Source: Eledone cirrhosa
Taxonomy: Eukaryota
Reading direction: 5' to 3'
Length of the DNA: 64,000 bases
Assembly: GCA_964016885.1 (NCBI GenBank)
Contig: OZ024745.1
Span: 57,288,001-57,352,000, forward strand
A model generated the notes under the pieces. The model had not been told where the DNA came from. It did no database searches and was given only the letters and a program-made list of their open reading frames with translations. Of this stretch, positions 1-64,000 are shown piece by piece. Position numbers and translations under genes: made by a program. How positions within the stretch are numbered: the stretch's first letter is position 1; each line of letters opens with the position of its first letter.

Positions 1-166
1 TTTGACAGATGTGGAGAAACCCGTATTTAATGGTAGTTACATTTTTTAGCTATTGCTGGAACGTTTTGTCTCCTGTTTGAGAAAGGAGGGTACATAATAA
101 ATATTTCTTTCTTTTTGAGAAAATAGAGTCAGGATAGCAATTCTAATATTGAAAATATACCTTCAA

Positions 167-340
167 ATCGGTAGAGAGTCGGACGCCATGCTTTCCAGCA
201 TAGTTACGTCCCTTTACGGTCTGAGTTCAAATCCCGCCGAGGTTCACTTTGCCTTTCATCCTTACGGGGTTGATAAAATAGAGTACCAGTAATGTACTGG
301 TTTATTGCTGACCGTGTGCCAAAAGTAGAAACAATTATTA
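167..340 (+). mobile_element. tRNA-derived SINE, 5'-truncated
   Basis: B-box GTTCAAATCC, conserved core GCCTTTCATCCTTACGGGGTTGATAAAAT...GTACCAG and tail GTAGAAACAATTAT; same family recurs about 10 times in the window. Confidence 0.85.
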
Positions 341-1189
341 TAAAGGTTACATTAATATATTTTACATAATGCATCTATGAATTTTAGTAATTATACGTAC
401 GAAACTGAAATGCAGTTTTGCGTTACCTGTTGTGGAAAACTCTTTGCAGGAGAATAAATGATAAATTTCTTTAGTTTTGAAAAATATGGTTATTCGTTAG
501 GTGGGCTTAATGAAAATATTCCCAGGTTATATGTTTATGTGGGGAAAATATTTATTATGGTAGCGAGTTATGAAGTGTAGCGATCACAGTATCCTGAGGT
601 GTATTGGACCAATTTAATTACATTTTCCTGTCCCTTGATTTAATTTTTTTGTTTGTCGATTCAGTATCAGAGATATTTAAAGAATTCTCTTCGTTTTTTA
701 GTTTGTTTTACAATTTTTCGCTTATATTATTTTCAAAATACCATAATATTTTGATTGACATTTGAATCTTTTTCTATTTTATGGAAATTTTCCTATTATC
801 CTTACATCCGTCTTTTACTAATTACATTTCATTTCATTATTTTCTTCAATCTTTTAATATATTTCCGCAATTTCCGCTAATATTCATTAACGCATGATCT
901 AATGACAGCCATATTTGTAAGCCAGCTATCACATTGGCAGGTAAGTATATTTCATGATTTTACATGTTATATTTTCTATCTTTTCAAATTTACAATTTCT
1001 TTTCTATAAATATTTGAAGTGGTTCGTTTTATCTTCTTAATTATTTATTGTTTATGACAACTAATTACGTCTCTGAAGAAGTTTAGCAAATATTTTGCTG
1101 AAACATTGTATTGACCAAGCCTATAGTTACTCAATTACTCCATTATAAATATATAGTGCAATCTCATACTACGATCTATTGATTAGAAA

Positions 1190-2456
1190 AAAAATGGTTA
1201 TTATTGAAGCACAATATAAGCAACTGATCAGTGCCTAAGTGGTGAATACCTGTGGATGTTAATATTGCCGACAACATCTGAACGTTTCTGCTGAATAGTA
1301 TGCAAAGTGGAAAACCAAGTTATACTCAAGGAATGTCTTTCCGGTAGGAGAAAAAAAGGTATCTTCCAGGGGGACTCTTTCTCACTACTTGTTATAGTAC
1401 TGATACCTACAACACTCTCAAGTATAAAAATAAAAATGGGTATCTAAAGTTTAAAGCAAGGACAATTCATAGACCAGCTTTTCTGTAAGGATGACGTTAA
1501 ATGTTTGTGAAGTCTGAAAACCAAATAGACTTATTGGTTAAAACATTCCAGATATATAATAGTGACATCGGTATGGAATTTGAGATTTCCACTTCTGTGT
1601 ACTCAACAGAAAGGTGTGAAGAAAGCAGCCTGTAGTGGATTATGACTGCCATTGGAAGAAATTATGAGAAAACCAGCATATGGTGGCTATAAATATGTGG
1701 ATCGGAGAGCTAGATAATAATTTGCACGCAGAATTGAATGAAAAGTTGAGAGGGATATATTTAAAAAGAGTAAAAATTATTTTTAAATCCAGCTTGAATG
1801 CGAGACATGTGGTCACTGAATTGATTATCTTGGCAGTTACAGTGGATAGATACAGCGCATCGATTCTCAGATTGAATAAAGAAGAAATATCAAAATAGGA
1901 CAGAAAGACGAGAAATGTAATGCCATTATACGGAGCTTTACACCCTAAAACAAATATACATGAAGAGAAAAAACGGTGATAGATCCCTCATGAGTACGTA
2001 TCAATGTATAAGGAGTGAAACGATAACGCTTGCAGAATACTTTATAAACAGTGACGAAGAGTTTTAGTAATATGCAGCAGAATATATAGGTATATATGCA
2101 GTAGAGACGGGTGAAAAGAAAGCGTTTACCCAAAGATTCTGAAGAAAAAAGAATACAGCATCTTCTAGGAATGAAAATTCATAGCCAACGTGAAATAAAT
2201 AAACAGGATATCAAGGATAATTCAACATCGTGGACATGGCTTAAGCAAGGCAATTTGAAACGAGGCACTGAAAACATTAAAGATGCAGCTCAAAACCATG
2301 CTCTTGCTACCAACTTCGTGAAGTATAACATCTACAAATCGTCTGACATCCGGAAATGCAGTCCCTCCGGAAGGATTGTGTAAAAGTGGATGTGAGATCC
2401 TTCCGCAAAAAGAATACAAGCATCGCCATGATAAAGTTTGTTTATTCCTTCACTGG
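1190..2456 (+). pseudogene. Degenerate non-LTR retrotransposon, R2 superfamily (R4/Dong-like) RT and C-terminal region
   Basis: Frame-broken motifs GIFQGDSFS (1358), DIGMEF, YLKRVKIIFKSSLNAR, RYSA, WTWLKQGNLKRGTE..AAQNHALATN and SGCEILPQKEYKHRHDKV...HW; sequence ends at a (GAA)n tract. Confidence 0.75.
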
Positions 2457-2457
2457 A

Positions 2458-2691
<234 letters not shown>

Positions 2692-3772
2692 TTTGTTATT
2701 GACCGCCTTTCCTAAATGTGAAATAATAATCATACAACCACAGTCGACTACGGATTGTATCAATGTGAGTATGTGTCCGTAAAACATATACATATACATA
2801 TACACCAGGTCCGAACACAAAGAAACAAAACTCCCACTATCACTGCCTCCGTCTCTCCCGTTCTCCCCATCTCTCACTGTTATGATCAAATGGTGGCCCA
2901 CACGCTGGCCGCCTTGCGGCCCCGGCGAACCTTTGGAAAATAATGTAAACTGCTTGATTCAAATTTAGATTTGGGCAAATACTAGTAGGCATTTTTGCAT
3001 TGTGTTAATTATAACCAGTAGCAATTTGCGAACGGCAAATTCTATTGAGACAGAATATGCATCTACATAATCTCTTCTAAATACATCAGCGATTCTTATC
3101 TCACCAAGTTTCAAACTTTATTTGTTTTCTTGTTATTCTCAATAGACCAACGTATTTTCACTGCAGAGTGAAACACTCTACACTATTCGATATCATTCTA
3201 TATCACTTCATTCTAAAATCTAATAAGATATTTCATGTTTCATATGTAACTATTGGATTCTGCAATATAAATATTGTTCTGTCCTTAAGAAATTCTAGAA
3301 ACCACCACATCGCTCTTGATTCAATCTGTCTGTGCAGCGCTTTAGGCAATTCTATTCTCCTATAACTTCCCGTGATCAATATCAAGAAATTATAATTCGT
3401 TGATGGAAATTTTCAAACCTGTTGTATAAATAAATGTATCATAGTGGTATGTATGAAGGCATATACGATAAGTTTATATATGATAACTCTATGAAAGTTT
3501 AGCCATGAATTTTGTAAATCAGAGAAGGCGTCTCATTTATCTTAGTAGAGCTGAGAAGGCCAGACAGCAGCTTCTAAGATTTACTGCGATAAGGATAGGC
3601 TTAACCCCATATGGGTTTTGTGTAACAAACATCGGTTGGAGATACTTATTTCTGTATGGTAAAAATAGAACATAAGCTTAAGATGCTACTCTGCATACAT
3701 TGACAACTTGACTGGTTAATGGTAATTAGAAGTCACATTAACATGTTAGTGCCATTTCTAATCCAAATAAGT

Positions 3773-3810
<38 letters not shown>

Positions 3811-3816
<6 letters not shown>

Positions 3817-6085
3817 ATAAAATAACAGGAGGCTGGACTGGTGTAAATCCTTGAAAGGTTTATTATACTATGATAATTTCAATGACCGGGTTCCATATGA
3901 ATCCGGTGATATCATCAAGTATTGGAAATAACAAAGGAATATGTAAAAAACCATGGGTCCGAAAAATCATAGACAGAAACAAATAGGACGACTGACCAAC
4001 TAGCTGCCTTTACCACGGCCAGTCGCCCTCAAAGTGGTGGCAACTGAATCTACTAATGATCATCCAGTGAGGAGGCGAAGGTTTATAATGCACTACCACC
4101 TCTCCGTCAAAGAAAAAAGGGGAAGAAAGAAAGAAAGGAAGAAAGAAGAAAAAAGGAAGAAAGAAAGAAATCAGCGTAAGGGTCACACTACATTCATGCT
4201 AGAAAATGCCGCGAAAAAAATGCTACTCCAAAGAATCTATAATGGGTGTCTGTATGATCTAATGTGTGAACCGAAGATTGGAACGTTAAACTTATGCTGC
4301 GAGTTATAGGATGAAATTAAATTAAATTAAAAATATTAAATTGCAAAATGATAAATTGAAAAATAAATTATTAGAAAATTAAAGGTTAAGGTAGCGAGAT
4401 TTATTTAATGAACTTACGGAGAGAGTCTTCTATGAAAAGATGTATCTCGATAAGATATTAGGATGGGATATAGAGTAAAGATTTCGATTGCGAGTCCCAG
4501 CCAGCACCCCCCCCCCCTACCAAGAGTCAGCCAGTCTCGAGTGGTATCGTCCAGCGAAAGAAATGGAAATTAATCTTTCCGAGTACTCTAGGAACGTAGC
4601 TACCTTAGGCCCTGGGAGCGCTAGCGGGAACTCCACAATTTCGACAGGCCATCGTCTATACCGAACGAATATTATTAAATCACACATGAGGTGTTTATTT
4701 ACGTGCCAGTAGAGGCATGGCATGATAGAGCTAATAGTTATGCCTAAACCTGGAGTTTATAGGTATAAGTATAATACGGCGGCCAAAACAGGCGTCGCGG
4801 TGGGACCGGGGCAAAGCAACCCGCTCCGAATAATTTCGTTTACCGAAAGAGGAGAAATTTATTTTTCCGAGCACTCAAGGAAGGCTGAACTTTCTGAGTG
4901 CCCAGCGCGCAGCCGGGAAAAGCCACCACATAAGTCGAAGGTAGCAACCCAATGAAAAGTGCAAATAGACCATAATTATTTTAAAGTCCCAGTTAGTCCT
5001 GGTTATAAGTGGTGTAGTTCCTAGGTGGGTAGGTGGCTATGAAAGGTGCATAATGACCTGAGTAATGAAAGTTACAAAACAATAATAAAAGCAGGATACA
5101 AAGATAAAATACAAATATAAAGATAGAATACATTTATAAAAATACATTAATAAAAAAACATTAATAAAATAATAAAAAAAATAATAAAGGTAAATAACTA
5201 GGGAGATTAGAAAGACGGAAGTATATAAGAACGTATCGGAGCAATCACAGTGTGGGGGAAATACAATATAGATCAAGTTGTAGTAAGATAATACAGGTTG
5301 TACATATAGATATAGAGGATGGAGGAGATGGAATGGTAACAGGTTGTACCTAGTGTAAAGTTCGGGTCTCCGAATTCAGTGTGAGTCACAAAAAGTCCTG
5401 AGGTATAGAGTAGAGAATTCAGTCAATACAATACATGTTTTAGTATAATACGTAGAGTTTTGTCGGAATCGGAATCGTCCCGACAAGGAAGTAGTATCAG
5501 GTGGCGGTAGATAAAGCACAGAGCAGCCAAAATCCGAATGGTAGGTAGATCAGTTAATCCCATGCTGGCAATAGCTGTACACTGAAGTCAGTGCCTCTGT
5601 TCAATATTACATTTTGAAGTGCTCAACATTATTGGAGCATTATTTCTTTAGGTTTGTTGGTTCACCACTGGATAGAGTTGGTCATTCCGTATGGTCAATC
5701 TTGGTGTAATATTGTGGAGAGTACACAACGTAGTGCAGTTCACCCATCTTCATTTGTGTAGTTGGTGGTGCGAATACGGAGTTAATTATAAATAAAATAA
5801 TATAACAGGAGGCTGGACTGGTGTAAATCCTTGAAAGGTTTATTATACACATTTTTCGGACCCATGGTTTTTTACATATTCCTTTGTTATATTCCAATAC
5901 CTGATGATATCACCGGATTCATATGGAACCCGGTCATTGAAATGATCATAGTATAATAAACCTTTCAAGGATTTACACCAGTCCAGCCTCCTGTTATTTA
6001 ATTTTATTTATAATTAACTCCGTATTCGCACCACCAACTACACAAACGAAGATGGGTGAACTGCACTACGTTGAATACTCTCCAC
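3811..6085. mobile_element. HHR-bounded PLE-type non-autonomous element (family A): minus-strand unit 5848->3811 plus inverted segment 5851-6085
   Basis: 3811-3868 is a direct repeat of 5791-5848; 3811-3968 is the reverse complement of 5851-6010; 5715-5848 is the reverse complement of 5951-6085; 3' end abuts (TA)n at 3775-3810. Confidence 0.7.
5897..5954 (+). ncRNA. Type I hammerhead ribozyme (family A); degenerate copy at 3865-3922 (-)
   Basis: Stem I ATAC/GTAT, core CTGATGA, stem II CCGGATTC/GAACCCGG, GAAA-T-GATC-AT-A (palindromic stem III); predicted cleavage after A5950. Confidence 0.75.
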
Positions 6086-8018
6086 TCTCCACTCCCTCTC
6101 CACTCTCCACTCCCTCTCCCTCTTTCTTCTACTGGCAAGTTCAGCTACCCCTTCCTTCCACAAATTGCCATGATAGAATTATGTGTCTCAACAACAAACT
6201 TTTGACCAATGCTTGTGACAATCACTTTTACCATATATGGAATTATCCCCTGAGAAGCTCGGCTATTCATTTACCAGGATAAACATTTTCATTTAGTCCA
6301 GAATTAGCCGTCGAAACAGCTTGAGCTCAGCCGTCGGGGTCCTACTCGTTCCTATTACCCACTCTACTACCCTAAGTATTGAGTACTTTGGTGGGTTATG
6401 GTCCATCTGGTTCCTTACCACATTTCCTTCGTTATATATATATATATATATATATATTTCTGCGTCCCGCAGCAATTTCACAAATATTCACAAATTATTG
6501 TTATTTATTCTGTTTTATATTATTTTTATTTTTAGGTGTTATTAAAAGAGAATAAATTGAGACTAAAACTGCCATAAGAAGTGTTGATATAATTGACTAA
6601 ACCTTTTCAAAGTCAACAAATGAGCTTCCTTATCATTTGGATTCATTTAAATGTTTTTTATATGCTTGAAGGAAAATATTTCAAAACTTTAGCTGAAACC
6701 AATAGACTATTTAACATTAATGCCTGGAACAAGTCAGCAACTAGGCAGTGAGCAATATCTTTTGATTTGGCAAGCATCACTTCATGATGAAGAAGATTTA
6801 AATAAAAATCTTTCTTTTATCAATAGTTTGTAGACAGATACATGTACATGCCATTGTACTCTAAATAGCATAATTTCGACGATGGTGGCAATGTCATGAA
6901 TGTAATACGAGTTATTGTCGTTGATGTTTAAGAGAGATTTAGCTGAGATTACACCAACTTCTGATAACATTCCGTATTTATCCATCGTACAGGGACGCGA
7001 GGTCAGACGACACCAGAACATTTTCTAAGTGTATACGCTGTGAATAAACTGAATTTGACTCATGTAGCTAACAGATCGAACGAACAAATATAGATTTGAT
7101 TTAGAATTTTAAATTCTGTGTGTACTTTATTGCATGCATGAGGAGGCAGAAGTGGACAGAATCGCCAATGGGAATCGAACTCAAATATGCCGTCTGTTAA
7201 ACGGCCAGTTTACCAAGCGTTAGGTGTTGCTTCTTCTGGCCGCCAGAATGTTTTTCAGAAAATAAATATTACACGTTTCCCACATCTATTATATAATCGT
7301 TCATGAATATTTTCTTTCTGTTTTTCCTATTCCGGTATTTAAAACATCCACTTCAGTATATTGCTTTTTCTCGTATAAGTGTGAATGGGTTTGCGGGCGG
7401 GTTTGTGTGTGTGAGAGAGAGTGAATCTGTGTTCATGTATGTTGTGTTTACTAGAATATGATAATGTCGGTAATGTGGGGAAGTCAGAAAATATATTCAA
7501 AGAACTCATTACTGTCATTACAAACGTGATTTATTATATCGGCATACATTACTTTATTGCACATCTTTATAGACAGATATTTGAATTTATGTTAAAAACT
7601 GTCATGATTTTTCGTAATATTTCCGTTTATTTTCAAATCTTTGATTCATTTGATAGAATATTAATCTTAATTTTAAAATGCCACGTTCAAATCAAATTAA
7701 TTCCTCTACAATCTTTAAAATATTAATGGTATGCGCATGCATGGTGTAATAATATCTAATGTGTAAACATACTCGGCGCTTTTATGTTGATTTATTGCAC
7801 CAACGTTAATATCCTTCCTTCTCAGCTTTTCAACGAAACTGATGTAATGCATGAGGCGTAATGTAATTTCGCGCAAGAAAATTCCTTCAATAATGTTTTG
7901 AACACCTCTTTTAAAATAAATACCCTTCGAGGTTTCAGTTAATTTCGTTAAGGATAAATAAACAATTCGTATAATTACACACACACACGCACACACGCAC
8001 ACACACACGCGCGCGGCG

Positions 8019-8097
<79 letters not shown>

Positions 8098-8167
8098 ACA
8101 CATATATATATATATATATTCTGAGAGAGTGTGGGGAAGATAGATAGATAGATTCATATATAGATAT

Positions 8168-9469
8168 ATTTCTTTTATTTGCCACTAGGGCATCAAAAGT
8201 GGGACAAGTACAAAGGGGGGAGTTTACACAAAAAGGCGTCCTCAATAAGGAGGAGGCAATAACAAAATATAAAAATAAAATAAGATATAACAAAAAATAA
8301 AATTTTTAACAAAATCCTCAATAGAGAGGAGGCGCCTTGGGGGGTCGCACACACCCCCGAAAAAAGTGTGCAACCCTTCTCCTCAGGAGCACAGAGAAGG
8401 GGTGCTCCCTTGGTCTTTCATCTTCCTCACCTATAGTCTGATGTAGAGTGAAGGCCCATTCACACGGGCCATTCTCGCCACTTTCACCCATCTTTCATAG
8501 AAACGGCTGGGGTGCAGCACCTCTCTCTCCATCCTGATCCTTCTTCCGAAATGATATCGGAAGAAACGGACCAGTTGTTGGCCAGAGAGAAAGGTGCCCG
8601 ACCTCAGTCCTTTCAGACGCGTCCACCATACAACCTCTTTCGCCATGGCTATTACGCACAGAAACACCGCCTCTGCTTCATCTTTGAAGGGGGGAGGCGG
8701 CTTGATCATTACAATAGACTCGGTGGTCAACCGGATCGGTCCCACCCTTGACAGCAGTTGTTCGACATAGCCCCACAGATCGGCTACGCCCGAGCAGTGT
8801 ACTAATGCGTGTGCAACGGTTTCCTCGTCGCACACGCATCTGGGACAGATCTTTTTGGCGGGGTCCCTACCCGGGCGCCCGTGTCTGTAGAGCCTTTCTC
8901 GAACGGGTAAAGCCCCTCGGTAGCACTGCCAGGCCAGGGACTTCTGGAAGTTGTCCATAGGTCCCGGGCTGAATGTCCTACCGAACAGGCTGGCCAGTTC
9001 GTCCTCCTCCATGTCTAGGGCTTCTCCGAGGGCGTCGTCGCACCTGCTGCGTACCAGCCCTCTATAGAATGTTGCGGTGGAGTCTCCACTGATAACCGGA
9101 TCCGCCTGCCAGAGGGCGGTGAGCGCCTGGGCACACTCAGTGTGCCAGGCGCCCAGTTTTCTCGGTCTTTGCTTGACCCAGGATTGCAGCTCGGTGAGTG
9201 AGACGAGTCTGGGAAAGGTTCGTCTCACAAACGAGGCCCACACCGGTTGTCCGGTGAGGAATACGTAGAGGTGCCGTAGCCTTAATGCGTGTTTACGCAT
9301 CATTAGCCACGGCATCCCCAGCCCTCCTTTCGAAGGGTGTTGACAGCAGATGGATCTCCTCACCATAGGAGCCCGCCTCTTCCAAAGGAATTGGAAGAGC
9401 GCGCGCTCCATCTTGGTGAGGGTTTCCCTTGGGCAGGGCACTACGGTCAGGCGGTAGTAGATGACGGAG
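8168..9469 (-). mobile_element. 5'-truncated Tx1-clade (L1 group) LINE, copy 1
   Basis: ORF 8431-9469 encodes the ORF2 C-terminus (SKGGLGMP, zinc finger CPRCVCDEETVAHALVHC); near-identical to copy 2; flanked by (GATA)n on both sides. Confidence 0.88.
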
Positions 9470-9471
9470 AT

Positions 9472-9530
<59 letters not shown>

Positions 9531-12500
9531 TGTTTCTTTTATTTGCCATCAGGTCATCAAAAGTGGGACAAGTACAAAGGGGGGAGTTTACACAGAAAGG
9601 CGTCCTCAATAAGGAGGAGGCAATAACAACATATAAAAATAAAATAAAATATAACAAAAAATAAAATTTATAACAAAATCCTCAATAGAGAGGAGGCGCC
9701 TTGGGGGGTCGCACACACCCCCGAAAAAAGTGTGCAACCCTTTTCCTCAGGAGCACAGAGAGGGGGTGCTCCCTCGTTCCTTCCTCTTTTCCACCTACAG
9801 GCTTATGTAAAGAGAAGGCCCATTCACACGGGCCATTCTCGCCACTTTCACCCACCTTTCATAAAAACGACTGGGGTGGAGCACCTCTCTCTCCATCCTG
9901 ATCCTTCTTCCGAAATGATATCGGAAGAAACGGACCAGTTGTTGGCCAGAGAGAAAGGTGCCTGACCTCAGTCCTTTCAGACGCGTCCACCATACAACCT
10001 CTTTCGCCATGGCTATTACGCACAGAAACACCGCCTCTGCTTCATCTTTGAAGGGGGAGGCGGCTTGATCATTACAATAGACTCGGTGGTCAACCGGATC
10101 GGTCCCACCCTTGACAGCAGTTGTTCGACATAGCCCCACAGATCGGCTACGCCCGAGCAGTGTACCAATGCGTGTGCAACGGTTTCCTCGTCGCACACGC
10201 ATCTGGGACAGATCTTTTTGGCGGGGTCCCTACCCGGGCGCCCGTGTCTGTAGAGCCTTTCTCGAACGGGTAAAGCCCCTCGGTAGCACTGCCAGGCCAG
10301 GGACTTCTGGAAGTTGTCCATAGGTCCCGGGCTGAATGTCCTACCGAACAGGCTGGCCAGTTCGTCCTCCTCCATGTCTAGGGCTTCTCCGAGGGCGTCG
10401 TCGCACCTGCTGCATACCAGCCCTCTATAGAATGTTGCGGTCGAGTCTCCACTGATAACCGGATCCGCCTGCCAGAGGGCGGTGAGCGCCTGGGCACACT
10501 CAGTGTGCCAGGCGCCCAGTTTTCTCGGTCTTTGCTTGACCCAGGATTGCAGCTCGGTGAGTGAGACGAGTCTGGGAAAGGTTCGTCTCACAAACGAGGC
10601 CCACACCGGTTGACCGGTGAGGAATACGTAGAGGTGCCGTAGCCTTAATGCGTGTTTACGCATCATTAGCCACGGCATCCCCAGCCCTCCTTTCGAAGGG
10701 TGTTGACAGCAGATGGATCTCCTCACCATAGGAGCCCGCCTCTTCCAAAGGAATTGGAAGAGTGCGCGCTCCATCTTGGTGAGGGTTTCCCTTGGGTAGG
10801 GCACTACGGTCAGGCGGTAGTAGATGACGGACGCTATGTAGGTGTTCGCCACCTCCGCCCGACCTTTCAGGGATAGTTTGCAACTGGCCCACTTCTGGGT
10901 CAGTGCAAACACCCTGTTCGTAACCTCCGCCCAGTTTTTCTCCACCTGGAGGTCCGGTCCGACCCAGACCCCGAGCAACTTCACCGGGCCCTCCGTCCAG
11001 CGTCCGACGACGCCATCGGAGGGCATCGGTCTGCCCCTCCACGTGCCGAGTTGCAAACCGATCGACTTGTCCCGGTTCAGCTTAGCCCCTGTGAACCTTT
11101 CGTACTCCTCCAGTAAGGTGCCGACCGCCTCGATTTCGGAGGCCGTCGTCACCATTACTGTCACGTCATCGGCGTAGGCCGACACCGCTTTCCGCAATCC
11201 CGGTTCCAAAGGGATGCCCTGCAATAACTCCAACTTCCGCAGTAGTGGCTCGAGAGTCAACACATACAGAAGGGAGGAGAGAGGGCACCCTTGTCGGATG
11301 GACCGCGCGATTTTGAACGGCTCCGAGAGGTAGCCGTTCACCTTGACCCTAGAGCAGATGCGGCTGCTGTGCATAGCAGTGATCCAGCCCCTGAAAACGG
11401 GTCCGAAGCCTTCCGCCGCTAGCACCGCATCCAGGTAACCATGGTCGACCCTATCGAACGCCTTAGATTGATCCAAGTTGATCAGAGCCCCACCAAAGCC
11501 GGGTTCGTTCCCAACCCTCTCTATGATGTATCGCATGAGGTGGAGGTTGTCATGGATGGACCTGGACGGGATAGCGCATGTCTGCGCATCTCCCAACAGG
11601 TTGCCCACGACAAGCGCCAACCTCTTTGCTAGCACCTTGGCCAAAATCTGTAACTCTGTATTTAGCAGAGTTATGGGCCTGAAGTTACTTATTTCGTCCC
11701 CCTTGTTCTCGTCCTTCCTCACTAGCGTGACTACGCCCTTGGTCACAGTACAGGGAATTCTCCCGTTCTGTTGCCAGTTGCAGTAGACCGCCTCGAGGAG
11801 ATCGGGGAACAAGTCCGGCATAGCTAGATATAATTCGTAAGGAAGACCATCGAGACCCGGGGATTTGCGTTTTCCGCATTGGCTCAGCACGTCCTCTATC
11901 TCAGCGGCCGAAATCGGCTCCTCGCAGGATTTCGCCTCCCTGTCCGAGAGGCGCGGCAGGCCGTCGAGGTATGGACCGAAGTCCACGTTCCCAACCGGCT
12001 CCCCGCCCCTCCCGAACAGTCGGGCAAAGTGCCTTTGAAAGGCCTCACACATCTGCTTAGGCTCAAGAATCGCCCGTCCATCCAGGTCTCGCAAAGACCG
12101 GATGGTGGATTTAGTTCCACTGTTGGCCTCTGTTACGTGGGCCCAGCTAACAGCTTTGGTCCCCTCGTTCCATAGAGCACGTATTTTACTTCGGACAACG
12201 CAGCCTTCGTGCTTCGCGTCGAAAAACTGGCTCAAAGCCGTTCTCGACGCTAGCACTCTGGCCACGTCTCCGCTTCTAATAGCCTCTTCTACTCTATCCA
12301 TTAGCTCCCTTTCCTTCCTATTCCTATCCGCAGCTAGAACCTTACTAAATTCTATCGAGACTACTCTAATCTCTCTCTTTAGAGATACCCACCACCTGCT
12401 GTTGACGATCGCTCCAGTCAACCGTTCCTTAACTAACGTACTAATCCGATCCCTGTAGGCTCTACTTGCCGGCAAGGACAAGTTGAGCTTCCAGTAACCG

Positions 12501-12775
12501 GGGCCCTGTCTATGCGTTCTATCAAGATTGACCATGCAGGTCACCAACTTGTGGTCTGAATAGCCAACCATGAGCATTTCGGGACAACTTAAAAAGTCCC
12601 TGTCCTTATTTCTAACTAAAAATCTATCTAGGTACGACCTAGATGATCCGCTGCGATTTGACCAAGACCAGGTTGGCACCGTCGGAAAATCTAGTCGAAA
12701 TCTATCGGCCAGGTCAAATCGGCCGAGTAACCCCTTGAGGCTGTTGCACCCCTCTCTATCGGGACATGCCCCTGC

Positions 12776-12776
<1 letters not shown>
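9531..12776 (-). mobile_element. 5'-truncated Tx1-clade (L1 group) LINE, copy 2
   Basis: 3' UTR 9531-9795 and ORF2 from the end of the APE endonuclease to the C-terminus; bounded by (GATA)n at 9469-9529 and 12776-12836. Confidence 0.9.
9795..12776 (-). pseudogene. Tx1-like ORF2 (APE endonuclease C-term, reverse transcriptase, CCHC finger) with a 1-nt frameshift near 10055
   Basis: SRSYLDRFL and YSDHKLV (APE); KSPGLDGLP, NFRPITLLN, LDQSKAFDRV, IRQGCPLS, YADD (RT). A G-run is one base shorter than in copy 1, splitting ORFs 10016-12925 and 9795-10202. The N-terminus of the tracked ORF is microsatellite. Confidence 0.88.
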
Positions 12777-12837
<61 letters not shown>

Positions 12838-13469
12838 GAATGGATAGTAAATGACAGATAATTTTTTTTAAAGCTTGTACAATGTGGTAGAAAATAAGAA
12901 GGGCAAATGATGGTAAATGAAACAAAGCAATATAAAGTAGAGTAATATTTTACCCAGTGCATTATGGCATGATATTTCTGGGGTAATTATTACCCTCTTA
13001 TCAGATGCCAGAAAATCTTTTAAAAGGAATTCTGTAAGGTATGAGAAAAAAAATGTATAAACCTGTTAAATGGAATGACTTCATCCTCATCAAACCAGCA
13101 TGGTGTAAGAAGTATTACAAGCATGCATAGATTGACAAAAAAGATAATATTTGAACAACACGAAAAAAAGGACGAGCCCAAATTGCTACTAGAAATAGCA
13201 GCCAATTTAACCGGTTATGAACTCAACATTTAAGGAGTATCAAATACCATACATAAGTAAATTTATACGCAATATACATAACATCTGAATGATAAAAATA
13301 ATCATTAAAATAAATCTAATTCACAGAAGCAGACAGATATAGAACATTAGCTTTAGCTGGCTTAACTAAAATACTATTCCCAGGGAAAGAGCCCTGTGAA
13401 GTGTTCTTATTTTAGATTACATTACTGCGATCAACCAGTCAGCCATTTCGTAAAAGATGTCCTATATGT

Positions 13470-13599
<130 letters not shown>

Positions 13600-14499
13600 T
13601 ATATATATACAAGCGTCTGGAAATATAACTTTTGTAGTAATAATTTATGCATCTGCAGATATTTATTTATTTAGGACAAGCAGGAATTAGGTTAAGTAAA
13701 AATATGTTACTGCATGTGCAGCAAATTCGGCTGCCCTATTAGACAGACCCACATTAGCATAATACTACTGCTGCTGCTACTGCTACTACTAATACTATTA
13801 TTGCTACTACTTGTGCTGCTGCGGCTACTACTCCTTCAGTTACGTCTAAACCGGAATTGTGCCTCCATTACCAATATAAACCTAATTAGCAAATATATAT
13901 GAATAACATTAAATATTACATTTAATACATTCACTGTAAAACTGTTATAGTTCAACTCCCATCTGAAATATTGAAACTATCGAAACTATTAAGAGGTCCT
14001 ACGAAGCTAACATAAACGTTGAACTATTACAGAAAAAGAAGCAATACGTGGTCGTTTACCTAGAGAAGGCATGCTTAATGGGCGTTAGTTATTCATTAGT
14101 GATGGAATCTAGTTTGTGTCAATTTATCTATATTCTGTGTTGATTTAGTTTTAAGCATTTCAATGAATTTAGCGTCCATTAAAATTCTTATTTCTTTACG
14201 GAAACTTTCCTGGAGTATCGTAGATTTGAGTGTTAATGCGTTTCTGTCTTCATTTGCGGTTTTGCATTGAAATTATTCCTTGTAATATGTGTGATGTGAG
14301 CTGGCAGAGTACTAAATGTGGTAATCCTACAGCCGCACACATATATAATATTGACATACATGTATATTTACAATACATACACACACACAGAAGCGCACAC
14401 ATACAAACACATACGAGCACACACATACACATACACAAACACATATATGTATATATATATCAATCAATCTATCTATCTATCTATCTATCTATATATATA

Positions 14500-17200
14500 T
14501 ATTAATTCAAAATATTAACAAAAATAGACATTCGTGTGATCAAGTATATTTGATTTTACATATTTCTGAGTTACTGAGCTATCTTCAACAGTACGTCCTC
14601 ATCAGATAAAATAAAATGATGCATGACATACCCTGACTAAGTAGATGGTTAAAATACAGTCATGGCAGTGAATAAGATATGACAAAACTCAATATTTATA
14701 TGCCTTAAGATTGAGACACATAAATATATAAATCAAACATCTTGAATCTTAAAACAACATATTCAAAATAATAAATGAATGGTTTACGATTCCTTATAAC
14801 TGTTAACCATATAAGCTATATATTTTTAAAAAATACAATAAACCCCGAAAAAAGTAAATGTATTTACACAATCACATGTTAACACTCTACATGTTTATAT
14901 ATTTATATAGAACCCTTAATCTAACATTAATCATATCGTAAATGAATAAAAATTATTATAAGGTTTTATAATCTGTTATAGTATCATTTTACGCACTCAG
15001 TTGATAAGAAACGTCAAAAATTAAAACTTATTTATTCAATGTTTTTCCTGACTTTTTTCGTGAGGCTTGGAATGTACAAGAAGCTTTATGTAGGCAATTT
15101 GAGAATAATTCACTTTTTTGTTAATTAAATTTTCATAATTATTAATTATTAATAAGGTCTCCATAGTACAAAGTTTGCAGTTAGGTGATATTGAAGAATT
15201 CAAGTAGATTAGACTATTACACGGCTTTGACAACGAAATCGAATATTTAAAAATTTTGTCTTTTAATGACCATATAAGTTGTGATAAAGAGGTCGAATAT
15301 TTCCTATTAGGATTCGAAAAAGAATATGTGTGATTCGAAAATATTAATTTAAATGTCGATGAAGTTGCACCAATATAGTTGTATGTGATGTTATTTGCTT
15401 TTACGGTACATTTATAGACCAGATTGCTAGCCAGACAATTATTTTGCAGAGAGCAATTTGATCTATTTCTACAATTACATTTCGATTTATTGTTATTACT
15501 ATAAATTGGACAATTGACATTGCTATTACTTTGATGTGTTCTATTGATAGTGCTTAGATTAATGTTATTGTTATTCCTAGTATTAATATTTCTAGTGTTA
15601 TTATATTCATTATCCCTAATTGTTTGTTGGTTATGATTTAGAATTCTACTATTTATTTTTGTAATGTTCTGGGCCATATTCATAGTTATAGAATAAGAAA
15701 GCTTAATTGTGTCTGTTAAATATGGAACGGTATTTATGTTGTATGGGGAAGCATTTATCTAAAGCTTTAAATAATAGATTTGCGAGTGGTGTTTTGATTG
15801 CTACAGATGCGGGAGGAGCAAACCATATAACTGATTTAGTTCTGATTTTTTCCCCCGATTTATTCATGGTATTGGTGTTTGTATGTTAATTTTAGAATCT
15901 CGTTTATTTATGTTAGTCTTATTTTTACCAGGATTATAATTCAAATTATTATTATCTATATATTCAATATTATTTTTATAACCTGCCTTACGTAGCGCGT
16001 CATTATAATATCCTGCTTTTTCATCAAATATGGATTTATTAGCGGATATTCTAGTTATGCGTTTCTGTACACTATTCACTATTGCATTTTTCACGAATTT
16101 AGGGTGATTAGGGTAATAGCTAACGTAATTTAAGTTTTCATTGGGCTTATTGAAAGGGCAATAAAATCCTGAGTTTAAGTTAAGGGTGACGTCAAGGAAA
16201 TTAACTATTTTGGTACTACTTTCAACTTCTAATTTAAGGTCGGAACTTTTAAAGAATTCAATTATAGTTTTCTTAACCCTATTTAGTACTGTATTGCTAT
16301 GCTTGACAACCGTAAATAAAATATCGTCCCTATATAAACCACCGTCAGTTTTCTATTTACCATATTTAAGATACAAATACACAGAAGATCGGTAACCTGC
16401 GCAGAGTCCGATGATCCCATGGTAATGTCAAAGTTTCTCTTCCTATCTGAACGGGTCCAATACTCATTGTTAAAATTAATTAGAGTTCTTCTAGCAGTTA
16501 ATATGATATTGATTTCATCTGCAGTTAGATCTGTATGTTTGTAAGCATAAGACAAAGCCTTATTTAATAGGTTAGGTGTAATAGAAGAATAATAACTTGC
16601 TATGTCCATTTGGATGAATTTGTGATTTTTCCTATTTTCCATATTTTTAAACCAGTCAATTACTTCATTAGTGTCCTTCCATTTATTATATGTATATAAA
16701 TCACTAATATCGTCTTAAGCTTTAAACAGAATACTCTGTATGTATTTAGACAAATGTGTATATCTAGTTTAATAACATCCTTCTATGTACATTTATAAGG
16801 GCCTTAGATACTTAAGGACATTCTAGTGTTATAATTGTTAAATATTTTCTAAATTATATAATGATTATTTTTTAATTTAATTTTTTTTATATAATTAAAT
16901 TTGGATTACCTTCGGGTTGATGAAATTCTTAAGTCTTTTCTTTCTCATGTTTGCAGACACTTTAAATATGATATTATACTATAATATAGATCCTTTAAAA
17001 CTTTCTTGCATTTTTAAATTATATAGCTTAGATATTTGACACTTAGGATCGGAAACGGTTCATTTATTTATTTTGAATCTGTGTCTTATCTTTTATGATT
17101 CATGAAGTTTGATTTGTATATTTTTAATATAATAATTGACGTAAAACCTTACTTTTAATACTATTAACAGTAATTTATTTATTATATTATATTATATTAT
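14500..17200 (-). pseudogene. Degenerate Naiad-type Penelope-like element (RT + GIY-YIG + 3' UTR), family B
   Basis: Fragments WKDTNEVIDWF, FIQMDIASYYSSI, ITMGSSDSAQVTDL, CNCRNRSNCSLQNNC, NLVYKC...YIGATS, CKLC; frameshifted; 3' end at (TA)n. The upstream limit is approximate. Confidence 0.82.
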
Positions 17201-17400
17201 ATTATATTATATATAACTGAATAATATCGTCTTAAACTTTAAACAATATACTCTTTGTATAAATTTAGACAAATGCGTATATCTAGTTTAATAATATCCT
17301 TTTTAAGTATAATTATAAGGCCTTTAGATACTTTAGGGCATTCTAATTGTTAATTTTAAATTTTTAAAGTTATAATTGTAATTACTTTCTAATTTATATA

Positions 17401-17801
17401 ATTGTTTCTACGTTAGGCACAAGGCCAGCAAAATAACCAGTGTATTACTGGTACTTCATTTTATCGACCCCGTAAGGATGAAAGGCAAAGTTAACCTGGG
17501 CGGGATTTGAACTCAGAATGGCAAGGACCGTAACTCTATGCGTCAAAGCATGGCATCCGACACTCTGCCAATACTCCAATCCACCGCCTATTCTAATTAA
17601 TTTCTAATTTATATAATTGTTTCTACTTTAGGCACAAGGCCAGCAATTACCCAGTGCATTACTGGTACTTTATTTTATCGACCCCGTAAGGATGAAAGGC
17701 AAAGTCAACCTCGGGGGGATTTGAACTAAGATCGTAAAGGGACGTAACTATGCTGGAAAGCATGGCGTCCGACCCTCTACTGATACTGCCAATCCACCGC
17801 C
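17401..17801 (-). mobile_element. Two tandem tRNA-derived SINEs (17401-17588, 17615-17801)
   Basis: Each has a GGCGGTGGATTGG head, B-box and conserved core; TTTCTAATTTATATAAT is duplicated around the first copy. Confidence 0.88.
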
Positions 17802-18633
17802 TTTTTTTGGTAATATAATTTAATATATAATACCTTCGGGAGGAAGAAAATATTAAGTCTCTGCTTTCCCATGTTTGCAAATACTTTAAATTTGATATTA
17901 TACTATAATATAAAAACTTATAAATGTTATAGCCTGAAATATTATATATTAGTTAATTCACTATTTTGAACTAACATAAATGATTCGAAATTTAGCGATC
18001 ATCCGGATACGTTTGGATATATATAATTGATTAATAGTCTATTTCTAATTATCTTAAGGACTCGAAAATAAACCCTCATATAACTACACCCAGATATATT
18101 TGATATTTTTATTGATTGATTATTTCTAGATAATTTAACGATTCGAAATTATTCATTCACAAAGCTATGCCCAAATGTATATTTATTTATATATATATTT
18201 TTGCATCATCTAATTATACGCTATTTATCCACAACAATACAAATCTCCCACCCTATGCTTTATACTATAAAAATTATTCTTCCTTGTCTCTCTATCCTTA
18301 ATCAATTTTCTTTTGCTTTCGGGCATAAGATATTTCTATACTTCTAGTAATTATCTTTTTCCTCGTGTGTTTCTCTCTCTGTCTTTCACTCCTTCTTTCT
18401 TCAATAAATTAAATTATTTGAATCTCTAACAGTTATGTAAGTTTCTATTATATTAGTAGTTGTTTATTATTATGTATCTTTATAAGCTTCCTCACACGCA
18501 CCCTCTGTATTATATGTAATTTCTTTCATGTCTCAATCTTAAGGTATATAAATATTGATTTTTGTCATACCTTATTCACTGCCAAGACTGAATTCTAACG
18601 ATCTACTTAGTCAGACTATGTCATGCATCATCT

Positions 18634-18700
18634 TATTTTATCTGATGAGGAGGTACTGTTGAAGATAGATCAGTAACTCTGAAATATGTATAATAAAATA
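18634..18700 (+). ncRNA. Type I hammerhead ribozyme (family B); degenerate inverted copy at 14547-14613
   Basis: Stem I TATTTTAT/ATAAAATA, CTGATGA, stem II GGAG..TACTG/CAGTA..CTCT, GAAAT-ATGT-AT-A. Lies in 18525-18750, a diverged inverted copy of the family B 3' end (14496-14725). Confidence 0.7.
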
Positions 18701-18741
18701 TACGTGATCACACGAATGTCGATTTTTGTTAATATTTTGAA

Positions 18742-18772
<31 letters not shown>

Positions 18773-18780
<8 letters not shown>

Positions 18781-19949
18781 ATATTTGGGGAGGGTCATAT
18801 TTGCGTAATATTGCCAGAATTAATAACAGAACACACTCACTGTTTGGTTGGTTTTCGCTTCTCGCTGTCTTTTATATATATATATCTGCGATCTAACTTA
18901 CTCGGTCCTCAATGTTGCCATTGACTGACCGGCGGTCAAAAATAATACAGATACAATATAGACAAACACATATATATATAGTTTACATAAATCTTTCGTT
19001 GCACATCTGCAACATCGTCAGTGGTGTTATATTCATTGTTCCTCCTGTTGTGTTGTATGTCTACGCCATTTTTTTTTGTTCAGTCTGTCTATATATTTAT
19101 TTATTTATTTGCTTGTTTGTTTATCTTATTTTATTTTGTCTTCTTTGCGCATGCGTTTGCGTGTGTGTATAGTGTTATGTGTGATGTGTGACTAGTGTGT
19201 ATAGTGTTGTGTCTGCTGGGTGACTAGTGTGTGTTTATGTGCTTGTGTATGTATTTATTTATCTTATTTTATTTAATTTAATTTACTTATTTATTTATAC
19301 TTCTCTTAGGTCAGTGTTGTTTGTTTGGGTGTTGTTGTTGTTCATTCTTTCTGTTTAGCTAAACAGAAAGAATGAGTGGAACAACAACAACACCCAAACA
19401 AACAACACTGACCTAAGAGAAGTATAAATAAATAAGTAAATTAAATTAAATAAAATAAGATAAATAAATACATACACAAGCACATAAACACACACTAGTC
19501 ACCCAGCAGACACAACACTATACACACTAGTCACACATCACACATAACACTATACACACACGCAAACGCATGCGCAAAGAAGACAAAATAAAATAAGATA
19601 AACAAACAAGCAAATAAATAAATAAATATATAGACAGACTGAACAAAAAAAAATGGCGTAGACATACAACACAACAGGAGGAACAATGAATATAACACCA
19701 CTGACGATGTTGCAGATGTGCAACGAAAGATTTATGTAAACTATATATATATGTGTTTGTCTATATTGTATCTGTATTATTTTTGACCGCCGGTCAGTCA
19801 ATGGCAACATTGAGGACCGAGTAAGTTAGATCGCAGATATATATATATAAAAGACAGCGAGAAGCGAAAACCAACCAAACAGTGAGTGTGTTCTGTTATT
19901 AATTCTGGCAATATTACGCAAATATGACCCTCCCCAAATATAACAATAT
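18773..19949. repeat. ~1.18-kb zero-loop palindrome
   Basis: Centre CTGTTTAG|CTAAACAG at 19358/19359; arms mirror each other (identical 86-aa ORFs 18912-19172 + and 19550-19810 -) apart from 5 extra nt near the centre; flanked by (TA)n. Confidence 0.95.
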
Positions 19950-20003
19950 CTGTTTCGACACACGATTTCATATAAAAAACCTCGCAAAACTAATTCATCG
20001 CCG

Positions 20004-20067
<64 letters not shown>

Positions 20068-21350
20068 ACTATTATTACTATCTATCTAAATATTTTGAAG
20101 TGAAACATACCAATTTTTCGGGGTACTTGCTGAAGAGATCTGAATTTGGTATTTTTTCACTTTTTCATTTATCGAAACATATTTGGATTTTAAAGTTTAA
20201 ACTTATCTACGGAGCAGGTTTGGATTTTGAAATTTAAATTTGTCCAAGTACCACAGCCATTTGCCAATATGATTTGTTTTTATTGATTTATTATTTTAAA
20301 TCGAGACAGGCAAACTGTATTATTATAATTAGTATTTTTCAATCTAGGTAACTTAGTCATTTACAATACAAACACTTATATGTTGGTATTAGTGTTTATC
20401 AAATATATTAATTTATATTAACCTGTATTACACGGCTCAGAAATACTTCTTTCTTTGAGCGCTTTCATTGTAAAGGACTGTTTGAGTTTAGAACTCGTTA
20501 TTCATAGTATCTATATATATATATATAAAATATTAAACAAATAATGAATAAAACAATGAAACAGTTCCTTATATTAAACAAAAAAAGTTCATTATTTAAC
20601 GATCGTTTCTAGGATATATATGTGTTAGAATTGGCATGCATATTCAACAGATCTATGTACAAAATTATACAAAATTATACAAACTATCAAGATTAAATAT
20701 ACATACCAACACATATATACGCCGTCTTCAGAAATAATGAAATATATTTATTGATAATAACAACAATTCAAAATTTCAGGTCCGTTTGGGAACAAAATTG
20801 ACCAATGAAAATACAAAAGGTTTTATGCAGTTCGGTGTGTGTATATACATGTAACTACCCTTACACATATTTTACAAAAATGTATGCTCAACATGTATAC
20901 GCATACCAAAAGGATGGATGCAAATACAAAATTTCAAGGTTAATGTCTCTGTAAGTTTATAATGCACAGATAAGATGCGTATAGACACATAAATATGAAA
21001 TAAGTGTATACACATATTCTCATACTCACACATATCCGTACAATCACACACACGCGCGCGTATATGCATAAACATACACATAATTACGAACATACAAACA
21101 CACACACACCCCCACTCATATATATATATGTGGATATAATATCATAAGCACATGGATATTAATTCACTCACATAAACACTGTCACACACATTTAGATCAA
21201 GATACAGAAATTAGGTGGGAGGGGGGGAGAGGTCAGTATTCAACGGTTTGGGCAGACTGCTTATTATAGATGTATCTATAAACTAAGAAATTAAAAAGAA
21301 AAAAGAAATATATCAAGAAAATATATATATATATATATATATACATATAT

Positions 21351-21405
<55 letters not shown>

Positions 21406-21511
21406 CATATATATAAACACATACATATACACACATCCACACTTAGAACATACATACACACACATATATAAACATATACATATACACACATACACACATA
21501 TACACACATAC

Positions 21512-21558
<47 letters not shown>

Positions 21559-21863
21559 TATACACACACAATCACACATACTATATAGACACACATATAT
21601 ATACACACATACACGCACATATACATACACATACATACTTATATACATACAGATATACACATACATACCTATATATAGACGCAAATTCATACAGATATAC
21701 ATATATACATACACACAAATACTTACGCATCCATATATCGGTATATACATACAAACACCACTACACTCTCACACAACTCAGACATACAAAGAAAAAGGTA
21801 TATACCTATATACATATATATATACAAATAGAGATACATATACATATATATATATATATATAT

Positions 21864-21900
<37 letters not shown>

Positions 21901-22094
21901 CACATATACACACATATACATACATACACATACATACATGTACACACACATACATATACATACATACACACATACATACATACATATATAGTCATACACA
22001 CACATACACCTACACGAACATACACATACACATATATAAAGATATATATATACACACACACATACACACACACACATATATATAAAAAATAAAG

Positions 22095-22126
<32 letters not shown>

Positions 22127-22464
22127 ATATACATACATATACATACACACATACATAGACATATATGTACATACATACACATACATACATACATACACAC
22201 ACATATATACATATATATACACACATAGACACATACATACATACACACACAACATACATACACACACATATATACTCATACATAGAATTAGATATATATT
22301 CATACATACATACGCACTTACATATACTCATATATACAAATACATACGCATCCATATATGCGTATATACATACAAACACCACTACACCCTCACACAACTC
22401 AGACATACAAAGAAAAAGGCATATACATATACATATATACACGCATTAATAGAGATATATATAT

Positions 22465-22501
<37 letters not shown>

Positions 22502-22719
22502 CATTTATATATATACACTCACACACACATACAACCATAAACACACATACAAAACATACAAACACACACATACACATATATATACACATACATATATATA
22601 CACACACACAAAAAACAGACGTACATATATATATTTTTTTACACATATATATACACATATATATACATATACACACCCTCACATATACACACATAGACAT
22701 AAGTTATATTATAATAATA

Positions 22720-22774
<55 letters not shown>

Positions 22775-23023
22775 CGAATATAGACATATATACACACATA
22801 GATATATATATATATATATACATATACACACACACACACACACACTCATATATATGTGTGTGCGCACACGCACATACATACACATACACACATATACACG
22901 TAAACACATACATGTGCATACATGCACATACACACATATACCCACATAGATACGAATATAGACATATAAATAGAGAGACATACATATATATACACACACA
23001 TATATACATACATACATACACAC

Positions 23024-23062
<39 letters not shown>

Positions 23063-23206
23063 CATACACACATACACGCCCACACACATATACACATATA
23101 CACATATATATACACATACACACATACACATACACATATATATACACATGCATATATACACACATATATACATCTAATATTTTTAAACCAGTTAATTACC
23201 TGGGAG

Positions 23207-24997
23207 GTGTTTTCCCAGAGTGGTAAAATAACGTGGGAAAACACCTCCCAGGTAATTAACTGGTTTAAAAATATTAGATGTAAATCTTCTGCTTCATTTC
23301 TACAATTTGATATAGATAATTACTATTCTTCTATATCACCTATACTCCTGAACAAAGCATTGATATTTGCTAAAAATAGATCTAACTTAACTTTGGATGA
23401 CATTAATATTATTACACATGCTAGACTAACACTTATTGAATTTCAGAATGAATACTGGACCAGAAACACATATAGTAATCTATTTGATATTACTATGGGT
23501 TCAAGCGATTCCGCCCAAATTACTGATCTTGTGGGCCTCTTTATCCTTTTCAACATAAATGCCTCCTTTCCCCACCTCAAAGGTGGTTTATATCGTGATG
23601 ACTGTCTTCTTCTTTCTAACAACCTTAGCCTTTCAGAAATTGAAAAAAACAAAAAACATATTAGAACTTTCCTTAAAGACTATTATAATCTTCATATTAC
23701 TTTTGAAAAAACAAGTAAAGTAGTAAATTTCCTAGATATAACTTTAGATTTAGCTACGGGTATCTACCAACCTTATCATAAACCAAACCAAAACTTACAT
23801 TACATACACTCACAATCTAATCACCCTAAATCTATCCTTAAAAACCTTGCATATAATATATCACTTAGAATTTCTAACCTTTCTTCTAACCAAGATGTAT
23901 TTGATAAAAATGCGACCTTCTATAACGAAGCTCTAGATAGAAGTGGCCACAAAAATAGATTAGAATATATACCTTCTACTAAAAATACTGAAAGCATACA
24001 ACCTAATATTACCAACAAACACCAAATGAAAAGTACACACCTAAATGCCACCCACACTATACCCCAAAATACCAAATCTTCTAATATAAAATATAGTAAC
24101 TCTCAAAAAACTACTAATTATACAACTCTAATAAATATTAATAATAAAACTCCTAATAAAAAGGATAAAACACCTAAATCTACAAATATAACTAAAAATG
24201 GTTGTGGTGAGATCATTAACATTAATCCTCCTAGTAAACATCACGATACAACCTATAAAAATAATAAAAATAATAAACAACATAGAAACCGTAATAGACG
24301 GGTTACTTGGTATAATGCTCCATTTAATTTACAAATTAAGGATAATATTGCTAAAAATTTTTTTTATATCCTAGAGAAAAACTTCCCGCCAAACCACAAA
24401 TACCATCAAATCTTAAATAGGTCTACAGTTAAATTCTCATACTCTACAACAAATAACATAAAACAAAATATAAGTGCCTATAATGCATATAAATGTAAGA
24501 AAACCATAAGTATACCACCAGTACATCAAATTAACCATAATATCTCCTCAAATACAGAATTAACGAAAGGTTGTAACTGTAGAAACAAGGCAAACTGCCC
24601 ATTAAAAGGGAATTGTCTTGTTAACAACATAGTCTATAAATGTAATGTTAAAACTAAAGATTCTATTTGCTCATATATAGGAGCTACCTCTAACAATTTT
24701 AAGACAAGGTTTAATACCCACAAGCATAGTTTTAAAAATGCCGCACTGGCTAATACAACATCTCTAGCAGAAAAAATCAATAGTTATAAAAATAAGAATA
24801 TAGAATATGATTTGACCTGGAGTGTTCTCAAAAGAGCCACCCCTTATCAAAATAATAGAAATGAATGTAGATTATGTTCCCAAGAACTATTTGAAATAAT
24901 GAAATCTAAGGATATCCTATTAAATAAACGACAGGAATTAATTATATCGTGTAATCATAAACTAAAAAAAACATTTAAATATTATAAACCTAATTAA
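23207..24997 (+). CDS. Penelope-like (Naiad-type) reverse transcriptase + GIY-YIG endonuclease, 5'-truncated, uninterrupted
   Basis: FLQFDIDNYYSSI, ITMGSSDSAQITDLVG, GGLYRDDC, VNFLDITL, YIHSQSNHP; then CNCRNKANCPLKGNC, NIVYKC...YIGATSNNFKTRFNTH, CRLCSQE, LLNKRQE. The GTG start lies in the fold-back arm, so it is not the native start. Confidence 0.92.
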   Translation: MFSQSGKITWENTSQVINWFKNIRCKSSASFLQFDIDNYYSSISPILLNKALIFAKNRSNLTLDDINIITHARLTLIEFQNEYWTRNTYSNLFDITMGSSDSAQITDLVGLFILFNINASFPHLKGGLYRDDCLLLSNNLSLSEIEKNKKHIRTFLKDYYNLHITFEKTSKVVNFLDITLDLATGIYQPYHKPNQNLHYIHSQSNHPKSILKNLAYNISLRISNLSSNQDVFDKNATFYNEALDRSGHKNRLEYIPSTKNTESIQPNITNKHQMKSTHLNATHTIPQNTKSSNIKYSNSQKTTNYTTLININNKTPNKKDKTPKSTNITKNGCGEIININPPSKHHDTTYKNNKNNKQHRNRNRRVTWYNAPFNLQIKDNIAKNFFYILEKNFPPNHKYHQILNRSTVKFSYSTTNNIKQNISAYNAYKCKKTISIPPVHQINHNISSNTELTKGCNCRNKANCPLKGNCLVNNIVYKCNVKTKDSICSYIGATSNNFKTRFNTHKHSFKNAALANTTSLAEKINSYKNKNIEYDLTWSVLKRATPYQNNRNECRLCSQELFEIMKSKDILLNKRQELIISCNHKLKKTFKYYKPN

Positions 24998-25497
24998 TAA
25001 CATTATTTTAGAAATTAATTTAATTTAAATGTTAGTTAACCTATAAATTTAATTTAATTAAAATTCTATTACAGATGAAAATATAAAATATTGTGTAATC
25101 ATAAATTGTGAAAAACCTTTAAATATTACTAATATATACTTAGTAATTTAATTTATAGATTAATTTTAATTTATTTAAACCTTTTATTAAAATTCCTTTA
25201 CAGATAAAATATAACAAAATATCGTATATCCAATGACAGAGAAATAATTTTTAGTATTATAGACCTAATTAATATACATTTTAGAAATATATTTATAATT
25301 TGGTTTTAAATTTAGTCAACCTAAAAATTTAATTTAATTGGCTTAAAATTAGTATCCTTATACAGACGGATTGCAGAATGTCATGTAATCATAGAATGGG
25401 ATGTGTTTTGGCTATATACCTAGTTAATATATTCTTTGCAATTTTTGAAAAAATATGTATATGTATGTATGTATATGTATGTGTATGTGTGTGTATG

Positions 25498-25528
<31 letters not shown>

Positions 25529-26364
25529 ATGTATATATATATGTGTATGTATATGTATATGTATATGTATTAATTTTGATTTCTATTTGCATATAATTAT
25601 ATTCTGCTATTGTTAAAATACAATATCTGTTTTATTTATTATATACCTAATTAACATATACTATAGAAATTAATATATAATTTTTAATTTAGTTAACCTA
25701 TAATTTATATTCTACTACCGATGTAATACTTTATTTGTTTTTTCCCTATTACTAAATTCATTTCCTAATATTGATACCATAACGTTATTAACTTTAATTT
25801 AGTTATACTATAATTAATACTCTACTACTATTTAACTTCAAAATTCTGCTTCAAATATTATAAATCTAACTAATTTACACCTTAGAAATCAATATGTTAA
25901 CTATCTTTAGTTTAGTTAACATATAATTAATGGTATACTTATTTATTTTGAAATGCATAAATTTTGCCTTATTTCTTGTATTTCCTAACACTGAAACTAT
26001 GTAAAAACATACATTGGATCCAGATACAGATAATATTATATGTTTCTTGAAACATATATTTACTATAATCCCCTTCTCCAACCCCCCCCCCCTTTCCCCC
26101 ATACTATTATCATCTGTGTTTGTAAGCGTGTATGTATGAATATATATGTAGGTAGGTGTATATATGTTTGGGTATTTATATCTGAATATAAAAATACATA
26201 TATGCGCATGCAAATAAGAATGTAAGATTGTGTGTATATATATGTGTGTATGTATATATATGTGTGTATATATGCATGTGTATATATATATGTGTATGTG
26301 TATGTGTGTATGTGTATATATATGTGTATATGTGTATATGTGTGTGGGCGTGTATGTGTGTATG

Positions 26365-26403
<39 letters not shown>

Positions 26404-26652
26404 GTGTGTATGTATGTATGTATATATGTGTGTGTATATATATGTATGTCTCTCTATTTATATGTCTATCTTCGTATCTATGCGGGTATATGTGTGTATG
26501 TGCATGTATGCACATGTATGTGTTTACGTGTATATGTGTGTATGTGTATGTATGTGCGTGTGCGCACACACATATATATGTGAGTGTGTGTGTGTGTGTG
26601 TGTATATGTATATATATATATATATCTATGTGTGTATATATGTCTATATTCG

Positions 26653-26703
<51 letters not shown>

Positions 26704-27286
26704 TATTATTATAATATAACTTATGTGTATGTGTGTATATGTGAGGGTGTGTATATGTATATATATGTGTATATATATGTGTAAAAAAATATATATATGT
26801 ACGTCTGTTTTTTGTGTGTGTGTATATATATGTATGTGTATATATATGTGTATGTGTGTGTTTGTATGTTTTGTATGTGTGTTTATGGTTGTATGTGTGT
26901 GTGAGTGTATATATATAAATGTATGTGTATATATATATATATATATGTGTATATATATCTCTATTAATGCGTGTATATATGTATATGTATATGCCTTTTT
27001 CTTTGTATGTCTGAGTTGTGTGAGGGTGTAGTGGTGTTTGTATGTATATACGCATATATGGATGCGTATGTATTTGTATATATGAGTATATGTAAGTGCG
27101 TATGTATGTATGAATATATATCTAATTCTATGTATGAGTATATATGTGTGTGTATGTATGTTGTGTGTGTATGTATGTATGTGTCTATGTGTGTATATAT
27201 ATGTATATATGTGTGTGTATGTATGTATGTATGTGTATGTATGTACATATATGTCTATGTATGTGTGTATGTATATGTATGTATAT

Positions 27287-27320
<34 letters not shown>

Positions 27321-27514
27321 CTTTATTTTTTATATATATGTGTGTGTGTGTATGTGTGTGTGTATATATATATCTTTATATATGTGTATGTGTATGTTCG
27401 TGTAGGTGTATGTGTGTGTATGACTATATATGTATGTATGTATGTGTGTATGTATGTATATGTATGTGTGTGTACATGTATGTATGTGTATGTATGTATA
27501 TGTGTGTATATGTG

Positions 27515-27576
<62 letters not shown>

Positions 27577-27854
27577 TATGTATATGTATCTCTATTTGTA
27601 TATATATATGTATATAGGTATATACCTTTTTCTTTGTATGTCTGAGTTGTGTGAGAGTGTAGTGGTGTTTGTATGTATATACCGATATATGGATGCGTAA
27701 GTATTTGTGTGTATGTATATATGTATATCTGTATGAATTTGCGTCTATATATAGGTATGTATGTGTATATCTGTATGTATATAAGTATGTATGTGTATGT
27801 ATATATGCGTGTATGTGTGTCTATATAGTATGTGTGATTGTGTGTGTATATATA

Positions 27855-27913
<59 letters not shown>

Positions 27914-28023
27914 GTATGTGTGTATATGTGTGTATGTGTGTATATGTATATGTTTATATATGTGTGTGTATGTATGTTCTAAGTGTGGATGTGTGTATAT
28001 GTATGTATGTGTTTATATATATG

Positions 28024-28054
<31 letters not shown>

Positions 28055-28663
28055 ATATATGTATATATATATATATATATATATTTTCTTGATATATTTC
28101 TTTTTTCTTTTTATTTTCTTAGTTTATAGATACATCTATAATAAGCAGTCTGCCCAAACCGTTGAATACTGACCTCTCCCCCCCTCCCACCTAATTTCTG
28201 TATCTTGATCTAAATGTGTGTGACAGTGTTTATGTGAGTGAATTAATATCCATGTGCTTATGATATTATATCCACATATATATATGTGAGTGGGGGTGTG
28301 TGTGTGTTTGTATGTTCGTAATTATGTGTATGTTTATGCATATACGCGCGCGTGTGTGTGATTGTACGGATATGTGTGAGTATGAGAATATGTGTATACA
28401 CTTATTTCATATTTATGTGTCTATACGCATCTTATCTGTGCATTATAAACTTACAGAGACATTAACCTTGAAATTTTGTATTTGCATCCATCCTTTTGGT
28501 ATGCGTATACATGTTGAGCATACATTTTTGTAAAATATGTGTAAGGGTAGTTACATGTATATACACACACCGAACTGCATAAAACCTTTTGTATTTTCAT
28601 TGGTCAATTTTGTTCCCAAACGGACCTGAAATTTTGAATTGTTGTTATTATCAATAAATATAT

Positions 28664-28817
28664 TTCATTATTTCTGAAGACGGCGTATATATGTGTTGGT
28701 ATGTATATTTAATCTTGATAGTTTGTATAATTTTGTATAATTTTGTACATAGATCTGTTGAATATGCATGCCAATTCTAACACATATATATCCTAGAAAC
28801 GATCGTTAAATAATGAA
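28664..28817 (+). ncRNA. Type I hammerhead ribozyme with ~115-nt stem II domain (family C); mirror copy 20588-20741 (-)
   Basis: 10-bp stem I TTCATTATTT/AAATAATGAA, CTGAAGA, long hairpin (GTATATATGTGTTGG/CTAACACATATATAT), GAAAC-GATC-GT-T. Confidence 0.72.
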
Positions 28818-29012
28818 CTTTTTTTGTTTAATATAAGGAACTGTTTCATTGTTTTATTCATTATTTGTTTAATATTTTATCTTGACTCTGTATACCGTTT
28901 ATCTTTCACCGAAAGTGATTTTTCATTACATCTCTTCTTTCCATGATATCCGGAATACATTGAGTTCTTCATACGGATTGGACACTACCGTAAACTCTTG
29001 GTAGATTTATCT

Positions 29013-29043
<31 letters not shown>

Positions 29044-29326
29044 GATAGATAGATAGAAAGATAGATTGATATAGATTTCCATTGGACTACATCTATGATA
29101 AGAACAAAGGAGACTAGGAGCCATAGGTGATCGCTGGTTTTCCGCAAAAACATATTTCACGGGCTTGTGACTCGGGGGCGGCGGATGATTGTAAAACTTC
29201 TTATCAACAATTTTCTCTCAATGTAGTATTGCAGCATCTATGTACAACTATATACATATCTTCCGACATAAAGGCAACAACATATATCTTTCTACTTACA
29301 TATTTATCTATCTATATATCTATCAC

Positions 29327-29378
<52 letters not shown>

Positions 29379-29379
<1 letters not shown>

Positions 29380-30300
29380 AAAGAAAGTTATAGTTTTCAC
29401 ATCCACCACCATTTTCACATCCAGAAAAAGGAAGTTATAGTTTTCACATCCTTCACATATGTTACGATGTATTCGTATTGAATGTTTGATGTAGTAAAGG
29501 ATTGTAACGTTTTGAGGCTCAGTATTATTTAATCAATATTTATAGAATAGGTTCTTTCTGCTTCGAGAATTTACAGCGGTTTATTATCCGGAAGTAGGTA
29601 TGCATACCTACTTCCGGATAATAAACCGCTGTAAATTCTCGAAGCAGAAAGAACCTATTCTATAAATATTGATTAAATAATACTGAGCCTCAAAACGTTA
29701 CAATCCTTTACTACATCAAACATTCAATACGAATACATCGTAACATATGTGAAGGATGTGAAAACTATAACTTCCTTTTTCTGGATGTGAAAATGGTGGT
29801 GGATGCGAAAACTTTCTTTTTCTTTTTCTGCACACATACTAATTTGATCTATACAAAAAATACCCTCCCACTACAACCACCATAATACTCTTTCTTACCC
29901 GCTTAAAGTGCTTGTATTACATGTAATACCTTGCCACACAATACACTTATATAAATGAGACACACTTGCATGCTCTATATATGATAAAAGCATACACTAT
30001 TTACTAGATCTGATTATTGGACTATTCTCTTGCATTATCTGTGTTATCTGCCGCATGTATTTTAATTTTAATTTTGATTTTAAATTAGAATTACTATACA
30101 AATATAGTATAGTATAATATATGTCGCTCCACTCTACATCAATATATATATATTTATATGTATTTCTCTTGCGTTGGATAGGAGGTCAATTATATGTACA
30201 AGCATTTTAATGCTCCGAAGACAACAAGCCTAGGTTTGGATGAAACAATTGTAAGTGAATAAATGTTTTGAACATAGCTTTGATTCTTGTGAATTCTCTC
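29379..30300. mobile_element. PLE 3'-end fragment (family D-related) whose 5' part is a zero-loop palindrome 29379-29820
   Basis: Centre GTAGGTATG|CATACCTAC at 29602/29603; 29820-30300 is homologous to 35450-35920 and carries an HHR at 30211-30257. Confidence 0.8.
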
Positions 30301-30703
30301 TCTATAAATATATAATATATATATACATATAATATATCACTCCCATCCCAAGAAAACGATAAACTTGTTGAAAAACTGAATCCAACGTTCGGTCACCAAT
30401 GCCAGGAGCTTGCCTTTCAAGTAAGTCGGATATTTGATTTAGGATCAAAGAAACACTTTGAGCGACTATTCGTTTAATTTGTCGAGGTCTGCTTTTTCTC
30501 AACCTGATTAGTTCTATCGTTGCTCTGGTATATATATATTGTGTGTTAGTTTAGCCTACCACAATGTTCGATTTGTCAAGCTATTTAAACGTATGTTATT
30601 ACTCTAAGGACCTATCTTATCGAGTGTTTTGCTAACTCATCATTTCATATAAGTAGGCCGAATTCACTTGCAAACCGCCAGAGATTCGATTTTACTGATT
30701 TCC

Positions 30704-30758
<55 letters not shown>

Positions 30759-30774
30759 TAGATAGATATATAGA

Positions 30775-30911
30775 TATTAAAATAACAGTTTAAAGTTTAA
30801 GCAAAGAATCGCTGCTTTCACCCTTAACAGGATCTTCTGAAAGTTTCAGAAGATCCCGTTAAGGGTGAAAGCAGCGATTCCTTGCTTAAATTTTAATCTG
30901 TTATTTTAATA
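30775..30911. repeat. Short palindrome built from an HHR-like module (family I); related copies at 32059-32130 and 38221-38296
   Basis: Arms mirror around G30843. Module: AAGTTT-CAGAAGA-TCCC/GGGT-GAAAGCA...TGCT-T-AAA(C/T)TT. Confidence 0.75.
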
Positions 30912-30995
30912 AATATTTGCTCTCTGGTTCTTATATATTTGATATATATATTTATCCTAGGTTTTAGTCTTCAAATTTATTATTATTACTATTAT

Positions 30996-31057
<62 letters not shown>

Positions 31058-31862
31058 ATAGTGCAGCAGATAATAAAGATGTTTACACGTAGAGGTTACA
31101 TGTTAACGCCTCCTGGATAAACTGGTTTAAGCAATCCAAAAGCATTTAACGTCTGTAGTGTATCCCTACCGAAATGTTGGTGATTAGGTGTGTCAGAGTT
31201 TCCATTTAAGAAATGCTGTTAAGAACCAATTATTTATTGCATAATGTATCTTTAAAATACATGGTTTGCAATGGTTATATCATTGACAGTCTATATGTGA
31301 CATCATCAGGTGATCATATAATTATGTGGTGTAGTTACTCAAATATGCTGATATGCCGCTGGAATGTGGAACCATCTTCCTGTGATATGAGGTACTGAGT
31401 CTCATTTTTATCAATATTTAATGGCATATATATCTGCCTTTATATTGGTGGAGTTTGTAGGCTCTGAGATGAGTTCTTTAATATTATGGCACACAAATTT
31501 ATTCTTTCTAGTTTGGCCTATTCTACTGTCTCTTCGTTACGCGTAGAATCAAACGCCATTCCTCTTTGGGTTCATTCCATTTATCATCATCTTTTTATCA
31601 CTTCAACGTAGCTGCCGCCGCGCCAGCAATGGCATCCTTGGGTCTATCGTGTACCAGATAGACAGAGGCACACTGACAGACATACAGGGAGGTAAATAGT
31701 CGGAAATATAGGTATATTGGTGAATAGAATATATATATATAGACAGACAGAAAGATATACATTTGGACTGAAAGGCAAATTACAATGAAGACACAGAGAT
31801 GGACTGGCAGGCAAGTAAGCAGGCTAGCTGGCAGGTACTTAGGCACATATGAATATATGCAG

Positions 31863-31893
<31 letters not shown>

Positions 31894-31896
31894 TAT

Positions 31897-31966
<70 letters not shown>

Positions 31967-31993
31967 GAATATATATATATATTCTTTACTTTC

Positions 31994-32037
<44 letters not shown>

Positions 32038-32129
32038 ATAATAATAAATTTGAAGACTAGTTTCGGAAGATCCCGTTAGGAATGAAAGCAGCGATTCTTT
32101 GCTTAAACTTTAATCTGTTATTTTAATAA

Positions 32130-32184
<55 letters not shown>

Positions 32185-33684
32185 AAGAATCAAAGAACTG
32201 TTCAAAACATTATTGTGCTTACAGCTGTTTCCTCCAAACCGAGGTTTGGATTCTTCGGAGCAATTTATTAATGCATGGACAGTTATATGACCTCCCTTTC
32301 AGCCGAGAGACATACCAATACATATTCAAACATTGATACATATTCAAACATTGTGGGTCAACATTCATTACAGAATTTAGAGTGGCAGTACACACTTCGA
32401 GATTACATTTATATTAATAGGTACAATCAAAAATCAAAGATATAGGTTAAAGTACAACATGAAGATAAGTGGTTATATAGTGCAAATGTTATATGTGTGG
32501 CACGCATGTGCGTCTTGTTTATATAGTGTGGCAGAGAGATATGTGTGGTAGAGGCACTTAGGTAGGTAAATAAGAGTGTTAGGTTGGTAGATCTGGTGGC
32601 AAAGTCTTTATATGATTGATATAGTCTGTGTGTGGAGAAATATTATAAGCATTAAAGATAGTGCAAGCATTAAAAGTGTTATAAGTATTGGAGATGCACA
32701 GCGCAGGGATGTCAAGTAATTCATGTACTTCGGTATTTTCATGGTCAAGGGAGTGTATATTTCGATTATATGCCTTTCACATAATCCACGACAATCCAGT
32801 TAGAGATCGTAGTCTGGTGTTCTTTAGTTCGATACAGGAGGTTGTTACGTTTCGAGAGACGCCATTGAATGCCGGAAGTGTGTGTGTGGCTAAGGGGAGT
32901 TAATGCATGCGGGGAGGTAACTCTGGGGTTTCTATATCTAGCCATTAAAATGTGTCCCAATATAGACCCTAAATTCTATGGTGAGGTGCACCTTCCAAGA
33001 GAGACTTTTAAAGCATAAAGTGTACTAACTATAGAGTAGTTTAACTAAATTATGCTGAAGGTGATCATATTATTATTAAGGTGGATTAACCCATCTTAAG
33101 GTGCTACAAATGGAAATTATAGATGATGAGCGAGGATTCTAAATTAATGATCTCTGTGGTTGTAGTCTGCTCATATGACCAGGCGCGGTGATTGCAGGAT
33201 TGCTTCAGGACCCAATGATCTCTGGTAAGATCTGGGTCATCGCTTGCTACATTGGATGTCGAAAGATAATCATCCCCAGGCAGGCCAAAGGTCAATCCGC
33301 AGTCCTCGCGACCCCTCTCTGACCGTCAGATCATCCATATACGTACAACCCGCACGGCAGTTGCATTGCATTCACTCACTGCGCTCAGCAGCCTGGTCCT
33401 ACTGGTCAACAGCGCTACTCGATTAAATCATTTTACATCTGTCTAAGGAGGGTGTTTCCTCTGCCCAACACCATCCAACCGATCAATTCATGCTCAAATT
33501 ACCCTTAGAGCGGTATAGTGCCGTCCAGGTGGGTGGATGTTGTCACACCTGCCGTAGAGGTATAAATGGGTATTTTCCCTGCGAAGGGTTCCAGAGGGAT
33601 GTCGTTGTTTGTGTTATAATGGATCAGCTAGTGTTGGGTATGTAGTATAGGGTGTGTCTCTGGTGTTTGATGCTAGATGTGGTG

Positions 33685-34510
33685 TTAGGTTCCAGTCCGA
33701 CATTGCCATATATAGGGCTTACAGTTTTGGAAGGAATGTCTGAGGCGGTGCTGGCAAGTTGCAAACACCTCAGATTTTTTGTTAAGTAGGTTACGGTTGG
33801 AGAAGATAATATTGTGTGTCTCTAGTATACAGAGGTTACAGAATTTATTAGGTGGTTTGTACGAGGTCGCGCTGCCTATCACTTCCCATTTGAGTGTGTA
33901 TGGTTTATTTTTAGATTTTAGATAGTGTATGTAGCTAGAAAGTGAGGTGGAGTTGGCTAGGCTGTGCTTTTTGAACGAGTGGATGTGCGAGTTATATCTA
34001 ATTTTGAAGCAGTTAGAAGTGGAGCCCACATAGGTTTCTGAAGAGTTATTAGTCGTGACTGTGCATGAGTATATGACATCCTTGGTTAGGCATTTTTTAT
34101 CTAAAGGGCAGGTTCTATTAGCTCTACAGTTACAATTATTCTGTGCGTTAGTCCGCTGGTTATAATGCAATGCGGAAGTCTGTGTGGTGGATATAGGATT
34201 TTGGGTGTTCAGGTTGACAACCCTGGTGTTATTACTTATACTAGTGTTATTTCTATTGTTACTGCCGTTGCTATTGTTGCTTGCTACAGTGGTATTTAGA
34301 GGGTTTGCATCCCGTTGCGATTTTGTTTGTTGGAAGTAAGAACTAATTTTACTATTATTGCTGCTAGCTATGTGGTATGCTAAGTTAGGCGTCGTGGAGT
34401 ATGAGATTTTAATGGTGTTTTTGTTTAAGAGGTTGTGGTACTTGTGTCCTAGAGGGAAGTTTTTATCTAGTAGTGAGAAGAAAGCCCTAGGTATGTTGGT
34501 GGAGACATTA
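33685..34510 (-). CDS. 5'-truncated PLE C-terminus: linker + GIY-YIG endonuclease
   Basis: Open frame from about 34510: FFSLLDKNFP.GHKYHNLLNKNTIKISYSTT, CNCRANRTCPLDKKC, VIYSC...YVGSTSNCFKIRYNSH, CNLCILE, LLNKKSE. Confidence 0.85.
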
Positions 34511-35832
34511 CTCTAAGGGTAATACCCATTTATACCTCTACGGCAGGTGTGACAACATCCACCCACCTGGACGGCACTATACCGCTCTAAGGGTAATTTG
34601 AGCATGAATTGATCGGTTGGATGGTGTTGGGCAGAGGAAACACCCTCCTTAGACAGATGTAAAATGATTTAATCGAGTAGCGCTGTTGACCAGTAGGACC
34701 AGGCTGCTGAGCGCAGTGAGTGAATGCAATGCAACTGCCGTGCGGGTTGTACGTATATGGATGATCTGACGGTCAGAGAGGGGTCGCGAGGACTGCGGAT
34801 TGACCTTTGGCCTGCCTGGGGATGATTATCTTTCGACATCCAATGTAGCAAGCGATGACCCAGATCTTACCAGAGATCATTGGGTCCTGAAGCAATCCTG
34901 CAATCACCGCGCCTGGTCATATGAGCAGACTACAACCACAGAGATCATTAATTTAGAATCCTCGCTCATCATCTATAATTTCCATTTGTAGCACCTTAAG
35001 ATGGGTTAATCCACCTTAATAATAATATGATCACCTTCAGCATAATTTAGTTAAACTACTCTATAGTTAGTACACTTTATGCTTTAAAAGTCTCTCTTGG
35101 AAGGTGCACCTCACCATAGAATTTAGGGTCTATATTGGGACACATTTTAATGGCTAGATATAGAAACCCCAGAGTTACCTCCCCGCATGCATTAACTCCC
35201 CTTAGCCACACACACACTTCCGGCATTCAATGGCGTCTCTCGAAACGTAACAACCTCCTGTATCGAACTAAAGAACACCAGACTACGATCTCTAACTGGA
35301 TTGTCGTGGATTATGTGAAAGGCATATAATCGAAATATACACTCCCTTGACCATGAAAATACCGAAGTACATGAATTACTTGACATCCCTGCGCTGTGCA
35401 TCTCCAATACTTATAACACTTTTAATGCTTGCACTATCTTTAATGCTTATAATATTTCTCCACACACAGACTATATCAATCATATAAAGACTTTGCCACC
35501 AGATCTACCAACCTAACACTCTTATTTACCTACCTAAGTGCCTCTACCACACATATCTCTCTGCCACACTATATAAACAAGACGCACATGCGTGCCACAC
35601 ATATAACATTTGCACTATATAACCACTTATCTTCATGTTGTACTTCAACCTATATCTTTGATTTTTGATTGTACCTATTAATATAAATGTAATCTCGAAG
35701 TGTGTACTGCCACTCTAAATTCTGTAATGAATGTTGACCCACAATGTTTGAATATGTATCAATGTTTGAATATGTATTGGTATGTCTCTCGGCTGAAAGG
35801 GAGGTCATATAACTGTCCATGCATTAATAAAT

Positions 35833-35879
35833 TGCTCCGAAGAATCCAAACCTCGGTTTGGAGGAAACAGCTGTAAGCA
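35833..35879 (+). ncRNA. Minimal type I hammerhead ribozyme, CCGAAGA core (family D); mirror 32216-32262 (-), relative 30211-30257 (+)
   Basis: Stem I TGCT/AGCA, CCGAAGA, stem II TCCAAACC/GGTTTGGA, GAAAC-AGCT-GT-A. Confidence 0.8.
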
Positions 35880-36609
35880 CAATAATGTTTTGAACAGTTC
35901 TTTGATTCTTATATTTCATATAACTGCTCTGTAAATCATCTGATGTTTTTACATTGAGCTACTTAACTTACTGGTAATAAGGTAGTAATACATTACTGCC
36001 TACCACTATTTAGGGTGTGTGTAAAATACTTACAACTGCTTAAGGTTTTGTGTTTACATAACCATAAATAGTATAACTAATACTATATATATATATATAT
36101 ATATATATATTAATATATACAGATAGATAGATAGAAAAAATCGTCGGAAATAAGATTTGATAATGATTTAAGAAAATACTGAATAAAACGTTGTAATTCA
36201 TTTAGTGAATCTAGAATGAAATACGGTCATGCGCGGGGTAACTGTAAGGTGAAGGTTAAGGAAAATCGAAGACTCAAGCATCTCTATATAGAATCTTCTA
36301 TCGGGGGAATTATTTAATTAAATATTGTTTTAATATAAACAATGTGAGTTTGGACTGGAGCAAAGCTAGTTTCTATATGAATTGTTTGGGTTTTATTTTC
36401 TGATTTATGGTAACGTAATGAATGTACATTCTGAGATAATTTTAAATGTGGGTCAACTAATTTGACGTTTGACCTAAAGTTATCTAATTTTAAAATGTCC
36501 TATTCCAAAGTGAATTGATCTCGTGCTGAAAGTATTTACTTACAGCTACTAATTTTGTAGAAATCAATGTATATTGTAAATAAGCATGGCGTTCATCTAG
36601 CAATGGACT

Positions 36610-36800
36610 GGCAGTGTCTGTAGAGCGTCGGACAATATGCATTGTGGAATAGAGTTCCATCCCTTTACGTTTTGAATTCAAATCGCGCCGAGATTAGCTT
36701 TTATCCTTACGGGCTGCATTACCCCAGTAATGCATTGGGGGTCGATTTAATCCACGTTGCCCTCCCCCCAAAATGGTTGACCTTGTGCAACTGCGGTTGC
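36610..36800 (+). mobile_element. Diverged tRNA-derived SINE
   Basis: TGGCAG...GTAGAGCGTCGGAC head, TTCAAATC B-box remnant, TTTTATCCTTACGGG core. Confidence 0.6.
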
Positions 36801-37093
36801 AATGTCAAACTATATATTGAAGGGAACAGTGCAGACCTCACTTGACATATATCTATATATAGAGAGAGAGTGTGTGTGTGTATGGTGCTGAGTGCGGCGA
36901 GGATACCAGAAATCATGGGTGTACACAATCCACGGGAAGATGCAGGGAAGGTATAGAGGTAGGCTAATCCCGATTATGACAATTAACGGCTTCGTCTTGT
37001 GTGTTTAGCAACCATTTCCAAGTGTGTACAACTATCTCTCTCTCACTCTCTCTCCCTCCATCTTTGTATCTGTCTATCTATCTATCTATCTAT

Positions 37094-38066
37094 CCTGGCA
37101 TCTCAAGTGCCTTCAGGCGCTCACAGCCATCTACCAAGCGGAAACGGCAATCAGCGGAGATTCCACTTCGACATTCTATAGGGGATTAGTGGAGGATAAG
37201 TGCGACGACGTTCTCGGGGAAATTATAGGCATCGAGAAAGACGAACTGACCAGTCTGTTCGGGAGGACTTTCCGCCCAGGGCCTATGGGTAACTCCCAGA
37301 GGTCTCTAGCCTGGCAGTGCTACCGATGAGCTCTACCAGTTCGAGACAAAATCTACAAACACGGACGCCCTGGCAGAGATCATGCCAAAAGCACCTGTCC
37401 AAGATGCGAGCTGGACATCGAAACCGTTCTGCACGCAATTGTTCAGTGCCCAGAGGTGGCCGGCCTGTGGAATTATGTCGAACAGCGACTGTCACGTGTG
37501 GGACGCATCCAGTTGTCAGCCGAGTCCATCGTGTGTATCACCCCGCCGCCTTCACTTAAGAATTAAGGAGAGGCGGTCTTCCTCTGTCTGGTGGGTATGG
37601 CGAAAGAGGTAATATGGTGGACGAGGTTAAAAGGACTGAGGGCAAGCACCATCGTCTCCGGACACCAACTCATACCCTTCTTTAAGTACCACTTCAGAAA
37701 GAAGGTGAGAGTGGAGAGAGAGGTGCTACACCCCAGCAAATTCGCTGAAATGTGGGTGAATGTGGCGAAAATGACCCGAGTGAATGGGCCTTCTCTGTAT
37801 ATAAACCTTAGGTTGAGGAAGATAAAGAGAAGGAAGACGGGAACACTACAAAACGTGTTCTTGGTGATGAGGTTGTTCTATCCACCGAGTGTAAAACAAT
37901 CCCACAGTAGCGTTACCCCCCCCCCCCCCCGCTAATGGGCATTTCAATTGTTTTATTTTTATATAGTTTATTGTTATTTATCATTGTTAAAGATTTTATG
38001 TAAAACCCCCGCCGTCACGTTTTGTAATGTCCCATTTTTGTACGCCACTGTGGCAAATAAAGAAAG
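37094..38066 (+). mobile_element. Diverged, 5'-truncated Tx1-clade LINE 3' end (copy 3)
   Basis: Broken frames homologous to copies 1 and 2 (ISGDSTSTFYRGLV, SLAWQCYR, MAKEVIWWTRLKGLR, RVNGPSLYI); preceded by (CTAT)n at 37073-37093. Confidence 0.85.
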
Positions 38067-38071
38067 ATATA

Positions 38072-38107
<36 letters not shown>

Positions 38108-38515
38108 GCAATGATGATATGAGGACTAAAATCCAAAGAGGGCAGGACGAGGATTATATATATATATATTCAAAAATATAGAAAAACCCGTAGAACATAT
38201 ATTTATTATTCGTACATATTAAGGTTTAAGCAAAGAATCGCTGCTTTCAGAAGATCTCGTAAAAAGGCGAAAGCAGTGATTCTTTGCTTAAACTTTAATC
38301 TCTACAAATAATATATATATATACATATATATGTGTGTGTGTGTGTGTGTGTCTGTGTGCAGGCATACACGCACAGCTAAAAATACACAGACACAAAGAA
38401 CATGCTTATACATACGTATAACATGCACCCATATGTTTACTTCTCGTATAATGCACATAGTCATACGAAGCATACATGCATATACAGAGCAAAAACCTAC
38501 CGTACACTTATATAT

Positions 38516-38700
38516 AATTGTTTCTACTATTGGCACAAGGCCAGAAATTACCCAGTACATTACTGGTACTTTATTTTATCGACCCCATAAGGATGAAAGG
38601 CAAAGTTAACCTCGGCTGGGTTTGAACTCAGAATGGCAAGGGCCGTAACTCTGTGCGTCAAAGCATGGCGTCCGACCTTCTACCGATACTGCCAATCCAC
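38516..38700 (-). mobile_element. tRNA-derived SINE
   Basis: Same head, B-box and core as the other copies. Confidence 0.85.
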
Positions 38701-38775
38701 ATAATACTCGCAGTTGCATACTGTTCGCATGTCCTACACGTTTGCTACTTATATATATCATACACGTATATATAT

Positions 38776-38818
<43 letters not shown>

Positions 38819-39000
38819 CACGCCTATACATCGTACACGCAAACCTATCATACATACATGCTGCTCATATATACATTTCACGCATACGTGCTAAAGAATA
38901 CGTATATACCTGTCAAATATATGTATATACACACAAACAATCACATGACTATGCACATACACAGATGTCCGACGCCTTTCCACGATGTAATAATAATAAT

Positions 39001-39190
39001 AATTGTTTCTACTTTTGGCACAAGGCCAGCAAAAATCCCAGTGTATTACTGGTACTTTATTTTATCGACTCCGTAAGGATGAAATGCAAAGCTAACTTCG
39101 GCGCGATTTGAACTCAGAATGGCAAGGGCCATAACTCTATGCTGCAAAGCATGGTGTCCGACGCTCTACCGATACTGCCAATCCACCGCC
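39001..39190 (-). mobile_element. tRNA-derived SINE
   Basis: Full GGCGGTGGATTGG head, B-box, core and (AAT)n-like tail. Confidence 0.85.
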
Positions 39191-39902
39191 ATTGCCATCC
39201 AATAATGCTTTTTGATATTCACAGAATGATATCAACATAACATAAAATAAAATAATCAATAATCCATACTTTCAATTTAATGTATCGAACTCATAGAGAT
39301 GAAAGAGAGATTGAACGAAACTCGGCTTTTAGGTCACTAATGATTAGGATTATATAGTGCAATCTAACTAGGGAATCTATTCATATTCTTTGTTATTTTT
39401 TATTGATAGCATCTCTCTTGATACTGCTAGTGATAATAGGGTATGCTATTAATCTGCCATAATGTATATATGTACTGCAATCAACACCAGCAAAAATAGC
39501 ATTCTCTATCTACTGCCTAAAAAGAGAAAAATCAATCTAGCTAGACTGACTCTATAAGGACTTTAGACTCGCTAGAAATATCAACTGAATATAACTTAAA
39601 TCTGGTTCTGTTGTCCTGCGACAAGGACACATAGGATAATTTATTCGTAGATACAATGGTTAAATATATTAGCGGATGGTTTTCCAATTTAATGCTTACC
39701 TGGTACTAAATAACGTACTCGGATACAGGAAAGCAAATCAAAATTAATGTATTCAAAGTTATGACGGAGATGAAACGGCACAATGTAGAAACATTACAAT
39801 TTGGACCATGATACATAAAAGGGATGGGTTTATCTATTCCAATGCGTTCTCGTTTCAGGTTCTTCCGATAAATTTGTGGTTCTCTCCGTCCAATAACTTA
39901 TA

Positions 39903-39943
<41 letters not shown>

Positions 39944-39951
<8 letters not shown>

Positions 39952-40498
39952 AAAAAGAGATGAAATCGAAAATGCAACTGGAGTCTTATTTTTTTTTAAA
40001 ATATATATATTTATTTGGTTCCTTTACCGGTTTCGCAGTTCTTCTGCTTTTCAAAAGGTGAGTTGAGATGGAGGGTCTGTGGTTTTTCTCACATTATATT
40101 CAGCTTTGTCTATCCCATATAAGTTGTTGGTTTTGTCAGACTTCACCAATATTTTATTAACTTTTTTTATATCAAAGATTTTTTCTTTAAGAGTTCTAAG
40201 GTATTGGTGACCTTTATATGGGGTTTTCTTGAATTTAATCTTCTTTAGTATATTAAGCATTTCTGTTTCAAAATCCTCCAGTTTGTGAGAAAAACCACAG
40301 ACTCTCCATCTCAACTCACCTTTTGAAAAGCAGAAGAACTGCGAAACCGGTAAAGGAACCAAATAAATATATATATTTTTTTTTTAAATGAGACTCCAGT
40401 TGCATTTTCGATTTCATCTCTTTTTCTTTATACTTTCACTCGTGTAGGACACCTCGGTTATTTTTCATTTTGTAAGAAAGAAAAACAAAAAACCTAAC

Positions 40499-40505
<7 letters not shown>
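39944..40505. mobile_element. Small PLE fold-back insertion (family E); loop carries an N-terminal PLE ORF fragment
   Basis: Arms 39944-40093 / 40284-40433; loop (-) reads LEDFETEMLNILKKIKFKK...ILVKSDKTNNLYGIDKAEY, resembling the PLE pre-RT (A/S)DKxxN motif; (TA)n on both sides. Confidence 0.8.
40319..40356 (+). ncRNA. Minimal hammerhead with U3-A8 core (family E); identical copies 40021-40058 (-), 55414-55451 (-), 58171-58208 (+)
   Basis: Stem I CCTT/AAGG, core TTGAAAA, stem II GCAG/CTGC, GAAAC-CG-GT-A. Confidence 0.7.
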
Positions 40506-40536
<31 letters not shown>

Positions 40537-40896
40537 TTGAATATTTATTTTTGTACACGCCCAAACTTCACTAGTTAACGTCGCTTGGTTCAGACGACTT
40601 CGAAAGATACCCATCAAGATCTTCAAATCAGTTCACGTGCCATGATCTCTTATCAACATAGGGATAGGAAACGATTCTTTCATTTCGCTCCACTTGCCTT
40701 CGGTCTCCCCAACACTGGTGCCGATCGAGACGGCCTGTCGACAACAACCTTCTCAAGACCAGCATTTTGATCTTCGGGCAAGCGTCCATATCCAATATGT
40801 CCGGACGAGCCACACTCCACGCTTGTAGGCCTTTTCTTGTAGGCGCTTCCGCTGTTATTTTGATATGAATTCACGAGCATTATCATATAGATTCTG

Positions 40897-41062
40897 CGGT
40901 AGAGGGTCGGACGCCATGCTTTCCAGCATAGTTACGTCCATTTACGATCTGAGTTCAAATCCCGCCGAGGTTGACTTTGCCTTTCATCCTTACGGGGTCG
41001 ATAAAATAAAGTACCAGTAATGCACTGGGTAATTGCTGGCCTTGTGCCTAAAGTAGAAACAT
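40897..41062 (+). mobile_element. 5'-truncated tRNA-derived SINE with 17-bp TSD
   Basis: TTATCATATAGATTCTG at 40880-40896 and 41063-41079. Confidence 0.9.
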
Positions 41063-41794
41063 TTATCATATAGATTCTGGCCAACCATTACTGGGTATGT
41101 TGGCTGTGTTCTATCCTTCTCAAAGTTTTTATTTCTGAGGTCATCACTTGATTGAAAACGTAATCCCAATAGAGCGGAAAGCAAATTATTCAAAATTTAC
41201 AAGATTAGTTTACTGTATATATTATTATTGATTTGTCATATCAGATTTAGATGATGAACCGTTGTAAATGCTCGAAACTTCTAATAGTGTATAAGTTTAT
41301 TCGTGTTCCGAAATAAAAACCAATTGGGTGAAACTAATTTCTATAGCAAATTTTGATTAGCACTTCCCTGCAGCTGTCGCGTATATACATGAATAATATT
41401 CATACTATTAATAGTTTATATGCCAGCTGTTACTACATAATAGGTAAATGATCTGACTACATAAATGATGAGTTTCACCAGAATATTCGTAGTCCCAGGT
41501 CATCATACAAAATTCAGTACCTTAACGATAACCGTATTGATATATCGTGTTGACAGAAAAATACATTCCGGAAAATATGTATATACATACACATGTGGAA
41601 AATATGTATATTCATACACAGTGTGTGGATGGTGGCGAATTGGTAGAGTCGTTAGAACGCCAGATAGAATGATTTGCGGTATTCGTTTCGGCTTTCATCT
41701 CTTTGACTTTAAATCGAGCCGAGATTAACTCTGTCTTGTGCTGAACCCACATGACATAGCACCAGATCTAAAATACTTATCCAATGATCTAACG

Positions 41795-41896
<102 letters not shown>

Positions 41897-42100
41897 TCTC
41901 AGTCATACACTCACACACACATACACACACATTTTATGTCGATGGTCTTGATCTCTCTGTCTGTGTGAGTTTATATATCCTAGAGTAGGGTTACTCTTTC
42001 AATCTACGGAATTTGTTTTGTTTATATTTCAACACCACTTCCAGATTGGTATATCCTAATATGGGCATAAGGTCCTTCTAATTCTTCAAATAGATGAAAA

Positions 42101-43213
42101 CTAGTTGAGTTACCCAGCTTCGCCCGGGTAAACAGATGATAAGAGAAGACAGGTAAAAGAGAAGATGACTGTATTGGATGTTTGTCTGGTTACAGTATGA
42201 GGCGAGTCCGTGATGTCTGTGTGATACAGAAAACAGTAAAAAAAATCTTCCAGATATACCAGATTCTTCGTTGTACCGTTTGTGCATAGTATATGAACAA
42301 TTCTAGGTGCTCCCACCTGGAATAGTAACCTCTAGGAGATGGTTCATCTTCTGCCTGACTGTAACACGTGTATCATTGTATAGACGTGGTTGTTCCACGT
42401 TTCTCAAAAGGATGATGGAAGTTTCAATCTTTTATATTATATGTAGATATAGATATAGATAATTAATATAAAAGCTGATGCTCAGCCACATCGTCTTCAA
42501 CCATCGCAGCACGTCGTCGCTGCTTGGCTCCAGTGTTTCGTTGGCGTTGTTCAGCCAGCTCCTCTTCATTCATGGCGGCACGTCTTCGCTTCTGAAGTTC
42601 GGCGTTCCGATGGCGCTGTTCGGCCCGTTTTTCTTCATTCCTGTAGTACACTGTTTGATAAAGTAGAATTGCTTTTATTATCAGTATTCATTTCGAGAAA
42701 TTGTCAAAAAGTGACACAATAATAAATATAAAAGATGTCCGTCAATGTAAAAAAAGGTCCCTATTTACTCCCTTCACAACTCTGTGTATGTTAGACTGAC
42801 AGACAGGCACAAAGACAGATAAACTGCGTGGCGATTGTGGAACGCCCCACGTACACACACATACACGCATGGAAACGCGCACACGAACGCAAACTTATAC
42901 ACGCACCCGTGCACTTACACACACTTACACACTCACACATGTTGATAGTTTTTACTTTCTGTGGAACGCTGCACGTACGCACACACACATAATCATACGC
43001 GCACGTACATACACACGCACACATGGTAATAGTTACCACGTTCACTTTGCCTCTCTGTTTCTTACTCTCCCCTCTCACTCCCTCATTGGCATTATGCATA
43101 TTAATTTAAGTTTGGCGTTGTTGAGGTGGGCGGAGTCGTTGAAAGCTACGATCCAATGATAATCGAGAATTATGACACACGGAATACTGACGTTGTTGAA
43201 ATTAATATATAGA
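42101..43213 (-). mobile_element. Non-autonomous Helitron
   Basis: Minus strand begins A|TCTATATATTAAT (43213) and ends with hairpin TTACCCGGGCGAAGCTGGGTAA + CTAG|T (42101). Internal ORF 42463-42651 has charged EQRxRN..KRRRAAM repeats like Helitron RepHel N-termini. Confidence 0.75.
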
Positions 43214-46200
43214 TATGACAGAATCAGCGCCTCCTTGCTGCCCCAGCAACCTACGTTCTTTCAGAATAAATATATAGAATTAATCCGACAATTTTAGTCG
43301 TCTATCAGGAATCGTAAATAAAAATTGTTCCAGTCTATTAGATTCTGTCTTCGACGAAATTTCTCAAGCATTAATGAATAAAAAAAACAAAAGCATAAAA
43401 AGCAATCGAACTGCTACCATTACACGGACAGATGCTTTCCGCCTGCAAAAAATAGAAACAGGTGAACGTTAAAAGTAGATAAAATCTCAGCTCATAACAA
43501 AATGTGGTTAGAACAACCTCTATTTACACTAGTAAATCACTAAAAGAAATGACTACCACATGCCCCGACAGAAAATGTGTAGTTATGTAATGAATAATCG
43601 ATCGACTTACTACAGAACTCCTTATACAAATGAATGTCCCAATATATAAGATAACTTTTAAATCTTCTTCTGTTTTGCAATAAACATACCATTATGTTGA
43701 TGTGAAATAGATCGATCGTTATTATATAGGTAAGCTTCCTGCAAACATATATATACACGATTTAGAGAATAGTATCTCTGTAAATCAACAGACCGGTGTT
43801 GTGAAATTACCCAAGCGTACGTTAACTGGTGATGTGAGATTATTAGATGTATATTGTATAGGAACGCGTTCATCAGTATATGTTTTAAAATAATTAATAC
43901 AGAAATCTGGGAAACAGCCTATCTGACATTTGAGCAGGATGTATGAGGTCCCATAAATCAGGACAGGACATTTAAAAAATTAAACATTCTAAGCATAAAG
44001 TTTTGTTTACTCTATACTTGTTAGGTTGATTCAATGTGTTTCTCCTATTTCTCTACAAAGTAAATGTTGTATTGTCTACTAAGCAGATAACAAGGTAGAA
44101 AGCAATTTATTAAACTTCTCTTTTGAATATTCAATGCATTTATATTGCTGAGTACAGCATGATAAATGCGATTATCAGTAAAATTGGTGCAGATAATATA
44201 GAGAGAAAGAGAAATATGTTATCGAGAGAAATACTTTAATGTGACGCATTATCTGTGTAGTTCTTTGTCCATAGTGCGAGTTTCTTCTGAATCCATGTGC
44301 CAACCTATTAAGCCGACATTAATGTTGCCAACCGCGATTTTGTCGATAGCATTTTACTGTATCAACATCAAATTCCGTCACAAAAAAAATATTAACCTAA
44401 CCTTCTTGACTAAGAGAAGTTGTAGTCGTATATAATCAATCGAGGATATAATGATTTTAGTAACCTGTCAGTCTCCTTTTTCTCCAATGAGGCTTGTTTC
44501 AAATATCTCAAAATTGAATGCTTTTTGGCATGCATTGGTCATAGGAAAAATACACATAAGAAAAAATACTCCAGCAGACGAAATTATTAAAAGAGTATCT
44601 CTCTAAACCTTTGCAATAGCATTGCTTTAACCAACATTCGGGATACCATACTGGATCATGTTAGATGTCAGTGGCATGTACATCATGAAAATGTGCTTAT
44701 TCAAACAACTTGTAACTTCCAAAATAGCAGAACCTATGTTTGATAAAGAGAGGGAGGATTTGAAATATGGTGATATTAAATAGCTTCTGATTGTCGGTTT
44801 GTATCACGTAGACAACAAGTATTGATCAGTATAGAAATTTAACGTTAGCATTACGTATGTACTGCAGTTGATAATATAATGCAAATAAGATTAGAGCAGG
44901 AATCGGTACTCTGAGTATAGCGATATTCTATGTGACCGAATAGTAGCTAGACTGACACGTTCAAATATATACGTGTGGTTGTAATAATCACAACAACATA
45001 TGATAGGCATGACTTCGATGCTGCTATCACTGTTTAGCCGGTGTTGTCATCCAGTATATTTATAAATTATCTAATTCCAAAGGGCATGGGTTGGTAGACG
45101 ATTGTTTAAAATCAATATGAAATATATATTCGGGCGATGGAGTGAATGCTGTTATCAGAAATTGTAGGAAATTATTAAATTTTCATCATCCGTGAGCTAG
45201 AACAAAAACAAAAACACTTGCGTCCTGTAAATTAATGCAATTTAATTATTACAAAATATTGATAACATCATGTTTCTGGAGTCATCTTTACTGGAATATT
45301 TTATAACAAACTAGATGCATGCAGAAACATACTTGCTTGCTGGTGGTTAGGAATCGTAAAATGATGAAACTAGTGACATTTTGATATCAATACTCTCGGA
45401 AAACAAAGAAATCTTTTAGTCTACCAAACATTATAATATGCATTCGTTTCGTTAATTGTATGACAATGGTGTTATTGCAATATGAAAGAAACCTGAGTGA
45501 TTCTTCTCTATGTTGGAAATGATTGACATGTGCCAAACTATATTTAATGAAGGGCCTCTGTATAATTACCCCCTATCGCTTTAGTTTAAATTAATTGTTT
45601 AACCTACGTCTGCAGTTTACGTTATTTCCATAAAGAAAATCGCACTGAGATCGCAATGTAGTCGCAGTTGGACCTTATAATTGTGAAGTGACCTTTACAG
45701 GTTTAATGTATATATATGCCAATATATTGATTATATGGTTGCTTATGGTCTGCTAAGACAGGTCAGACCCCATCATAAATTATATTGATTTTGATGCATT
45801 TGCTGCAAAGTCAATTTACTTAGAGTAATGTTCATAACTAATTAAATTGATGCCAGAATGTTATTATTTCACCATCCATCTCGATATATTAAAATTCGAA
45901 TGTAACTGACCAGAAATTGAAATGTAGAGATAGAATGACATATGTGTAGGGTTTATTGTCTTTATATCTATCAACAGGCTGCTTAAAATATCCAATTGTA
46001 ATTCAATCAATCTTAATGATTTTCTTTCATTTACAAGCTAGATTTCATACAGTGTAATAGAGCAAATCGTCTTCCATTCATTTGCATTGCGAGGAGAAAT
46101 ATCACTTTGTATATAAATAATCAAATATTCTAAATCACTTATTATCAGGAGCATATGATGTTTATTATATCGTATAATCACCCTAAACCAGGTTACACAA

Positions 46201-46559
46201 TGAATAAATGGCATGTTTTAATAACAGTTATCAAACACAAATAGTTTGTATTTGACATTATTAATGACTTATGCTGAATTAAACATCCCCATCTTATTAG
46301 AAGTTCCCTGGGTCACAAGGGGGCGTAACAAATATAAACCTATCTAAATCAAATGTTGAATTCAAATTTCTGACAAGTATCTCATGTAAAAAAGTATCAC
46401 TAAAATATCTGGACTTGAACATTCACACCTATAAACATTAATCACACCATATGAAATTATTCACTCCTCTCTGAACTCACTAGCCTAAAGGCTTTTGTTT
46501 ACGTTGGGCCCATTTACTCTATTCAGCCTTGTTGCATTCACCCAATCATATTATGACAT

Positions 46560-47192
46560 TCCAAATGCAGGTGATGAGGAACCTTCTACTATATCTAATT
46601 TGACACCCCTTAATAGTTCTTGCTTCTTACCTATAAGGGGCTGTGTTCAGGAGTGATGGAAGTGAGGAGGCTGAAGTGCAGTAATGCACCAGATTCAGCA
46701 TTCGGTAATCAGGAGAAGGTAGGTTGGGGTAAAAGTCAAACTCACTAACTTAGATTCGGTATTCGTGCCAACCCTTACATCTGATCCGGAATCTTGTGTA
46801 ATGATCGAAAGAAAACAAGCGGCCGATATGGGGTGCCTCCAAAGAGTCTATGGAGTAACGTTACTTGATAAAGTTCGTAGCTCGGAGATCAGAGAGTCAT
46901 TCCAGGTAGAGCCACTACTTCCCCGAAATGATAATCACTATGGGCATGTGTTTAGAATGTCTCAGGAAAGAATCACTGGACATATTTTAGGATCAATACC
47001 AAAGGGCAGAAGACCTAGGAGTAGACCCTAAGCAAGATGGTTAAATAACATCCATGAGCTTGGCTGGTCTTGCCCGGAGATCCAGCCGGTTCAGTTGGAG
47101 AGGGTTGCTTCTGAGAGGACACGTAAAAGGAGTGTTTAAGGACTCTGTCCCCAGACCCTCTCATGAATAATTGAGGGAAGTCGAAGAAGAAG
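46560..47192 (+). pseudogene. RTE-clade LINE 3' remnant
   Basis: QAADMGCLQRVYGVTLLDKVRSSEIR, YGHVFRM, GRRPRSRP..RW; short GAA tail. Confidence 0.8.
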
Positions 47193-47536
47193 ATTTTGAG
47201 TGAAATATTTTGAGGTTAATATGATTAGCAGTAATAGGATTGCAACAACACTTCATATTCTCTTTGCACCATGATGTTATAGAAAACAGCATATCTTTGC
47301 GCCATGGTGTATCTATTTGAAATGATTAGATAAATATAGCTTGAAATGGCTAAATAAGCTTTAATGGTTGACTAAAGTCGGAAACGAATGTAAAATATTT
47401 TCTAAATAAATCATGAAGGAAATATACTTAAATGCAAGAAAAATGTGTATTTTCTTAAAATATCTCTGCCATTAGATAGCAAACGACGTCGAGCGAACGT
47501 GTTAATAAATTTTTTTTAAATATGACAGTCAAAATT

Positions 47537-47569
47537 AGCAGCAGCAGCAGCAGCAGCAGCAGTAGCAGC

Positions 47570-47631
<62 letters not shown>

Positions 47632-47648
47632 GAGTAGTAGTAGCAGTA

Positions 47649-47685
<37 letters not shown>

Positions 47686-47690
47686 CAGGA
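47537..47690. repeat. (GCA)n/(GTA)n microsatellite
   Basis: Directly visible. Confidence 0.97.
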
Positions 47691-48334
47691 GCAGTCATAG
47701 CAGCTGTTGGTGTTGTTGTTGTTCTTGTTTCTATGGTGTTTCTAGTTCTGATCCTGTAATAACGCGATTCACATCTAAAGTCACAGCAGAAACAACAAAA
47801 GATACGAAACTACTTTTATGGCATTAAGATACGTACATAGATAGATTAGTATGTGAGATATCAAAGGAAAACTGAATTGCAAAGATAAACGTAATAACGA
47901 ACATTGAAAACATGTATATATATAGCATGGACTAAATCGATATCCTTAATATTAGAGAAGAAAGTTTGAAATAGGACATAAATATACACAATACGCCTGA
48001 GGGCAGACACACTCAACGACAATTGTTATTTAAAGCTAGATAATCAAAACCACTATACGATCAGTGAGCATATATAAGAAGTAATATTACTATTGTTTTC
48101 AGTTAAATATAACTAATGTATTATATTATATGTCTTAGCAACATCTGACAGCCTCATCAGTATAACATGTACGTTGCACATTACCTTTGTCCGTCAATCA
48201 GGATAATTATTAATTTATTAATGGCATTTATGGGTATTAATGTAAATGGTTATAACTATATTGAAACATAAGCACGCACACACAGAAATGGCTAACATTA
48301 TATATATATTTATATATTTATATATATGTGTGGG

Positions 48335-48391
<57 letters not shown>

Positions 48392-49197
48392 ATTATTCAT
48401 ATATATTCATACACTGTATAGGGAACAAATGCGCCACGCAAGGTGTCAAGGCCCAATATTGACCACACCTACAGTATACAAGAAAGATCAAAATTGTAAC
48501 CTATAGTTAGACTCTCATACGAGTTCATAAGTTACAGTTAAAGGTAATGCATGCAAAAACACGGATTCCCAAAATACTATATCATAACAAAGAGAGATAA
48601 CTCCAAGATGTAAATTTGAAATGCGTGATTGTTCTCGTGTTAGTATTCGTATACTATTGCAGAATTATTGTGGTGGAATGCAATATAAAGATGGTAATGT
48701 TTATTAGGGTACAGAATAGAGCAGTATAGAAAGTGCATTGTATTATGTAAGTGTGGGAAGAGAAAGGGAAAGAAAAGATATAACGAAAGCCTATAAATCA
48801 TATCAAGGTGGTTCAAAATCTGTCGAATTTGTTGAGTATTTCCACTTGGCAGGCAGTTAGATTATTTGATGGAGGCATCAACTAAACAAATCTTTATTTA
48901 TGTTCAAATAATTATTGTTCGGAGATGCCAAACCTTGTAATACTCTGAATTTCTTATTAAGACATATGTGACATCTCTTAATCTTATGGGGTACTCATTT
49001 CTCCTTTAATTGCCAGATATTTTATGCCAGGGCTCTACTGGTTCTCATATCAGGATTCTTCAAATAGTGGAGATGCGCATAAAAACATACTCTCGTCATG
49101 TAGTTATCACCGTTTGTATCCTGTATAAGAATCGCAATATACTATCCTATCACTATATGATAATAAAACGAGTTGTAGGAATATTATAAATTCCCAA

Positions 49198-49377
49198 GGG
49201 CGGTGAATTGGCAGTATCGGTAGAGCGTTGGACGCCATGCTTTCTAGCATAGTTACGTCCTATTACGGTCTGAGTTCAAATCCCGTCGAGGTTAACTTTG
49301 CCTTTCATCCTTATCGATAAAATAAAGTACCTGTAATGTACTGGATATTTGGTTGTCTTGTGCCAACAGTAGAAACA
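49198..49377 (+). mobile_element. Full-length tRNA-derived SINE with ~15-bp TSD
   Basis: GGGCGGTGAATTGGCAGTATCGG head; ATTATAAA(T/G)TCCCAA at 49183-49197 and 49378-49392. Confidence 0.88.
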
Positions 49378-50049
49378 ATTATAAAGTCCCAAAACAGAAC
49401 AGACTAAAGAAAACATAACTCTAATCTTCTTGGCCATTCAGCCACAACGGAATCAAAATTTTATTGTTAATATGAGATGTTATTGATTATAAAAAATCGC
49501 AATGATATGCCACGAGGACCACTGGGAAATATATTAAATCTTATACAGGAACACAATTAATCAATAATATAAACGGATTGCGCATTGCTAAATATCTCAA
49601 ATGCAACAGCCTTTCCCAAATGATATCTCGATGAATATAAAGAAATCTTATAAAATCGGATATACATAACATGTTTAGTACTTAAAATATGCATTTAAAA
49701 TATTCTACATTTAAAATCTACTATGTCATAAAATCGCTACTATACGGATATAATCATGTTGAAAAAAAGCGCATCTCAAGTGACGTGATAGAATAGAGGC
49801 CATTTCTATATGTAGGTATATTTTAACATTGTACAAAAATGTATAACTTTAGTATTGATTTTTCTTAATCATTATTTTTAATAATATAATTGCTTCTTTT
49901 TCTAGCAGTGTGTGAATGAGTACATGTCAGAACGCTGAATGGTTGAAGAGTGTGCCTTGGGCACGATTGGTTCTGGGTACCATCACCTTGTAAATGGTAT
50001 TTCGCAAAATAAATAACATAAGCATGCTATATATATATAAGTATATATA

Positions 50050-50100
<51 letters not shown>

Positions 50101-51854
50101 GAGACGTCAGTGCCTTTGAATCTTTTTATTGCATATTTTGTTGCTGTTATGGTACATATTAGGTAACAATAAAACATGAACTCATATGATAGCTATTGTT
50201 TAATCATTTGTTCAACGTATGATATGTCACGCGTGGGTTTTGATGTTACAATTCCAATACCCAATATGTTTAAACAGAATAAACACACGAGTCTCGCTAT
50301 CAAAAAACAAATATTTACTCGTATTGCAAACATCATTTTTCTCTTTTGCTCTGTAAAGATGTAAAAGATATCTCAGTAGCCGTTTGGAAATGCAAGATTC
50401 GTTAATTTCAAGATTCGTTAATTTCAAGATTCGTTAATTTCTTATCCGTGACATAAATTTAACGGTACAGAAACATAGGAAAATGGGAGCCCTGACCAAG
50501 TCAATTTCGTTTGAACCTTTACAAAGTTCACGCATGACGTAGAGTAGACTATTGCTCACATATTTGCTGCTCACCTGCAATTGTATATAAATGCCCCGAA
50601 GTCGTAGGAGTATAGTTGTATTTATATCTAAGGTAAATACATTATCTTTTTTTAGTATATGAAATAATATAGCTGTTTATATCTGGATATATATTTGATT
50701 CACTGAAAAGTGCTGAAAGTCAAATCGACCTTGGATGGATTTATAAACATATAACTCTACACCATGAAACAATTTCTCCAAATCTTAATTGACTATCTGT
50801 CACTTCCACAGAAAACATGTGCACCATAAATGTTTAGGAATTTCGGATGCATGCGATATGACTGATCAAGAAGATAGTAAATGAGAATTGTATAGAATTA
50901 TCTCTTCACCTATAGCATGGAAATATGCTCAAACCTCAAAATTGAAATCGCAGAATGTAAGTAAATATTAACATTGATATCTATAAATACCCCTAATAAA
51001 AATAAAATTAACGTATATTAAGAACTTTAATCATTGTGATGTGTTACCTTAATGCATGTCTCGGCATATAAATGTTCATAAATATGCTGTAAATTAAAAT
51101 CAGTCTTTCACATTTGTATGCATTAGTATTGAATGCAGAATAAATAACATTAACATAAGCATTTAATGAAAATGAAGCAGAGAAAACAATCGACATCATA
51201 TTTGAAAGGCGAACTGCCATAGGATTCTATATATAGAACATCAATCAGTTATTGATTTTCTGCTTGCGAGCAGAAAGCTATTTCTTTATTCGTCCTCACA
51301 AAATCATGCACAAGCAGCTATGGGTATTTCCCACTACCCTTATATAGACAAGAATATAAACTGGAAACTACTACTGTCTATGACGTAAAAGATGGATAGA
51401 AAACGCTAATCATAGATCTACTCGCTCGTATGAATAGAAATAACATTTTCTTAATATTTAAGATAGAATACAGAAGCAACGATTAAATCTATTTTATATA
51501 GTTTCTTTCTTTGCAACTTGTTAGCATTTATGATGCACTTGTTTACTTACTCCTATCTCTCTGTAATATTATAAGTGGTTGTCGTCAGTTTAGTTTTAAT
51601 ATTGCACGTCATTTAATAAATATTAAGTAGTAGTAGTAATAGTAGTAGAAGTAGTAGTAGTAGTAGTAGTATTAGAATAAGGAGGAGGAGGAGGTTGTGT
51701 AGGAATAGGGGGTAGGCAGATTAGGACGAGGAGGGGACGGAGGACGAGGAGGAGGAGGGTGTTGGTAGAAGAAGAAGAAGAAGAAGAAGAAGAAGGAGGA
51801 GGTGGTGGTGGGTGAAAATCATGATGATGTGTTTAAGTGGTGAAACAGTAAATA

Positions 51855-52031
51855 ACTGTTTCTACTTTAGGCACAAGGCCAGCAATAACTCAGTGTATTA
51901 CTGGTACTTTATTTTATCGACCCCGTAAGGATGAAAGGCAAAGTCAACCTCGGCGGGATTTGAACTCAGATCGTAAAGGGACGTAACTATGCTGGAAAGC
52001 ATGGCGCCCGACCCTCTACTGATACTGCCAT
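51855..52031 (-). mobile_element. tRNA-derived SINE
   Basis: Near-identical to 55843-56027. Confidence 0.88.
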
Positions 52032-52407
52032 ATATACCAGGTGAATATATTATGATAATTATGATCGTGTTGAACGGAGGTGGTTAAATATTAATCGTAG
52101 TTATGTAGAGAATCTATGAAGATTGTAATTTTAGAAAATATATTTTGAAGCCTCAATTCATAAGGTGACATTAACGCCGTAATAATAGGGCTTATGTTCA
52201 TCCCTACGGCAAGCATAACCAAGTAGACCAAACTGTATTTCTAGCAGTTCATTATCTAAAACGTTAGTTTTAATTCGATATTATGACTGGTGAGTGAAAA
52301 TATAAGTGAATACATTATAATATATATATATATATAGTAAATATCTAATATATAAGTTAATATATCCAGTTTACCACATCTCCTCACTCAGACCTATCTA
52401 TCTACTC

Positions 52408-52460
<53 letters not shown>

Positions 52461-54329
52461 GTGTGTATCTGCATGTGTGCGTGTTTGCATGTGTCTGCGT
52501 GCGTGTGTTTCAGTGAGTGACTTTACTTGGACTTCAAAGGTGTCTATTATTACATTACAATGAAGTGTTTTCTGTTAATACAGTCGCAAGATTAAGTTTC
52601 TCCTGACACACACACGCACACATACACTTACATACACACTGTGTGTGGGAAAACTGCAATGATCTTAATCTTCTTGATTTCAAAATTGTGATTCCCTTTA
52701 TCGATGCTCATGTAATGGATAAACAACAAGAGATGTGAACTTTCGGGCGAAAATAATTATGAAAATCGGTATGCATAAAATATATACATGAGTATCGAAT
52801 GTACCACTCTGAATATGGCATTGAAAAAAGAAAAACGAAAACTACATCAAGTGTGAACATTCTCGCAATTTCATCGATGGTATTTGTCTTAAAATTGTTC
52901 AGATAATGAAATGAAAGCAGTCGTGAGAATTCAAATACTATACGTTATTCAATAGGCACACAATAGTATCAGCATGCTGTACTTCAATTATTCTAGCTGG
53001 CAATAAATGGTAGAAGATTAAATAAAAACACGATTAATAATATAAATATACTAGATAGATAACTTAACTAGTAGGTTTTGATAATCTAAATCCTGCTGCA
53101 TACAAAACACAAAACTATGCAGATAAAACACCGAATATAGGGTCCTCATAGCATATACATTTCATATTAACTTAGTAAATAGCAGCCTAACTAGGGACAC
53201 TGACAACATAATTTGCAGCGATTGAGTACCTGAGCAGTGCTCATTAAATAAGCAATTCTTCATTAGGAAAGGAGTATATAAATGTACATACACATAATAT
53301 CTCTTAATATATAGATCCGACAGCCAAAGGTCAATAGGGCCATATTCATAACTCCAAATAGTGAAAATTGAATCAATGCACATGCCTAGTTGAACTAATT
53401 TGGACACTAAATGATGAAAACGTAGAGTATTCAATAACCTGGTCAATTGTTTGATCTGCCTGCCATAATTGGGGAAGAGGAGAAATGCAATTCATCTATT
53501 ACGGAATATTTTTGAATAATTAAACACGGAAGGACTTTAATGAATAAAAATTTTAGGTAGTTGCCAGTTGTTCACTTCGAATTAATAACACGACCATGGA
53601 ATCAATAAAATTTACATAATACCCAATGCCATGAATTAATTGAGGAAATTAATCATATCGATAATACTGGTACTGTGTTACATTCAATACGTCTAATTTC
53701 GACCATACATTCTACAGTGAGCATATAAATTTCATATTTCTATAGAGATCACATAAGGTCAGCATCACAATACATTTTTAGAATATTAACATCATAACAG
53801 TAATCTGAAGCTATAAGTCATTTCAAATATACAAAATTATTTTTTGGTTTTTTCTCTTAAATATTTGTAGCCTTCATTCATACCTTAATACATACGTATA
53901 CATTCCCTTATGTACACAACCGCATATATATTTACGTCTATATATAAATATTTCTGCATTCTCATAAATCATTTTAGGAATTATTTGCGCACGCACTCAC
54001 ATATTTTCATTTTTCTATGTACACATTTTATAAATATGATTCCTAACAAATCTCGAGGCTTATATGCCCCGTCACCATGTTAAAATACTAGTTGAATTAT
54101 ATATTGGTTTGGTCAGAAGGTTCCAGTGGTTTTCAAATATAGGTATTTTGGTAGAGTATTGTGGAAAAATGTTCAAGGCTGGATTTGTAAATATACATAT
54201 ATGAAGTGTGTTGGCATGGACTATATGCATTTCACATTTTCAGTCACGGCATCAAAGCAAGAATCAACATGGATCTATCCAAATTGTTTATCCCCGTTTA
54301 TAATGTGACTGCAAATCTGGCATAAGTTC

Positions 54330-54560
54330 AGCAGTATCGAGTTGTCGCATAAACAGTGATTGGTCTGCACGCTTCCGTTCCGGTGATTACAGCCTTGAAG
54401 ATCTAGTTCGGTCAGGATATCCATTTGACTTCAATGACAAGCAACTGCCTGAGCTGGTGGAAGCCAGCCCACATGAGACAACATGTCAACTCTCTGAAGT
54501 ACTTGGCACATTGGAGGCAATAGGAAAAGGGTCACATTTGGACTAATGGAGGCCTCACCC
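54330..54560 (+). pseudogene. mariner transposase N-terminal remnant
   Basis: From 54361: WSARFRSGDYSLEDLVRSGYP...LVEASPHETTCQLSEVLG...IGK...*WRPH, matching the mariner HTH/RSGRP and WVPHEL motifs. Confidence 0.8.
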
Positions 54561-55249
54561 ATCCAGAATGTTACATGCAAATCTGCTGGATTTATTATGG
54601 GAGGTTATACCACACGCACACTGTATTCATATGAACTTGCACCCTTTTCTCTCGTAGCATGTAATGTACGTTTGGCTACTACTATAGAATCTCAAACACT
54701 ACTAGCGGTGTTACAACACAATACCTTCAGCATTCAGGAAGCGGGCAATCCCTGCAGTAATGCAGATGAAATCAAATGTTCGGAGTGCACACATAGAGTT
54801 AATAGCAGATAGTTTGGCTGTTTTGCTAGAGATACAAGTAAATATCTCATCTCCTGGACGACGTCGTTTCGTGTAATATAACTTTACAAATGCAGATATT
54901 GCGTCCGCAATGTTAGAAAATCACGGATATTTCCGTAATCGGGCTACTACACGTATCCAGCAGGGCTTCCCAAAATATACGATAGACCCGTATAGTGTGA
55001 GGTAGCCATCACTACTAGATAAGCTATATGGCAGTTCGCGGCATTTCTCCACTCTCCCTCTAATGAAAGGCGGAAGATTTTATCGCTGACTAAAACACGT
55101 GGTTTGGTAGTTGAATTCAAACAATGGAATTCGCGCCCAACAGAGCGCTCAACCGGCCTCTTGTATATGCGTATATATATATATATATAAATACACACAC
55201 ACTCACACACACACACATATACACACACACGCATATACACGCACACACA

Positions 55250-55292
<43 letters not shown>

Positions 55293-55842
55293 GTGAGGTT
55301 TTTTTTACAAAATGAAAAATAACCGAGGTGTCCTACACGAGTGAAAGTATAAAGAAAAAGAGATGAAATCGAAAATGCAACTTTTTAAAAAAAATATATA
55401 TATTTATTTGGTTCCTTTACCGGTTTCGCAGTTCTTCTGCTTTTCAAAAGGTGAGTTGAGATGGAGGGTCTGTGGTTTTTCTCACATCTGGTTGGTCTCT
55501 GAATGTTACCTGTTTTATATGGAAAAAGTGGCTCGAAATGCCGCGTTTTTCGAGAAGTAATTTGATTGGTTTGTCAATAATTATAATAAATTTCGCGCCA
55601 GTTCGCGTTACAATAGTTCTTCAAATAAGAGGGGGGGGGGTTGTCGCAGGTTGTTTTTTCATATATGAGTGTTTGAATTTCTTTTTACTTGAAAAAAGAA
55701 GGCTCACGAAGGCTTTTTTTTGGTTGGTTATAAATGAAATTATGGCTGTCACGTGAACAAATTTTCATTAAATTTTTGTGCCCTTATTTGGAAATCAATT
55801 CTGTAGCCTTTTTAGAGAATTTTTTGATAAGTGAAAGATAAT

Positions 55843-56027
55843 TGTTTCTACTTTAGGCACAAGGCCAGCAATTACCCAGTGCATTACTGGTACTTTATTT
55901 TATCGACCCCGTAAGGATGAAAGGCAAAGTCAACCTCGGCGGGATTTGAACTCAGATTGTAAAGGGACGTAACTATGCTGGAAAGCATGGCGTCCGACCC
56001 TCTACCGATACTGCCAATCCACCGCCC
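55843..56027 (-). mobile_element. Full-length tRNA-derived SINE with 20-bp TSD, nested in the PLE
   Basis: TTTGATAAGTGAAAGATAAT at 55823-55842 and 56028-56047. Confidence 0.92.
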
Positions 56028-57843
56028 TTTGATAAGTGAAAGATAATGGTCAAGAGAAAGGGATGGGAGAATTGTTCTGGTTCAGTGAATATGGTTAGTT
56101 CGCTGGGGTGTCAGAATTCAGATTTTCTATTGAATAAAGAAAGTAAAGATATGTGTGTTTATTTGTGTGCTTGTGTGTGTGTGTGCGTGTGTGTGTGTGT
56201 GTGTTTGAATTTCTTTACTTTAAAAAAAGGTGGCTCACGAAGGCTTTTTTTTAATAAACGTGATTTGATTGGTTATAAATGAAATTTGGCTGTCACGTGA
56301 ACAAGTTTTCATTACATTTTTGCGCCCTTATTTGGAAAACTATTCTGTAGTCTTTATAGCGAATGTTATGACAATGGAAAGATAGTGGTCAAGAGAAATG
56401 GTATTGGGAGAATTGTTCTGGTTCAGTAAATATGGTTAGTTCGCTGGGGTGTCAGAGTTCAGATTTTCTATTGATGTGAAGATATGTATGTTTATTTGTG
56501 TGCTTGTGTGTGTGTATGTGTGAGTGTGTGTGTATGTGTGTGTGTGTGTGTATGTGTGTATTGGAAGATGATTCTATTAGTAGAAATGGGGGAGGGAGTT
56601 GTGTGTGTGTGTATATGGGTGTTATGTGTGTGTGTGCGAGTATGTTAAGATGGAGAGAATATATATTTTGTGTGTGTGTATATATTTGTGTGTAAAATTG
56701 ACTTCACAATGTTCCAGTCAGTTGAGTTCGCAAAAAATAAGTTTTGCTGGTAATTGGAAGTAGCAAACCTGTCACATTTTTTACCACGCTGAATATACCT
56801 GAAATATACGCTTCCGGTTTGACAGTATGTGGAAGGGTCATCTACAAAATATTTTGAAATTGAATTCTTTCTTAATTATATATCTTTTCAAAAGTCATCA
56901 GTATGGGTAGATTGACCAGTGTCGTTGACTAATTAAAGGTATTTAAAGATATATTAATTTTAAAATAATATCTTAATTTTAGACTGTCAGTTACATATAA
57001 CAAAACAGTTATCTCATTCCAACGGAATGGGATAACTATTTTGTTATATGTTTATGGAGAGAAACAGTTTAACATTTATTAAGTAAACATCCGTAACACA
57101 TTGTGATATTATTTTAAATTATTAGTCAAATTGCATGTCATGATACGTTACTATTTCTTCCCAAAAATATAAATTACAATATATCAGTAACACGTTTGTG
57201 ACAATACATGTCTTCTTCTTCTTCTTCTTCTTCTTCTTCTTCTTCTTCTTCTTCTTCTTCTTCTTCTTCTTCTTCTTCTGTTTCTTCTTCTTCTTCTTCT
57301 TCTTCTTCTTCTTCTTCTTCTTCTTCTTCTTCTTCTTCTTCTTCTTCTTCTTTTTCTCCCCCTCCTCCCCCTTATCCTCCTCCTTCTCCTCCCCCTTCTC
57401 CTCCTCATTCTCCTCCTTCTCCCCCTCCTCCTTCTTCTTCTTCTTCTTCTCCTCCTCCACCTCCTTCTTCTTCTTCTTCTTCTTCTTCTTTATCCTGATA
57501 TGGTCATGGGGGCAATGTCTTTAAACACTTCTTCCAGCGGGTCTTGTCAGAAGTAACAGTTTCTCACTGATTCAGCGGGATCTCCAATCGAGACGAACCG
57601 AGCTCATGGATGTTTCGCGGAAATTATCACGTGATTTTACTGTCAACAAAGGGGTAGTTAAATTATATATAATAAATGTAATGAGTTTTTCGAATATTAA
57701 TAATAACATTCGATTCGTTTGCAATTATGCTAATTGCAGGTCTGACTGATCACCCTGTCTGCTAATATGCAAATTAGGCCGATCAGTCACTGCGTATATT
57801 TGAAAATAGCATATATTTTCACTAGCTGCGACAGTTTGGTAGG

Positions 57844-57900
57844 TGAACAGTGAGCTGTACTGATGAAGCCCAGAAACATTAGTGTCTGCAGTTCTGTTCA
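57844..57900 (+). ncRNA. Hammerhead-like motif lacking stem II (family H); mirror 60802-60858 (-)
   Basis: Long stem I TGAACAG-T-GAGCTGTA / TGCAGTTCTGTTCA, CTGATGA, 6-nt linker AGCCCA, GAAACA-TTAG-TGT-C (GUC site). Confidence 0.65.
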
Positions 57901-58286
57901 CATGCCAACACAAGAGCAAGAATGTAGGGTTCATTCTACTGGCATGGCTATAAAATTGAGGATTGTTTGCATAATTGCCAACGAATCGAATGTTATTATT
58001 AATATTCGAAAAACTCAGAACTGGCGCGAAATTTATTATAATTATTGACAAACCAATCAAATTACTTCTCGAAAAACCCGGCATTTCGAGCCACTTTTTC
58101 CATATAAAACAAGTAACATTCAGAAACCAACCAGATGTGAGAAAAACCACAGACCCTCCATCTCAACTCACCTTTTGAAAAGCAGAAGAACTGCGAAACC
58201 GGTAAAGGAACCAAATAAATATATAAGTTGCATTTTCGATTTCATCTATTTTTCTGTATATATATATACATACATATATCTATTTT

Positions 58287-58358
<72 letters not shown>

Positions 58359-58942
58359 CATATATATATATATAATCAAAGAACTGTACAGTATTTTTGT
58401 AAATAACATACATTCTATGTTATTTTAAACACATAGAACTGAAACACCTTTAATATATTAAAAGATTATAGTCACAACTGAAAAAACTGGGTACATCTCA
58501 GTGAAAATATATCGATATTGGATTTGTTTTTTGAAATATAGCAAAACAGTATAATATTTCGATAATTTCGTGATGAGATTTCCCGATAATAATTGCATTA
58601 TACAGAGAGTAAGAAATACTTTTTCACTGTTTCAGTTGCAGCATAAATATGTTAGATATAAAATATCAAATTTGAAAATATTGAAAACAATGCTGTAAAC
58701 TCAAGTAACTTTTATTATAATTCAAAAATGAAATTGCTTATAATACAGTGGAAATAGATTTATTTCTGGCAAGAAATCTGTGGACGAAATATGAAAATAA
58801 ATTCATAAAAATAATGTTAATGCACGAATCTATATAGTACGAGATGAAAAAAGAAGCAGATACACTGGCAAACATAGAGACATACAAACAAGACATATAC
58901 GCATGAATATATTGTTGTATAAAATACGTTTATATATATATA

Positions 58943-59013
<71 letters not shown>

Positions 59014-59017
<4 letters not shown>

Positions 59018-60610
59018 AATTAAGTTAAAAATGTACATCCACATATGTATACTGAAATACTAGTATGCATATGAATACACACACGTATACATATGTAGAT
59101 GTACCGAGTTTTTCACTGGTCACTTTACTGTGAGTGTCCAGCTATTCTGTATGTAAACACACAGACAAACCGGTTTTTAGAGTCATACTGGTTTTTGAGG
59201 AAACACCTTTCCTCTATTCTCCAGAAAGCCAGACAAGGAATATTGAACTAGTTTCGATGTTGTTACATCTCATCAGCAATATTTACCTATCTTCCGGCCT
59301 TTCTAGAGAATCGTAAAAGCACATATCGTTATATGCTTTTTCTATGAAAATTAGTAGTGGGCAGACTAATTTGCATAGAGCGTGAGTACGTACCGGTTCA
59401 ACGGAGACGATAAAAACAAATAACGAAACGAAATTAAATTTCGTTTCGTTTGTAACTCACTTTTGTATGACTGACGCTTAAACAATTAAGTTAAAAATGT
59501 ACATCCACATATGTATACTGAAATACTAGTATGCATATGAATACACACACGTATACATATGTAGATGTACCGAGTTTTTCACTGGTCACTTTACTGTGAG
59601 TGTCCAGCTATTCTGTATGTAAACACACAGACAAACCGGTTTTTAGAGTCATACTGGTTTTTGAGGAAACACCTTTCCTCTATTCTCCAGAAAGCCAGAC
59701 AAGGAATATTGAACTAGTTTCGATGTTGTTACATCTCATCAGCAATATTTACCTATCTTCGGCCTTTCTAGAGAATCGTAAAAGCACATATCGTTATATG
59801 CTTTTTCTATGAAAATTAGTAGTGGGCAGACTAATTTGCATAGAGCGTGAGTACGTACCGCTTCAACGGAGACGATAAAAACAAATAACGAAACGAAATT
59901 AAATTTCGTTTCGTTTGTAACTCACTTTTGTATGACTGACGCTTAAACAATTAAGTTAAAAATGTACATCCACATATGTATACTGAAATACTAGTATGCA
60001 TATGAATACACACACGTATACATATGTAGATGTACCGAGTTTTTCACTGGTCGCTTTACTGTGAGTGTCCAGCTATTCTGTATGTAAACACACAGACAAA
60101 CCGGTTTTTAGAGTCATACTGGTTTTTGAGGAAACACCTTTCCTCTTTTATCGTCTCCGTTGAACCGGTACGTACTCACGCTCTATGCAAATTAGTCTGC
60201 CCACTACTAATTTTCATAGAAAAAGCATATAACGATATGTGCTTTTACGATTCTCTAGAAAGGCCGGAAGATAGGTAAATATTGCTGATGAGATGTAACA
60301 ACATCGAAACTAGTTCAATATTCCTTGTCTGGCTTTCTAGAGAATAGAGGAAAGGTGTTTCCTCAAAAACCAGTATGACTCTAAAAACCGGTTTGTCTGT
60401 GTGTTTACATACAGAATAGCTGGACACTCACAGTAAAGTGACCAGTGAAAAACTCGGTACATCTACATATGTATACGTGTGTGTATTCATATGCATACTA
60501 GTATTTCAGTATACATATGTGGATGTACATTTTTAACTTAATTGTTTAAGCGTCAGTCATACAAAAGTGAGTTACAAACGAAACGAAATTTAATTTCGTT
60601 TCGTTATTTG

Positions 60611-60615
<5 letters not shown>
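59014..60615. mobile_element. Retrozyme-like tandem array (family F), 466-bp unit: 2.4 minus-strand units plus one inverted unit
   Basis: Units 59014-59479, 59480-59945, partial to 60146, then inverted 60146-60615; one HHR per unit; (TA)n on both sides. Confidence 0.88.
60278..60322 (+). ncRNA. Canonical minimal type I hammerhead (family F); copies 59239-59283 and 59705-59749 (-)
   Basis: AATATTG-CTGATGA-GATG(TAACAA)CATC-GAAAC-TA-GT-T-CAATATT. Confidence 0.9.
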
Positions 60616-60645
<30 letters not shown>

Positions 60646-61086
60646 GAACATTTTCTCTCTACATGGTTGAATACAATAAATGTAATCTGAGTTTTTCGAA
60701 TATTAATAACTTTCGGTTCGTTGGCAATTATGCAAACAATCCTCAATTTTATAGCCATGCCAGTAGAATGAACCCTACATTCTTGCTCTTGTGTTGGTAT
60801 GTGAACAGAACTGCAGACACTAATGTTCCTGGGCTTCATCAGTACAGCTCACTGTTCACCTACCAAACTGTCGCAGCTAGTGAAAATATATGCTATTTTC
60901 AAATATACGCAGTGACTGATCGGCTTGATTTGCATATTAGCAGACAGGGTGATCAGTCAGATCTGCAATTAGCATAATTGCAAACGAATTGAATGTTATT
61001 ATTAATATTCGAAAAACTCATTACATTTATTATATATAATTTAACTACCCCTTTGTTGACAGTAAAATCACGTGATAATTTTCGCG

Positions 61087-61345
61087 AAACATCCATGAGC
61101 TCGGTTCGTCTCGATTGGAGATCCCGCTGAATCAGTTAGAAACTGTTACTTCTGACAAGACCCGCCGGAAGAAGTCTTTAAAGACATTGCTCACATGACC
61201 ATATCAGGATAAAGAAGAAGAAGAAGAAGAAGAAGAAGAAGAAGAAGAAGAAGAAGAAGAAGAAGAAGAAGAAGAAGAAGAAGAAGAAGAAGAAGAAGAA
61301 GAAGAAGAAGAAGAAGAAGAAGAAGAAGAAGAAGAAGAAGAAGAA
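61087..61345 (+). mobile_element. RTE LINE extreme 3' end with long (GAA)n tail; mirror at about 57210-57615
   Basis: AACATCCATGAGCT...GGAGATCC...TTCTGA is homologous to 47047-47170. Confidence 0.7.
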
Positions 61346-61642
61346 AAAGAAGACGACGACGACAACGACCTCGACGACGACGACGACATGTATCGTCACC
61401 AACGTGTTGCTGATATATTGTAATTTATATTTTTGGAAAGAAATAGTAACGTATCATGACATGCAATTTGACTAATAATTTAAAATAATATCACGATGTT
61501 GACTTAATAAATGTTAAACTGTTTCTCTCCATAAACATACAACAAAAAAGTTATCCCATTCCGTTGGAATGAGATAACTGTTTTATTATATGTAACTGAC
61601 AGTCTAAAATTAAGATATTATTTTTTAATTAATATATCTTTA

Positions 61643-63066
<1,424 letters not shown>

Positions 63067-63545
63067 TTAATATATCTTTAAATACCTTTAAATAGTCAAC
63101 GACACTGGTCAATCTACCCATACTGATGACTTTTGAAAAGATGTATAATTAAGAAAGAATTCAATTTCGAAATATTATGTAGATGACCCTTCCACATACT
63201 GTCAAACCGGAAGCGTAGTTTTCAGGTATATTCAGCGTGGTACAAAATGTGACAGGTTTGCTACTTCCAATTATCAGCAAAACTTATTTTTTGCGAACTC
63301 AACTGACTGGAACATTGTGAAGTCAATTTTATGGATGAAGGGCGCAACGCGCAGCCCGAAATCAAAATTACGACATTACGATTGGCATTCAAATATCCTA
63401 ACCACAAATCCACTCGCTTTCGCTAAAAATTGCATTAAAAATGAATTAATTTCCATGCATACCTGTATATTTATTTATCAGAAATTTAATTATATCAAAT
63501 TAATTCTGAAGGAAAATAAGTAACAAATGTAGGTAGGTGTGTGTG

Positions 63546-63641
<96 letters not shown>

Positions 63642-64000
63642 TGTATGTATGTGTGTGTGTGTATGTGTGTATGCACACGCACACATACATATATATATAT
63701 TTATATATTTCCTTTTGTAAACTATCACAAATGTCCATAATAAGCGAGATGCACCTCTCTCTCTCTCCGTATATATATGTATATATATAAAGAGAGAAAA
63801 AGAGATAAAGAAAGAGAGGGGGGGGTAAAGAAAGAAGGAAAGAAAAAAGAAAGAAAGAAAGAAAGAAAGGAAGAAAGGAAGAAAGATAGGGAGATACATT
63901 TTTATTTATCTATATCCATTATAGTGCTGATATTGCTCTTTGATGCTACTCTGTGTGATATCGACTTAAGAATCTATACAAAAAAAAATTAATTTATCTT

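What the first reader, a model, noticed from the sequence alone, without database searches (positions are those of the whole stretch)
3811..6085. A 1980-nt non-coding element that begins exactly at its own predicted ribozyme cleavage site
The minus-strand unit starts at 5848 with GTATAATAAACC, the sequence immediately 3' of the predicted HHR cut (A5950|GTAT; 3869 in the other copy). Homology breaks precisely there. The unit runs 1980 nt to the next HHR, and an inverted HHR-containing segment is attached at its 5' end. Inference: a cDNA copy of a self-cleaved, possibly circular monomer RNA. This would be genomic evidence that the ribozyme cuts in vivo, in a unit far longer than typical animal retrozymes.
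Basis: partly seen in the sequence, partly recalled or inferred. Interest (0 to 1): 0.7.

Follow-up and report, generated by a model that had tools for sequence, protein, structure and literature searches.

The report
Two-kilobase hammerhead passenger of Penelope elements
This is one copy of an abundant, protein-free 2-kb repeat that carries a predicted self-cutting RNA motif and is likely copied by the enzyme of a Penelope-type jumping gene; its start at the predicted cut site is likely chance, because most other long copies run straight through that site.

Summary
The coordinates are right, but the inference mostly fails. The minus-strand unit starts exactly at the predicted hammerhead cut (5848). 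None of 128 other long copies from this genome does: 70 of the 80 that reach within 21 nt of the cut read through it, and one such coincidence has a 12-36% chance. A weak excess of stops just 3' of the cut (3 of 73 at +2/+3, P about 0.04) leaves room for a small cleaved fraction. The fixed points lie elsewhere. 3' ends fall at +62 or +208 past the cut, in (TA)n. 84 of 97 two-armed insertions pair one end of each kind, and six 5' ends fall at exactly +204. This is the Penelope-like element (PLE) 'tail' signature, and an autonomous Hydra-clade family in the genome has nearly the same geometry (+60/+202). Best reading: a ~1.95-kb non-autonomous Hydra-type PLE passenger, or long retrozyme, copied from an RNA that is intact across the ribozyme (circle or uncut tandem). 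Cleavage and circularity are untested. The scan found this architecture before in shorter families of this genome, not in this family.

The parts
3773..3806 (.). (TA)n target microsatellite at the 3' end of the long arm
   Evidence: 113 of 124 ends at +62 and 100 of 102 ends at +208 abut TA runs
3807..3868 (-). 3' extension past the ribozyme cut (+1..+62); ends at the short inferred RT start site
   Evidence: 62-nt direct repeat of 5787-5848; 124 of 325 mapped 3' ends at exactly +62
3865..3922 (-). type I hammerhead motif of the long arm; C3>U (3918) and loop III change (3875), probably inactive in this copy
3869..5848 (-). one full non-coding unit, cut to cut (1980 nt here; majority 1946 nt)
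5641..5786 (-). +63..+208 segment between the two inferred RT start sites (146-nt 'tail'); long start site at 5641
   Evidence: 102 of 325 3' ends at exactly +208; six 5' ends at +204; loose (TA)n ends at 5641 in DNA contigs
5849..5850 (.). two extra bases at the head-to-head junction of the two arms
5851..6085 (+). inverted, 5'-truncated second arm (last 100 nt of the unit, ribozyme, +1..+135); stops short of the usual +208 end
5897..5954 (+). intact type I hammerhead motif, predicted cut after A5950; palindromic AUGAUCAU at stem/loop III; no G10.1-C11.1 pair
6086..6457 (+). fragment of a different high-copy repeat, then (TA)n at 6433-6457; joined to the short arm at a CTCTCCAC microhomology (likely a later deletion)

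Best explanation
This is a two-armed insertion of a ~1.95-kb protein-free, hammerhead-bearing repeat that is likely mobilised in trans by a Hydra-clade Penelope-like retrotransposon, and its start at the predicted ribozyme cut is likely a chance 5' truncation. Shown: family structure, two fixed 3' ends at +62 and +208 past the cut, (TA)n targets, one end of each kind per two-armed insertion, scattered 5' ends, read-through of the cut. Inferred: the PLE protein cuts both strands in (TA)n; each DNA end primes reverse transcription internally on the element RNA, one at +62 and one at +208; the cDNAs run back through an intact ribozyme for variable lengths and are joined head to head. The template must be continuous across the cut, so it is either a cleaved and religated ~2-kb circle or an uncut tandem precursor. 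I put these at about even odds, slightly favouring the circle because 5' ends pile up where copying started one unit earlier (+204).
For: 3' ends: 141 of 325 at +58..66 and 135 at +200..211. Of 97 divergent two-armed loci, 84 pair a short with a long end, 1 long-long, 1 short-short, 11 other. Two adjacent internal RT start sites downstream of the ribozyme define the PLE tail (PMC11167929); partial tandems, an inverted 5'-truncated copy and a tail at one end are typical PLE structure (PMC8557442). An autonomous family in this genome has the Hydra motifs RWK, DKT and CxCx5C, targets (TA)n, and ends at +60/+202 past its own ribozyme. The two other PLE families examined had end spacings of about 35-40 and about 95 nt (first 12 copies each). 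Its +1..+57 segment resembles ours weakly (19 of 2000 shuffles score as well). Read-through: 70 of 80; upstream extensions run continuously from a few nt to 1439 nt and past a full unit, with no start-site pile-up. Arms and laps of one insertion share a lineage: an indel marker agrees in 34 of 34 loci with two scorable calls. 5,646 ribozyme-core pattern matches in the genome, sister families included.
Against: The exact autonomous partner was not found; only 3 PLE families were examined, and the long-site similarity to the Hydra family is not significant (179 of 1000 shuffles). The unit shows no protein homology to 12 PLE ORF fragments (best E 0.57), so descent from a PLE is not shown. Stops just 3' of the cut are somewhat more frequent than background: 3 of 73 at +1..+3 (P=0.04 or 0.008 by baseline); 10 of 80 at +1..+21; short arms 8 observed vs 4.4 simulated at +1..+3 (P=0.08) and 7 vs 2.4 at +2 (P=0.012), mostly next to TA-rich flanks. 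The window's second arm ends at +135, not +208. No A>G excess marking an edited RNA stage.
Confidence: 0.8

Rival explanations
1. One reading: this copy is the run-off cDNA of a self-cleaved linear RNA whose 5' end is the ribozyme cut; a minority of templates are cleaved in vivo.
For: Exact break at +1 with 2 extra bases. L066, L086 and L046 stop at +2, +2 and +3; the stop rate at +1..+21 is 0.64%/nt against 0.35 upstream and 0.19 downstream. The fold is kept in a sister family with compensatory stem I changes.
Against: 0 of 128 other long arms and no unambiguous short arm stop at +1. At most about 4% (3 of 73) to 12% (10 of 80) of arms reaching the site stop near it. TATA at +2..+5 is microhomologous to the (TA)n target, and +7..+25 is a quasi-palindrome that favours fold-back joints. 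In the Hydra family none of the 21 copies with a mapped upstream lap, of 25, starts at +1.
Confidence: 0.15
2. The template is an uncut linear tandem transcript and the ribozyme is dispensable for copying; stops at +204 mark a protein-bound site, not one lap of a circle. This is a sub-case of the best explanation.
For: Ribozyme mutants do not affect insertion of the anole PLE in vitro, and no RNA reads ended at its cut (PMC11167929). Minimal PLE ribozymes cleave poorly (PMC4209133). This motif lacks G10.1-C11.1 and has a 2-bp stem III. Tandem genomic copies exist (L062, L122, L102).
Against: No pile-up of 5' ends at a transcription start; extensions reach beyond one full unit, while multi-unit source loci are rare among the 128 arms. 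The core is intact in 96-99% of 261 copies per position, though so is most neighbouring sequence.
Confidence: 0.4
3. The structure arose at DNA level (inverted duplication, satellite turnover or assembly fold-back) without an RNA step.
For: The window holds several long inverted duplications; L062 has two laps with 0 differences in 567 compared sites.
Against: Dispersed copies with fixed asymmetric 3' ends, random 5' truncation and (TA)n targets; the arms of one insertion differ by about 4-5%, unlike an assembly artefact.
Confidence: 0.03

Closest known systems
Hydra clade of C-terminal-endonuclease Penelope-like elements (Craig et al. 2021, PMC8557442; passages and section 11 read)
   Same: Hammerhead near the end, (TA)n target, partial tandem plus inverted 5'-truncated copy, tail at one end; an autonomous Hydra-type family in this genome has ends at +60/+202.
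   Different: No ORF and no detectable protein homology; tail is 146 nt rather than the 30-40 bp given for PLEs in that paper.
Animal non-LTR retrozymes (Cervera and de la Pena 2020, PMC7229834, passages read; Li et al. 2026, 10.64898/2026.07.22.740005, parts 1-3 of 5 read)
   Same: Non-coding unit with one type I hammerhead, low GC, occasional head-to-tail repeats, proposed PLE dependence.
   Different: Mostly dispersed, truncated, two-armed copies rather than arrays. Ribozyme of the minimal, palindromic PLE type. Circular RNA not shown.
Poseidon PAc of the green anole (Frangieh et al. 2024, PMC11167929; parts 1-2 of 4 read)
   Same: Two internal RT start sites downstream of the ribozyme that match genomic ends; AT-rich double-strand cleavage; uncut RNA as main template.
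   Different: PAc is autonomous and its two sites are close together (tail of 30-40 bp).
Non-autonomous Chlamys elements such as MRC1 (PMC8557442, passage read)
   Same: Protein-free elements with pseudo-LTRs and head-to-tail copies.
   Different: Green algal; Chlamys elements mostly lack hammerheads; they share 3' sequence with identified autonomous partners.
R2 elements with a 5' HDV-like ribozyme (mechanism recalled; only the existence of such ribozymes seen in PMC4209133)
   Different: Here 5' ends do not concentrate at the cut.

Membership tests
Penelope-like element (autonomous) | Single ORF with telomerase-like RT and GIY-YIG endonuclease | tested here: not met
   Longest frame 89 aa in the majority; no Pfam hit above cut-off; no tblastn match to 12 PLE fragments
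PLE-mobilised non-autonomous element | Partial tandem (pseudo-LTR) and inverted 5'-truncated second copy | tested here: met
PLE-mobilised non-autonomous element | Two fixed 3' ends (tail) downstream of the hammerhead | tested here: met
   +62 and +208; 84 of 97 two-armed loci pair one of each
PLE-mobilised non-autonomous element | Sequence shared with an identified autonomous partner | tested here: inconclusive
   Hydra-type family shares end geometry and a weak motif; only 3 families examined
Hydra-clade system | Insertion into (TA)n | tested here: met
   113 of 124 and 100 of 102 ends; not unique to Hydra
Type I hammerhead ribozyme | CUGANGA / GAAA / NUH core with stems I-III | tested here: met
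   95.5% of cells paired, 2 compensatory stem I pairs in 7 sequences of two families (24 of 500 shuffles as high); loop III palindromic in both families
Type I hammerhead ribozyme | G10.1-C11.1 pair closing stem II | tested here: not met
   U-U (or bulged A-U/G-U) next to the core
Type I hammerhead ribozyme | Self-cleavage | not testable with these tools
   Monomer minimum-energy folds are not the hammerhead; needs an assay
Animal non-LTR retrozyme | Non-coding unit with one type I hammerhead | tested here: met
Animal non-LTR retrozyme | Tandem repeats with at least two consecutive hammerhead units | tested here: met
   70 arms carry two ribozyme sites in direct repeat; two or more near-complete laps are rare (L062, L122, L102)
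Animal non-LTR retrozyme | Short monomer (under about 1 kb) | tested here: not met
   about 1.9-2.0 kb
Animal non-LTR retrozyme | Expressed linear and circular monomer RNA | not testable with these tools
   No RNA holder listed
Cleaved-5'-end retroelement (R2-like) | Full-length copies start at the ribozyme cut | tested here: not met
   0 of 128 at +1; 70 of 80 read through

The most novel reading that the evidence does not exclude
A ~2-kb non-coding circular RNA, about twice the longest animal retrozyme in the papers read, is made by ribozyme cleavage and religation. A Hydra-type PLE dimer copies it from two start sites 146 nt apart, and the pile-up of 5' ends at +204 records polymerases stopping after one lap, while a few cDNAs (this copy among them) ran off still-linear cleaved molecules.
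Probability: 0.35. Interest if true: 0.62.

Novelty: new variant of a known kind. Interest (0 to 1): 0.36.

Why it matters
What the hammerhead does in Penelope-like elements is open: it was proposed to make circular templates (PMC4209133) and found dispensable in vitro (PMC11167929). This family gives a long, 5'-truncating template on which stop positions can be counted. The counts say the template is almost always intact across the cut, which excludes a cleaved linear monomer as the main template and leaves circle against uncut tandem as a simple experiment. It also extends the size range of retrozyme-like passengers to 2 kb, beyond the period limit of the published tandem screen. The single coincidence that prompted the finding carries little weight.

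Tried and rejected
Rfam gathering scan: no family. Pfam on 11 of 30 frames: nothing above cut-off. tRNA scan: none. Bacterial promoter scan: fewer hits than shuffles, not relevant. RVT_1 genome search: the listed rows gave no lead to a partner and were not followed. BLAST starts at query 243 rejected as a query artefact. L003, first noted as a second +1 start, begins at -12. L129 was mis-registered and corrected (71 of 81 became 70 of 80). L052 is ambiguous (-3 with a deletion, or +21) and was counted as +21. Inserts at unit positions 1608 and 557 were tested as introns and are a SINE-like repeat (label recalled). A-to-G editing scars: none (10 A>G vs 15 T>C shared; 75 vs 89 unshared). A repeated start motif (ACC-N4-6-GGA-N3-5-ACCAGT) occurs only before the two start sites, but it was defined post hoc and the alignment control was null (205 of 355 windows score as well). 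Autonomous partner: 3 PLE families and 30 sister-family loci examined, none with an ORF leading into this ribozyme. No RNA holder listed; the three runs laid are contigs of one sample and cannot show ends or expression. My generic hammerhead scanner missed this motif because of its mismatched stem II. The first structure string for pair counting was mis-registered and redone. Paper searches listed no description of this family; an octopus repeat paper has no mention of hammerhead, ribozyme or retrozyme in its main text. Supplements were not read and may list it or its partner (Craig et al. files S1 and S2; Li et al. tables).

Full report
Notation. U is the reverse complement of window 3869-5848; +1 is the base after the predicted ribozyme cut; negative numbers lie upstream of it. 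The genome is a 3.0-Gb animal assembly; a cephalopod origin is my inference and was not established.

1. Observation. The sequence is as described. From left to right: (TA)n, then on the minus strand +62..+1, a hammerhead motif and one full unit starting at 5848; two extra bases; then on the plus strand the last 100 nt of the unit, an intact hammerhead motif (cut after A5950) and +1..+135. The minus-strand motif has C3>U and a broken loop III palindrome; 251 of 261 copies keep the C. The motif is of the minimal PLE type: 4-bp stem I, long stem II without G10.1-C11.1, 2-bp stem III with a palindromic loop, as described for dimer-acting ribozymes (PMC4209133). A sister family keeps the fold, with two compensatory stem I pairs and another palindromic loop. 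Rfam does not detect it. The unit is non-coding.

2. Family. A degenerate core pattern matches 5,646 times, and an exact 41-mer 665 times. Most copies are 5'-truncated. The top copies are 93-98% identical to their majority; more distant subfamilies exist, and some carry SINE-like inserts.

3. Set A: long arms chosen by exact words at +197..217 (48 matches, all listed) and +256..275 (132 matches, first 100 listed). I fetched 114 regions and added those already held, giving 128 arms without the window copy. Eleven calls were corrected by hand, mostly internal deletions. Result: none stops at +1; 70 of 80 arms reaching +21 read through the cut; 3 of 73 stop at +1..+3. Stop rates are 0.19%/nt at +22..+198, 0.64 at +1..+21 and 0.35 at -1..-129. 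One +1 stop among 71 arms has a 12-36% chance. Read-through extends smoothly from a few nt to 1439 nt and past a whole unit (14 rows there gave no self-alignment). Set B: a pattern selecting arms broken near the cut gave 339 hits; the first 90 were mapped, 31 dropped (28 internal deletions or outside the range, 3 duplicates), 59 kept. At +1..+3 there were 8 against 4.4 simulated (P=0.08), and at +2 alone 7 against 2.4 (P=0.012). On inspection four of the +2 calls are over-extensions into TA-rich flanks and the one +1 call is a fold-back joint. So a small cleaved fraction is not excluded, but cleaved linear RNA is not the main template. An autonomous Hydra-type family behaves the same way: none of 21 mapped upstream laps, from 25 copies, starts at its cut.

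4. What is fixed. Of 325 mapped 3' ends, 124 lie at exactly +62 and 102 at +208, nearly all against (TA)n; of 97 divergent two-armed loci, 84 pair one of each. Six of 119 arms at risk stop at exactly +204 (P below 1e-5; position noticed in the data, not predicted). A few arms stop at +59..62, which is weaker. Arms and laps of one insertion share an indel marker in 34 of 34 scorable loci, and they are about half as distant from each other (4.2-4.7%) as from the median other copy (about 10%). The window's plus arm ends at +135 against another repeat at a short microhomology; a later deletion is the likely cause.

5. Mechanism. PLEs insert as partial tandems with an inverted 5'-truncated copy and a tail at one end (PMC8557442). 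The anole PLE protein cuts both strands of AT-rich DNA, starts at two internal RNA sites that match the genomic ends, and uses mainly uncut RNA (PMC11167929). Of three PLE families sampled here, one has the Hydra motifs and ends at +60/+202 past its own ribozyme, close to +62/+208; the others have spacings of about 35-40 and 95 nt. I infer that a Hydra-type protein copies this RNA from both ends of a break in (TA)n. The exact partner was not found. The template is continuous across the cut. A religated circle, as proposed in PMC4209133 and shown for short retrozymes in PMC7229834, explains the unbounded upstream extensions and the stops one lap from a start site. An uncut tandem transcript with protein roadblocks explains them nearly as well. 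No editing scars were found to separate the two.

6. Comparison and novelty. It works like a non-autonomous PLE and like an animal retrozyme. It fails membership of autonomous PLEs (no ORF) and exceeds the published retrozyme sizes (51-972 nt in a screen capped at period 1000). The 146-nt tail is longer than the 30-40 bp in the papers read, but an autonomous family here shares it. Four paper searches listed no description of the family; supplements were not read. Earlier notes of this scan describe the same two-armed, two-start architecture for 310-600-nt families of this genome; none matched this sequence. They are leads, not support.

7. Verdict. A real, abundant element and a long variant of a known kind. 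The headline coincidence is probably chance. Interest 0.36; the 2-kb circle reading has probability 0.35.

Noticed in passing
window 18773-19949, 20525-28880, 29379-29826, 32173-35922: Long inverted duplications (97-99.9% identical arms); some contain Hydra-type PLE ORF fragments (23240-24988 +, 33718-34512 -; also 15102-16675 -), so they may be two-armed PLE insertions.
   Followed up: partly
window 59013-63070: 465-nt and 493-nt tandem units with hammerhead-like motifs at 59276, 59742, 61688 (-) and 60285, 62254, 62747 (+), in opposed arms: other retrozyme-like families.
   Followed up: no
window 18642 (+) and about 14460-14720 (-): Another hammerhead-like motif pair closing a Hydra-type PLE fragment.
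   Followed up: no
L235-L259: Young autonomous Hydra-type PLE family (about 780 aa, mostly 96-99% identical) with a hammerhead whose stem II is oversized and ends at +60/+202.
   Followed up: partly
L285-L309: Very young PLE family (99-100% identical over 677 aa, frames up to about 1217 aa), with ends about 95 nt apart; window 18773-19949 appears to share its end sequence.
   Followed up: no
L310-L339: Older sister family with a related ribozyme and about 70% identity over +8..+195, with the same two ends; no ORF upstream in the 30 loci held.
   Followed up: partly
L102, L024, L078, L007, L030: A SINE-like repeat sits at unit position 1608, in both laps or arms of some insertions and in only one of others: carried cargo, a hot spot, or both.
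   Followed up: partly
L062 / L004-L005: Two complete laps that are identical, including a private deletion, although 2.3% from the majority: a recent duplication or a recent two-lap copy.
   Followed up: partly
L015:3340-4037: A 700-nt insertion splits the arm at the ribozyme cut site.
   Followed up: no
L023:1563-1640 and window 3865-3922: Both ribozyme copies carry the same two changes (C3>U and loop III G>U), which perfect an alternative hairpin; shared source or quasi-palindrome repair.
   Followed up: no
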